Source: Candidatus Lokiarchaeum ossiferum (GTDB lineage: Archaea > Asgardarchaeota > Lokiarchaeia > Sigyniarchaeales > Promethearchaeaceae). From it: 32,000 nt of DNA. Under the pieces are notes generated by a model. It was not told where the DNA came from. It made no database searches and saw only the letters and a list, made by a program, of their open reading frames with translations. The position numbers were made by a program, and so were the translations under genes. The stretch lies in contig CP104013.1 of NCBI GenBank assembly GCA_025839675.1, forward strand, positions 2,610,001 through 2,642,000. Direction: 5' to 3'. Shown here piece by piece: positions 1 to 32,000 of the stretch; within the stretch, counting starts at the first letter, position 1; the number at the start of each line of letters is the position of its first letter.

Positions 1-486
1 CTTGGAGCATTGATAGCGGACTTCTTCAATTTCATCAACTTTTTCTAAACCATCATTTTTTCTTATTAAATGAGTCAAAATGGCAGATTGCCCACAAATA
101 GGGCAATTAAATTGAAATAAATCATGATATAAAGAAGAGTTCTCCACTATTTGAGTTTGAAGAAATGTGAAGCAATCTTGCATCTTTTTTAGATCAACAC
201 GGATTCCTGAATTTTTGCAAATAAACTGGGACATTGGATTAATATCAATCCCAATTGCCTTTCTTCCAGCAAAAATGGACTCTAAAACTGTAACTCCTGA
301 TCCTAAAAATGGATCTAGAACGATCCCATTAAGCGGACAATACCGATTAATATATGAAGAAACAATGTTGGCAGGTTTTCTTGCCCAATACTTATGCATC
401 AAATACATCGACGAATGAGTTTTTGGAAGAATGATATAATCTTGCTCTAAATCAGAAATTATATCTTCCTTTTTTTCATGGGCCAA
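1..486 (-). CDS. DNA (N6-adenine/N4-cytosine) methyltransferase, N-terminal part; the gene runs off the left edge
   Basis: Absent from the ORF track because it is truncated. My reverse-strand translation reads ...PKTHSSMYLMHKYWARKPANIVSSYINRYCPLNGIVLDPFLGSGVTVLESIFAGRKAIGIDINPMS...FNCPICGQSAIL... The HxYxARKP, VLDPFxGSG and GIDINP blocks form the AdoMet-binding region of N4/N6 DNA methylases, and a CxxC follows. The start is uncertain: TTG at 486 sits 10 nt after an AGGAG, and in-frame ATGs lie at 408 and 399. Confidence 0.7.
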   Translation of the reverse strand, partial: MAHEKKEDIISDLEQDYIILPKTHSSMYLMHKYWARKPANIVSSYINRYCPLNGIVLDPFLGSGVTVLESIFAGRKAIGIDINPMSQFICKNSGIRVDLKKMQDCFTFLQTQIVENSSLYHDLFQFNCPICGQSAILTHLIRKNDGLEKVDEIEEVRYQCSK

Positions 487-560
487 GATTTTTTTGCTCC
501 TAAGGATGGATAAAATTTCAATTTGAAAAAGTTTTTTGGAAATCTCTCCAAAAGTTATAT

Positions 561-1007
561 ATGTCCAGCCAAATTACTCGGGAATTTAACAAAGAAATGG
601 CAGTCGCTCTGAATGCTAATGTCAAAGTAATCTTAGAAATTGATTATCCAACTCATTTTTACATTGGAAAAATGACTGGGTTTGAAATGGGGTCCCAATC
701 CATTTGTTTAGCAAATGCAAAAGATGATAAAAACAACAAATATGATAAAATTGTTATCCAAGGGTCTAAATGGATTTCATTTACATTGGAAGGAGAACCT
801 TTCCCAATGCAAGAACTCGCTGCTCGTTTGCGTAAAATATTACCTGGTGAAGCTATAGAAATAGCTGAAGATAACACAGTTACGTTATTGGGTGGTAAAA
901 TTAAAATTAGTGAAAATGGAGTAGAAGGCAGAGGACCAACTAAAAATCGTGTCCAAACAGTATTCGATAACTTTCTTGCTGATTGGCGAGATTCCCATAA
1001 AAAATAA
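561..1007 (+). CDS. Sm-like (LSm) fold protein with a C-terminal extension
   Basis: VKVILE..YIGKMTGFEMGSQSICLANA...KYDKIVIQGSKWISF fits the Sm1/Sm2 pattern (hydrophobic strand, G-x-L-x-gf-D/E, then IxIRG-like IVIQG). About 70 further residues are of unknown type. A T8 run follows the stop codon. Confidence 0.5.
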   Translation: MSSQITREFNKEMAVALNANVKVILEIDYPTHFYIGKMTGFEMGSQSICLANAKDDKNNKYDKIVIQGSKWISFTLEGEPFPMQELAARLRKILPGEAIEIAEDNTVTLLGGKIKISENGVEGRGPTKNRVQTVFDNFLADWRDSHKK

Positions 1008-1011
1008 TACA

Positions 1012-1019
1012 TTTTTTTT
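1012..1019 (+). terminator. oligo-T tract after the LSm-like gene
   Basis: A T8 run begins 5 nt after the TAA stop, consistent with archaeal oligo-T termination. Confidence 0.4.
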
Positions 1020-1108
1020 CCTTTTCTTTCAAAATTTTACAATTTAAACTAATCACTTAGAAACCTTTTTTTCCTTCCTCGAAAAATAATATCTAGGAAT
1101 GAAAAAAA

Positions 1109-2269
1109 ATGCCCGAATTTGAACTTCTTAAGCAAAAGCATAATGATATATTTGGAGAAGACCCCGAATTAATCGTTCATGCTCCCGGGAGAGTCAACTT
1201 AATTGGTGAACATACAGATTATTCCAAAGGATTTGTTATGCCGATGGCAATCGATATGGGTATCACCGTGGCAATCTCGAAAATACCAGATTCGAATTTA
1301 ATTTCAGTGTATTCACTTGATTTTGATAAAAAAATGGTCGCAATGTACTCAGATTTGGTAAAAAGCAATGTAGATTGGTTTAATTATCCTATTGGAGTTG
1401 TGAAAGTTTTACAAAAGAAAGGTTACAAATTTGAAGGAATAAGAATAACATTTACAGGAAATGTGCCTCAAGGTGCGGGATTATCATCTTCTGCAGCATT
1501 GGAAGTTGGAGTTGCCTTTGCAATTCAAAAAATATATAATTTAGAAATTTCTGGAACAGAGATGGCCTTAATTTGCCAACAAGCAGAACATGAAGTCGTG
1601 GGTGTAAAATGTGGGATCATGGATCAATACATCTGCCGCATGGGTGCAGTTAACCAAGCGATGTTAATCGATTGTCAAAGTTTGGAATATCGATTAATTC
1701 CTTTGGATCTCGGAAATTATAAAATGATTATCACTAACTCAAATGTCCCTCACAAACTTTCTTCCAGTTTATACAATCAACGTGTTTCAGAATGTGAAGA
1801 AGCGGTGAAAATTTTATCGGAAGAAAAACCCGGAAAATTCTTACGTGATTATACAGAAGAGGATTATAAAAAAAGTCATGATATATTTCCTCCAGAGATT
1901 AGAAAGCGAGCTTTCCATGTCATTTCAGAAAATCAACGCGTATTAGATGCAGAAAAAGCACTTCAATCTCATGATCTAACAGCCTTTGGTAATTTAATGA
2001 ATGCATCACATAAATCCTTAGAAATCTATTATGAAGTATCGTCTGTCGAACTTGATTGGCTCGTTGAGGCCGCTCAAACTATCGAGGGATGCATTGGTTC
2101 AAGAATGACAGGTGCAGGTTTCGGAGGATGTACAATATCCATATTGTCTCCCGAGGCATTAAAAATATATCTCGAAAAACTTCCCGCCTATGAAGAAAAA
2201 TTTGGGTATAAACCAATTACTTATGAAGTTACGCCTGTTGAAGGGGTTCATGAAATTTGGAAAAAATAA
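1109..2269 (+). CDS. galK: galactokinase
   Basis: Carries the galactokinase signature GRVNLIGEHTDY, the GHMP-kinase ATP motif PQGAGLSSSAALEV and the C-terminal MTGAGFGGC motif. Length is typical at 386 aa. Confidence 0.93.
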   Translation: MPEFELLKQKHNDIFGEDPELIVHAPGRVNLIGEHTDYSKGFVMPMAIDMGITVAISKIPDSNLISVYSLDFDKKMVAMYSDLVKSNVDWFNYPIGVVKVLQKKGYKFEGIRITFTGNVPQGAGLSSSAALEVGVAFAIQKIYNLEISGTEMALICQQAEHEVVGVKCGIMDQYICRMGAVNQAMLIDCQSLEYRLIPLDLGNYKMIITNSNVPHKLSSSLYNQRVSECEEAVKILSEEKPGKFLRDYTEEDYKKSHDIFPPEIRKRAFHVISENQRVLDAEKALQSHDLTAFGNLMNASHKSLEIYYEVSSVELDWLVEAAQTIEGCIGSRMTGAGFGGCTISILSPEALKIYLEKLPAYEEKFGYKPITYEVTPVEGVHEIWKK

Positions 2270-2274
2270 AAAAA
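2258..2274 (-). terminator. oligo-T terminator of the eight-gene minus-strand operon, overlapping the galK 3' end
   Basis: The minus strand reads TTTTTTTATTTTTTCC immediately after the TAA of the last operon gene. The convergent galK and operon stop codons are only 5 nt apart. A perfect 8-bp stem with a 4-nt loop (ATTTGAAA-CCGT-TTTCAAAT, 2281-2300) lies just downstream of the galK stop. Confidence 0.45.
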
Positions 2275-2757
2275 TTAAAGATTTGAAACCGTTTTCAAAT
2301 TCAAATCCTTCATAATATTTTTAAACGCACCCTTTCCTATCGGGGTGATTTCAATTTTTTCCCCACCTTTTGTCCCTTGGAGGGACAAATATTCCAGGGT
2401 AATTAGAGATTCGACATCTGACCATACATTTTTAAAAATTTTTTTCATTTTTGCAACGTCCAGATCATTTCCTATTTCATTTGCTGTTGCAATAAGAAGT
2501 GCCATGGTTCCGTACATGCTCGGAGTTATTCTTGAATCTTTTCCGGGAGTTGTTACAACGAAATAACGATCTCCTTGAAATTTGGTTCGAATCAATGATA
2601 AACCTAGATTTTTAAAATCTGAAACGAGCTGGGGAATAATCTGAGAATACTCTTCATTGGAAGAGCATAAATTCCGGACATCTTGTTCTTTCACCATTCC
2701 AGTTTGATTCTGAAGAAGTATTCGACTTAGTCGGGCGGTTAATTGTTCATTTACCAT
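2275..2757 (-). CDS. operon gene 8: small protein with two winged-helix-like halves (kite/ScpB/ESCRT-II-like architecture, unverified)
   Basis: The track ORF 2275..2775 starts at TTG. The ATG at 2757 (MVNEQ...) is preceded by GTGAT. Two similar halves are visible: ...VRNL...LVSDFKNLGLSLIRTKFQGDRYFVVT and ...AKMKKIF...ITLEYLSLQG..GEKIEITPIGKG. No catalytic motif is present. Confidence 0.8.
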   Translation of the reverse strand: MVNEQLTARLSRILLQNQTGMVKEQDVRNLCSSNEEYSQIIPQLVSDFKNLGLSLIRTKFQGDRYFVVTTPGKDSRITPSMYGTMALLIATANEIGNDLDVAKMKKIFKNVWSDVESLITLEYLSLQGTKGGEKIEITPIGKGAFKNIMKDLNLKTVSNL

Positions 2758-2778
2758 TATTATCACTTTTTTCAATTA

Positions 2779-4446
2779 TCATTTATTAGAAAGATCTATT
2801 GTTGGAGAAACATCAAAATTTGTTTGTTCCATGAAAAAAACAACGTGAATTGCCTCTTCTAAAGGCAATAAAAGAATTTGCTCAGACAATAATTGAGTTG
2901 CTTTAATGAATGTTTGTTTTGTTACTATTGACGGAGGAAGAGATTTGAATTCAATCGGAATTAGACTTATTCCTAATGTGAGATAACAACTGACAATCAG
3001 AGTTAAAATAAGATAAGCTTTTTCAACTCGTTTTAATTCTTCAAGGTTTGTCTCTACTCCTTTTTTATTTTTCAAAATAAGATTCACCTTCAAATCTTCA
3101 TTAGACTCCCCTTCAATTGAATTTGAGAAATTTATTTGAAAATCCATAGGTTCCAATAACAAATTCATGAAATTTTGAAGAGATTTTAAAGTGTGAATGT
3201 AAGAGCGAAAAAGGGTGTCTATTTTATCATTTTTTTCGAATTCACTAACAGAGCTCGAGATATTTTTCAAAATATCTTCCATTTTTGAAATTCGATTTTC
3301 TATATCTTTGGAAATAGTGGATGATTCTGTTGAATGAAAGATCTCATCAAGTTTCGAGAGAATTAGATTTTGACGTTGTTTCTTTTGCATCAATAATTCT
3401 TCAACTTGAGCCAAAGAAGTATAAGGAATATGATCAAGAGACAAATCAATATTGGATGAGGATGATTTACCAGAATCCACCATCAAATTCAACTCAGTTT
3501 CAATTTCTTGAATTTGTTTTTGTAATGATTCAATTTGAGAGCGTAAACTTAAAAATTTGGCTTCAATTTCTTGAAATTGGGGTTGAAAAGAGCGTAATTC
3601 CTTGTTTGATTGTTTGAATTCATTTCTGGATTTTAGTAATCTCTGCTTAATACCCTTACTCTCGTTCATTATGCTATTCCGATGAGATTTTAGTTTATCA
3701 TATTCAACTTTTAATGTATTATATTTCTTCTGAATACGTTTGTAATCTTCTGCTTGAAGTTCGGGATCTAAATCTGCAAGTTTATCAAGATAGGTTTGCA
3801 TACTTGGATCTCTTTCATCCATCATCTTAGTTATCTCATTAGTTTGGCGAAACAAGACACGTTGTTCTTCTTTAAGAGATTTTTGAATAGAATTATAATC
3901 ATTCTTCTTTTTTAGATAATTCTGCATTCGATCAGCATAAACAGAATATTCATCTTTTTCAATTTCAAATTTTGGCTGCAAATTGGCCAATTCTTTTTGC
4001 AATTTAGCCAATAAATCTTTCTTGGTAATATAAAGACTGTTTTCAGTAATTTCTTTTAACTTAAGCTGATATGCTATCAAAGTCGTTATTTCTTCTTTAA
4101 TAGTATTTTGTTCAGCTAAAATTGTATTAATCCTTAAGATATTTGGAAATACTTTGGAAACATTATTCAATTGATTAAAGGCATGTACAACTCCTGTCCA
4201 AGTTTGAGCCGTAGATGATGAAATTTCTTTGTTAATTAAGTTTGAGCTCGAAAGAATGGATGGAAATAAATGAATAAATGTATTCAGTTTTAGAGGATTT
4301 TCAAAAATATCAGGAAAATATTCATTCCATTCTACAATTTTTAAATTTTCTCCTGAAATCGAAGATACATCGCAATCCCCTTTTAGAAATAGTAATGGAG
4401 ATTCTATAAGAATTGCTTGGTCATTAATTATTATTTTATTATTCAT
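2779..4446 (-). CDS. operon gene 7: long coiled-coil protein with globular ends and no P-loop
   Basis: 555 aa. The central ~300 aa are heptad-rich and K/E/Q/L-rich (e.g. LRSQIESLQKQIQEIETELN). The N-terminal ~100 aa and C-terminal ~150 aa look globular. A 22-residue hydrophobic stretch (AYLILTLIVSCYLTLGISLIPI) could be a TM helix or a buried core. There is no GxxGxGK[ST]. The start lies 4 nt after the upstream stop. Confidence 0.85.
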   Translation of the reverse strand: MNNKIIINDQAILIESPLLFLKGDCDVSSISGENLKIVEWNEYFPDIFENPLKLNTFIHLFPSILSSSNLINKEISSSTAQTWTGVVHAFNQLNNVSKVFPNILRINTILAEQNTIKEEITTLIAYQLKLKEITENSLYITKKDLLAKLQKELANLQPKFEIEKDEYSVYADRMQNYLKKKNDYNSIQKSLKEEQRVLFRQTNEITKMMDERDPSMQTYLDKLADLDPELQAEDYKRIQKKYNTLKVEYDKLKSHRNSIMNESKGIKQRLLKSRNEFKQSNKELRSFQPQFQEIEAKFLSLRSQIESLQKQIQEIETELNLMVDSGKSSSSNIDLSLDHIPYTSLAQVEELLMQKKQRQNLILSKLDEIFHSTESSTISKDIENRISKMEDILKNISSSVSEFEKNDKIDTLFRSYIHTLKSLQNFMNLLLEPMDFQINFSNSIEGESNEDLKVNLILKNKKGVETNLEELKRVEKAYLILTLIVSCYLTLGISLIPIEFKSLPPSIVTKQTFIKATQLLSEQILLLPLEEAIHVVFFMEQTNFDVSPTIDLSNK

Positions 4447-4450
4447 TTTA

Positions 4451-5266
4451 TTAATACTTCCCTCGTCGAGATTTCTTTGTGTATTTTCGTTTACTTATAG
4501 ATTTTCTTTTAGCCCGTTCTAAATCCCTTTCACTCATTTTAAAATATTCTTGATAATTATCAAAAGATTTTTTTTGTTGTGCCTTTTTTTGCTCCAATTT
4601 TTTATGTTCTATAGCTTTTTCAAAATCTTGACGTAATTGTTCGGATTTTTCTGAAGATTCAGATTCTTCTTGAGTTGATGAATCAAATTTTTTAGGTTTA
4701 TTCAATTCTAAGAAATCCGCAAAAGAAATCTGTTGTTTATAATATATTTTTCGATATTCTTCACGAACTCCGTCATCAATTTCCATGGGAACTTTGCTTA
4801 ACTCTAAGTCAATCTTCGTATCCAAAAGCTGTAAATAAAAATTTTGCAAATTCGATAAGATGGGTAAGAATTTGTCGGTCGTAAACAAAATTTGTTTTAT
4901 TTTAGTCCAGTAATCAGGGGATATCGAGGAGACCAAATGAGCAGTTCCAATTGATTTTTCTAAAATCTGATTACCTATGAAATATAATCCAATTTTTTGA
5001 GTTTGTAATGGATTTGCTTGATTTTGGATATCATTTATTATTTGGGATTGATAATCTTCAAAAATCACATTTTTTATGGGAGAAAAAATGGAATCGAGTC
5101 TTGAAAAGAGAGTGGATAATTTAGTTTTCACATTTTTCAAGGATTCAGGTAAATTTTCATATAATTCCATGTTTAAATCAAGATCTGAAAGATTTCCTCT
5201 AATCTGATCTGATATTTGTAAGATTTTCTGCAGGGAAGCCTTGTCAATTATTTGATTCTGAGACAT
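4451..5266 (-). CDS. operon gene 6: hypothetical protein with an acidic Ser/Glu patch and a strongly basic C-terminal tail
   Basis: 271 aa. It ends ...EESESSEKSEQLRQDFEKAIEHKKLEQKKAQQKK...RAKRKSISKRKYTKKSRRGKY. I recognise no family. Confidence 0.82.
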   Translation of the reverse strand: MSQNQIIDKASLQKILQISDQIRGNLSDLDLNMELYENLPESLKNVKTKLSTLFSRLDSIFSPIKNVIFEDYQSQIINDIQNQANPLQTQKIGLYFIGNQILEKSIGTAHLVSSISPDYWTKIKQILFTTDKFLPILSNLQNFYLQLLDTKIDLELSKVPMEIDDGVREEYRKIYYKQQISFADFLELNKPKKFDSSTQEESESSEKSEQLRQDFEKAIEHKKLEQKKAQQKKSFDNYQEYFKMSERDLERAKRKSISKRKYTKKSRRGKY

Positions 5267-5290
5267 TTTTCATTCACTTTGAAAAATTGA

Positions 5291-6397
5291 TTATAAATCG
5301 ATATCTAGGTCATCTAAATCATCAATTTTCGATGATTTATTTGAAATAGGGGAATTTGTGTTGGAAATAGCTGCATTATCAGCAGTATCAGGCGTAATGC
5401 CAGCAAGTTTCTGACTTTGGATAACATGAGTTTCAGTACCACCACACACTTCAAGTGATCTCATATAATCTTCATACAAGAGAACAGATTTCTTCAAAGC
5501 TTTAAATAAGGCAACTCGCATCGCTCGCATCAAATCTGCCCCAGTATAACCCAATGTATGGTACAGAAGACCTTCTAAATTTTTTTGTTTTAACTCAGTG
5601 AAAAGAGAATAATATTCAACATCGGTCAGCTCTCGCCCTAACTTCTTCTTTTGAGCATTATATTTATCAATAAGATAATCATATTCCTTTTTTAAAGAAC
5701 TTGTTAAACGCTTATCAATAGAAATTGTTGCTTTTTCAAGCCGAGTCAAAAAAGATTCCATGATTTGCTTCCTTACGATAAAATTAGGGAAAGGAAAGGA
5801 CAAATGATAGGTAAAACGCCGCCATACTGCACTATCTAATTGTTTTTCGTGATTGGTAGCTCCAAAAATTGCAAGAGGGATAGCGTCATAGGATATTTTA
5901 TCAATAATTTGTAAAAAGGAAATAACAGCCCTTTTAATTTCCCCAACTTCGTGTGCATTAGCCCTTTCACCGGTTATAGCATCAATTTCATCAAAAAACA
6001 ACAAAAATACGCCATTTTCCTTAGTGAATTCTGCAGCAAGATCAAACACACCTCTCATGTTTTTCACAGTATCCCCCAGCAATGGAGAAACTAAGCGATC
6101 GGCTTCAACAAGTCCCATTGGAATATCAAATTTCTTTGCCATCGCTCTTGTTAAAGCTGTTTTTCCAGTTCCTGGCGGCCCATAAAGTAACATTGTAAAA
6201 TTAGGAGTAATTTTCGCTTCCGCTAATCGGGGGGCAATATCTACATATTTTTTCAAACTTAAGAAAAAATCAGATAGCATTTCTTTTTTATCTTCTAAAC
6301 CAATGATATCGGTAATTTCTTCTTTAATATCTTCCGGAGTATAAATGGTACCAAATTTTTGAAACCGTTGGCGCATTTCTTCAACTGTAAAGGTCAT
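5291..6397 (-). CDS. operon gene 5: classic-clade AAA+ ATPase with a single AAA module and no N-terminal domain
   Basis: Walker A is LLYGPPGTGKT (GPPGTGKT at 6158-6181), Walker B is LLFFDEIDA, and the second region of homology is GATNHEKQLDSAVWRRF. A TGADL lid motif is present. Only ~65 aa precede the P-loop. The C-terminus is acidic: ...KIDDLDDLDIDL. Confidence 0.92.
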   Translation of the reverse strand: MTFTVEEMRQRFQKFGTIYTPEDIKEEITDIIGLEDKKEMLSDFFLSLKKYVDIAPRLAEAKITPNFTMLLYGPPGTGKTALTRAMAKKFDIPMGLVEADRLVSPLLGDTVKNMRGVFDLAAEFTKENGVFLLFFDEIDAITGERANAHEVGEIKRAVISFLQIIDKISYDAIPLAIFGATNHEKQLDSAVWRRFTYHLSFPFPNFIVRKQIMESFLTRLEKATISIDKRLTSSLKKEYDYLIDKYNAQKKKLGRELTDVEYYSLFTELKQKNLEGLLYHTLGYTGADLMRAMRVALFKALKKSVLLYEDYMRSLEVCGGTETHVIQSQKLAGITPDTADNAAISNTNSPISNKSSKIDDLDDLDIDL

Positions 6398-6425
6398 TTT
6401 TTTTCACTTCTACTACTAAATAATT

Positions 6426-7688
6426 TCAATCTTCTTTTTCAATTCCCAATAACTTTTCAAGTTCATCTACAAGATAAAATGTTAATTTATCAATTGCTTC
6501 AATCTTTCCACCAAGGAAATTAAACAATTCCTTACGATAAGTAGGAGAATCACGAATTTTCGTTCGATCAAGCCGTAAATATTTATCAAAACATAATAGC
6601 TTCATCAAATACGGCAAAATTTTTTCTTCTGTTTTCATATCCAGAAAAAGATTATAAAAAATGTTCTCGTCTGATAACACGGTGTGCAAGACTGCATTGT
6701 AAATAATGAAGGCAAAATTCATTGCAATCCAATTCACTAATTCTTTTGATAAAAAGCCCCTTCGGAAGGATGCTTTGGCAAGATATAAAAGAATTAGAGT
6801 TTCATTGCTAAATTGAGGAATCCAACGCGTTTTTCCATCCGAATCTTCTTGGGCAGCGACATACTTATGATCTTTAGCAAGTTCAATGAATTTTTCTGTA
6901 GGTCCAACAAAAATCCCCATTATTAGTTGTAATTCCATACGTTGAACAATTCGTTTAATTGATTCTTCTTCAGCATTAGCAATAGAATCTATATAAGGCT
7001 CAAATACATCAGAAATCATAATAGTAGGAATTACAAAATCTGGATTTTCTTCTAAATCCATGAAGTTTGGATCCAAATTGAAGAGAGAAGTAATATTATT
7101 AACAATTTGATAGGCTTTTGGGCTTAATCCGGGTACGGTCATTTCTCCAATTTTCTCTCTATAAAATGTTGTTGGCTGCAATAAATATCTCTGAGCATCA
7201 TACCATTCGGGAGAATTTTCAATAAGTTGGCTATAAATATCTTCCAATCGATTTCCTTGAGGAAATAACACTTCAATTAACATATTCGCAAGCTTTCCCA
7301 TAATTGATTCCGATTGTTTATTATAATCATCTTCAGCCAAATCCAATAATACATCAAAGGCTTTTAGCGCTTCATCAATAAAATCAAGAATATAATCTCG
7401 AATATCTTGCAAATTAAATTCAGAGTCTTCTTTTAATTCTTCGATATAATTAATAATGTGGCGATAAATTTCATTTCGGAAAAAAGCATTAAATTCTGTT
7501 AAGGATTTGACATTTTTTACCTTTCTTTTAGATTCTTCCTCCAAAATTTCCTTCAAGTTATCGATGTTTCCAAGTTGCTCCAAATCTAAATCAAGAATAG
7601 TTCGTTTGGTTTCATGAAGTAACGGTTGAATAATTGAAATGTAAGTCTTATAATACGCAACAATATCTTCCCATCTTTCTCGTGCCAT
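6426..7688 (-). CDS. operon gene 4: hypothetical helical protein, distant paralog of gene 3
   Basis: 420 aa. AGGAG lies 9 nt upstream of the ATG. I recognise no motif. Its C-terminal half aligns by eye with gene 3 (see findings). Confidence 0.85.
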   Translation of the reverse strand: MARERWEDIVAYYKTYISIIQPLLHETKRTILDLDLEQLGNIDNLKEILEEESKRKVKNVKSLTEFNAFFRNEIYRHIINYIEELKEDSEFNLQDIRDYILDFIDEALKAFDVLLDLAEDDYNKQSESIMGKLANMLIEVLFPQGNRLEDIYSQLIENSPEWYDAQRYLLQPTTFYREKIGEMTVPGLSPKAYQIVNNITSLFNLDPNFMDLEENPDFVIPTIMISDVFEPYIDSIANAEEESIKRIVQRMELQLIMGIFVGPTEKFIELAKDHKYVAAQEDSDGKTRWIPQFSNETLILLYLAKASFRRGFLSKELVNWIAMNFAFIIYNAVLHTVLSDENIFYNLFLDMKTEEKILPYLMKLLCFDKYLRLDRTKIRDSPTYRKELFNFLGGKIEAIDKLTFYLVDELEKLLGIEKED

Positions 7689-7718
7689 GATTTTTTCTCC
7701 TAATAAGTTTTAAAAAAA

Positions 7719-8846
7719 TTAATCAATATCTGAATCCCCCGAAACAGTTACTTCTTGGAATATAGAGCTGATCTCGACAAAAATAGGAATTTCCACACGA
7801 CAGAGGTTTCCTAAAACCCACTTATTAACATCTTTTATTAAGAATCGTGTTTGAAGATGTAACCGTTTTTGTGCATCACTTTTCTCAATTTTATCATACC
7901 ATTTAGAGGCACCTAATCTGAATGCGACAATTTCAATGGTGGCGGGTAGTAATTCTGTCAACACATTTTTCATCATCCAACTTTTTGGAATAACACTCAT
8001 CATCCCAGCATCAAATCCAGGATCTCGCAAAATAGGACTGTCTTCGGCCAATTTTACTTTGGGCATAAAGCTGAGTATTAATATAAGAGCAAAAATGGCG
8101 CAAATACCATTTATTTTGTAAGGATCTAAAGAATATCGATCAATTGCAAATCGTGCCAGAAAAAGAGCAGTAAAAACATTTTTATCAAAATCATCATTCA
8201 CCATTGTTTCGCCCTTTTCTGTTCGGATAACATAGGATCCTTCTAATAATTCAAGGATTTCTTCAGGAAAAGTATAAAATCGGACAACTTTTTCTTCACT
8301 TCGGGCCAGATCATGCTTAAAGATCCGCTCTTCCACCACAAGTCCCAAAAAATCGGCAATCTTATCCAATTGCTTTTGAATAGTTTTACGGGGTTTTTCG
8401 GGATTGCCAAACATAGCAAAAAAAGCGTAATCCGAGATTCGGAAATTTTTGGATTTTTTGAAGGCTTCAATTATGCGATCCACAATTGGTCCTTCCTTAA
8501 AAGATCCAAAAGATTTTGATTGGGATGCAATGAATCCATTGATAAGTTCGTTAATAACAAAAGAATTTTCGTGTTGTTGTTCTAGAGTTTTTAACACTTT
8601 AGCATAGGCTTCTCCTAAACTGGAAGTTCGAGGGAAGAATGAATTTTGAATCGATTCATCAATACTTTTTACCATTAGTTCACCATTATCCTTGGGAAGA
8701 TATCGTTTTAATTCCTCAAATCGGCGAATTAACTGATCTTTTGCCCCAGGAATGTTGTCAATATCTCTTTCTTTAATAAATTCGAGAGATTTGTCCAATG
8801 CCGTTGTAAAATTGCCTAATAATTCATTCCATAATGCCATTGCCAT
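7719..8846 (-). CDS. operon gene 3: hypothetical protein, distant paralog of gene 4
   Basis: The track ORF starts at TTG 8891 and overlaps gene 2 by 35 nt. The ATG at 8846 (MAMALWNELL...) is preceded by AGGTG about 8 nt upstream and lies 10 nt after the gene 2 stop, so I prefer it. The protein ends ...VSGDSDID. Confidence 0.82.
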   Translation of the reverse strand: MAMALWNELLGNFTTALDKSLEFIKERDIDNIPGAKDQLIRRFEELKRYLPKDNGELMVKSIDESIQNSFFPRTSSLGEAYAKVLKTLEQQHENSFVINELINGFIASQSKSFGSFKEGPIVDRIIEAFKKSKNFRISDYAFFAMFGNPEKPRKTIQKQLDKIADFLGLVVEERIFKHDLARSEEKVVRFYTFPEEILELLEGSYVIRTEKGETMVNDDFDKNVFTALFLARFAIDRYSLDPYKINGICAIFALILILSFMPKVKLAEDSPILRDPGFDAGMMSVIPKSWMMKNVLTELLPATIEIVAFRLGASKWYDKIEKSDAQKRLHLQTRFLIKDVNKWVLGNLCRVEIPIFVEISSIFQEVTVSGDSDID

Positions 8847-8856
8847 TTTATTACAC

Positions 8857-10083
8857 CTAATTTTTGTTAGATTCTTTATGTCGAGTCTCAATTTTTTTTA
8901 CGTGATTTAATAATTCTGTTTTTTTCATTCGTACCAAGGCCGTTTTGTTGTACTCGTTTGTTTCATCATTATCTAAGATCCAATGAACTATATCGACTTT
9001 CTTTGTCCGAATATAAGGTACTTCAGTAGAAGGACTAGATTTCTGACTTACAGATTTAGATTTGGTAGATTTTTTAAGAGATATTTGGTGAGCTTTAGCA
9101 TCTTCTTCTGCTTTCTTAGGATCAATTCCCTTCGCTTTCTGCCATTCAAGTTTCATCGTTTTCAATGCTTCAATCAATAATGGCACATGTTCCTTTTCAT
9201 AAATATTGGGAGACATCACACCTTTCTTGGTTTCCCAACGCAAACCTTGTGTATTGCCTAACGAATATTCGGTTGTCATGTAACGCTGTAAATTTCTTTG
9301 CCACCAATAAAAGCGCAACCATTTTTTTTCAGGATTTTCTTTCGCATAGATGGTGACTAATGCTTTCCAATCAGCCATAGTGGACCGAACACTAATTCCA
9401 TAGCTGGGAAGATAGAAATTTACAGGAAAATTTGTAGAGTAACTTAAAGGAAGTGCTTCTGAAGGATAATCAAATATTGGATGTCCTTCATCCAATACAA
9501 TGATTTCTCCACAACGTTCACATTCATAATATCGCTTGTTCTTACTTTTCTTCATCTTCCATTTACATTTTGGACAGATACGTTTCTTTAAATCAAATAC
9601 AAAATATTTATCTTCAATACCTGCACGTTCTGGAATCGGATCAAAGCTTATGGTGACATTTTCCTTAGGATTAAAATTCTCATCAAAATCTTCATTAATT
9701 CGGTTAAGGACAATCAAAATATTTTCTAATTCTTCAAAACTATCTATTTTGAACATCCCTGCATGGACATTGATCGATTTTTTCCACCATGAAATTCGCA
9801 GATATTTAATATTAGGAAAGTTGGGAGAATGACACATAAGTACAGCAATCCACCACTTGTCACGTTCTCTGGCAACAGTGATCCCAGAATCAGCAACTTC
9901 CCACTTAGGATTGAGGGCAGTATTCTTCATGAAAAATTCCCCATCTTTCAAAATAGATTCTTGGACTTCTATTTTTTCTTCTTGTATCAGACCACGAAAG
10001 ATTTTCCTACAATTAGAACAGTTCATTACCCCAGGTACAAGTTCTACTAACTCCCCAATCCCACAGCTCGGACATTTTGTCAT
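8857..10083 (-). CDS. operon gene 2: protein with two zinc-ribbon plus Trp-rich-domain modules and a basic linker
   Basis: Ribbon 1 is CPSC..x14..CSNC (aa 4-25) and ribbon 2 is CPKC..x14..CERC (aa 170-191). Each is followed by a ~90-aa domain containing DKWWIAVL...YLRISWWKK or DWKALVTI...WLRFYWWQR. A K/S-rich linker and a small helical C-terminal domain follow. Confidence 0.85.
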   Translation of the reverse strand: MTKCPSCGIGELVELVPGVMNCSNCRKIFRGLIQEEKIEVQESILKDGEFFMKNTALNPKWEVADSGITVARERDKWWIAVLMCHSPNFPNIKYLRISWWKKSINVHAGMFKIDSFEELENILIVLNRINEDFDENFNPKENVTISFDPIPERAGIEDKYFVFDLKKRICPKCKWKMKKSKNKRYYECERCGEIIVLDEGHPIFDYPSEALPLSYSTNFPVNFYLPSYGISVRSTMADWKALVTIYAKENPEKKWLRFYWWQRNLQRYMTTEYSLGNTQGLRWETKKGVMSPNIYEKEHVPLLIEALKTMKLEWQKAKGIDPKKAEEDAKAHQISLKKSTKSKSVSQKSSPSTEVPYIRTKKVDIVHWILDNDETNEYNKTALVRMKKTELLNHVKKIETRHKESNKN

Positions 10084-10145
10084 ATTTGATCAGTTTCTCA
10101 CTTTAAAATTAATATTTTTTTATTCTCAGGAAAAATAGATGTTGT

Positions 10146-11300
10146 TCAATCATCGTCATCATCATCAAGTCCTTCTTCAATTATTAATCGCTCTACATCT
10201 AAATTTATTATTTTTAATTCCTTCTTGGAATAATCTGCCAGGGTTGTGCTGATTTGTTTTAACGCGTTCCGAGCTTCAATTAAGAGATTTTTAATGATTT
10301 CTGAAATATTATCTTCATCATAGGTAGATTTTGTAATAAAAGTCATATAGGGCATAATTTGTTTTTTACCAGAATAATATGCGCGTAATTTATCCATTTT
10401 TGCATTTATTTCATCAAAAGTTAGCTTTAAACCAATTAGGATGTTGAATGTATTTCTCCATTCTTGATATTCTTCAGGTATTTCATCCTTTGGAAATTCG
10501 ACCCGGAATTTTGAAGATAGAGATTTTTTTCGGGATTTTTCCTGAAGATATTTAAGAAAATCCGTTTTTTTCAAGTCCTTTGCCTTTCGGAATTTCTTCA
10601 TCATTGTCGATTTATAAATTTCTTTATCATACAACCCCAGATAATCATTCAAATCTTGTTCAATTTCCGTGTATTTATCCGCCATAGCTCGAATCATAAT
10701 TTCGATTCGTAAAGCTTGATAGGGATTTCCAAGTTCCTCTATTATATAATAAAAATCATCATCGATAACATAATAATCGCCGTATTTATGAACTAATTCA
10801 TGAATAACGGAAGTTTTAGGACACATCATTGCACGCAACCTTTCCAATGATGCATGAATGCGAACTTGAGTCATTTCCCTTATATCGGGGACAATCACTC
10901 GTTCTAAGAGATTTTCTTGGAAAAATATATGTACTTCTTCTTCCGATTCAGATAGTTCTTCTCGGGCCAATTTAAGCCCACTCGCTAACCGAATTTTGAT
11001 ATGATCCCCTTTCATTTGAAAAACAGAGTGATTTTTAATGTTTGTAATAATGTGAAATTGAAATAGAGATTTTATTAAGTCTGGAGAGCAAATTCGCCTT
11101 AGATCCCCCGCAGTGGGTTCATCGACGTCCATAATGGTTTCAAATTCATCCATCAAATCATCGTCCAAAAGATCTTGAAATAATTCTTTCCGTAAAATAA
11201 ACATGTAAAGAGCAACGTATCGGAGATCGGGAGAATCAAAGACATCTTCTAACAATTCCCTATCATATTCCATTTCCAAAGTTTTATGTTGTTCAGCCAT
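10146..11300 (-). CDS. operon gene 1: hypothetical acidic protein with an HExxH motif and a hexa-Asp C-terminus
   Basis: The track ORF starts at TTG 11312. The ATG at 11300 (MAEQHK...) has GGTGG 5-6 nt upstream. It contains SVIHELVHKY (HELVH at 10788-10802) and ends EEGLDDDDDD. Confidence 0.82.
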   Translation of the reverse strand: MAEQHKTLEMEYDRELLEDVFDSPDLRYVALYMFILRKELFQDLLDDDLMDEFETIMDVDEPTAGDLRRICSPDLIKSLFQFHIITNIKNHSVFQMKGDHIKIRLASGLKLAREELSESEEEVHIFFQENLLERVIVPDIREMTQVRIHASLERLRAMMCPKTSVIHELVHKYGDYYVIDDDFYYIIEELGNPYQALRIEIMIRAMADKYTEIEQDLNDYLGLYDKEIYKSTMMKKFRKAKDLKKTDFLKYLQEKSRKKSLSSKFRVEFPKDEIPEEYQEWRNTFNILIGLKLTFDEINAKMDKLRAYYSGKKQIMPYMTFITKSTYDEDNISEIIKNLLIEARNALKQISTTLADYSKKELKIINLDVERLIIEEGLDDDDDD

Positions 11301-11468
11301 TAGAACCACCAAGGGGAAATACCACTAATTTGCGGTAGAGGTCGTAAAAAAGATAAGTTGGTTAATGTTTATTTACCAAAAAAGTTTTCGTTTTTGACAA
11401 TAAGACAACGGTGTAGCTAAAGGTAAAAACTTTGAAAATCAACAAAAACTAATTTTAATTGAAAACCT

Positions 11469-11783
11469 ATGGAAGCGAAGCAATTCATTTATGTGTTAAA
11501 ATTAAGACAAGATCTACTAAAAGATGAAAACTGGACAAAATTTGATGAAAAAAAAGTTGAAGAACATTTCATTCGGTTAAAACGCGATACTGAAGCAGGA
11601 AAAGTGATTTTAGCAGGACGTACTCTGACTGATGAAAATCCTGAGGGATTTGGTATTGTTATTTTCCGCGAAGATTCCATTGAGAAAGCACGGGAATATA
11701 TGCAGGAAGACCCATCAGTAAAATCTGGAGTAATGACCGCAACACTCTACCCGTATAAAGTAGCCTTACAATCAAAAAACTAA
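11469..11783 (+). CDS. YciI-like (YCII domain) protein
   Basis: 104 aa. FIYVLKL...HF..L......GKVILAGRT........GFGIVIF..DS.E.A.E....DP....GVM...L.PYK matches the YciI family pattern and length. Confidence 0.75.
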   Translation: MEAKQFIYVLKLRQDLLKDENWTKFDEKKVEEHFIRLKRDTEAGKVILAGRTLTDENPEGFGIVIFREDSIEKAREYMQEDPSVKSGVMTATLYPYKVALQSKN

Positions 11784-11811
11784 TGGAAAGTGAAAAAAAG
11801 AGAAATATTTC

Positions 11812-12399
11812 TTATTTTCTCCTAAAAATGCCACTATATTCTTTTTTTGTTATTGAGAATTTTATTTCTTCCATGCCAATATTTGTGAATAATGCACGAA
11901 TTTCTGAAACAGGCATGCCATGATGTTGCAATATTGGTTCTTTCACATATATTCTTCCATCTAATGTTAATAGGCCTTTAAAACTTGCAGCAACATCATC
12001 CAATAAATGTTTAGAAACCTCATGAAGGCTGGCATGGATAAAGATTCTCTCAAATGATGATTTGGGAAGATTCATTTTAGGTAGATACCCCAATTTGAAC
12101 TGAACATTCGGAAAGTGACGGAGGCGTTTCATAGCCTTTTTCATCCAATATTCAGATATATCAACACAAGTAAGAATTCCACCTTTGGAGAGAGATTTTG
12201 CCAAATGTTTAGATACAGATCCGGCACCGCATCCAAAATCAAGTATCTTTTCTTTTCCTTGCAATTGCAAGGATTTTATATATTGATGATTTTTCCTACT
12301 GTTAAAGATATTGAATATCATATATTCCAATACAACAACAATTTTCGATTCGGCCATGCACTCTGAGTTTTTATAAAGTTCAAGAGATTCTAATGACAA
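11812..12399 (-). CDS. class I SAM-dependent methyltransferase
   Basis: Motif I is ILDFGCGAGSVS, with acidic post-I (VDIS) and post-II regions. The TTG start at 12399 is preceded by AGGTGA with a 6-nt spacer, 12 nt after the permease stop. It is therefore the third gene of the ABC operon. Confidence 0.8.
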   Translation of the reverse strand: MSLESLELYKNSECMAESKIVVVLEYMIFNIFNSRKNHQYIKSLQLQGKEKILDFGCGAGSVSKHLAKSLSKGGILTCVDISEYWMKKAMKRLRHFPNVQFKLGYLPKMNLPKSSFERIFIHASLHEVSKHLLDDVAASFKGLLTLDGRIYVKEPILQHHGMPVSEIRALFTNIGMEEIKFSITKKEYSGIFRRK

Positions 12400-12411
12400 T
12401 ACATTTCACCT

Positions 12412-13074
12412 TCAAAATTGTTTTCGATTCATCAGAATTGAAAAGATCAATATAATGATTATCGTAAAGGGCACTCCAATCAAAGTTGAGAAGATTACGG
12501 GGTTTATTGATTCAATAATCAAGCTTGGGAGCATAGAAGCAATTGATAATTGATTTCCAACAAATATTGCAAGAATTGCAGCAACCATCACTGAATTCGC
12601 TAATAGACCAATTAAGATTCCTGCTGAAGTTGCAATGGCCATAGCCATCATTGAAATGACTATACTTTCCCATAAATTCTCCAAGACTATACTCATTTCT
12701 AATTCAAGAGTAATAGAATCAATAAGTACTCCAAGAATTAAACTAAAAACGGAAGCGATAATCAAACACACATAAGTGGCTAAAAACTTTGCAATTAGCA
12801 AATTATGGCGTTTTATTGGACGAATCAGGAATAAATCATATACATTTTTATTTTTTTCATTTACAATGGTAGTGCTAAGCATTACGGAAGCCAGAGTACC
12901 TCCAATTTGTGCGAGCATTATTCCGACAAAGGGAGTAATTGGAAGTCCTTCCAAATCAGGTTGAATGAAATGCATGAGAATGGATAACATTGGCATTCCA
13001 ACCCATAGAACTATCATCACACTCGATTTATAAAATCCACGTAATTCATCTTTGAAAAATAACCATAAGCTCAT
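12412..13074 (-). CDS. ABC-2 type transporter permease
   Basis: 220 aa, about six hydrophobic helices. Its ATG overlaps the stop of the upstream ATPase gene (TAATG). Confidence 0.75.
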   Translation of the reverse strand: MSLWLFFKDELRGFYKSSVMIVLWVGMPMLSILMHFIQPDLEGLPITPFVGIMLAQIGGTLASVMLSTTIVNEKNKNVYDLFLIRPIKRHNLLIAKFLATYVCLIIASVFSLILGVLIDSITLELEMSIVLENLWESIVISMMAMAIATSAGILIGLLANSVMVAAILAIFVGNQLSIASMLPSLIIESINPVIFSTLIGVPFTIIIILIFSILMNRKQF

Positions 13075-14039
13075 TAATATTGTCCCTCCACATATTTCAA
13101 ATACACATCTTCTAAGCTTGCTTTGAGAACATTAAAATTCAACACATTGCATTTTTGTTCAGCGATTAGAGTCAAAATCTCATTAGTAATTTGATCTAAA
13201 TCACTACTTGCCGGAAGATGAACAAGAATTTTATTTGAAGAAACATTTTCAACAGATTGTACACCACTAATCTTTTCTATGCCTGTACAATTACTGATTG
13301 CTGATTTGTAGACAATTTCAATATCATTACCAACCTTGAATTGATCTTGCAATTCTTGAGGTGTTCCAACTTTCAATATTTGTCCATTATTCAAAATCCC
13401 AATTTGGGTAGCAATTCCTTGCACATCACTAAGGATATGAGAAGAGAAGAAGATAGTTATATCTTTTTCAGCTAATTTTTGGATGATCTTTCGCATTTGG
13501 TAGCGACTGGATGGATCTAATCCAGTCATTGGTTCATCTAAAACTAGCACTTCAGGGTCATGAAGGAGTGCTTGAGCCAGTAATAGCTTTTGTTTCATCC
13601 CTCCTGAAAGATGGACAATTTTTCGATCTTTTACATCCGGTAATCCGACTAATGATAGCACTTCGTCAATTTTATTATCTAAAATCGATGAATCCACACC
13701 AGAGAGTAATCCAAAAGTACGTAGTGCATGATTGACCGTCCTCCATTCTTGGAATCCTACTGATTGGGGTAAGTATCCAATTAATTTGTGAACTTCAAGA
13801 CGATTTTTAATCAAATCATGCCCATTGATAGAAACTGATCCAGCAAAATCATGGATTAATCCCACTAAGATTTTAATGGAGGTGGTTTTTCCAGCCCCAT
13901 TCGGTCCAATATAACCAAAAATTTCACCTTTTTTAACTGAAAGGTTAACACCACTTAACGCTTTAATAGTGCCACCATTATACGTTTTGGCAACACTATG
14001 GAATTTAATACAAGGTTCTTTAGCTAAATTTGCAGACAT
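13074..14039 (-). CDS. ABC transporter ATP-binding protein (ABC-2/exporter type)
   Basis: Walker A is GPNGAGKTT, the signature is LSGGMKQKL, Walker B is LVLDEP and the H-loop is SSH. Confidence 0.93.
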   Translation of the reverse strand: MSANLAKEPCIKFHSVAKTYNGGTIKALSGVNLSVKKGEIFGYIGPNGAGKTTSIKILVGLIHDFAGSVSINGHDLIKNRLEVHKLIGYLPQSVGFQEWRTVNHALRTFGLLSGVDSSILDNKIDEVLSLVGLPDVKDRKIVHLSGGMKQKLLLAQALLHDPEVLVLDEPMTGLDPSSRYQMRKIIQKLAEKDITIFFSSHILSDVQGIATQIGILNNGQILKVGTPQELQDQFKVGNDIEIVYKSAISNCTGIEKISGVQSVENVSSNKILVHLPASSDLDQITNEILTLIAEQKCNVLNFNVLKASLEDVYLKYVEGQY

Positions 14040-14079
14040 TGGTATTTCTTCGGTTCTCCGTTTATCATTTAATTTTAAA

Positions 14080-14119
14080 TATAATGATTACAAAAATTTA
14101 AAATAATGTAATGATTACA
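14080..14119. promoter_or_regulatory. two operator-like palindromes in the divergent ABC/ArsR intergenic region
   Basis: TGTAAT-G-ATTACA is a perfect 6+1+6 palindrome at 14107-14119. TATAAT-G-ATTACA at 14080-14092 differs by one mismatch. The centres are 27 bp apart. A further inverted repeat, TATAGAGAAAT (14125-14135) and ATTTCTCTCTATA (14164-14176), flanks the putative regulator promoter. Confidence 0.45.
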
Positions 14120-14206
14120 AATATTATAGAGAAATGCAACCATAAAAATCTTTTCATTGGTCAATTTCTCTCTATAATGAACTCAACATGAGAATGCAAA
14201 CATCAG

Positions 14207-14917
14207 ATGCATAAAGAGAGAACTTATATGAAATCCGAAAAAGAGTCACCTAATCCAAATCTTAACGATAAACAAGCTAAATCCATTTTAATTGATCGAG
14301 AACAATTATTCGAAATTTTAAAAAACGAAATGGATTTAGAAATTCTCCTCTTACTTTTCATGCACCATGAACTTAATTTGACTCAGTTAGCGGAAATTTT
14401 TCACAAAAGTAAAGCAACAATTTCCCGACATTTGAAAAAAATGGTTGAAATTGGTATAGTCGATTTTAGATCTGAAAAAATTCGTGGTGTAGAAGCAAAA
14501 TTCTTCCATGCTGATTTTCAACAATTTTTATCAATAAAATCCTATAGTATTGAAGACACCAAGAAAATGGGTAAAGAAGATCAAGGAGTACGGCAATTAG
14601 AGAATATTCGCGACGTCATATTGTCTTTACTTATTTTTGGAAAAAAAAACCTGGATGATATTTCAGATTATTTAAGAAATTTGTCTAGCGGAGTAGATGG
14701 AGAATTGGTTAAAATGTTTAGTAAAGAACCTCCTTTTTCATACACTATTAATTTTTTAACTGAAGAACAATATCAAAAGTATAAATTAATACAACAAGAA
14801 ATTGGGATGAAAGTGTGGCAAATGATGCAAGAAACAAAAACAAATAATGCAGACAAACCATATTTTGTAATAAATGGAATTTTTCCCCATAAATCCTTTT
14901 TAAAAAAAACAAAATAG
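14207..14917 (+). CDS. ArsR-family winged-helix transcriptional regulator with a C-terminal extension
   Basis: The HTH is LNLTQLAEIFHKSKATISRHLKKMVEIGIV. An alternative ATG lies at 14228. The gene is divergent from the ABC-2 operon. Confidence 0.8.
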   Translation: MHKERTYMKSEKESPNPNLNDKQAKSILIDREQLFEILKNEMDLEILLLLFMHHELNLTQLAEIFHKSKATISRHLKKMVEIGIVDFRSEKIRGVEAKFFHADFQQFLSIKSYSIEDTKKMGKEDQGVRQLENIRDVILSLLIFGKKNLDDISDYLRNLSSGVDGELVKMFSKEPPFSYTINFLTEEQYQKYKLIQQEIGMKVWQMMQETKTNNADKPYFVINGIFPHKSFLKKTK

Positions 14918-14985
14918 AGTAATCTACTCATTATTGCATTTTCCTCCTGAATTTCAAAGGATATTCATTATCTATACTCATAATC

Positions 14986-14997
14986 TTTTTATATATT
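14986..14997 (+). promoter_or_regulatory. TATA box for a probably leaderless DsrE-like transcript
   Basis: TTTATATA at 14988-14995 is centred about 24 nt upstream of the ATG at 15015. No SD motif lies between them. Confidence 0.4.
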
Positions 14998-15014
14998 TTA
15001 ATCCAATTCTATTT

Positions 15015-15365
15015 ATGGTTCTTTTTACAATTTTTGTAGGCACTGGTCCTTATACAGTGGAACGTCCATATACGGCTTTGCGTTTTGCCTATACAGCTCT
15101 ATTAGATGGAAATTCAGTCAAAATGTTCTTCTTTGAAGATGGTGTTTTTGCTCTAAAGAAAAATCAAAATCCTGCTAATGTTTACAATGTTGGTGAGTGG
15201 GTCTCTCAATGTTTAGAAGAAGAGAATATGGAAATTGCAGCATGTGGTGTGTGCACAAAAGCCCGAGGTGTGGATGGATCCGAATTATTCGATGGAATTC
15301 AAATTGGAACCATGGAAATGGCTGTCGAATGGACGAAGCAAAGTGATAAACAGCTCTTTTTCTAA
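15015..15365 (+). CDS. DsrE/DsrF-like sulfur-relay family protein
   Basis: MVLFTIFVGTGPYTVERPYTALRFAYTALLDGNSVKMFFFEDGV...IAACGVCTKARGV matches the DsrE family pattern at about 116 aa. The track ORF start (TTG 14934) adds an implausible N-terminal extension. Confidence 0.78.
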   Translation: MVLFTIFVGTGPYTVERPYTALRFAYTALLDGNSVKMFFFEDGVFALKKNQNPANVYNVGEWVSQCLEEENMEIAACGVCTKARGVDGSELFDGIQIGTMEMAVEWTKQSDKQLFF

Positions 15366-15387
15366 CAAATTTTGAAGGTCCTAAGCT

Positions 15388-15615
15388 ATGAAAATTGATC
15401 GTATTTTGAATGTCAATGGGAAAGTTTGTCCAATGCCAGCAGCATTAACCCGAAAAATGTTAAAACAAATGGGTTCTCATGAAACCATTGAAATTGTGGG
15501 AGATTTTGATCCTGCTCTTGTAAATGTAGTCAATATGATTACTAAAAATAAAGCAAAAGTACTAGAACAAGAAAAAAGCAATAACTATTTTAGAGTATTG
15601 GCAGAAAAGATGTAA
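15388..15615 (+). CDS. TusA/SirA-like sulfurtransferase
   Basis: 75 aa with the conserved CPMP (CPxP) motif near the N-terminus and the typical two-layer alpha/beta length. Confidence 0.8.
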   Translation: MKIDRILNVNGKVCPMPAALTRKMLKQMGSHETIEIVGDFDPALVNVVNMITKNKAKVLEQEKSNNYFRVLAEKM

Positions 15616-15658
15616 AATACTCCATAAATATGCAATAGACTATAAAATTTCAAATAAT

Positions 15659-16282
15659 TTACTTTTTATCCATTTTTTCAAAATTTTTCATAAGTTCAAC
15701 CAATTCTATAATAGCGGGATGATTTGGATCAATGCGTTTGCTGAGAATCCAATCTTTAATTTCTGTTGGATTTGATCTATCTAATTGAGCTGCAAGAAAA
15801 TCACCCTTTCTTTTATAGAAAATCAAAAATCCCCCTTCAATTTCTTCAATATAATATTGAAGACCAAGTAAATTTGAAGCATTAATGGTAAATTGATAAT
15901 TATCTCGCATGGGTTTCGGATAATTTGCTTCATATTTTAAAACAACATAATTTTGATGGGGAAATTCTCCAAAGGTATTAATAGCCTCGCTATCATTTCA
16001 TAAGAATAAATCAGCAAATGGGAGATGATTATCTTTTACAGTTTCGATAATTCTCACAAATCTCTCAAAACTATTTCTATAACAATTTGAAAAATACTCA
16101 AATGATGGGTATTTAACAGTAAAGCTTAAACTATCACCATTGTTATGCCACTCCGTCTCAACGCGATGAGTTCGGACGAAACGAGATCTAACGATCTCCA
16201 AAATTTGCTCTTTAGATAGAGATTCCTCAAGAGTTGAGATAAGAGAAATATTAATGTAAGGAGTAATCAAAATTGAAATCAA
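15659..16282 (-). pseudogene. single 208-codon reading frame interrupted by one in-frame TGA, with no ATG start (pseudogene or recoded gene)
   Basis: Track ORFs 15998..16282 and 15659..15910 are in the same frame (372 nt apart). The 29 codons between them (NDSEAINTFGEFPHQNYVVLKYEANYPKP) contain no stop, so the only interruption is the TGA at 15998-16000. The upstream part starts at TTG only. Confidence 0.5.
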
Positions 16283-16297
16283 GAATACTTGAGTATG

Positions 16298-16311
16298 AAT
16301 TTATATAAATT
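16298..16311. promoter_or_regulatory. palindromic TATA element between divergent genes
   Basis: AATTTATATAAATT is a perfect 14-bp palindrome. It lies about 22 nt upstream of the minus-strand TTG at 16282 and about 63 nt upstream of the plus-strand ATG at 16368. Confidence 0.35.
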
Positions 16312-16367
16312 TAATTTCTTTTTCAATTGCCAAATTTTTTTTGGTTTCCCCCATGCTAAGTATATAG

Positions 16368-17366
16368 ATGCGCTCTTTCGAAAGAAAAGTTCCCAAATTA
16401 ATTAAAGAAATAATTTTAAATCGGGAAGGATACCAAAATTTACCACAAATTGCCCCTTTATGGAGCGCACAGCTTGAAGAAATACAGCACTTATTTGAGA
16501 AAATACAGGCACACATTCCAAATATAGTATATTTGGAACAAATTAGTAAACATTTTTCTGATGTTCTAATCATTGGTGATATTCATGGAGACATAATGTC
16601 ACTTTTAAAGATAATTGAACCATTTCTTCAAGAACAAGTCGAGTCTTTAGTTTTTTTGGGAGATTACGTTGATCGAGGAAGGTATAATTTCCAATGTCTA
16701 TTACTAATTATTGCTTTGTCTATTGCATGGCCAGATCGAGTAATAATATTAAGAGGAAATCATGAGGATATAGATATCAATCAATTATTTGGTTTTTATC
16801 AGGAATTAGAAGCATTTTTCCCCATCACTCATGAATTTAGCAAAGTTATCGCCAGCATTAATGAAATTTATAATAATATGTCTTTAATTGCTATCACCCC
16901 CAATCATTCTATTTGCATGCATGCAGGAATTCCGAAGAATATCACAAACTTACATTTACTTAACTACTTTCCAAAACCTCATTATAATTTCTCCCAGAAT
17001 TTTAGTAACCTTTCAAAAACGGATAAAGATAAAGTATGGGAAGCTTTCGTTCAATTACGTTGGAATGATCCAACAGAAGTATATAAGTTTCCGACCGCCC
17101 GTTCTTATCATGGATATTTCTATTATAATAGAAGTGAAATTATTCGTTTTCTTAAAGAAAACCGTCAACAACGGATAATTAAGTCCCATGAATCTCTCCG
17201 AGGTGGATTTGAATCACTATTTGATTCTATGTTGCTTCACATTTTTTCTACAGAACCTTATGACTATAAAATAGAGAAAGCTTTTGTAATTCATGAATCC
17301 CCAAGTAGTCAAATCACGTTAAGGGATTTAAATTTCAATCAAGTTAAAATTTTAAATTCCCAGTAG
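16368..17366 (+). CDS. PPP-family Ser/Thr protein phosphatase (metallophosphoesterase)
   Basis: The canonical PPP motifs occur in order: GDIHGD, GDYVDRG, LRGNHE, and a later HAG(I) His. Confidence 0.88.
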   Translation: MRSFERKVPKLIKEIILNREGYQNLPQIAPLWSAQLEEIQHLFEKIQAHIPNIVYLEQISKHFSDVLIIGDIHGDIMSLLKIIEPFLQEQVESLVFLGDYVDRGRYNFQCLLLIIALSIAWPDRVIILRGNHEDIDINQLFGFYQELEAFFPITHEFSKVIASINEIYNNMSLIAITPNHSICMHAGIPKNITNLHLLNYFPKPHYNFSQNFSNLSKTDKDKVWEAFVQLRWNDPTEVYKFPTARSYHGYFYYNRSEIIRFLKENRQQRIIKSHESLRGGFESLFDSMLLHIFSTEPYDYKIEKAFVIHESPSSQITLRDLNFNQVKILNSQ

Positions 17367-17490
17367 ATATATACGTTCGGGTGCGAATATTGGCAAATTA
17401 GATCAACTAGGGAATCTCGAAAGCTCGAAATAGTGATGGGAAATTAATTAAGAAAAAAAAATGTAAACTTTGAGGATAAAATTATTTGAA

Positions 17491-17895
17491 CTAGTTGAAT
17501 CGGAGAACGAAGAGAACGATCACAAAGAGTCCGATGATTCCCATTACGCTATACATCCCAATTTTTAGATATTGAATCATTTTTTTTAGATTTTCCTTTG
17601 AGGTAGTAGTAGAGTTTGCTGGGAGTAATGCTCGTTCTTCAGGAGAAGGATTCAAAAAGCGTTTCATAATCAGAATCACCGAAATAATTCCGCTGATATC
17701 AATAATAATACCAGGAATGATCCAGAGGAAGGAAGGAGTATAATTGAATTGACCTCTTTCATCAAAAAAGAAAAAAATCCAAATAAATATAAAGATCAAA
17801 CTAAATATAATCAAAATTAAGCCAAGAATCAATAAGCGAAGTAATTGCTGGAAGGAGTAGGTTTTTTTTTCTTTCTGATCCGAATGCATTTTCAT
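17491..17895 (-). CDS. hypothetical membrane protein (about 3 TM helices)
   Basis: 134 aa with three long hydrophobic stretches (LILGLILIIFSLIFIFIWIFFFF, WIIPGIIIDISGIISVILI, MYSVMGIIGLFVIVLFVL). Confidence 0.7.
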   Translation of the reverse strand: MKMHSDQKEKKTYSFQQLLRLLILGLILIIFSLIFIFIWIFFFFDERGQFNYTPSFLWIIPGIIIDISGIISVILIMKRFLNPSPEERALLPANSTTTSKENLKKMIQYLKIGMYSVMGIIGLFVIVLFVLRFN

Positions 17896-18035
17896 CTGAA
17901 GGGATTAATGTAAAATTCCATTAAATATCTGATCATATCTTACTGGAGATTAATTTAGCGTTTTTATGAACTTTGATTGTTTCCAAAATCATAAAATTTT
18001 TTGGAGATGGTTAACTTTCTTATCATGAACAAGAA

Positions 18036-18656
18036 ATGGGTAGACGAAAACGAAAGAAAATAACCTATCGCCCGGTAAGATCATTGCCTAAAATCTTTAC
18101 ATGTCCGAAATGTGGACATAAGACTATGAAAGCAAACTTGAAACATGCAGAAGATCGAGTGTTAATAGTTTGTGGGCATTGTGGAGAACAACAAGCAGTA
18201 GGAAAACATGAATTAACCGAACCCGTTGATGCTTTCGGTGATTTTATTGATATTTATTATAAAGATCAAGAATATGAACGATTAACCAGAAGAGAAGAAA
18301 AATTACTGGAAAAACAACAATATTCTGAATTAAGTCTAGTTTATTCCTTTCTCAGCGACACTGCACAAATCAATGCGGATAAAGCCCTTGAAGAGTATGA
18401 GTTAAATAAAGATCCGGAAGATCTTTCTAACGCTGAACAATGGCAAGAAACCGCCCGTCAATATAAAGAAAATGAAAAGAAATTAACTGAACAGTTGAAA
18501 TCTGGGGTGATTGTCGACGCTGAGCTTGAAGACGAAGTTTATGACGAAATTGAAGACAATCCCTTCGATGAAGGAGAAGCGAAGATTTCAGAAAAACCGA
18601 AACGGAAATCCAACATCGAAGATGTCTTGGGTGATTTAGGTTTCTTAGAATTTTAG
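18036..18656 (+). CDS. elf1: transcription elongation factor Elf1 homolog with a long acidic C-terminal extension
   Basis: MGRRKRKK...FTCPKCGHKT...VCGHCGEQQAV..HELTEPVDAFGDFIDIYY parallels eukaryotic Elf1: a basic N-tail, a C4 zinc ribbon and the L(S/T)EPVDVYxDWID block. About 130 additional E/D/K-rich residues follow. Confidence 0.85.
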   Translation: MGRRKRKKITYRPVRSLPKIFTCPKCGHKTMKANLKHAEDRVLIVCGHCGEQQAVGKHELTEPVDAFGDFIDIYYKDQEYERLTRREEKLLEKQQYSELSLVYSFLSDTAQINADKALEEYELNKDPEDLSNAEQWQETARQYKENEKKLTEQLKSGVIVDAELEDEVYDEIEDNPFDEGEAKISEKPKRKSNIEDVLGDLGFLEF

Positions 18657-18663
18657 TTTCCCC

Positions 18664-18669
18664 TTTTTT
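18664..18669 (+). terminator. oligo-T tract after elf1
   Basis: CCCCTTTTTTATC begins a few nt after the TAG stop. Confidence 0.35.
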
Positions 18670-18798
18670 ATCTTTCTCCCATTGATTAGAAAATTTTTGT
18701 CATGGGTTTTTTACCAATAAAAACATATTAATAAATATAGGGTTTTTTCATGTTTCAATGAAAAAACGTAAAATTAAGGACTTTAGGCGATTAAACGA

Positions 18799-19257
18799 AT
18801 GGCAGAAGAATTCTTCAATACAATGAACACATACTCTGAGCAGCCTTTAAAAGAACGCGTGGAAGGTTTAGCTGATGTGATTGAGAAAATCATGTCGATA
18901 ACATTAAAAATTCCAGAGATGACAGATGCTTCAATTCAAATCTTAAACTCAAGTATAACAAACCTGTCAACCAAAGTTTCAAGCATTGAGGCACGATTAA
19001 ATCAATTGGATTCAAAATTAACAACATTACAATCTTCCGGGGGAATTGCTGCCCCAGCAAATGGATCTGCACCACCACCACCTCCAGGAAGAACTCCTGG
19101 ATCTCCACCACCTCCCCCTGGAAGAGCCCCTCCACCTCCAGGCAGAGCCCCCCCTGCTCAAGCACCAGCAAATCCTGTATCACTTCGTGGAAGTATAATG
19201 GATGAATTGAAAACTCTGTTTAGTAAGCGTCGAACTGATGACGATGATGATGATTAA
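18799..19257 (+). CDS. coiled-coil, polyproline, amphipathic-helix, hexa-Asp protein
   Basis: 152 aa. The N-terminus is heptad-like (ITNLSTKVSSIEARLNQLDSKLTTLQ). Next comes APPPPPGRTPGSPPPPPGRAPPPPGRAPPAQAP (nt 19051-19176), a GC-rich island. Then SLRGSIMDELKTLFSKRR (19177-19236) and a terminal DDDDDD (19237-19254). Confidence 0.85.
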   Translation: MAEEFFNTMNTYSEQPLKERVEGLADVIEKIMSITLKIPEMTDASIQILNSSITNLSTKVSSIEARLNQLDSKLTTLQSSGGIAAPANGSAPPPPPGRTPGSPPPPPGRAPPPPGRAPPAQAPANPVSLRGSIMDELKTLFSKRRTDDDDDD

Positions 19258-19307
19258 TCATCTTCTTTTTTCACTTAAAATGGCCCCTATTAAGTTGATT
19301 GCCTAAA

Positions 19308-20222
19308 ATGGAAGATTCTCACTTAACCCCACCACATCCGAAGCCGGAATTTATTCCTCAAGTGAGTCTTCTTCAAATTATTGGATATTTTTTCTTTATT
19401 GTGGCAATTTGGGCAATACCTATTGCAAGCGTACTGATGTTAGGTATTATTTACATTAAACGAGTATTGATCCCAGATATCCAGATCTATGCAAATCCAT
19501 TATTGGTAGTTCAAAATGCATTTAATGGAAATGTAAAATTTCTTCTTATATCTCTCGCTACTCCAGCAGGAATATTGTTACTTTACTTATTTGAACTATT
19601 TTTAGTGGCTCTATTGACAAAAATATTCATTGGATACTGTAATTATCTCTCTCCAGAAAAAGAAATGGTGGGAGCAAAGGGTTTAGGAGGAGATGAACAA
19701 CGAGATGTGGACATATATCATTTACGTGGAGCTATTTATCGGATTATGAAATGGATTTTTGCACGATGTCCTTTTCCCTGGTTAATAAAATGGGCTTTTT
19801 CTTTTGCAGGAAACAACAAATATGGAAAGGGAACTGTGCTTGAGGATCAATATTATTGTCAAGAATTCTTTGAAACTGGAGAAAATGTCTATATAGACAA
19901 ATTAGCAATTGTTAGTTCCCATTTAGTAGAAGGAGCATATGGAGCAATTACTTTAAAGAAGGTTCATGTTGGAGATAATTGTGTCATTGGGGCTAACGTC
20001 GGTGTTTCACCAGGGGCATTTATGGAACCAAATTCTGAAATTGTGAATAATTCCATGGTTCCCAAGTTTAAGAAGTTCAAGTCTGGGGCAAAATATCATG
20101 GGATTCCCGTAAAAAAAATGAGTCTTGAAGAATATGAACAATTATTACATTTAACGACAACGGATAAATCAAATCCCGCTAATATTAAACAAATTCAACA
20201 GAATGAAACAGAACAAAGGTAA
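19308..20222 (+). CDS. membrane-anchored hexapeptide-repeat (left-handed beta-helix) protein, type A, copy 1
   Basis: The track start is TTG 19299, with an ATG at 19308. Two N-terminal TM helices are followed by PFPWL and imperfect hexapeptide repeats (GKGTVLEDQ...GENVYIDKLAIVSSHLVEGAYGAITLKKVHVGDNCVIGANVGVSPGAFMEPNSEIV). Confidence 0.8.
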   Translation: MEDSHLTPPHPKPEFIPQVSLLQIIGYFFFIVAIWAIPIASVLMLGIIYIKRVLIPDIQIYANPLLVVQNAFNGNVKFLLISLATPAGILLLYLFELFLVALLTKIFIGYCNYLSPEKEMVGAKGLGGDEQRDVDIYHLRGAIYRIMKWIFARCPFPWLIKWAFSFAGNNKYGKGTVLEDQYYCQEFFETGENVYIDKLAIVSSHLVEGAYGAITLKKVHVGDNCVIGANVGVSPGAFMEPNSEIVNNSMVPKFKKFKSGAKYHGIPVKKMSLEEYEQLLHLTTTDKSNPANIKQIQQNETEQR

Positions 20223-20231
20223 CAGAAAAAA

Positions 20232-21434
20232 ATGTCGAGTACAGTACCAACAACATTACGGGCTGGTCCCGCAACAACAAATACATTGGCGTCACAAAGT
20301 TTTACTGCAATATATGGACTGATCATATGGTTAGCTTTAATTCCATGCTTCTTTCTAACCACCAAACTAATTACATTATTTGATGATACCCTTCTTTTTA
20401 TTGCCCTGATTTTACCAATCTTTATATTCCTAATCTATTTTATTTTTTTTGTTTCAGTAATTCTTTGGTCTGCGGTAATTCTCAAAACAGTTAATTTGAT
20501 TCATACTCCCAAGGAAGGAATTTTTCCACGAGATAATAAAAACCGCGATTATAAATTCTGGAGTTTACGAGCAGTAATAAAAAAATTTCCATTATGGGTG
20601 TGCCATAATGTCGGTCCCTTCCCATGGACTGATGTTTTTGCTATGAAAGTATTTGGAAATCATGTGACCTATAAGTCTCCAGTGTTTGATGCTTGGGTTG
20701 ATGCAGAATTCATGGATATCGGACGGGGCACAACTATCGGTCAAGGGGTGGTTATTATGACATCAATGATCACTACCGACTTTTTAATAATCAAAAGAGT
20801 AAAAATTGGCAAAAATGCGGTGATTGGAGCGCATTCGGTAATATCACCTGGAACAAAAATAGGAGATAATGCCATTATTGGAGCTTTAAGTGCCACTGAG
20901 ATTGACCAGGAAATAGAAAGTGATTTTGTGTATATGGGGAATCCGGCAAGAAAAATCCGAAAAGCTGCATTCAAAATTAAAGATGAGCTATCGGCCCATG
21001 AACGAGCCCTTCAGAAGAAATATGATGAAATTAAAGCGAAAATTCCTGAAATTGAGCCAAAAAGACATATTGTCGGTACTAAAGCAAGTTTGCAATTGCA
21101 TAAAAGTGAATTCAAGGAAAAACGAGCGATGCATCACGAAGAAAAAGCATATGTTAAACAAGCTAAAGCGAAATCCAAAGCTCGTAAAAGTGAATATAAG
21201 ATTGAAAGACTACAATTTAAAGCAGATAAGCATATTTATAAAGCAGAAAAGCAGAAATATGAATCCATTTTAGCTATGCAAAAAGCTCAGCGGGCAATTA
21301 ATGAAAAGATCGAAAAAGATCGCCATAAATTGCAAAAAATAGAAAATACGGAGAGAGAGAGAGAAATCAAAGATAAACGTCATATAACTTTCCGATTAAA
21401 AAAGAAATCAACCGAAACTAAGGCGGAAGAATAA
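20232..21434 (+). CDS. membrane-anchored hexapeptide-repeat protein, type B, copy 1, with a K/R/E-rich coiled-coil tail
   Basis: The conserved N-peptide MSSTVPTTLRAGPATTNTL is followed by 2-3 TM helices, FWSLR...PFPW, and LbH repeats (IGRGTTIGQGVVI...VKIGKNAVIGAHSVISPGTKIGDNAIIGALS...YMGNPA). A ~160-aa charged tail follows. The start lies 9 nt after the A1 stop. Confidence 0.85.
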   Translation: MSSTVPTTLRAGPATTNTLASQSFTAIYGLIIWLALIPCFFLTTKLITLFDDTLLFIALILPIFIFLIYFIFFVSVILWSAVILKTVNLIHTPKEGIFPRDNKNRDYKFWSLRAVIKKFPLWVCHNVGPFPWTDVFAMKVFGNHVTYKSPVFDAWVDAEFMDIGRGTTIGQGVVIMTSMITTDFLIIKRVKIGKNAVIGAHSVISPGTKIGDNAIIGALSATEIDQEIESDFVYMGNPARKIRKAAFKIKDELSAHERALQKKYDEIKAKIPEIEPKRHIVGTKASLQLHKSEFKEKRAMHHEEKAYVKQAKAKSKARKSEYKIERLQFKADKHIYKAEKQKYESILAMQKAQRAINEKIEKDRHKLQKIENTEREREIKDKRHITFRLKKKSTETKAEE

Positions 21435-21502
21435 GTTTTCTTTTTTTTTATTTACAACCAAATGCTTTTTTAATTCGCTTAACTTTAAATTACTCGATTT
21501 TC

Positions 21503-22417
21503 ATGGAAGAAGCGGGTGAAGAAAAACAAACAAATTCAAATTCTTCACAAGGATTTATTCCTCGAGCCAGATTAGAATTGGATAAATATTTTATTGTTAT
21601 TGTGCTTATATGGGGATATTCTTGGCTTATTCCAGTTGCGATTCTTTATCAGTACTACAATTTATTAATTCAACCAGACCTACACATTTATGCTAGTGTC
21701 ATCCAAATTTTTTCTTCTGAAAAATACATTTTAGTTTTTTTTCTTTCCCCAGTTGTTCTTATTGGACTTTACCTATTTAGGTTGTTTTTCGTAATTTTGT
21801 TCAGTAAAATTGCAATTTGGTTATGCAACCTCCGATCTCCCATGAAAGAATTAATTGCATCAAAGGGAATTGGGAAGGAAGAAGCAAGAGACATTAATAT
21901 TTATCATCTAAGGGGGATGATCCTTAGGATATTAAAATGGGAAATCAGTAAATCTCCTTTTCCATGGTTAGTTCCTGCAGCGTTTAACTTTGTGAATGTG
22001 AGTGAAATTGGTAAGGGAACCACTTTGGAAGATCAATTTTACACGCAAGAATTTCTCGAAACGGGAGAAAATGCATATATTGGCCAAGGATCAATAGTTA
22101 GTTCGCATTTGGTTGAGGGAAAATATGGCGCAATCACTTTGAAAAAAGTTAGAATTGGTCAAAATGCAGTTCTTGGACCATTTAATCCAATTTCTCCAGG
22201 AGCTTTGATAGGAGACTATGCTGAATTCTTACCAATGAGCGGAGTTGCTAAATTTCAAAAAGTTCGTGGATTTTCAAAATATTATGGGCTCCCAGTTGCG
22301 AGAATCAGTACCAAGCGATATATTAAAATGTGTCAAATTCCCCCAGAATTAGAATTTCGCGTTCGAGACACAAAATTATTAAAAAGAAAAGTTAAAAAGA
22401 AGAAAACGGAAGAATAA
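21503..22417 (+). CDS. membrane-anchored hexapeptide-repeat protein, type A, copy 2
   Basis: Collinear with 19308..20222 and roughly half identical by eye, e.g. IYHLRG..L.I.KW......PFPWL, GKGT.LEDQ.Y.QEF.ETGEN.YI, IVSSHLVEG.YGAITLKKV. Confidence 0.85.
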   Translation: MEEAGEEKQTNSNSSQGFIPRARLELDKYFIVIVLIWGYSWLIPVAILYQYYNLLIQPDLHIYASVIQIFSSEKYILVFFLSPVVLIGLYLFRLFFVILFSKIAIWLCNLRSPMKELIASKGIGKEEARDINIYHLRGMILRILKWEISKSPFPWLVPAAFNFVNVSEIGKGTTLEDQFYTQEFLETGENAYIGQGSIVSSHLVEGKYGAITLKKVRIGQNAVLGPFNPISPGALIGDYAEFLPMSGVAKFQKVRGFSKYYGLPVARISTKRYIKMCQIPPELEFRVRDTKLLKRKVKKKKTEE

Positions 22418-22421
22418 CATC

Positions 22422-23594
22422 ATGTCAAGTAGCATCCCAGCCAGTTTAAAATCTGGACCGAGCACAACAAATACTTTAGTTTCCAAAGGATATTTAGTAA
22501 TCTATTTCATTATAATGTGGTTGTCTATTATGCCTCCATTTCTACTAACTTTGATATTTCTTGATAACTTTAAAATTGAAATGGTATATCTTCTCTGGAG
22601 TTTTCCCTTATTTTTAATAATTGGATATCTTGTTTTATTTTTCTCGGTGATTTTTTGGTCTTGGGTAATTTTAAAGGTCGTAAATTGGATCCATCCTCCA
22701 AAAGAAGGCGTGTTTCCACGTGAAGCAAAGAATAAAGATTTCCGATTTTGGAGTTTAAGATCGGTGATTAAGAAACTACCGCTTTGGATCTCCCACAATT
22801 CCCCCATACCATGGGGAGATTCCATCGCATTTAAGTTGTTTGGGAATCATGTTTCCATGAAGACACCGTTGTTTGATGCTTGGATCGATGCAGAATTCTT
22901 AGAAATAGGTACAGGGACAACGATTGGTCAAGGTGCAGTAATCATGACTTCAATGATCACCGTGGAATTTCTAATCATAAAACCGGTCAAAATCGGAAAG
23001 GATTGTCTCATTGGAGCTCACTCCGTTGTATCTCCAGGAACTCAAATAGAAGATCAAGTTATTTTGGGAGCATTAAGTAGTACGACTTTAGGGCAACACC
23101 TAGAGAGCAGCTGGGTTTATTGGGGTAATCCAGCCATAAAATTTAAAGAAATGGCATTTAGAGAACGTGATACATTATCTCCTGAAGAAAGAGCGAAAAT
23201 GAAAAAATATCGAGAAGTCACCGAAGAGTTATCGGATACTGCGGAATTAAAAGGTCGTAAAAGTGCGAAGGCGTTTATTCAAATTCAAAAGAGTGATTAT
23301 AAGGAGCGAAAAGCCTCAAGATTGCAGGCAAGATCAGATTATCAAAGATCAAAAGCCGCATATAAGGCACGTAAACTTGAATTACGCGCAGACAAGAAGC
23401 AAATTAGAGCAGAAAAACAAAGCTTTGACTCATTACGTGCTTTAGAAAAAGCTAAACTTTCGTTGGAAGCAAAAATTCAGAAAAACCGTAGTAAATTAGA
23501 TAGCATCGAAAAGAAAGAATTTGAGAAGGAATCGAAACGATTAGAAAAAAAAAGACTCAAAAAAGAGCGAAAACTGCAACATCATCAAAAATAA
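22422..23594 (+). CDS. membrane-anchored hexapeptide-repeat protein, type B, copy 2, with a K/R/E-rich coiled-coil tail
   Basis: Collinear with 20232..21434, e.g. MSSSIPASLKSGPSTTNTL, PKEG.FPR, FWSLR.VIKK.PLW, FDAW.DAEF..IG.GTTIGQG.VIMTSMIT, IGAHSV.SPGT, GNPA. It has an equivalent charged tail. The start lies 4 nt after the A2 stop. Confidence 0.87.
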   Translation: MSSSIPASLKSGPSTTNTLVSKGYLVIYFIIMWLSIMPPFLLTLIFLDNFKIEMVYLLWSFPLFLIIGYLVLFFSVIFWSWVILKVVNWIHPPKEGVFPREAKNKDFRFWSLRSVIKKLPLWISHNSPIPWGDSIAFKLFGNHVSMKTPLFDAWIDAEFLEIGTGTTIGQGAVIMTSMITVEFLIIKPVKIGKDCLIGAHSVVSPGTQIEDQVILGALSSTTLGQHLESSWVYWGNPAIKFKEMAFRERDTLSPEERAKMKKYREVTEELSDTAELKGRKSAKAFIQIQKSDYKERKASRLQARSDYQRSKAAYKARKLELRADKKQIRAEKQSFDSLRALEKAKLSLEAKIQKNRSKLDSIEKKEFEKESKRLEKKRLKKERKLQHHQK

Positions 23595-23639
23595 GGTAAT
23601 AAACACCTCATTCCTAGTGAAAATTTGTTCTTTCCTGTT

Positions 23640-23690
23640 AAAAAATTTTTAAAAAATTTTTAAAATGCCAATGCAATAATTATATAGAGA
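23640..23690 (+). promoter_or_regulatory. phased A/T-tract repeat plus TATA-like sequences upstream of the zinc-ribbon/ABC importer genes
   Basis: A6T5-A6T5-A4 (23640-23665) is two 11-bp units, a helical-repeat phasing that suggests bent DNA. TTTTAAAA is centred about 31 nt upstream of the ATG at 23692, and ATTATATAG lies closer. Confidence 0.3.
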
Positions 23691-23691
23691 A

Positions 23692-23961
23692 ATGAGCCTT
23701 GATAATTTTGGAGTGAAGAGCACTCGGAAAAAAACCGACCCAAAAAAGAAAAAAAACACAACTCCGGTGAAGAAGAGAAAAAAAGAGTCCATAGCTCCAA
23801 ATACTCCTTCTCCCAAAGTGGCGAATACGAGAAAAAAATATTTCCTTAAATGTTCGACAAAGTGTGGCTATAAAAGGACTTTAAAAAAACGTTCTCTTTC
23901 TGATAATGACTACACGTGTCGCAAGTGTGGAGCATCAATGAAATTATATAAGGAAGAATAA
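23692..23961 (+). CDS. small basic protein with a C-terminal C4 zinc ribbon
   Basis: 89 aa. The N-terminal half is Lys-rich and probably disordered (RKKTDPKKKKNTTPVKKRKKE). It ends CSTKC...x16...CRKC. Its stop is 2 nt before the next ATG. Confidence 0.7.
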   Translation: MSLDNFGVKSTRKKTDPKKKKNTTPVKKRKKESIAPNTPSPKVANTRKKYFLKCSTKCGYKRTLKKRSLSDNDYTCRKCGASMKLYKEE

Positions 23962-23963
23962 AA

Positions 23964-25739
23964 ATGGATAAACGAAAACTGATTGGGGGAATCATTTTTC
24001 TGGTTCTGACCTTCAATTTTGGATTTGTGACAGCCCAAGAAGATCTTTCTCCTGAAGATCGGCGACCATTTATCTACGGGACCCTTAGCTTGGCAAGTAA
24101 TATAGATCCCCATTTTGCGTGGGACGGGAGTTCGATAAACTTCATTGATCAAATCTGTGAGGGTCTTTTCGCATATGATTTAGAAAGTGAAAATTTGAAT
24201 ATAGTTCCAATCCTTGCTGCAAATGCAGGGATATGGAATGAGAATTCCACAGAATATACAGTTGAATTGAAACGAGAGATAGTATTTCATGATGGAAGCC
24301 CTTTCAATGCACAAGCAGTTAAGTGGTCTTTTGATAGGTTAACTTCAATTTTAATTCAAGGTAGAACCCCATTCGCTGAATTATATAAACCACTGGCAGA
24401 AATATATCCAACGAGACCACTTTTGCTCAATGAAACACGAATTGATTCCGAATATGAAGTGACCTTTAAGCTTAATTATCCCTATATCCCTTTCCTTTCG
24501 CTTTTATGTTTTTCTGGGTCTAAAATACTCAGTTCTTTATCAACCCCTATAAATGAAAGTCTTCAAGTTAATTCAGACGTACTTATTGGTACAGGTCCAT
24601 TCATCCAACAATCTCATACCAATGAACGCACTCAATTCAAAGCAAATGAAAACTATTGGAGAGAAGTTCCAGAAATTCGCGAAATGTTCTGGATTAAATA
24701 TTCCGATCCAACCAGTTTGCAACAAAGTTTGATCGGGGGGGATGTTCATATGTCAGAAATATTAACTTCGGATTTTTATGATAAATTTGAATCAAGCGAA
24801 GAAATAGAATTATCCGAACCCATCGCTTCCGCTTCGATTTCTTTTATTGCGATGAATAATGATCTAATCTCATTACCTCTCAGGAAAGCTATAACCTACG
24901 CAGTAAACTATTCTTACATAATAAACCAAATTGGACAAGGAAGTTTTATGCAAATGACATCTATTGTCCCACCCAGTATTACCTACCACAACCCAAATGT
25001 CTTGGCACCAACAATGAATATAACCCATGCGCGAAAACTCCTCATGGATCACTTCACCAATCAATCCGATCTATTACCAGGAGAGACAATTATAGATTTT
25101 GGTGTGATTACTCCTACGAGTAGCGATGAAGATTGGAGAAATTTCGCAGAAAATACACCCATATGTGATCTAAATTACACTTACAATCTTGGATCTAAAA
25201 ACCGAGAGGATATCGGATTTCTTTTAAAGGATAACTTAAAAAGTGTAGGAATTGACCTTCAAATCACAGGAGTTACTTTTGAGCAATATTTTCTCAAAAT
25301 TACTGGAAATTTTCATGAATTAGAACTATTTATCGCTGGTTGGGGTGCAGATTATAATGATCCAAGCAATTTTATTAATCCTTTACTGAAAAATACATCA
25401 TTATCAAATGGAGCCCAGGTGAATGATCCCTATTTAGAACAATTGATGGATGCTGGATTACTTGAATCGAATTCAACACTCCGGAGGGATATATACTATG
25501 AAATTCAAGATTATATTTCCAATGATCTATTTCCATGGATTCATCTCTACTACGGAGTTGTACGCATAGCACATTCTACTTGGTTGAGTAACTATCCCAT
25601 TAATTCTTTGGGATATGTTTATTTTTATCCATGTTCTTGGCAAGCACCTGCAAAGACGATAAGCAGTTTTAATTTGCTCTTGTTTTTCACTATTAGTTTG
25701 GGAACAATTTACTTCATTGTAATTCGAAAGAGAAAGTAG
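23964..25739 (+). CDS. ABC transporter substrate-binding protein, peptide/nickel type (family 5), C-terminally membrane-anchored
   Basis: It has an N-terminal signal-like helix (LIGGIIFLVLTFNFGFVTA), the family-5 block VFHDGSPFNAQAVKWSFDRL, GWGADYNDP, and a C-terminal TM plus basic stop-transfer (FNLLLFFTISLGTIYFIVIRKRK) typical of archaeal binding proteins. Confidence 0.85.
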   Translation: MDKRKLIGGIIFLVLTFNFGFVTAQEDLSPEDRRPFIYGTLSLASNIDPHFAWDGSSINFIDQICEGLFAYDLESENLNIVPILAANAGIWNENSTEYTVELKREIVFHDGSPFNAQAVKWSFDRLTSILIQGRTPFAELYKPLAEIYPTRPLLLNETRIDSEYEVTFKLNYPYIPFLSLLCFSGSKILSSLSTPINESLQVNSDVLIGTGPFIQQSHTNERTQFKANENYWREVPEIREMFWIKYSDPTSLQQSLIGGDVHMSEILTSDFYDKFESSEEIELSEPIASASISFIAMNNDLISLPLRKAITYAVNYSYIINQIGQGSFMQMTSIVPPSITYHNPNVLAPTMNITHARKLLMDHFTNQSDLLPGETIIDFGVITPTSSDEDWRNFAENTPICDLNYTYNLGSKNREDIGFLLKDNLKSVGIDLQITGVTFEQYFLKITGNFHELELFIAGWGADYNDPSNFINPLLKNTSLSNGAQVNDPYLEQLMDAGLLESNSTLRRDIYYEIQDYISNDLFPWIHLYYGVVRIAHSTWLSNYPINSLGYVYFYPCSWQAPAKTISSFNLLLFFTISLGTIYFIVIRKRK

Positions 25740-25742
25740 AAA

Positions 25743-26777
25743 ATGTCGTTGCTTAAGTATATCTTGAATCGTTTTTTTTCCCTTATTCCGATCCTTTTTG
25801 GAGTTCTTTTCCTCTCTTTTATCCTTTCTCGGCAAATGCCCGGAAATCCATATATGTTTAGCACGGATATTGAAACATTACGAGTCACTCCAGAAGTGCT
25901 AGCACTCTATGAAGAGAAAGTTTCCGAATTGGGCTTAGACAAAAACCCGATAGAACAGTTTTTAATATATCTTAAAAAATTATTTACAGGAGATTGGGGA
26001 ATTTCAATTTCTACCAATATGGGATTTCCCGTATGGAACATACTTTATCCCGCATTTACTCGAACAATTGAATTAACTTTAATTTCCATAACGATTTCAA
26101 CATTTATTGGAATAAAAATGGGAATTTCCTCAGCAGTAAATCGGAATTCAAGAAAAGATAATAGTCTAAGAATGTTTGCTATTGTTGGGACTGCGCTACC
26201 ATCATTTTTTCTGGCAAATATCCTTCAAATAGGAGCATCTTTCACCAATTTCATCCCAGTTTCAGGATATCGTGCAAATGATGGAGCAGATCCAAAGTGG
26301 ATAACTGGCTTCCGGCTTTTTGATTCTCTGTTTTCTGGAGACTTTCTCATTTTTTTTGATACCCTATTACATTATTTTCTGCCAATCGTTTCAATGTCGA
26401 TTGGTCTTATTGCGGGATTTGCACGATATACGAGAGGGAGCATGTTAGATGTATTACACGAAAATTATCTCAGAACCGCACGGGCCAAAGGATGCACAGA
26501 AAAATCCATTTTATATAAGCATGCTTTTCGAAATGCTTTAATTCCGATTTCAACTATAATTTCACTCAGTGTGGCAAGTATGCTAACTGGTGCAGTAATT
26601 ATTGAATATGCATTTAATATCCCCGGAATTGGTTATATTAGTACGATTGCAATTCAAACTCGTGATTATTTTGTAATAAATGCAGCTGTGTTTGTATTCA
26701 CAATGATATTTCTTCTAATGAGCTTAATATCAGATATCTTTTATGCGATTATTGATCCTCGGATCCGCTTTTCATAG
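25743..26777 (+). CDS. ABC peptide-type transporter permease (DppB/OppB-like)
   Basis: The N-terminus KYILNRFFSLIPILFGVLFLSFIL...PGNP and the EAA-loop region YLRTARAKGCTEKSILYKHAFRNALIPI are typical. Confidence 0.88.
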   Translation: MSLLKYILNRFFSLIPILFGVLFLSFILSRQMPGNPYMFSTDIETLRVTPEVLALYEEKVSELGLDKNPIEQFLIYLKKLFTGDWGISISTNMGFPVWNILYPAFTRTIELTLISITISTFIGIKMGISSAVNRNSRKDNSLRMFAIVGTALPSFFLANILQIGASFTNFIPVSGYRANDGADPKWITGFRLFDSLFSGDFLIFFDTLLHYFLPIVSMSIGLIAGFARYTRGSMLDVLHENYLRTARAKGCTEKSILYKHAFRNALIPISTIISLSVASMLTGAVIIEYAFNIPGIGYISTIAIQTRDYFVINAAVFVFTMIFLLMSLISDIFYAIIDPRIRFS

Positions 26778-26807
26778 AATAAGAATTAAAAAAAAATAAC
26801 ACAGAAT

Positions 26808-28241
26808 TTACTTTTTCTTCTTCTTAGAAGATTTTTGCTGTTTTAGATTAGAATTATTTTTAATTTGCGAGGGTATTTGGGACTCTACACCTTGATAAAT
26901 CTGATATCCATTAATAGGTTCACCCAGAGTAATTTCTCCTGCGATATTGGAAGAAATTAAATCAGTAATCTCGGTTTCATTAGAATAATTGCCTAAAATC
27001 CATGCTAGTTTAGTCATAGCCACTTCAGGAAGCATATTTTGTCCAGGAATTACTCCATAGGACTGGATTTCGCGTCCATTTTCATAAACATCCATCCCAG
27101 TAAATCCCCAAAGGGTTTGCACGGTCATGATCACAGGAACTTTCGCATCTTGAGCGCGAGCCAAAGATTTAAATAAATCGGAGGGTACATGACCCAACCC
27201 AGTCCCCGCTATCACTATTCCTTTATAGTTTTTATCCAAATAATAATCTAAAAGATCAATAGGCATTCCCGGATAGGCATAAACCATGCCAACCTTTTCT
27301 TCAATATTTTTTGCGGCAGTAGTCTCAATTTGATTATTAGATCGTTTCTGATAATCGGATGTAAACATGGAAATTTGATTTTCACGGATCATTCCTAAAG
27401 GCGGTGTATCTATAGAACGGAAAGCATGACGAGCCGAAGAATGCATTTTTCTCACTCGAGTTCCTCGATGGATGAATCCATAATCATGAGCTGATGAACC
27501 CAACATGGCTACAACAACTTCTGCAATATCACTTGTCCCCGCAATTGAAGCTGCATTGATCAAATTCATTGCAGCATCGGAAGAAGGACGATCGCTGGAT
27601 CGTTGAGAACCAACGCAAACCACAGGCACTTGTAGATCCTTTAATAAAAAGGCAAGAGCTGATGAAGTATAGCTTAATGTATCTGTTCCATGAGCGACTA
27701 AAACTCCTTCGACACCAGTATTAATCTTCTTAGCAATGCTTTGAGCCAGTTGTAACCAATATTTGGGTTTCATATTTTCCGAGAAAATTTGATACACGAC
27801 TTCCGTTTCTAAATTACAGACATTCGAAAGCTCTGGAACTGCCGCATATAGTTCCGCTGGTTTAAAAGCAGGTATAACTCCCCCTGTAACATAATCCAAC
27901 CGGGATGATATTGTTCCTCCAGTTCCCATCAATACTAAATTAGGTAGTTTTTTATTGCGAGGGGGAGTAATGGGATCAAATTTTACTTCCATTTTTGGTT
28001 CTTGGCTTAATACTTCAATTTTGGTGGTTTCATCGAGGAAAATACCAATATTGTAACCATTTTTTAATTTGATTTCAACGAACCCATCCGGAGCGTATTT
28101 ATTTCGCGGTAGAATGGTACCTTCGGAAATTCCAACTTGTGTTTCAATACGAATTTTACTCCATGTTTTTGCCCCAAATTTTGAGAGAATTTTTATCGAT
28201 TTGGGTTTATATCCTTCAAATTCATCAATTATATCTGTCAT
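26808..28241 (-). CDS. gatD: Glu-tRNA(Gln) amidotransferase subunit D
   Basis: The asparaginase-like core has GTGGTI and HGTDT motifs, and the GatD-specific N-terminal domain is present. The gene is translationally coupled to gatE (TAATG overlap at 28241). The C-terminus is Lys-rich: ...NLKQQKSSKKKKK. Confidence 0.92.
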   Translation of the reverse strand: MTDIIDEFEGYKPKSIKILSKFGAKTWSKIRIETQVGISEGTILPRNKYAPDGFVEIKLKNGYNIGIFLDETTKIEVLSQEPKMEVKFDPITPPRNKKLPNLVLMGTGGTISSRLDYVTGGVIPAFKPAELYAAVPELSNVCNLETEVVYQIFSENMKPKYWLQLAQSIAKKINTGVEGVLVAHGTDTLSYTSSALAFLLKDLQVPVVCVGSQRSSDRPSSDAAMNLINAASIAGTSDIAEVVVAMLGSSAHDYGFIHRGTRVRKMHSSARHAFRSIDTPPLGMIRENQISMFTSDYQKRSNNQIETTAAKNIEEKVGMVYAYPGMPIDLLDYYLDKNYKGIVIAGTGLGHVPSDLFKSLARAQDAKVPVIMTVQTLWGFTGMDVYENGREIQSYGVIPGQNMLPEVAMTKLAWILGNYSNETEITDLISSNIAGEITLGEPINGYQIYQGVESQIPSQIKNNSNLKQQKSSKKKKK

Positions 28242-30232
28242 TAGTTTTTACCTCCCTTTTTCTGAGACTTGGAAGATTTAGTTTCTGATTTTCGTGCATT
28301 TTTTGTAGGTTTTGATGAAAAATATGGTGTCAAAGCTTGATTGAGTTTGGATGAAAGAATTTTCCCATCTACTGCACCCCGACCGACTGCTTTCATCAAA
28401 TCACCCATTAATGGTCCCATTGCACCTCGACCACGAGATGTGATCAATTCCAAATTTTTTTGAATTATTTCTTTAATAATTGAATCCAATTTTGTAAGAT
28501 CAAAAGTTGAAATACCCGCTCGATCTTTAGCCTTAGCTAAATCAAGTGCTGGATACTGTGTCCAAATTTCCAAAATAGGTTCCATAGCTTCTTTAGCCAC
28601 TTCCCCATTTTTCACTCCACTTATCAATTCAATGAAATGATGATCGGTCAAGTTCTCGATATTTTTTTGATCCCGATGAAGAACTTTTACCATATCAGTT
28701 ATAGTTCTCACAACGAGGGTTGGATTTTCGGGCATAATTGGAATCAACTTCTCAAAAACACCAAGCTTTCCGTGCATAATCAGATCTTCTACAATGGTGG
28801 GATCTAATTCATATTTTTTAGCATAAACTGGAATGATGTCCCAAGGATAGGGGCCAAGTGATTCTTTAATACGGTTAATTCGTTCTTCTGACAAAGAAAT
28901 TGCGGGAGAATCAGTATCAGGATAGAGTCGTTTCTCACCACCTAATTCCCGTAAAAACAAATGAGTGCCATCATCTTGAGCTTGACGGGTTTCTTCTGGC
29001 ACACCGATAAAAGCAGCCTTTGTCCTTCCTATAATAACATCCAAAGCAGTGTCCAAGGCTTGTCCTTTTGCGAGTAATAATATAAATAAATCGGAATCTT
29101 CAACCTGTAATTTTTTTTTAACTTGAGTTATTTCTTCTTCTGAAAATTTATATTTTCCTATTAGATCTTCATCAGAATGGATCAAACCCTTCAATCCAGT
29201 CAAAACTTTAACTTTTCCAGCCACTTCCGTGCCAAACCGAATATTTGGAAATACTTCTATACCAAAAATAGAATTAAATCCTTTGAGCTTCATCCCAGTA
29301 AACTTCAATCCTTTCTTAATTCCAGCATTCACAAACTTGCACGGAGTTTCAGTAAAGATTGAAGTAACATCTACCGGGTTACGTTCGATATCATTTACAG
29401 AAACAGAGCTTTTTGCTAAAATATTTTTAATTTCAATAAGTTTCAACTGGCGATGACATTCAAAATCGACTAATTCGGGAATCCAATCTAATTTTTGGAC
29501 ACCCTTAATTTCAATTCTTTCTCCATTTTTAATGGAAATATTAATATCTTGGCGAGTTGAACCTAAAACACGCTTTACTTTATTGGTGGAGCGAAGTAAT
29601 AAACCGATCCGATAAGCGGCATCTTTCGCTTCAAAGGGATCATGAATATCAGGCGTCGTGGTGATTTCAGTTAAAGGGATTCCTAATCGATCAATCCGAA
29701 AATACGATGTTTTTCCTTCCGTTTTTGATCGCCTAGCGGCATCCTCTTCCAGAAAAATGTTTTCAATCCCAATTTCCTTCCCATTTTGCAATAAAAGTTT
29801 TCCATTTTGACCCAATTCCATCGTCCGCTGAAATCCTCCTGGAACACTTCCATCAACATAATTTTTTCGACAGACATGCATCTCGCGAACTATCTGCATT
29901 TTGAAAAGATGGGCAATTTCGAGAACAATATCAATACATTCTGGATTGCAGGCAAAGGGTGGAGTTTCATCCAACTCATAAGTACAAGTTGAATCATAAT
30001 AACCCTCATAAACTACAGATCCTTTTTTTAAAAATTCCACAAGCATACCTTTATCAAACTTTCCTTCTTCACCCAAAACAGGTCGCTGCTTGCGAAGGAG
30101 TTCAAAATCAGGCACTCGTGTCCCTTGAAGTTGATTTGGACAATTACAAAAGAGTTTTTTAGCTGAGGCGAGTTGTTGATGAATTTCAATCCCAATTCGT
30201 AACCCTAGCTCTTCGTAATTTAAAACGTTCAT
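28241..30232 (-). CDS. gatE: Glu-tRNA(Gln) amidotransferase subunit E
   Basis: 663 aa. The GatB/E-type N-terminus is GLRIGIEIHQQL...KLFCNC. A GatE insertion domain and a YqeY-like tail are present. The gene sits next to gatD. It ends in a Lys/Ser-rich tail. Confidence 0.92.
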   Translation of the reverse strand: MNVLNYEELGLRIGIEIHQQLASAKKLFCNCPNQLQGTRVPDFELLRKQRPVLGEEGKFDKGMLVEFLKKGSVVYEGYYDSTCTYELDETPPFACNPECIDIVLEIAHLFKMQIVREMHVCRKNYVDGSVPGGFQRTMELGQNGKLLLQNGKEIGIENIFLEEDAARRSKTEGKTSYFRIDRLGIPLTEITTTPDIHDPFEAKDAAYRIGLLLRSTNKVKRVLGSTRQDINISIKNGERIEIKGVQKLDWIPELVDFECHRQLKLIEIKNILAKSSVSVNDIERNPVDVTSIFTETPCKFVNAGIKKGLKFTGMKLKGFNSIFGIEVFPNIRFGTEVAGKVKVLTGLKGLIHSDEDLIGKYKFSEEEITQVKKKLQVEDSDLFILLLAKGQALDTALDVIIGRTKAAFIGVPEETRQAQDDGTHLFLRELGGEKRLYPDTDSPAISLSEERINRIKESLGPYPWDIIPVYAKKYELDPTIVEDLIMHGKLGVFEKLIPIMPENPTLVVRTITDMVKVLHRDQKNIENLTDHHFIELISGVKNGEVAKEAMEPILEIWTQYPALDLAKAKDRAGISTFDLTKLDSIIKEIIQKNLELITSRGRGAMGPLMGDLMKAVGRGAVDGKILSSKLNQALTPYFSSKPTKNARKSETKSSKSQKKGGKN

Positions 30233-30552
30233 GACTACAAATAAAACTCGATTTTATTATTTATTTTGTGTTTTTTGAAAGGATGTCATTAAAGTCTTGC
30301 AAGTTTCATTTCTATGAAAATATGAGAAAAACTATGAGAATGAATTTTCTAAAATTAACTCACTTTGGTATTCGTTTTGTTCACTTTTTTATGACCCATG
30401 GATTTTTCATTTTGCATAAACTATGAAATTTTGGGGAAAAAGCCATCCTTTTGAATTTAAGTTCATGAAATCCCGAATATATGATCATAAGAGAGAACCA
30501 AACATTAATATACTAGATTTCATAATTTTATTTTAGTGAAAGGTGACTATTT

Positions 30553-30873
30553 ATGAGCACAAAAACAATTTCAAAACCAACAGAAACTCCTGAAGTAGAT
30601 GTCAAAGAAGAATCTGAAAAAAACGATAAAATTCTCTCAGACGCTGAAATCGAACAGAAAGTTTTCCAATATGGTGCACTAATCTCAATAGCCCTTTGGG
30701 CGTATATTTTTATAAAAGGTGGAAATGCAGTCTATTTTATCATTCCAGCAATTTGCATCTCACTAACCGTACTTGTCTTATTCGTTCGATATCGAAAAAG
30801 AAAAGCACACATGAGTTGGGTAGGAGAATCATTTCGCGAATATAAGACAGAACAATTTAGCCATCATGAGTAA
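30553..30873 (+). CDS. small hypothetical membrane protein (2 TM helices)
   Basis: 106 aa. AAAGGTGA lies about 8 nt upstream of the ATG. It has an acidic N-terminus followed by two hydrophobic helices. Confidence 0.65.
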   Translation: MSTKTISKPTETPEVDVKEESEKNDKILSDAEIEQKVFQYGALISIALWAYIFIKGGNAVYFIIPAICISLTVLVLFVRYRKRKAHMSWVGESFREYKTEQFSHHE

Positions 30874-30914
30874 TTGAGGAGTAAAATTTTTTTCATTATT
30901 CATTCTAAAATTGC

Positions 30915-31589
30915 CTAAATCAAAATATCAAAGCCATTTTGTAGCGTAATACTATGGCGAGAATAAATTTGTTCCAATAATTCATCCCCTGTAGGTAACA
31001 TTCGCTCAATAATTTGTTGATCTTCATAATCCGCCTCATTAATGATCCGATCCCGTAATGGCGCAGCCAAATATTTCTCTTGAACTAGTTTATCAATCAA
31101 TTCCTTTGTAGAATACTCATAATATTTATAAAAGGCATCAAGAGTTGTATAATGAAAATTTTTCCGCACACAATTATGAATCAAATCTTGGGCGTGTTCC
31201 GTCATCTGTGCAAGTATTTCTGGATTTTTCTCCAAATACTTAATAATAGGAATTAAAGCAAATTGATCGATTCGTTTGATCAGATGAAACTTTTTAGTTT
31301 CTAAGATCCTATTTGAAAGAAGAGCATATCGTTTTTCTACAAGACGATGTTGCCAAAATTTAAGTCGAGATCTTCCCAAGAGCATAATAGTAAATTTAAA
31401 CTCTATATCAGCATAATTTAACACCAATGACATGCATAAAATGGTCAAAATCATGGCGACAATGGCCCCTAAAAATAGACGTGCATTTGTAGTGATAACT
31501 GCAAATATCATAATTCCTAAAAAACACACTATGAAGAAACTACCCCAATAAAAGACATTAATGTTCTGTTCTTCTTCGTGATTATCCAT
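30915..31589 (-). CDS. hypothetical membrane protein (2 TM helices plus a helical cytoplasmic domain)
   Basis: 224 aa. The hydrophobic stretches are FYWGSFFIVCFLGIMIFAVI and LFLGAIVAMILTILCMSLVL. I recognise no motif. Confidence 0.65.
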   Translation of the reverse strand: MDNHEEEQNINVFYWGSFFIVCFLGIMIFAVITTNARLFLGAIVAMILTILCMSLVLNYADIEFKFTIMLLGRSRLKFWQHRLVEKRYALLSNRILETKKFHLIKRIDQFALIPIIKYLEKNPEILAQMTEHAQDLIHNCVRKNFHYTTLDAFYKYYEYSTKELIDKLVQEKYLAAPLRDRIINEADYEDQQIIERMLPTGDELLEQIYSRHSITLQNGFDILI

Positions 31590-31848
31590 TGAAAAATCTT
31601 CCTTCTAAAGAATTGAAAAACAATACGTACTTAAATCTTTTTTTAGGAATGTTTTGATTTCTACCAAGTTCATTTTTTATTGACCTTTCCTAAATATTTA
31701 TTTTCTTAAATAATCGCTTAAAAATCACTCTTTTTTGCCGATAATTGAATCTAAATTCTAATATCATAGTTTAAATCTTGATCCACAGAATCCACCAAAT
31801 TTCCAATCCCTTAGGATAAATTTATCTTTTTCAATTATGTAGATCATT

Positions 31849-32000
31849 TATGACGATCAAAATACGTTGGGGAATACTAGGGTGCGGAAAAATTGCTCAT
31901 TCATTCGCCCTTTCGATGCAAAAAGTCGAAAATGCCGAAATAGTGGCAGTTGCTTCTAGAACACCAGGAAATGCGGCAAATTTTGCAGAGCAATATCAAG
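31849..32000 (+). CDS. Gfo/Idh/MocA-family oxidoreductase, N-terminal fragment; the gene runs off the right edge
   Basis: My translation is MTIKIRWGILGCGKIAHSFALSMQKVENAEIVAVASRTPGNAANFAEQYQ. It shows the Rossmann GxGxxG-type GILGCGKIA and the family-typical (V)AVASRT...A..FA pattern. Confidence 0.75.

Follow-up and report, generated by a model that had tools for sequence, protein, structure and literature searches.

Chromosome-folding SMC ATPases act with kleisin and kite partners in systems such as Smc-ScpAB and the archaeal complexes related to SMC5/6. Extra SMC/kleisin/kite sets have been reported in Asgard archaea in a preprint (10.1101/2024.01.07.573240), the main text of which contains no occurrence of the term 'AAA'. 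In the Wadjet (JetABCD)/MukBEF-type and Lamassu (LmuABC) systems, an SMC-like coiled-coil ATPase and small winged-helix partners are encoded in one operon. Other systems are centred on AAA+ ATPases, among them IetAS, composed of the ATPase IetA and the subtilase IetS, and the 'meiotic-clade' enzymes Vps4/CdvC, which work with ESCRT-III, together with katanin, spastin and Msp1.

The operon described here is found in Candidatus Lokiarchaeum ossiferum B-35, an Asgard archaeon in culture, within a 32,000-nucleotide stretch of contig CP104013.1 (positions 2,610,001 to 2,642,000) that is referred to below as the window. Unlike SMC-kleisin-kite systems, it has a classic-clade AAA+ ATPase and the unassigned proteins G1-G4 as fixed members, has no detectable kleisin, and has an SMC-like protein that is of only half length. 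No description of such a pairing, of an AAA+ ATPase with an SMC-like protein whose ATPase motifs are dead, was found in the literature.

Organisation and conservation of the operon

The first-pass annotation had described eight closely spaced genes on a single strand, and their coordinates are confirmed. They are the minus-strand ORFs NEF87_002189 to NEF87_002182, here G1 to G8, with intergenic gaps of 62, 10, 30, 28, 24, 4 and 21 nt. Each start has an SD-like purine motif ahead of it, GGTGG for 11300, AGGTG for 8846, AGGAG for 7688 and motifs of the (A)AGTGA type for the remaining genes. The GGTGG motif lies 8-12 nt upstream of the G1 ATG in the region separating G1 from a divergent YCII gene (11301..11468, minus strand). 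The A/T-rich stretches of this region are where an archaeal promoter would lie, and a putative promoter is placed there; a bacterial-type promoter scan gave hits no more numerous than in shuffled sequence. Directly 3' of the G8 stop codon (TAA, 2277-2275), and within the 3' end of the convergent galK gene, is an oligo-T tract, T7-A-T6 (2261..2274, minus strand). Oligo-T tracts serve as terminators in archaea, and this one is a likely terminator of the operon. Both the SD-like motifs and the tract had been noted in the first reading and can be read in the sequence. Reading the eight sequences by eye revealed neither signal peptides nor clear transmembrane proteins.

About 25 other Asgard genomes share the gene order and orientation, with protein identities of 24-78%. 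In tblastn searches of 26 related Asgard loci, G1-G5 were found in order in nearly all, as far as contigs extend, G6 in most and G8 in 18. G7, too divergent for this method, was missed in most loci, and an ORF of 385-553 aa occupies its slot in 18 of them; G6 and G7 are both fast-evolving. The Elf1-operon-Lsm_C neighbourhood is common to the window and the main Loki clade. Between these two, G3-G5 are 48-54% identical, whereas identity falls to 27-37% for the flanking genes (Lsm_C, zf-AN1/rhomboid and FHA-M50), which points to strong purifying selection on G3-G5. Several independent assemblies carry exactly the same proteins.

These synteny data refute the idea that eight unrelated genes lie together incidentally, for which nothing speaks beyond the missing annotation of seven of them. 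The recurrence of one order at these protein identities shows that the clustering is not due to chance, and distant variants still hold G1, G3, G4, the AAA+ ATPase, the SMC-like protein and G8 together, so that coincidence now carries a vanishingly small probability. The best explanation is a single eight-gene operon that has been vertically inherited in Lokiarchaeia.

The AAA+ ATPase G5

G5 (NEF87_002185, 368 aa; 5291..6397, minus strand) is the sole operon protein that matches a curated family. It is a classic-clade AAA+ ATPase (PF00004, 1.1e-24) with the motifs GPPGTGKT, FFDEIDA, GATNH and LDSAVWRRF. The Pfam match begins at residue 69, in agreement with the original description of about 65 residues ahead of the P-loop, and no N-terminal domain was found by Pfam. 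All AAA+ copies, both in operons of the window's kind (type A) and in the SMC-carrying type-B operons discussed below, have retained Walker A, Walker B, sensor 1 and the Arg fingers; G5 has an acidic tail and, compared with the type-B copies, an extra ~40-aa insertion ahead of the lid. The GenBank name 'FtsH' is wrong for this protein.

The earlier description missed the closest named relative of G5, which is the ATPase core of IetA and IteA (2.7e-56 and 8.7e-52). This match, which scores 176 bits where the curated cut-off is 510, covers the AAA core alone (residues ~35-232); G5 lacks the N- and C-terminal parts of IetA, and neither the operon nor the window contains an S8 protease partner of the IetS type. 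The second-best NCBIfam match is CdvC (3e-27), and among solved structures the closest in sequence is the p97 D1 domain. Like the Vps4 and katanin group, G5 is a single-ring classic AAA+ ATPase and, by our own reading of the alignment, its SRH has the form D-S-A-x-x-R-R-F without a 'PGR' insert. Its pore loop 1, however, is aliphatic (LLG) rather than aromatic, and its partners are unrelated to those of that group. The absence of Snf7/CdvB, MIT, proteasome, FtsH-protease and MoxR/VWA partners among the operon's proteins upholds the earlier judgement that the locus does not fit ESCRT, PAN, FtsH or MoxR systems. As the LLG loop resembles that of the non-threading p97 D1 ring, processive threading by G5 is not assured. 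It is plausible that putative recognition of G5 substrates is supplied in trans by the neighbouring proteins.

The SMC-carrying relatives and the coiled-coil protein G7

The first-pass annotation missed a wider family, in whose distant Asgard members a true SMC ATPase is placed after the AAA+ ATPase. An SMC-family gene follows the AAA+ gene in all eight distant loci with downstream sequence, one opposite-strand gene separating the two in L088. As in SMC-kleisin-kite systems, the encoded protein is a true SMC ATPase (TIGR02169, 9e-49; motifs GRNGSGKS, HSSGQKQ and AIDEFD), and the genes after it encode a multi-winged-helix protein, one with weak similarity to Nse4_C at its C-terminus and a small homologue of G8. 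In hhalign comparisons, G1 matches the first protein of the type-B operon (B1) at 97% (E 1.3e-10), G3 matches B3 at 100%, G4 matches B4 at 99.9% and G8 matches BZ at 97.4% (E 1.5e-11); G1 also matches proteins of L098 and L100 at 97%. G2-like genes are embedded in the type-B operons of L089 and L100. Judged by these alignments, the window operon is a member of a wider Asgard family that includes SMC operons.

G7 (NEF87_002183, 555 aa; 2779..4446, minus strand), a coiled-coil protein whose N- and C-terminal globular parts are small, occupies the slot that an SMC of ~1050 aa holds in type-B operons. The two align colinearly in hhalign, at 78% for residues 29-300 against 151-460 and 74% for residues 393-465 against 929-1001, with a further weak N-terminal match colinear with the other two. 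L098 encodes an SMC homologue that is full-length but has dead motifs; it aligns with G7 at 80% over 311 columns and forms a bridge between G7 and the true SMCs. G7 has substitutions at each of the Walker A, signature, Walker B and H-loop positions; in the C-terminal alignment, the signature position reads LTTPEK (LKRVEK in the window), Walker B reads IIFSN and the H-loop SN. Taken alone, the C-terminus scored 24.9, a narrow lead over 40 column shuffles, the best of which reached 20.2, and G7 drew no direct SMC match in Pfam or PDB, nor one above noise in NCBIfam. The reading of G7 as a shortened SMC with dead ATPase motifs is well supported but not proven. The previous description of all seven partners of G5 as unrecognisable holds in that none reaches threshold in Pfam, NCBIfam, PADLOC or PHROG, but it no longer suits G7. 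In L. ossiferum, the SMC subunit would have lost about half of its length and every motif for ATP binding and hydrolysis, which would leave G5 as the sole ATPase of the operon.

The same relatives raise the question of defence. In PADLOC, the type-B SMC matches mad3, LmuB, AriA and JetC, weakly in the case of LmuB and JetC, and the type-B protein BX matches LmuC at 3e-9, while at sub-family level G5 matches the defence ATPases IetA and IteA best. Thus, anti-virus or anti-plasmid activity of the Wadjet, Lamassu or IetAS kind may be envisaged, in which an SMC-like protein would sense foreign DNA and an IetA-like AAA+ ATPase with novel partners would execute the response. The fast evolution of G6 and G7, the tandem duplication of G3/G4 pairs in L096/L097 and the narrowness of the family, as described below for G4, would suit such a role. 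So would the exchange of the operon block between related genomes, a feature shared with Wadjet and Lamassu. Ca. Harpocratesius repetitus, which by flanking genes is as near to L. ossiferum as L005, carries at the same locus an operon of the SMC-active type that is 23-37% identical to that of the window, adjoining a G2 that is 60% identical; G2 and the flanks have remained in place. Conflict systems show block swaps of this sort more typically than core chromosome machinery does. Nevertheless, nuclease, protease, Toprim, TIR and other effector domains are absent from the eight proteins and from the type-B proteins examined, so that there is neither a JetD/Toprim nuclease nor an LmuA effector, and an AAA+ motor is present instead. 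The JetC matches of G7 concern the coiled coil alone (E 1e-4 to 0.8), and a search with the G4 model retrieved neither MukF nor JetA structures. Furthermore, the neighbouring genes are housekeeping ones (galK, Lsm, Elf1, GatDE and ABC transporters), the position is stable, and G3-G5 are better conserved than the flanks. A PADLOC/DefenseFinder survey of B-35 yielded pVip, R-M with DrmD, two Pycsar, Gabija, RM type IIG and Prometheus systems, none of them like the operon. A defensive function is therefore considered rather unlikely.

An AAA+ unfoldase without an N-domain could alternatively belong to a protein-remodelling or cytoskeletal/membrane machine unrelated to DNA, with its neighbours as substrate adaptors, in line with the first reading, and G7 acting purely as a coiled-coil structural element. 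The cytoskeleton of L. ossiferum is elaborate. The Vps4/katanin-style SRH of a classic-clade ATPase devoid of its own recognition domain would fit such a machine, G7 without SMC catalytic motifs may have been re-used as a scaffold, and the charged tails of several subunits could be handles. However, Snf7, MIT, tubulin, actin and membrane-protein partners are absent, and DNA is the target suggested by the constant linkage of the family to true SMC ATPases, multi-winged-helix proteins and an Nse4_C-like protein, so that a machine of this kind is improbable.

The remaining proteins and a possible SMC-derived complex

G1 (NEF87_002189, 384 aa; 10146..11300, minus strand) has a conserved N-terminal part of ~160 aa and a helical, coiled-coil-like C-terminal half, followed by an acidic tail. 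Orthologues occur in 19 loci at 24-33% identity, and profile searches found no database family. An HExxH motif had been singled out in this operon, but it is not conserved in the G1 orthologues (consensus IHSLIxEIGEH) and is a chance occurrence. Likewise, the extreme acidic tails of G1, G3 and G5, previously listed as a feature, are confined to the L. ossiferum lineage; main-clade G5 terminates in GPPEI.

G2 (NEF87_002188, 408 aa; 8857..10083, minus strand) contains two tandem copies of a unit made up of a CxxC...CxxC zinc ribbon and a ~120-aa domain with a GIT...RxSWW motif. Its N-terminal and C-terminal halves match each other in hhalign (97.3%, E 2.6e-11), so the two zinc ribbons reported earlier are real and are parts of an internal duplication, although matches to zinc-ribbon profiles are weak. 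A K/S-rich tail from about residue 318 is lineage-specific, orthologues being ~313-326 aa long.

G3 (NEF87_002187, 375 aa; 7719..8846, minus strand) is among the three best-conserved proteins, with 49-77% identity in 20 orthologues, and has no sequence match in the PDB. With an alternative TTG at 8891 as its start, the gene would overlap the end of G2. Cross-matches in hhalign (G3 to B4, 79%; G4 to B3, 67%) suggest that G3 and G4 (NEF87_002186, 420 aa; 6426..7688, minus strand) are probably paralogues. The residues conserved in both types are hydrophobic ones, Pro, Gly and one Asp, and neither protein has conserved catalytic residues. With a diverse alignment, AlphaFold2 modelled G4 at a pLDDT of 88.7 and a pTM of 0.90 (a shallow alignment gave a pLDDT of just 51.5). 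In the model, long helices are bundled at the N-terminus, the centre is an alpha/beta region with winged-helix-like hairpins (~190-291), and the C-terminal domain is helical; Foldseek found no match to this model in PDB or BFVD at E<=0.001. The G4 family comprises 38 representatives among 1.84 billion proteins, and the 10 that were traced all come from Asgard archaea or unnamed metagenome contigs.

G6 (NEF87_002184, 271 aa; 4451..5266, minus strand) consists of a helical N-terminus, a conserved central block (~90-190), a long K/E-rich region and a basic tail. It is confined to type-A operons, where orthologues of 230-352 aa are 25-40% identical, and a 237-aa protein of L093 matches it at 99.9%. 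No database family, no similarity to type-B BX or BY in hhalign and no kleisin relation were detected; a role as linker or kleisin-like tether is a guess. G8 (NEF87_002182, 160 aa; 2275..2757, minus strand) is always the last gene, with orthologues in 18 loci, and a 172-aa protein of L098 matches BZ at 97% and G8 at 76%. Its sequence pattern is winged-helix-like, the tandem winged helix of the first reading being putative, and a kite-like role may be proposed, although no match to ScpB, MukE, Nse1/3 or MksE was found in Pfam and PDB profiles.

A nucleic-acid flavour is given to the family by the MarR/Sso10a-type winged helices of BX, the zinc ribbons of G2 and the basic tail of G6. It may be supposed that the ancestral, Asgard-specific layout was G1-(G2)-G3-G4, AAA+, SMC ATPase, winged-helix and kleisin-like proteins, and G8. 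In the L. ossiferum form, a G7 dimer with G6 and G8 would make up a passive DNA-binding clamp or bridge, onto which the paralogous, non-enzymatic G3/G4 pair, together with G1, would dock the G5 hexamer. G2, with its two zinc-ribbon modules, would be a separately conserved partner that binds nucleic acid or a target. These contacts are predicted, as are DNA as the target and remodelling driven by the AAA+ ATPase, in which ATP-driven G5 would pull on charged stretches that are exposed, for instance the tails and the K/E-rich half of G6, and so assemble, open or strip the scaffold. With even chances, the operon encodes an SMC-derived complex found only in Asgard archaea, probably acting on DNA, in which the AAA+ ATPase would be the sole motor.

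Conservation of the eight-gene operon

The eight minus-strand open reading frames called in the window have exactly the coordinates given in the first-pass annotation: in order of transcription, G1 (10146-11300), G2 (8857-10083), G3 (7719-8846), G4 (6426-7688), G5 (5291-6397), G6 (4451-5266), G7 (2779-4446) and G8 (2275-2757). They are separated by gaps of 62, 10, 30, 28, 24, 4 and 21 nt, with SD-like purine-rich motifs (GGTGG, AGGTG, AGGAG and several (A)AGTGA) ahead of the starts and a T7-A-T6 tract immediately after the stop codon of G8. An exact-sequence look-up identifies the products as NEF87_002182 to NEF87_002189 of Candidatus Lokiarchaeum ossiferum B-35, seven of which are annotated as 'hypothetical' and the eighth, the AAA+ protein G5, as FtsH. 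No tRNA or Rfam family was found within the window, and a scan of it for bacterial promoters and terminators gave matches no more frequently than in shuffled sequence. An alternative TTG start for G3 lies upstream at 8891 (7719-8891), from which the gene would overlap the end of G2 by 35 nt; the product is called as 373, 375 or 390 aa in different assemblies, and comparison with the orthologues favours the ATG at 8846 or a site a few codons before it.

In a scan of one genome per species, G5 is matched in 26 Asgard loci at 49-74% identity; next in rank, at ~27-37% identity, come unrelated AAA+ proteins from haloarchaea, DPANN archaea and bacteria. By tblastn, the order G1-G5 is kept in nearly all 26 loci within contig reach, G6 is detected in most and G8 in 18; G7 is mostly too divergent for this method, its slot being filled by an ORF of 385-553 aa in 18 loci. 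The recurrence of gene order across related Asgard loci excludes the possibility that the eight genes lie together by chance. Between the window and the main clade of related Lokiarchaeia loci, identity is ~50% for G3, G4 and G5, ~40% for G2, ~36% for G8 and ~27-30% for G1 and G6, with G7 barely alignable. The flanking Lsm_C, zf-AN1/rhomboid and FHA-M50 genes, at 27-37% identity, are less conserved than G3-G5. This is a genuine operon of long standing, maintained by purifying selection.

The Lsm_C gene is convergent on G8 in 17 related loci, and an Elf1-like gene lies just upstream, in divergent orientation, in 11. The window also has an Lsm_C-domain gene (561-1007) and an Elf1-like zinc-ribbon gene (18036-18656) near the operon, and both directly abut the operon in the main clade. 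Upstream of the Elf1 gene, 10-16 main-clade loci carry three more same-strand genes (L006:758-4500 and equivalent loci), whose products are a coiled-coil protein (210 aa), a Pro-rich protein (160 aa) and a third protein of 580 aa; the three genes are absent beside the window operon. At two loci, one of them Loki_b32 (L026:4894-6402 and L030:4893-6407), G1 is ~500 aa rather than ~366 and G6-G8 went undetected by tblastn; these two loci may hold one more operon sub-variant. On the far side of Lsm_C, close to the window but outside it, lies a gene for a 664-aa N6_N4 methyltransferase (L001:15912-17906), whose position is kept in L005, another of the compared loci, and in Candidatus Harpocratesius repetitus. 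It may be the 'RM type IIG' system described in a preprint as common to both L. ossiferum strains. Elsewhere in the window, at 19299-23594, stand two gene pairs in succession, similar in size (307+400 aa and 304+390 aa); in both, the longer gene has hexapeptide-repeat transferase motifs at the same position, and the pairs look like a tandem duplication of a two-gene unit.

The AAA+ ATPase and classical AAA+ systems

G5 is the only one of the eight proteins recognised in Pfam, NCBIfam, PADLOC and PHROG scans. It is a classic-clade AAA+ protein (PF00004, 1.1e-24, 87.8 bits against a cut-off of 21.2), a class defined by Walker A GxxGxGK[ST], Walker B hhhhDE, a sensor-1 Asn and a second region of homology (SRH) with Arg fingers. 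The motifs GPPGTGKT, FFDEIDA, GATNH and WRRF are kept in all copies from both window-like operons (type A) and a distant Asgard version of the operon (type B). The SRH reads LDSAVWRRF in every copy, which we read as a Vps4/katanin-style sequence that lacks the 'PGR' insert; an aliphatic LLG or FLG forms pore loop 1, and type-A copies have a ~40-residue insertion ahead of the lid. The protein is without an N-domain, since its first ~65 residues hold just the usual pre-core helix region. By sequence, its best solved relative is the p97 D1 domain and its closest sub-family is the IetA/IteA ATPase (PADLOC 2.7e-56, NCBIfam 8.7e-52), after which CdvC, PAN, Cdc48 and FtsH rank with much lower scores. 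The GenBank name 'ATP-dependent zinc metalloprotease FtsH' is wrong for this gene (5291-6397), whose product is without a transmembrane or M41 protease part and scores 60 bits against the FtsH equivalog (cut-off 600).

G5 differs from IetA of the IetAS system for defence or plasmid stability, scoring 176.5 bits against the IetA equivalog NF042959, for which the cut-off is 510. The alignment falls short of full length, as residues 35-228 alone align, to profile positions 98-279 of 367, the AAA core. No Peptidase_S8 match, the sign of the subtilisin-like partner IetS, was found in the eight proteins or among the remaining window genes with Pfam results. At L098, one of the compared loci, an S8 peptidase of 1380 aa is encoded ~3.8 kb upstream of the operon's first gene, with a histone-fold gene and PEPCK between them; its presence there is probably coincidental. 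As for the ESCRT-III/Vps4 (Cdv) machinery, no operon protein gave a MIT or Snf7 match in Pfam at E<=1, and G5 scores 95.5 bits against the CdvC equivalog, with a cut-off of 650. The earlier proposal of an unannotated AAA+ operon outside the classical AAA+ systems is borne out. Nothing was found in the literature on the locus tags NEF87_00218x or UYP459xx.

Type-B operons and the SMC-like partner

When 1.84 billion representative proteins were searched exhaustively with the G4 profile in HMMER, 38 in total were returned, and every named host is an Asgard archaeon (Ca. Harpocratesius repetitus, Helarchaeota or other Promethearchaeota). Type-B operons were found from the genomic positions of the distant G4 relatives. 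In these, a G1-like gene, sometimes a G2-like gene, then G3-like and G4-like genes and a ~320-aa AAA+ gene are followed by an SMC-family gene of ~1050 aa and by genes for proteins of ~305, ~305 and ~165 aa (BX, BY and BZ). The SMC-family gene comes after the AAA+ gene in all eight type-B loci with downstream sequence; at L088, one opposite-strand gene lies between the two. Its product is a true SMC, which matches TIGR02169 (9e-49), SMC_N and AAA_23 and carries the motifs GRNGSGKS, HSSGQKQ and AIDEFD. BX has two or three MarR/Sso10a-type winged helices, with an HTH_45 match above cut-off (38.8 bits), a weak MksE match and an LmuC match at 3e-9, and the BY C-terminus matches Nse4_C in two of four proteins (E 0.0013 and 0.0056), under the 26-bit cut-off.

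The two operon types are linked by profile-profile matches, hhalign giving 97% for G1 against the type-B first gene, 100% for G3 against its counterpart B3, 99.9% for G4 against B4 and 97.4% for G8 against BZ, the last gene. There are also cross-matches of G3 with B4 (79%) and of G4 with B3 (67%), and this sequence similarity suggests that G3 and G4 are paralogues. The two are always paired and have in common an '(L/F)FP' motif after the N-terminal helices. At L096:50-6629 and L097:1-6496 are two consecutive G3-like/G4-like pairs (359/711 aa and 347/706 aa), and neither an AAA+ nor an SMC gene adjoins them; the pair can apparently exist and duplicate alone.

An AlphaFold model of G4 from a shallow two-clade alignment had a pLDDT of 51.5, rising to 88.7 (pTM 0.90) with distant homologues added. 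In the model, a long-helix bundle leads into an alpha/beta centre bearing winged-helix-like hairpins, and the C-terminal domain is helical. It has no Foldseek match at E<=0.001 in PDB or BFVD, and the winged-helix sub-domain alone is faintly like the ORC2 winged helix. Identification of G3/G4 with the alpha-solenoid SMC5/6 loader Nse5/Nse6, with MukF/JetA or with PCI-like proteins was given up, Foldseek finding no such structural similarity with the G4 model. The residues of G3 and G4 kept in both operon types are hydrophobic, Pro or Gly, with a few polar ones (Asp179 of G3, Thr297 of G4), and we take the two proteins to be non-enzymatic scaffolds or adaptors.

G7 (2779-4446) sits in the SMC slot and is colinear with the type-B SMC by hhalign: residues 7-24 at its N-terminus align weakly with SMC 35-52, residues 29-300 with SMC 151-460 (78%) and residues 393-465 with SMC 929-1001 in the C-terminal head (74%). 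The motifs expected of an ABC-type head are Walker A, a signature motif (LSGGE), a Walker B with DE and an H-loop; the type-B SMC has such a head, whereas window G7 has no P-loop, no DE and LKRVEK at the signature position. In an alignment of the C-termini of 14 orthologues, in register with the SMC head, main-clade G7 reads LTTPEK at the signature, IIFSN at Walker B and SN at the H-loop. Separately from these C-terminal positions, INGKIKKN occupies the place expected of the P-loop; the assignment to SMC motif positions is our own reading. The isolated C-terminus scores just 24.9 against the type-B SMC, the maximum of 40 column-shuffled controls being 20.2. Neither the Pfam models nor a PDB profile search gave an SMC match for G7, and comparison of every G7- and G8-family member with Pfam gave no consistent match; matches of the G7 C-terminus to TALE proteins in the PDB profile search were discounted as repeat artefacts. 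G7 is probably of SMC ancestry, most likely a degenerate SMC.

A bridging case between the active SMC and G7 is provided by L098:12876-15980, which encodes a 1034-aa protein with homology to the active SMCs from end to end (hhalign 100%). All its ATPase motifs are lost (SGKYEVDK, HDDLHKQ, TLDLSN), it matches G7 at 80% across 311 columns, and it is followed by a truncated BY-like gene and then by a G8-like gene. SMC activity appears to have been lost at L098 separately from G7, that is, more than once.

No kleisin-like protein, defined by an N-terminal helical domain and a C-terminal winged helix binding the SMC cap, was found in the window; G6 was dropped as a kleisin as it has no similarity to BY or BX (hhalign <=0.2%). 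Its central block is conserved and its C-terminal half is long, K/E-rich and basic. G8 matches no kite family (tandem winged-helix proteins of the ScpB/MukE/Nse1/3 families) in Pfam or PDB profile searches. In G2, a unit made up of a zinc ribbon and a ~120-aa domain is duplicated internally (hhalign 97.3%). The HExxH motif initially seen in G1 is not conserved in its orthologues, and the idea of a metalloprotease was abandoned for that reason. PDB-sequence profile searches with the G1, G3, G4, G8, G8+BZ, BX and BY families gave nothing meaningful.

A chromosome machine or a defence system

We place the operon as the probable ATPase-dead-SMC branch of a family, restricted to Asgard archaea, that joins a classic AAA+ protein, the new-fold G3/G4 pair and an SMC-type module. 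The first-pass annotation was right in seeing a real AAA+ operon that belongs to no classical AAA+ system, but the partners that it found unrecognisable are not wholly opaque. The most likely working model is that the AAA+ protein would remodel a scaffold binding DNA, a proposal that we hold to be evenly balanced between right and wrong. Searchable literature on Asgard SMC complexes does not mention AAA+ linkage to SMC operons.

The main rival is a function in defence, which we consider unlikely. A role in conflict would fit the IetA-like AAA+ protein, the Lamassu/Wadjet-like flavour of the type-B proteins and the narrow distribution of the G4 family. It would also fit the arrangement in Harpocratesius, whose five flanking genes (44-63% identity) put it on a par with L005 in closeness to L. 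ossiferum. There, a type-B operon lies inverted at the same galK/Lsm_C locus, with G1, G3, G4 and G5 counterparts 23-37% identical to those of the window, whereas G2 (L091:19187-20164, minus strand), on the opposite strand just after the operon, is 60% identical to window G2 (8857-10083). The operon block was swapped or sorted around a conserved G2, which stayed with the flanks. High conservation, a stable position and housekeeping neighbours speak instead for a core cellular role, as does the fact that no effector domain was found in the eight operon proteins or the type-B proteins examined. The operon is, moreover, not among the defence systems in a PADLOC/DefenseFinder survey of the same strain.

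Of the Wadjet (JetABCD) components, JetC is matched by G7 in the coiled-coil range only (PADLOC E 8.5e-5 to 0.8), the other seven proteins match none of the Wadjet profiles and the JetD Toprim nuclease was not found. For Lamassu (LmuABC), the sole LmuA match is a helical stretch of G3 (E 0.0038), and the LmuB and LmuC matches come from type-B proteins, with no effector domain found anywhere. A defence survey reports 'Prometheus' as common to both L. ossiferum strains. It was rejected as the identity of this operon: the NCBIfam profile of its marker ProA has ~1900 positions, a size reached by none of the eight window proteins, and gives just a weak, coiled-coil-range match to the Harpocratesius SMC.

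SMC complexes are universal DNA-folding motors whose own ABC-type ATPase is thought to be indispensable. Beyond the working model of a remodelled DNA-binding scaffold, we tentatively raise a bolder possibility, which we think less likely than not: the operon may represent a hitherto unrecognised kind of machine, derived from SMC and limited to Asgard, in which a classic-clade AAA+ unfoldase, docked by a new-fold G3/G4 heterodimer, is the obligate partner of SMC. In L. ossiferum and most Lokiarchaeia, this unfoldase would fully replace the SMC ATPase in driving the loading, opening or stripping of a coiled-coil scaffold that bridges DNA. If true, it would amount to a core device for organising the chromosome (or for DNA surveillance) of which bacteria, other archaea and eukaryotes have no equivalent. 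A whole lineage appears to keep an SMC-like scaffold under strong selection with its ATPase destroyed, next to an AAA+ protein that is always intact, and if the latter really drives the scaffold, this would be a new way of powering an SMC-type device. G3/G4 would be a new set of AAA+ adaptors, with a predicted fold unmatched among solved structures. The annotation of the eight proteins ('hypothetical', with one wrong 'FtsH' label) can be corrected. L. ossiferum is among the closest cultured relatives of eukaryotes and one of few cultured Asgard archaea, and its cultivation makes the prediction directly testable. The finding bears on what form chromosome organisation or genome defence took among archaea related to the eukaryotic ancestor.

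What the first reader, a model, noticed from the sequence alone, without database searches (positions are those of the whole stretch)
18799..19257. Small protein with a WASP-like PRD-V/C-A layout (coiled coil, polyproline, amphipathic helix, basic patch, acidic tail)
Three PPPP(P)GR(A/T)P repeats (19051-19176) form a sharply GC-rich island. They are followed directly by SLRGSIMDELKTLFSKRR and a terminal DDDDDD.

The helix segment aligns by eye with two regions of human WASP, as I recall them:
- the WH2 helix: RGALLDQIRQG..LNKT against RGSIMDELKTL..FSKRR
- the connector region plus acidic end: GALMHVMQKRSRAI...DEDEDDEWDD

Polyproline tracts are the classic profilin and SH3/WW ligands in WASP/WAVE and formin FH1 regions. 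Asgard archaea are known to encode actin, profilins and gelsolin-like proteins. A minimal nucleation-promoting or actin/profilin-recruiting factor would therefore be notable. The N-terminal heptads could dimerise it.

Caveats: the conserved Trp of the WASP acidic region is absent, the LKKV motif is only approximated, and low-complexity similarity can mislead.
Basis: partly seen in the sequence, partly recalled or inferred. Interest (0 to 1): 0.8.

Follow-up and report, generated by a model that had tools for sequence, protein, structure and literature searches.

The report
Asgard proline-rich protein with VASP-like helix
This small, unannotated protein is found only in Asgard archaea. Its build, and the gelsolin and small-GTPase proteins that share its first domain, point to an undescribed actin-cytoskeleton factor, but no binding has been tested.

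Summary
It belongs to a family with no Pfam, NCBIfam or PDB match. The family occurs in at least 115 Asgard species genomes (Loki/Promethearchaeum MK-D1, Thor, Hod, Hermod, Odin).

Conserved parts:
- an N-terminal helical domain plus a heptad coiled coil
- a 36-70 aa Pro/Gly linker that always carries PPP(PP) runs
- a near-invariant C-terminal motif, RPAxPVSLRGAIMGELKxLFxKR

The acidic tail is not conserved (10 of 116 members), so the WASP "VCA" reading fails.

The C-motif resembles WASP WH2 only weakly (hhalign P 0.02). It resembles the F-actin-binding block (FAB) of Ena/VASP better (P 6.4e-5; 0 of 600 column shuffles reach the score; reciprocal HMM top hits).

Independently, the N-domain is found fused to gelsolin domains and to Arf-like or Rab-like GTPases in other Asgard proteins.

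Best reading (confidence about 0.45): an oligomeric actin adaptor that works like a minimal, permuted Ena/VASP EVH2 module. It is not a member of the WASP or Ena/VASP families. The main rivals are a membrane-anchoring helix or another conserved partner. All of this is computational, and no binding was tested.

The parts
18799..19257 (+). Whole gene: 152-aa protein of an Asgard-only family without annotation
   Evidence: ORF and translation. More than 150 full-length homologues, all named hypothetical, none with Pfam domains. 115 species genomes carry it.
18799..18933 (+). N-terminal conserved helical domain, residues 1-45 (MAEEF..PL.E+v..l.DviEKiM.i.L+IPdm.D.S). E29, M32 and P39 are invariant.
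   Evidence: Alignments A1 and A3. AF2 pLDDT above 90 from residue 21. Residues 17-69 are homologous to a domain in gelsolin and GTPase fusion proteins: hhalign Prob 98.2%, E 5e-14.
18934..19032 (+). Heptad coiled coil, residues 46-78. This is the presumed oligomerisation element.
   Evidence: The a/d positions 46, 49, 53, 56, 60, 63, 67 and 70 are 89-100% hydrophobic in 116 sequences. The PDB profile search returns only coiled coils, mostly trimeric ones. The oligomer number was not determined.
19033..19173 (+). Disordered Pro/Gly-rich linker, residues 79-125, with three PPPP(P)GR(A/T)P units. This is the GC island.
   Evidence: GC 0.63. AF2 pLDDT below 50. Across the family the linker is 36-70 aa, 38% Pro and 19% Gly. 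Every member has at least one run of three or more Pro, and the longest run is 5 in 77 of 116.
19072..19140 (+). 33-bp (11-codon) tandem duplication inside the proline-rich linker
   Evidence: Tandem Repeats Finder: period 33, 2.1 copies, 77% matches.
19174..19236 (+). Conserved C-terminal motif, residues 126-146: PVSLRGSIMDELKTLFSKRRT, an amphipathic helix followed by a basic K-R-R patch
   Evidence: L129, R130, I133, E136, L137, K138 and F141 are invariant; M134, L140, K143 and R144 are at least 95% conserved. AF2 predicts a helix at 126-149 with pLDDT about 86. hhalign against the Ena/VASP FAB gives P 6.4e-5, and 0 of 600 shuffles reach the score.
19237..19254 (+). Hexa-aspartate tail, residues 147-152. 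It is lineage-specific.
   Evidence: Present only in close relatives. 10 of 116 members have three or more acidic residues after the basic patch.
18657..18798 (+). AT-rich intergenic region with a TATA-like stretch (TTAATAAATATA, about 18728-18739). Presumed to be the gene's own promoter.
   Evidence: Read from the sequence only. The sigma-70 scan does not apply to archaea. Not tested.
19262..19271 (+). Oligo-T run (CTTCTTTTTT) a few bases after the stop codon. This resembles an archaeal terminator.
   Evidence: Read from the sequence only. Not tested.
18036..18656 (+). Neighbouring gene for the Elf1 zinc-ribbon transcription elongation factor. It is a conserved neighbour of the family.
   Evidence: Pfam Zn_ribbon_Elf1, E 1.5e-16. 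Elf1 lies within one or two genes of the family gene in 74 of 85 loci. A functional link was not shown.

Best explanation
The gene encodes a cytosolic, oligomeric adaptor of the Asgard actin cytoskeleton.

Proposed mechanism:
- The N-terminal helical domain and the heptad coiled coil assemble the protein into a parallel dimer or higher oligomer. This is probably the same kind of module as the uncharacterised 'domain X' of Asgard gelsolin 1DGelX.
- Each chain carries a flexible polyproline-type linker.
- At the end of each linker sits one nearly invariant amphipathic helix plus a basic patch. This helix binds actin in the manner of the WH2-like F-actin-binding block (FAB) of Ena/VASP.
- The oligomer is therefore multivalent. 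It can tether or bundle Lokiactin filaments, or hold on to a growing filament.
- The PPPPP runs just upstream may in addition bring in profilin-actin, as in Ena/VASP and formin FH1 regions.
- In related proteins the same module is fused behind Arf-like or Rab-like GTPases, so the system is probably wired to small-GTPase signalling.

What is shown: the anatomy, its conservation, the gelsolin and GTPase fusions of the N-domain, and the sequence similarity of the helix to the FAB.

What is inferred: oligomerisation, actin binding by the helix, profilin recruitment and GTPase control.
For: 1. Strong purifying selection on a short C-terminal helix across Asgard phyla. Seven residues are invariant, including charged R130, E136 and K138. 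Only helix positions 3, 6, 10 and 13, a single stripe, vary. This pattern fits a helix buried in a partner's groove.

2. Profile comparison of the C-motif with real Ena/VASP FAB blocks fetched:
- hhalign score 21.5, P 6.4e-5, 20 columns, register RGaIMgELKxLFxKRr against GGgLMeEMsamLARRRk.
- Column shuffles average 8.0 (sd 2.15, maximum 16.4); 0 of 600 reach the real score.
- Against 1291 background Asgard ORFs, the Asgard-motif HMM's best hit is the EVL FAB, and 8 of its top 12 hits are FABs in register. The FAB HMM's top 25 hits are all family C-motifs (best 11.8 bits, background maximum 0.8).

3. As in Ena/VASP, the helix sits directly after a proline-rich region with (G)PPPPP runs, and the chain carries a coiled coil.

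4. Domain fusions. The N-domain (window residues 17-69) is homologous, at hhalign 98%, to a domain in these proteins:
- P0335: Rab-like GTPase + gelsolin + N-domain + gelsolin.
- P0334 and P0302: gelsolin + N-domain.
- P0248: N-domain + gelsolin. Its gelsolin domain matches Lokiarchaeota 2DGel (7WHG) at E 9e-11, and Pfam Gelsolin scores 3e-8 in P0335.

5. Whole-module fusions behind Arf-like GTPases: P0254, P0266, P0282, P0284, P0298, P0310 and the second gene of L087.

6. Literature. Thor 1DGelX is a gelsolin domain plus an unknown coiled-coil 'domain X' that the authors think binds filaments (PMC7444086; bioRxiv 768580). A 38.1-kDa 'Arf' is enriched in the Lokiactin Co-IP of L. ossiferum. 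The FAB sets the F-actin affinity of VASP and has been proposed to be WH2-like (PMC3034019).
Against:
- The FAB similarity rests on about 15-20 residues. I chose the FAB from memory before testing it, so there is a look-elsewhere effect. Absolute HMM scores are low (5-12 bits).
- A profile search of all PDB chains with the motif found nothing at E<=10.
- The FAB is not well conserved even among eukaryotes: DdVASP differs substantially (PMC3034019). Common descent is therefore unlikely, and convergence or coincidence is possible.
- Loki and Odin profilins were reported not to bind VASP polyproline (PMC8410842).
- Gene neighbours (Elf1, Pelota, radical-SAM enzymes, unknown proteins) include no actin, profilin or gelsolin gene.
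- An amphipathic helix with a basic tail is also the classic form of a membrane-targeting sequence.
Confidence: 0.45

Rival explanations
1. Membrane anchor. The C-terminal amphipathic helix and its basic patch form a membrane-targeting sequence of the MinD/FtsA type, or a polybasic GTPase-type tail. The proline-rich region is only a stiff spacer. The protein tethers whatever the N-domain binds (possibly actin filaments or a GTPase) to the inner face of the cell membrane.
For: The helix is amphipathic, with L, I, M, L, L and F on one side, followed by K-R-[KR]. In the Arf-like and Rab-like fusions the order G-domain, flexible region, C-terminal basic helix copies the layout of small GTPases that carry a hypervariable linker and a membrane anchor. 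Linker length and sequence are free to vary (36-70 aa), as expected for a spacer.
Against: Membrane-targeting helices usually conserve amphipathicity rather than residue identity. Here R130, E136, K138 and M134 are invariant over several phyla, and three quarters of the helix surface is fixed. The window protein and its relatives add a strongly acidic tail (net charge of motif plus tail about -3), which would oppose binding to anionic lipids. In P0261 the motif is internal and is followed by Zn-finger and LRR domains.
Confidence: 0.2
2. Another conserved protein partner. The C-motif is a short linear docking helix for something other than actin or membrane. Candidates are a small GTPase or its regulator, gelsolin or profilin, the conserved 207-aa helical protein encoded immediately upstream in most Asgard genomes, or a component of the transcription/translation machinery suggested by the Elf1 and Pelota neighbourhood.
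For: In 74 of 85 loci a highly conserved 207-aa all-helical protein (77% mean column identity) lies directly upstream on the same strand, which looks like an operon partner. Elf1 is adjacent in 74 of 85 loci. The layout of oligomerisation domain, flexible linker and conserved terminal peptide is a general recruitment design. This last point comes from general knowledge of, for example, ribosomal stalk proteins and the FtsZ C-terminal peptide.
Against: The window's own clade (including MK-D1) keeps the motif unchanged although the 207-aa gene is not next to it. Conserved gene order around Pelota and Elf1 may simply be ancestral synteny. Nothing in this rival explains the gelsolin fusions or the specific FAB resemblance.
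Confidence: 0.25
3. WASP/WAVE-type nucleation-promoting factor. The helix acts as V and C regions and the acidic tail as the A region that activates an Arp2/3-like complex.
For: The window protein itself has proline-rich region, helix, basic patch and D6 tail in the WASP order. The helix shows weak similarity to real WASP/N-WASP WH2 (P 0.02) and C region (P 0.0046).
Against: The acidic tail is present in only 10 of 116 members and none has the conserved Trp. There is no LKK[TV] motif. There is a single helix, not separate V and C elements. WH2 similarity is reached by 6 of 200 shuffles. The 2025 L. ossiferum study lists only profilins and gelsolins as known Promethearchaeota actin regulators.
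Confidence: 0.03

Closest known systems
Ena/VASP EVH2 module (proline-rich region, then GAB and FAB actin-binding blocks, then a tetramerising coiled coil)
   Same: A (G)PPPPP-type proline-rich region lies directly upstream of a short amphipathic helix that ends in a basic cluster. That helix aligns in register with the FAB block ([IL]M.E[LM]..[LIM][FL][AS][KR][RK][RK]). A coiled coil makes the protein multivalent.
   Different: There is no EVH1 domain, no GAB/KLRKV block and no VASP_tetra domain (Pfam finds none). The coiled coil is N-terminal and built from ordinary heptads. The order of parts is permuted. There is one actin-type helix per chain, not two. The protein is roughly 150 aa, against about 380 aa for human VASP (from my own knowledge). 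Common descent is unlikely.
WH2 domain proteins, including WASP/N-WASP V and C regions
   Same: A short helix follows a proline-rich region. The helix start RGxI[ML]xEL resembles RGALLDQI of WH2 and VGALMxVM of the C region.
   Different: No LKK[TV] motif. hhalign P is only 0.02 (WH2) and 0.0046 (C region). The acidic/Trp A region is not conserved. Pfam WH2 finds nothing, although that model also misses the real VASP GAB and FAB.
Asgard gelsolin 1DGelX / GelX (gelsolin domain + 'domain X'), Akil et al. 2020
   Same: Proteins found here with gelsolin + N-domain architecture (P0302, P0334, P0335) carry a domain homologous to window residues 17-69 (hhalign 98%). The published domain X is described as an unknown predicted coiled coil that follows a ProGel-like gelsolin domain.
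   Different: The window protein has no gelsolin domain. In its place it carries the proline-rich linker and the C-motif. Identity with the published domain X could not be checked because sequence KXH72031.1 was not available.
Bacterial effectors that combine proline-rich regions, WH2-type helices and an oligomerisation domain (VopL/VopF, BimA)
   Same: The same design logic, recalled from my own knowledge of these effectors: multimerisation, proline-rich stretch and short actin-binding helices. The window's proline-rich region gives a sub-threshold NCBIfam hit to BimA (E 0.031), which is most likely compositional.
   Different: No sequence homology was shown. Those effectors have several canonical WH2 repeats and act on host actin.

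Membership tests
WH2 domain (Pfam PF02205) | Recognised by the family profile | tested here: not met
   hmmscan of six C-terminal peptides at E<=10 gives no WH2 hit. This is weakly informative, because the same model also misses the real VASP/ENAH/EVL GAB and FAB.
WH2 domain (Pfam PF02205) | N-terminal amphipathic helix resembling ..LLxxI.. | tested here: inconclusive
   hhalign against real WASP/N-WASP WH2 sequences from PDB gives score 11.5, P 0.02, over 12 columns of helix only. 6 of 200 column shuffles reach that score.
WH2 domain (Pfam PF02205) | LKK[TV]-type motif a few residues after the helix | tested here: not met
   The family logo ends in L-F-x-K-R-[KRNQ]. No member has an L-[KR]-[KR]-[TV] motif.
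WH2 domain (Pfam PF02205) | [quoted passage not shown] | not testable with these tools
   No multimer prediction or experiment was available.
WASP/WAVE VCA region | Acidic A region with a conserved Trp | tested here: not met
   An acidic tail is present in 10 of 116 members and Trp is absent from the tails.
WASP/WAVE VCA region | A separate C (connector) helix after the V region | tested here: not met
   There is only one helix between the proline-rich region and the C-terminus. Similarity of that helix to the WASP/N-WASP C region is modest (score 14.3, P 0.0046).
Ena/VASP | N-terminal EVH1 domain | tested here: not met
   Pfam finds no WH1/EVH1 domain. The N-terminus is an unrelated helical domain.
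Ena/VASP | Central proline-rich region with (G)PPPPP motifs | tested here: met
   All 116 members have at least one run of three or more Pro. The longest run is 5 in 77 members and 6-7 in 26.
Ena/VASP | GAB block (WH2-like, KLRKV) | tested here: not met
   hhalign of the C-motif against the GAB alignment gives Prob 0.9%. No second helix exists.
Ena/VASP | FAB block (LMEEM..LLA+RR+) | tested here: met
   Sequence resemblance only. hhalign gives Prob 64%, P 6.4e-5, with 0 of 600 shuffles reaching the score. Reciprocal HMM ranking against 388,000 background residues agrees. F-actin binding itself was not tested.
Ena/VASP | C-terminal tetramerisation domain (PF08776) | tested here: not met
   No VASP_tetra hit, although the model finds it in every real Ena/VASP protein at 1e-16 to 1e-18. 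The coiled coil here is N-terminal.
Asgard 'domain X' proteins (1DGelX-type) | Homology of the helical/coiled-coil domain to the one attached to gelsolin domains | tested here: met
   hhalign of A3 against P0335 gives Prob 98.2%, E 5e-14, and against P0334 gives 97.9%. The gelsolin domains were confirmed against PDB 7WHG (9e-11), 7C2F (4.5e-4) and Pfam Gelsolin (3e-8).
Asgard 'domain X' proteins (1DGelX-type) | Identity with the published domain X of Thor 1DGelX (KXH72031.1) | not testable with these tools
   The sequence is not retrievable here and the paper's supplements are not held. Only the published description matches.
Formin (FH1-FH2) | FH2 domain after the proline-rich FH1 | tested here: not met
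   No Pfam domain of any kind in the 152-aa protein.

The most novel reading that the evidence does not exclude
The family is the missing filament-assembly factor of the Asgard actin system. In this reading it is an oligomeric protein that recruits profilin-Lokiactin through its PPPPP runs and holds filaments through a WH2/FAB-like helix. The same module is plugged directly into Arf-like and Rab-like GTPases and into gelsolins. That would mean the eukaryotic logic of small GTPase, proline-rich region and short actin-binding helix (WASP, Ena/VASP, formins) was already assembled in archaea before eukaryogenesis.
Probability: 0.2. Interest if true: 0.92.

Novelty: new variant of a known kind. Interest (0 to 1): 0.72.

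Why it matters
Only profilins and gelsolins are established regulators of Asgard actin. [quoted passage not shown] How Lokiactin filaments are nucleated, elongated, bundled or attached is open.

This family is small, widespread (including Hodarchaeales and the cultured MK-D1) and easy to express. It gives concrete hypotheses that can be tested by mutation.

It also gives a likely identity and a stand-alone form for the uncharacterised 'domain X' of 1DGelX. And it exposes a modular toolkit (X-domain, proline-rich linker, C-motif, gelsolin, Arf-like and Rab-like GTPases) that links small-GTPase signalling to actin in archaea.

If the helix instead binds membrane or another partner, the family is still a conserved Asgard-specific adaptor worth naming.

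Tried and rejected
1. Pfam, NCBIfam and PDB sequence searches of the protein. Only sub-threshold coiled-coil noise came back (TBK1_CCD1, Baculo_PEP_C, trimeric adhesins, BRICK1 at E 0.14).
2. PDB profile search with the C-motif alone: 0 hits at E<=10.
3. Word-indexed search of 5.8 billion proteins with the C-motif profile. It returned only two family fragments from 36 candidates and was a wasted search.
4. AlphaFold2 of the window protein gives a long helix, a disordered linker and a C-terminal helix, so there is no fold to search with. I did not run fold search for that reason.
5. AlphaFold2 of an Arf fusion (P0282, 7-sequence alignment). Mean pLDDT was 59.7 and the module region was below 50, so it says nothing about docking of the helix on the GTPase.
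6. Gene context of two Arf fusions: no informative neighbours.
7. The 207-aa upstream partner and the 580-aa neighbour: no Pfam, NCBIfam or PDB match.
8. I tried to identify the L. ossiferum orthologue, and the sequence of the Co-IP 'Arf' UYP48373.1, in the supplement. Only molecular weights and locus tags are given, so they cannot be mapped.
9. ESCRT-III MIM1 motif ((D/E)xxLxxRLxxL[KR]). Rejected by inspection because the acidic and Arg positions do not fit. Not tested formally.
10. Calmodulin-type 1-5-10 or 1-8-14 basic helix. The anchor spacing does not fit (inspection only).
11. Rfam: no RNA family anywhere in the window. The antisense ORFs across the proline-rich region (18890-19183 and 19027-19161, minus strand) are shadows of the GC-rich codons.
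Full report
OBSERVATION

The ORF at 18799-19257 (+) starts with ATG and encodes 152 aa: MAEEFFNTMNTYSEQPLKERVEGLADVIEKIMSITLKIPEMTDASIQILNSSITNLSTKVSSIEARLNQLDSKLTTLQSSGGIAAPANGSAPPPPPGRTPGSPPPPPGRAPPPPGRAPPAQAPANPVSLRGSIMDELKTLFSKRRTDDDDDD.

- The three PPPP(P)GR(A/T)P units are present.
- They coincide with a GC island (0.63 against about 0.25-0.40 nearby).
- At the DNA level they form a 33-bp tandem duplication at 19072-19140.
- The helix, the basic patch and the D6 tail follow as described.
- An AT-rich intergenic region with a TATA-like stretch precedes the gene, and an oligo-T run follows the stop codon (inspection). The gene therefore looks like its own transcription unit.
- There is no signal peptide or transmembrane segment.

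A REAL, CONSERVED, UNANNOTATED FAMILY

- A search of 5.8 billion proteins returned 151 hits. All were about 130-180 aa, all covered the full length, and none had a Pfam domain. Every hit that carried a name was a 'hypothetical protein' of Lokiarchaeota/Promethearchaeota, Thorarchaeota or Hodarchaeota.
- An exhaustive HMMER profile search of 1.84 billion representatives found 323 hits at E<=1e-3.
- A scan of one genome per GTDB species found the gene in 115 genomes. The best 80 are all Asgard or 'uncultured archaeon'. They include Promethearchaeum syntrophicum MK-D1 (55% identity, the window's nearest clade), Ca. Harpocratesius, and Hermod-, Hod-, Thor- and Odinarchaeota. One contig is labelled as a Nanopelagicaceae bacterium but has full Asgard synteny, so it is probably mis-binned.

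ANATOMY FROM 116 ALIGNED MEMBERS

(i) Residues 1-45 form a conserved helical domain (MAEEF..PLEEKLN.FGDIVEKIM..IL.IPDLVD.S). E29, M32 and P39 are invariant.

(ii) Residues 46-70 (to 78 in the window protein) form a canonical heptad coiled coil. The a/d positions are 89-100% hydrophobic, with I/L/V at a and I/V/L/M at d. The oligomer number cannot be read from this.

(iii) A disordered linker of 36-70 aa follows (median 52; 38% Pro, 19% Gly).
- Its sequence drifts, but every member has at least one run of three or more Pro.
- 76% of members have two or more such runs.
- The longest run is exactly five in 77 of 116 members.

(iv) The C-motif is the best conserved part of the protein: R-P-A-[SN]-P-V-S-L-R-[GSA]-[AS]-I-M-[GDS]-E-L-K-x-L-F-[ASKN]-K-R-[KRNQ].
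- Only helix positions 3, 6, 10 and 13 vary. These form one stripe along the helix.
- The rest of the surface is fixed, including charged R, E, K, K and R.

(v) The tail after the basic patch is short and variable. Three or more acidic residues occur in only 10 of 116 members, all close relatives of the window.

AlphaFold2 with this alignment gives helices 2-13 and 17-78 (pLDDT above 90 for residues 21-70), disorder at 79-125, and a helix at 126-149 (pLDDT about 86).

SURROUNDINGS

I called and clustered the ORFs of 85 loci.
- In 74 loci a 207-aa all-helical protein lies directly upstream on the same strand. It is very conserved (77% mean column identity) and has no Pfam, NCBIfam or PDB match.
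- Elf1 lies within one or two genes in 74 loci.
- A roughly 580-aa unknown protein sits between the family gene and Elf1 in 45 loci.
- Beyond Elf1 lies a conserved run of four unknown proteins, an AAA ATPase and one more unknown protein.
- Upstream are Pelota, two radical-SAM enzymes and an acetyltransferase.

In the window's clade (MK-D1 and relatives) the block is rearranged.
- Elf1 (18036-18656, Pfam 1.5e-16) is directly upstream on the same strand.
- The 207-aa and 580-aa genes are not adjacent.
- The unknown-proteins-plus-AAA run lies at 4451-11312 on the minus strand.
- Two to four tandem hexapeptide-repeat membrane proteins follow the gene (19299-23594).

No actin, profilin or gelsolin gene is nearby. 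Synteny therefore gives no direct functional clue.

DOMAIN FUSIONS: THE STRONGEST INDEPENDENT CLUE

Several longer proteins among the exhaustive-search hits carry parts of the module.

Whole module behind an Arf-like GTPase:
- P0254, P0266, P0282, P0284, P0298 and P0310 (394-464 aa), plus a tandem paralogue in L087.
- Each has an Arf/RagA-like GTPase (Pfam Arf 1e-19 to 6e-24; GLDNAGKT and WDxGGQ motifs). One is named 'ADP-ribosylation factor-like protein' by NCBI.
- The GTPase is followed by the whole module: N-domain, coiled coil, proline-rich linker and, for example, SLRGAIMGELKELFAKKK.

N-domain with gelsolin domains:
- P0248: N-domain + coiled coil + a gelsolin domain. The gelsolin domain matches PDB 7WHG, Lokiarchaeota 2DGel, at E 9e-11 and human gelsolin at 1.7e-5.
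- P0302 and P0334: gelsolin + N-domain. The gelsolin domain matches 7C2F, the Thor gelsolin-like protein, at 4.5e-4.
- P0335 (560 aa): Rab-like GTPase (Pfam Ras 2e-38; Thor Rab 7EZB 1e-27) + gelsolin (Pfam 3e-8, above threshold) + N-domain + second gelsolin + Zn finger.

N-domain with a Rab-like GTPase only:
- P0336: Rab-like GTPase + N-domain + PPPP/PPPPPP runs + Zn finger.

The N-domain homology is solid. hhalign of the family profile against P0335 gives Prob 98.2% and E 5e-14 over window residues 17-69, and 97.9% against P0334.

The gelsolin + N-domain architecture fits the published description of Thor 1DGelX. [quoted passage not shown] The authors think domain X binds filaments, and they could not produce it alone. 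1DGelX nucleates, severs and bundles actin (PMC7444086; bioRxiv 768580). I could not obtain the 1DGelX sequence, so the identity is likely but unverified.

In these relatives the slot occupied in the window protein by 'proline-rich linker + C-motif' is occupied by an established actin-binding domain.

WHAT THE C-MOTIF RESEMBLES

The Pfam WH2 model finds nothing in the motif. It also misses the real GAB and FAB of VASP, ENAH and EVL, so this negative result carries little weight.

I fetched real sequences for three comparisons:
- Ena/VASP proteins, using a recalled VASP EVH2 query that proved 100% identical to database VASP.
- WASP and N-WASP WH2 sequences from PDB entries 2A3Z, 2VCP and 6UHC.
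- WASP and N-WASP C regions from 6UHC, 2VCP and 1EJ5.

Profile-profile results for the Asgard C-motif:

| Compared with | Score | P | Column shuffles reaching score |
|---|---|---|---|
| WASP/N-WASP WH2 | 11.5 | 0.02 | 6 of 200 |
| WASP/N-WASP C helix | 14.3 | 0.0046 | 1 of 200 |
| Ena/VASP GAB (KLRKV) | 9.9 (Prob 0.9%) | 0.062 | not run |
| Ena/VASP FAB | 21.5 (Prob 64%) | 6.4e-5 | 0 of 600 (mean 8.0, sd 2.15, max 16.4) |

The FAB alignment covers 20 columns in the register RGaIMgELKxLFxKRr / GGgLMeEMsamLARRRk.

I also ran HMM searches against 1291 unrelated Asgard ORFs (388,000 residues).
- The Asgard-motif HMM ranks the EVL FAB first, and 8 of its top 12 hits are FABs in register.
- The FAB HMM ranks only family C-motifs in its top 25 (best 11.8 bits, background maximum 0.8).
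- Absolute scores are low, and I chose the FAB from memory, so a look-elsewhere discount applies.

According to Breitsprecher et al. 2011 (PMC3034019):
- the GAB is WH2-like;
- the FAB has been proposed to be WH2-like;
- the FAB sets the F-actin affinity of VASP;
- no FAB-actin structure exists;
- the FAB of Dictyostelium VASP differs substantially from the mammalian one.

The Asgard resemblance is therefore better read as the same type of helix than as shared ancestry.

LITERATURE STATUS

Full-text searches for Asgard with WH2, VASP, or polyproline/profilin found only three kinds of result: the LKKT-like linker inside 2DGel gelsolins, profilin studies, and general reviews. No stand-alone WH2/VASP-like Asgard protein is described.

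[quoted passage not shown] Its Lokiactin Co-IP enriches GelX and an 'Arf' of 38.1 kDa, about twice the size of a normal Arf. That size is compatible with an Arf + module fusion, but this is unverified.

MECHANISM PROPOSED (confidence about 0.45)

1. The N-domain and coiled coil oligomerise the protein. This is inferred from the heptads.
2. Each chain presents, on a flexible polyproline-type arm, one FAB/WH2-type amphipathic helix with a basic end, and this helix binds actin. This is inferred from the resemblance, from the conservation pattern of a groove-bound helix, and from the gelsolin fusions of the same scaffold.
3. Multivalency then gives filament tethering or bundling, or retention at growing ends.
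4. The PPPPP runs may recruit profilin-actin. This is the weakest step, because Loki and Odin profilins did not bind VASP polyproline, although Heimdall and Thor profilins did so weakly (PMC8410842).
5. Fusion to Arf-like and Rab-like GTPases in paralogues suggests GTPase control.

RIVALS

- Membrane-targeting helix (0.2). It fits the amphipathic-plus-basic form and the GTPase-tail layout. It fits poorly with the invariant charged residues, the acidic tails and the internal copy in P0261.
- Another conserved partner (0.25), such as the 207-aa neighbour or a GTPase.
- WASP-type VCA (0.03). This is refuted by the non-conserved acidic region, the absence of Trp and the absence of LKKV.

MEMBERSHIP AND NOVELTY

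The protein is not a member of the WH2 (as defined by Pfam), WASP/WAVE, Ena/VASP or formin families. Defining features of each were tested and not met: EVH1, GAB, VASP_tetra, the A region, LKKV and FH2.

It is a member of an unnamed Asgard family whose N-domain is shared with gelsolin and GTPase fusion proteins.

In function it is most like a permuted, minimal EVH2 module. I rate it a new variant of a known kind. Interest is 0.72, because it offers a concrete and easily tested candidate for the missing assembly or tethering factor of Asgard actin. The evidence is entirely computational.

Noticed in passing
L014:9245-9865 (also L001:7247-7870, L004:7235-7858); absent next to the gene in the window: A 207-aa all-helical protein is encoded immediately upstream of the family gene, on the same strand, in 74 of 85 Asgard loci. 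It is extremely conserved (77% mean column identity across phyla) and has no Pfam, NCBIfam or PDB match. It may be an operon partner. The window's clade (MK-D1 and relatives) lacks it at this position.
   Followed up: partly
window 4451-11312 (- strand): genes 10146-11312, 8857-10083, 7719-8891, 6426-7688, 5291-6397, 4451-5266: A run of six genes is conserved in 45-67 of 85 Asgard loci next to Elf1: four proteins with no family match, one AAA+ ATPase (5291-6397, Pfam AAA 1.1e-24), and one more unknown protein. In the window the block is inverted relative to most Asgard genomes. Its function is unknown.
   Followed up: partly
window 19299-23594 (+): Four tandem paralogues (307, 400, 304 and 390 aa) have predicted N-terminal membrane segments and a hexapeptide / left-handed beta-helix region (Pfam Hexapep up to 2e-10). 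The 400-aa one (20232-21434) ends in a long Lys/Glu-rich tail. They are found downstream of the family gene only in the Promethearchaeum-like clade (8 loci).
   Followed up: no
window 16368-17366 (+): A calcineurin-like metallophosphatase (Pfam 6.9e-22) carries GDIHGD, GDYVDRG and GNHE motifs. These are the signature of eukaryote-type PPP Ser/Thr protein phosphatases. The family tail often reads [KR][KR]x(x)S/T followed by acidic residues (window: KRRT-DDDDDD), which looks like a kinase site. VASP is regulated by phosphorylation next to its FAB (from my own knowledge). This link is pure speculation.
   Followed up: no
P0335, P0334, P0336, P0251 (proteins from metagenomes, not in the window): Asgard proteins combine a Rab-like GTPase directly with gelsolin domains, the N-domain, polyproline runs and a C-terminal Zn finger (for example Rab-Gel-X-Gel-Zn, 560 aa). 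I did not see a small GTPase covalently joined to actin-severing domains described in the papers I searched.
   Followed up: partly
L087:466-1650 and L087:1868-3127: Two tandem paralogous Arf-like GTPase + module fusion genes lie side by side. The second ends in PPPPPPPPP...SARAAIVRELQELFAQRRKFMEL, a divergent C-motif.
   Followed up: partly
L055 (DATKTW010000134.1, labelled Candidatus Nanopelagicaceae bacterium): This contig carries the family gene with the complete Asgard gene order (Pelota, radical SAM, 207-aa gene, family gene, Elf1, unknown operon). It is almost certainly an Asgard contig mis-binned into a bacterial MAG.
   Followed up: partly
L014:10648-12390 (cluster of about 580-aa proteins; 45 of 85 loci): A conserved protein of about 580 aa with no family match sits between the family gene and Elf1 in most non-Promethearchaeum Asgard genomes.
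   Followed up: no

Follow-up and report, generated by a model that had tools for sequence, protein, structure and literature searches.

Stand-alone membrane-anchored LbH modules related to Pls/PosA-type synthetases in a tandemly duplicated gene array of Candidatus Lokiarchaeum ossiferum

Introduction

In the 32,000-nucleotide stretch of the Candidatus Lokiarchaeum ossiferum genome analysed here (contig CP104013.1, positions 2,610,001 to 2,642,000; hereafter the window), the ORF listing places four co-directional + strand genes at 19308-23594 in the order A-B-A'-B', all encoding membrane-anchored LbH proteins (Table 1). The locus raises the question of what such proteins do and in which combination they work. 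A sequence-only reading of this DNA had likened them to the modules of Pls-type enzymes. Pls (epsilon-poly-L-lysine synthetase) and PosA (delta-poly-L-ornithine synthetase) polymerise a diamino acid into an isopeptide-linked homopolymer and carry adenylation and thiolation domains at the N-terminus. The C-terminal domain of Pls/PosA-type synthetases comprises six TM helices and three LbH units, and to our knowledge this polymerisation domain has neither a solved structure nor defined catalytic residues.

Results and Discussion

Two protein types, each encoded twice at intervals of 9, 68 and 4 nt (A/B, B/A' and A'/B'), had been recognised before, and both the ORFs and BLASTP bear this out: A and A' share 45% identity over 272 aa (E 3e-79), and B and B' share 50% over 370 aa (E 2e-139). 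The two types are also related to each other (A versus B, 26% identity over 195 aa, E 8e-14 by BLASTP; A family versus B family, E 1.7e-26 by hhalign). Given that similarity at the DNA level is reduced to one 168-nt core of 71% identity (19823-19990 versus 22009-22176), the duplication of the A-B pair is old. The spacer between B and A' has T-runs and a TTTAAAT element, which may be an archaeal terminator and TATA box, and it possibly separates two bicistronic units. Gene B itself is presumably NEF87_002203, judging from the numbering of its neighbours.

Table 1. Window coordinates of the genes of the array and of features within them.
Feature	Position	Strand	Description
Gene A	19308..20222	+	304 aa, ATG start; A-type TM2-LbH subunit; 100% identical to NEF87_002202 (P0121)
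SSHLVEG motif of A	19914..19934	+	His205; candidate catalytic histidine
Gene B	20232..21434	+	400 aa; B-type (By subtype) TM2-LbH subunit with long charged tail
N-terminal peptide of B	20232..20291	+	MSSTVPTTLRAGPATTNTLA; predicted cytoplasmic, unstructured; pLDDT <50 for residues 1-10
TM helix pair of B	20295..20501	+	Residues 22-49 and 54-90, with 50-53 as TM1-TM2 connection; AF2 and hydropathy
Module-specific linker of B	20502..20666	+	Strand 96-99, helices 105-127 and 133-140; FWSLRAVIKKFPLW and PFPW motifs; AF2
LbH domain of B	20667..20966	+	Pfam Hexapep match (40.3 bits); MTSMIT at residues 176-181
C-terminal tail of B	20967..21431	+	155 aa, K/E/R-rich, 46% charged; from composition
B/A' spacer	21435..21502	.	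68 nt; T-runs and TTTAAAT element, read directly from sequence
Gene A'	21503..22417	+	304 aa; paralogue of A; identical to NEF87_002204
SSHLVEG motif of A'	22100..22120	+	His202
Gene B'	22422..23594	+	390 aa; paralogue of B; identical to NEF87_002205
N-terminal peptide of B'	22422..22481	+	
C-terminal tail of B'	23154..23591	+	

Each of the four proteins is a single module, in which two long TM helices are followed by a strand, a pair of helices and an LbH domain. Two to three TM helices had been proposed; the two long ones are present in every protein, but neither hydropathy nor AF2 gives a third. The AF2 model of B residues 1-250 (pLDDT 83.8, pTM 0.79) has helices at 22-49 and 54-90, a strand at 96-99, helices at 105-127 and 133-140 and then beta coils, and hydropathy places the hydrophobic segments of A at residues 14-56 and 74-112. 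Pfam Hexapep (PF00132, gathering threshold 27 bits) is matched by B and B' above the threshold (40.3 and 35.6 bits) and by A and A' slightly below it (22.8 and 23.1 bits). The proteins contain the PFPW/PIPW and GNPA/GIPV/GLPV motifs and the FWSLR...FDAW.D.EF..IG.GTTIGQG block, so that all motifs listed earlier (FPW, G(N/I)P(A/V) and the FWSLR...GTTIGQG block) were recovered on re-reading. The loop between TM1 and TM2 is devoid of K and R in A and A' and is just a few residues long in B and B', and a K/R-rich stretch follows TM2 in all four proteins. The LbH domains are all predicted to lie on the cytoplasmic side, an arrangement compatible with a joint complex, which LbH domains on opposite membrane faces would contradict.

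The likeness to the Pls-type TM-TM-LbH module was confirmed by the family searches, as TIGR02353 is the top NCBIfam match for all four proteins (A 31.6, B 70.9, A' 36.7 and B' 50.5 bits; E 5.7e-8 for A and 7.1e-20 for B over residues 66-259). Membership of TIGR02353, a model of 695 positions, was nevertheless rejected, given that these scores stay far below its curated cutoff of 423.1 bits and that each protein has one module and no A or T domain; reference Pls proteins reach 570-605 bits, carry an A domain and are true members. By hhalign, the B family aligns with module 1 of Pls/PosA at a probability of 99.6 (E 1.5e-23) over 149 columns (B residues 89-246), including the post-TM strand and both linker helices, and the A family aligns with Pls module 3 over 179 columns (A residues 71-271), whereas alignments with maltose-acetyltransferase-like proteins cover only 87-96 LbH columns (87 for the B family). 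The linker region of B likewise matches Pls module 1 and not the soluble acetyltransferases. The similarity extends beyond generic hexapeptide repeats, and on these alignments the homology between Asgard and Pls modules takes in the linker and TM2 in addition to the LbH domain. The PosA model described in PMC10522769 has the same order of elements as our AF2 model of B, namely a TM pair, a strand, two helices and an LbH domain of about five turns.

Asgard and Pls/PosA proteins thus have the module plan in common, as well as soluble parts that are cytoplasmic (by prediction in the Asgard proteins), three modules as one unit in most Asgard relatives, and a conserved histidine in only one of three modules. 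They differ in that the three modules are fused in Pls/PosA and borne singly by the proteins described here, in the lack of A and T domains in cis or nearby in the Asgard loci covered, in the place of the histidine module (last in Pls, first or middle in the Asgard gene or fusion order), and in the archaeal host, the charged tail and the conserved N-terminal peptide of B. Uncharacterised bacterial three-module proteins without NRPS parts (such as P0203, 680 aa; P0179, 683 aa; the SDR-fused P0210, 960 aa) share with the Asgard proteins the module type, the absence of A/T domains and the restriction of the histidine to one module, but are single polypeptides, unlike the split Asgard genes. Their best match is TIGR02353 at 168-184 bits, also under the cutoff, and since they are themselves uncharacterised they are uninformative on function.

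Weak matches in NCBIfam (E 1.6e-7) and the PDB (E 1.3e-7), to gamma carbonic anhydrases and the CA subunits of complex I, might suggest membrane-anchored LbH proteins of the gamma-class carbonic anhydrase kind, a reading that we regard as scarcely credible. These matches are confined to some 60-75 residues of generic LbH coils, and the match to TIGR02353 is far stronger. Gamma carbonic anhydrases have a three-His zinc site on adjacent LbH coils, to which the sequences do not conform, because the aligned stretch contains one histidine in B (IGAHSV) and none in A (IGANVG). With 31.2 bits for B and 19.2 bits for B' against a cutoff of 250, and with too few histidines, membership of this family was rejected.

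The distribution of a different histidine separates the two protein types. In the 78 Asgard loci and the window, the histidine of the [ST]-H-x-V-[ED]-G motif is present in 99 of 100 A-type modules, while the same column has no histidine in any of the 163 B-type modules (0/76 Bx and 0/87 By); in B, the place of SSHLVEG is taken by MTSMIT. In seven Pls-type proteins, three of them confirmed TIGR02353 members, the histidine occurs in module 3 only (LQTHLFEDRVMK), and the A-type motif aligns with THLFED of this module. The link between A and module 3 rests on the histidine motif, since overall the A family is no nearer to Pls module 3 (E 3e-13) than to module 1 (E 4e-17) by hhalign. The module-3 histidine of Pls is likewise a candidate catalytic residue. 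In a hand alignment with LacA, the A-type histidine lies within two residues of the catalytic His115 of GAT. Conservation of this histidine and its acidic surroundings across A-type modules argues for retained catalysis. Among the bacterial or unlabelled three-module proteins, four of five have the histidine in one module and P0216 has it in all three, and two-module proteins of the Hodarchaeota type have it in both modules, so that one active site per complex is not universal.

The likeness to GAT leads to a simpler reading, to which we attach a minor but real probability: A and B would be ordinary O- or N-acetyltransferases of the maltose/galactoside/WcaF type that depend on acetyl-CoA and are tethered to the membrane, forming separate homotrimers that act on a sugar, a glycan or a lipid head group, with the Pls likeness reflecting ancestry only. 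The next-best matches of B are indeed heptaprenylglyceryl-phosphate, WcaF, maltose and galactoside O-acetyltransferases (E 2e-12 to 9e-9), and the best solved folds are maltose and galactoside O-acetyltransferases (Foldseek E 1.9e-6 over 169 columns, TMt 0.58), which share the LbH fold with preceding helices. A C-terminal end of the GxPA[KR]xI[KR] type is common to both groups, and GNPARKIRK at the C-terminus is typical of CoA-using LbH enzymes. A three-module relative (L006, presumed bacterial from its neighbourhood) is also located within a dTDP-sugar/glycosyltransferase operon. However, the soluble MAT/GAT/LacA/WcaF enzymes are homotrimers with three identical active sites, whereas in the Asgard systems every subunit has a pair of TM helices and the subunits are of two or three distinct types, the majority lacking the histidine; homotrimers of B would be devoid of the usual general base because none of the 163 B modules examined has it. 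Moreover, A and B are always neighbours and often fused, and the Pls homology spans TM2 and linker elements that soluble acetyltransferases lack. Membership of MAT/GAT itself was rejected (23-36 bits against NCBIfam cutoffs of 314-347, two TM helices, B without the histidine, and no Pfam match to the Mac domain, PF12464, in A, B, A' or B').

The organisation of relatives points to how the modules may be combined. Of the 78 Asgard loci, 60 encode at least one A and two B modules: 32 are exactly A-B-B, nine combine a fusion with B, and 19 have additional copies or repeat the set. The modules come on three genes, on a fused gene with one separate gene, or all in a single B-A-B protein. A and B are adjacent in all cases, the fusions being B-A-B, B-A or A-B, and in two loci a B-A fusion adjoins a separate B gene. 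The single B-A-B protein of 797 aa was found on two contigs from different MAGs. The Asgard proteins are far removed from Pls, this fusion scoring only 54 bits with TIGR02353 and slightly more, 63 bits, with a model for soluble MAT-type enzymes. The AF2 model of the B-A-B protein (pTM 0.78) has six long helices and three LbH units, and this pTM is an indirect, model-based sign of module packing. A profile search of 1.84 billion representatives gave 657 matches at E <= 1e-10. Among the 146 sequences first met there, 78 were one-module, 22 two-module, eight three-module and nine of NRPS size, and of the 117 proteins in this set with 200 aa or more, 113 had at least two TM segments. The stand-alone configuration, which the sequence-only reading took to be unusual, is the usual one in Asgard archaea, where it comprises hundreds of protein clusters, and comparative genomics favours three-module units of one A and two B over the four-module assembly in trans that it considered. 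That the genes lie so close together (9 and 4 nt apart here, and overlapping in A-Bx-By operons) is in keeping with co-assembly of the subunits.

Two further observations concern the surroundings of these genes. The order Elf1, Pro-rich protein, A, B, Zn-ribbon is shared by the window and about nine fetched loci, among them those of P. syntrophicum, Harpocratesius and several MAGs, all close relatives. In other Asgard lineages, 29 of 69 loci have a carbon-nitrogen hydrolase gene 3' of the operon and in the same orientation.

Taken together, we consider it probable, if by no great measure, that A/A' and B/B' form a split, cytoplasm-facing 1A:2B pseudo-trimeric LbH acyltransferase that has one active site and shares its construction with the C-terminal domain of Pls/PosA. 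The three LbH domains would pack as a classical LbH trimer over a six-helix membrane bundle, with the single active site at an interface of the histidine-bearing A subunit. An acyl or aminoacyl group would be taken from a pantetheine thioester, most likely of CoA because a carrier domain is absent, and handed on to an amine or hydroxyl acceptor that is either bound at the bundle or threaded across it. The Lokiarchaeum/Promethearchaeum lineage has a single B type, with a long charged tail, next to A; B would therefore serve twice, and the 1A:2B stoichiometry is extrapolated to this lineage from others. In L. ossiferum, the old tandem duplication has provided two paralogous sets, which could form either A.B2 and A'.B'2 or mixed A.B.B' complexes.

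The Pls/PosA homology and the shared pattern of one histidine and two non-histidine modules could also be taken to indicate a true Pls-like amino-acid polymerase that receives its substrate in trans from separate adenylation and carrier proteins encoded elsewhere and whose homo-poly-amino acid would exit via the TM bundle. The downstream hydrolase gene would fit such amide chemistry, yet we judge this reading unlikely. No AMP-binding or PP-binding (adenylation, thiolation) domain was detected in the four proteins or the 32-kb window, the called genes listed for syntenic loci in other genomes include no such gene, and none was found among the recurrent neighbour families of the 78 loci, the ten commonest of which were scanned with Pfam. 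The earlier statement that the modules stand alone, with no adenylation or thiolation nearby, thus holds for the window and the listed syntenic loci. In addition, carrier-protein systems are uncommon in archaea, and the system resembles a conserved core feature of the whole archaeal group rather than a patchy secondary-metabolite gene.

The ends of B invite a non-enzymatic view. Conspicuous conservation of its N-terminal peptide had been pointed out before and was substantiated here: M1, S2, P6, G12, P13, T15 and L19 are invariant among 15 diverse homologues, in almost every one of the 78 Asgard loci the tblastn match begins within query residues 1-6, and the peptide is kept in the By subunits sampled from other Asgard loci. 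The charged tail is conserved in part between B and B' (BLASTP) and matched no Pfam family at E <= 10. Together with the conserved Elf1 to Zn-ribbon gene order, a strictly conserved unstructured peptide and such a tail could mean that the proteins are mainly a structural membrane anchor whose ends recruit cytoplasmic partners, for example the proline-rich protein encoded immediately upstream, with the LbH domains as an oligomerisation scaffold and catalysis lost or secondary. Non-enzymatic LbH scaffolds do exist, as in dynactin p25/p27. We nonetheless hold this to be very unlikely, as the A-type histidine with its acidic motif is almost invariant, the long tail is confined to one lineage (By proteins elsewhere have about 285-305 aa), and the synteny is limited to close relatives.

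Conclusions

Beyond the split 1A:2B acyltransferase that we favour, a more far-reaching version has, in our view, a minor but real probability. A-Bx-By would be a free-standing, carrier-protein-independent machine that couples bond formation to transit through the bundle and represents the ancestral, unfused Pls/PosA domain. A thioester-driven amide or ester bond would be made at the one histidine site while acceptor or product crosses the six helices, the machine would make or decorate a surface polymer or lipid typical of Asgard archaea, and the A-B-A'-B' array would be a derived form of the A-Bx-By genes.

The Pls/PosA polymerisation domain was earlier treated as a curiosity of NRPS-like enzymes; its module is the unit from which a much larger, unnamed family is built. 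Asgard archaea mostly encode the three modules on separate genes, and this natural split system allows the roles of the subunits to be tested singly. It also suggests that the bacterial and fungal enzymes originated when three subunits fused and A-T domains were captured afterwards. The [ST]-H-x-V/F-E-[GD] motif, present in one module per unit, is nominated as the candidate active site in both the Asgard and the Pls systems. For the biology of Asgard archaea, our analysis flags a conserved, often multi-copy putative membrane complex, and its experimental study is possible because the genes occur in both cultured strains, P. syntrophicum and L. ossiferum.

Gene array, duplication and neighbouring genes

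The two types of LbH (left-handed beta-helix) protein, A and B, are each encoded twice in the array, and the order A-B-A'-B' described by the sequence-only reading was confirmed by the ORFs and by pairwise protein identities of 45% for A/A', 50% for B/B' and 26% over 195 aa for A/B (E 8e-14). All motifs listed in that reading were recovered in the four proteins, including the conserved N-terminal peptide of B, which is also carried by B' and by the By subunits (one of two B subtypes, Bx and By) encoded elsewhere. The spacers are 9, 68 and 4 nt in order. Because T-runs and a TTTAAAT element can be read in the B/A' spacer, the array may consist of two bicistronic units. A promoter and terminator scan yielded counts not above the shuffled expectation, with bacterial models that are not applicable to an archaeon.

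Coordinates of the genes discussed here (L-numbers denote loci from other genomes or contigs, P-numbers homologous proteins)
Feature	Sequence	Positions	Strand	Length
AAA ATPase, then four proteins without Pfam match	window	5291-11312	-	four proteins of ~390-420 aa
Elf1-type zinc-ribbon protein	window	18036-18656	+
Proline-rich protein	window	18799-19257	+
A	window	19308-20222	+	304 aa
B	window	20232-21434	+	400 aa
A'	window	21503-22417	+	304 aa
B'	window	22422-23594	+	390 aa
Small zinc-ribbon protein	window	23692-23961	+
Proline-rich protein	L001	6589-7032
Proline-rich protein	L002	6472-6879
Proline-rich protein	L003	6540-6974
Three-module relative P0203	L006	7001-9043
TM2-LbH protein P0189	L007	58-1614
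Carbon-nitrogen hydrolase	L039	5921-6706

A, A' and B' are identical to NEF87_002202, 002204 and 002205 of Candidatus Lokiarchaeum ossiferum, residues 1-260 of B are 98% identical to a protein from another L. ossiferum assembly, and the remaining genes of the window are archaeal (GatD/GatE, Elf1, Lsm; GC ~33%). The duplication is old, since DNA similarity between A and A' is reduced to a single match of 168 nt at 71% identity. In a neighbour-joining tree of B modules, which is too crude for dating, the split of B and B' predates the divergence from a related MAG; both B paralogues are also present on a 12-kb contig of a related MAG. A single A-B pair was found in six GTDB loci (L012-L016 and L020, among them those of P. 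syntrophicum and Harpocratesius repetitus) and in loci L002-L004, which were fetched separately; the tandem arrangement is therefore restricted to Lokiarchaeum and its close relatives. The gene order Elf1, proline-rich protein, A, B and small K-rich zinc-ribbon protein is kept in all of these loci.

At its C-terminus, the Elf1-type transcription elongation factor homologue is extended by an acidic stretch of ~125 aa with GD.GFLEF at its end; this stretch is also kept in P. syntrophicum, Harpocratesius and further MAGs. In P. syntrophicum and in other MAGs, the AAA ATPase block adjoins the gene for Elf1; in the window, a 6.7-kb insert (YCII, methyltransferase, ABC-2 transporter, ArsR, DsrE, phosphatase) lies between them. 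Directly downstream of B, the window lineage keeps a small protein that combines a lysine-rich N-terminus with a CxxC...CxxC zinc ribbon at its C-terminus; in lineages with a fused B-A(-B), this position is taken by another small zinc-ribbon protein, which has a TM helix. The gene directly upstream of A encodes a conserved proline-rich protein of 135-152 aa. A coiled coil (MAEEFF..SYSE.PLKERVEGL.DVIEKIM) at its N-terminus is followed by PPPPPG repeats in the middle, and its conserved C-terminal stretch VSLRGSIMDELKTLFSKR(K/R) is similar to WH2-type actin-binding motifs. A Pfam scan (E <= 10) of the proline-rich and zinc-ribbon proteins returned no meaningful family and no WH2 match. According to a paper on Asgard gelsolins (PMC9433394), no polyproline-based machinery for actin nucleation has so far been identified in these archaea; we therefore put the proline-rich protein forward as a candidate profilin or actin binder.

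Fold and predicted topology

The AF2 model of residues 1-250 of B (pLDDT 83.8, pTM 0.79) contains two long helices, a short strand, two helices and the beta-helix. Of the two to three TM helices assumed earlier, two long ones per protein were retained, with no third in this model or among the hydrophobic segments. The loop between TM1 and TM2 is short and free of K and R in A and A', the hydrophobic segments of B and B' nearly abut, and the sequence past TM2 is rich in K and R in all four proteins. According to the positive-inside rule, this pattern predicts a cytoplasmic location of all four LbH domains and of the B tails, as in Pls (poly-lysine synthetase). An arrangement on opposite sides of the membrane, which would speak against a joint complex, is thus not predicted. 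B proteins of the window lineage carry an extra tail of ~150 aa with 46-50% charged residues, for which a Pfam scan (E <= 10) revealed no meaningful family.

Relationship to Pls-type modules

While Pfam identified only hexapeptide repeats in A, B, A' and B', the first NCBIfam match for all four was TIGR02353, the NRPS terminal domain of Pls and PosA (poly-ornithine synthetase), which in B covered TM2, linker and LbH (residues 66-259, E 7.1e-20). Profile-profile comparison of family alignments was used to distinguish Pls likeness from generic LbH similarity. The B family matched module 1 of seven Pls-type proteins with a probability of 99.6 (E 1.5e-23) over 149 columns starting just past TM2, and the A family aligned with Pls module 3 over 179 columns including TM2; against soluble maltose-acetyltransferase-like proteins, either family aligned over 87-96 columns of the LbH only. 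Of the seven reference proteins, three (P0234, P0255, P0265) were checked by a scan and proved to be genuine TIGR02353 members, with 570-605 bits and an adenylation domain. The resemblance to Pls-type enzymes noted in the sequence-only reading is therefore one of homology to their modules, with profile matches beyond the LbH, but not of membership in TIGR02353, as all four proteins score far under the 423-bit cutoff of this three-module model.

A PDB sequence search and Foldseek of the B model identified maltose/galactoside O-acetyltransferases as the nearest solved folds; apart from complex-I CA subunits, all matches of both searches were soluble LbH enzymes, with no solved Pls-like structure among them. 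Readings as a gamma-carbonic anhydrase and as a simple homotrimeric acetyltransferase were considered and ranked low. The literature on TIGR02353, Pls cryo-EM or catalytic residues, and Asgard hexapeptide membrane proteins yielded only the PosA paper and reviews.

When 1.84 billion representative proteins were searched with a profile of the B core, 5763 matched at E <= 1e-3, of which 657 remained at E <= 1e-10. Module counts rest on the best 150 matches, of which 146 sequences were first seen in this search: 78 single-module proteins, 22 two-module proteins, 8 three-module proteins lacking NRPS parts, 9 proteins of NRPS size, and 29 fragments. In this set, 117 proteins are 200 aa or longer, and 113 of these have at least two hydrophobic TM segments. 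Stand-alone modules, initially regarded as an unusual configuration, are hence common. Source labels comprise Promethearchaeota/Lokiarchaeota, Helarchaeota, Hodarchaeota, Nanoarchaeota, Elusimicrobia, chytrid fungi and Wallbacteria, the member from the last being a true Pls-type NRPS. P0210 (960 aa) is a short-chain dehydrogenase fused to three TM2-LbH modules, and P0189 carries the module in another architecture.

A probable three-module unit with a candidate active-site histidine

HMM classification of multi-module matches revealed natural fusions of both types, namely B-A-B (P0137, 797 aa), B-A (eight proteins) and A-B (three proteins). Two contigs from different MAGs, 8.2 kb and 149 kb in length, encode the B-A-B protein. 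At L009, a B-A fusion is followed 3 nt on by a separate B-type gene, and at L010 a B-type gene adjoins a B-A fusion. The AF2 model of all 797 residues of the B-A-B protein (mean pLDDT 78.7, pTM 0.78) has six long helices and three LbH units, with low confidence confined to the N-terminus and linkers; its pTM is an indirect sign that the relative placement of the three modules is predicted with confidence.

Scanning GTDB species genomes with the B profile provided 78 loci, annotated by ORF calling and HMMs, with the labels Promethearchaeota (including Hod-, Hermod- and Odin-labelled MAGs) or "uncultured archaeon", a range partly by construction as the search patterns were B-specific. Exactly A-B-B in three adjacent genes occurred in 32 loci, extra A-type matches followed by B-B in 8, repeated or mixed sets such as A-B-B-A-B-B in 11, a fusion plus a B in 9, and A-B only in 11; 7 loci were cut by contig ends. 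Two or three A-type matches precede two B genes in L031, L034, L039, L044, L045, L047, L048 and L056. Since 60 of the 78 loci contain at least one A and two B modules, the likely unit consists of three modules and not of four, as had been suggested. In the A-B-B operons, whose genes overlap or almost abut, the middle gene encodes the distinct Bx subtype and the last gene By, which shares its N-terminal peptide with B and B' of the window. A search with a Bx subunit named neither L. ossiferum nor P. syntrophicum among the 120 listed of 441 matches.

When all modules were aligned to one HMM, a histidine within the A-type motif [ST]-H-x-V-[ED]-G (SSHLVEG in the window; His205 in A, His202 in A') was found in 99 of 100 A-type modules and in none of 76 Bx and 87 By modules, the window B and B' having MTSMIT instead. 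The seven Pls-type proteins possess it in module 3 only (LQTHLFEDRVMK), never in modules 1 or 2, and four of five bacterial or unlabelled three-module proteins have it in a single module. Two-module proteins usually carry it in both modules, as do those of Hodarchaeota, in which it is conserved. By hand alignment, the A-type histidine lies at most two residues from the catalytic His115 of E. coli galactoside acetyltransferase (LacA). Mainly because the Pls and Asgard sets share the combination of one histidine module with two non-histidine modules, we propose one active site per pseudo-trimer, which A would contribute. No mutagenesis of the motif histidine was found in the literature.

Possible function

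The modules stand alone as anticipated: adenylation/thiolation domains were absent from the window, from the loci with listed genes and, in a Pfam scan, from the ten families most often found as neighbours in the 78 loci. A carrier-protein-bound donor is therefore unlikely. The most economical guess for the donor would be a CoA thioester, given that pantetheine thioesters serve LbH acyltransferases as well as Pls. In 29 of the 69 loci with downstream sequence (L039 and 28 others among L012-L089, from other Asgard lineages), By is followed on its own strand, at a distance of no more than 300 nt, by a gene for a carbon-nitrogen hydrolase (PF00795), which is absent from the window. The hydrolase is a possible functional partner of A-Bx-By and weakly hints at amide chemistry. 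The three-module relative P0203 is encoded within a dTDP-sugar/glycosyltransferase operon, a setting that hints at glycoconjugate acylation; it has no taxon label, and its host is presumed to be bacterial from its GroES/GroEL neighbours.

The TM2-LbH modules form a family that was previously neither recognised nor named, and the A/B system is probably a split membrane LbH acyltransferase with one A and two B subunits that is widespread in Asgard archaea.
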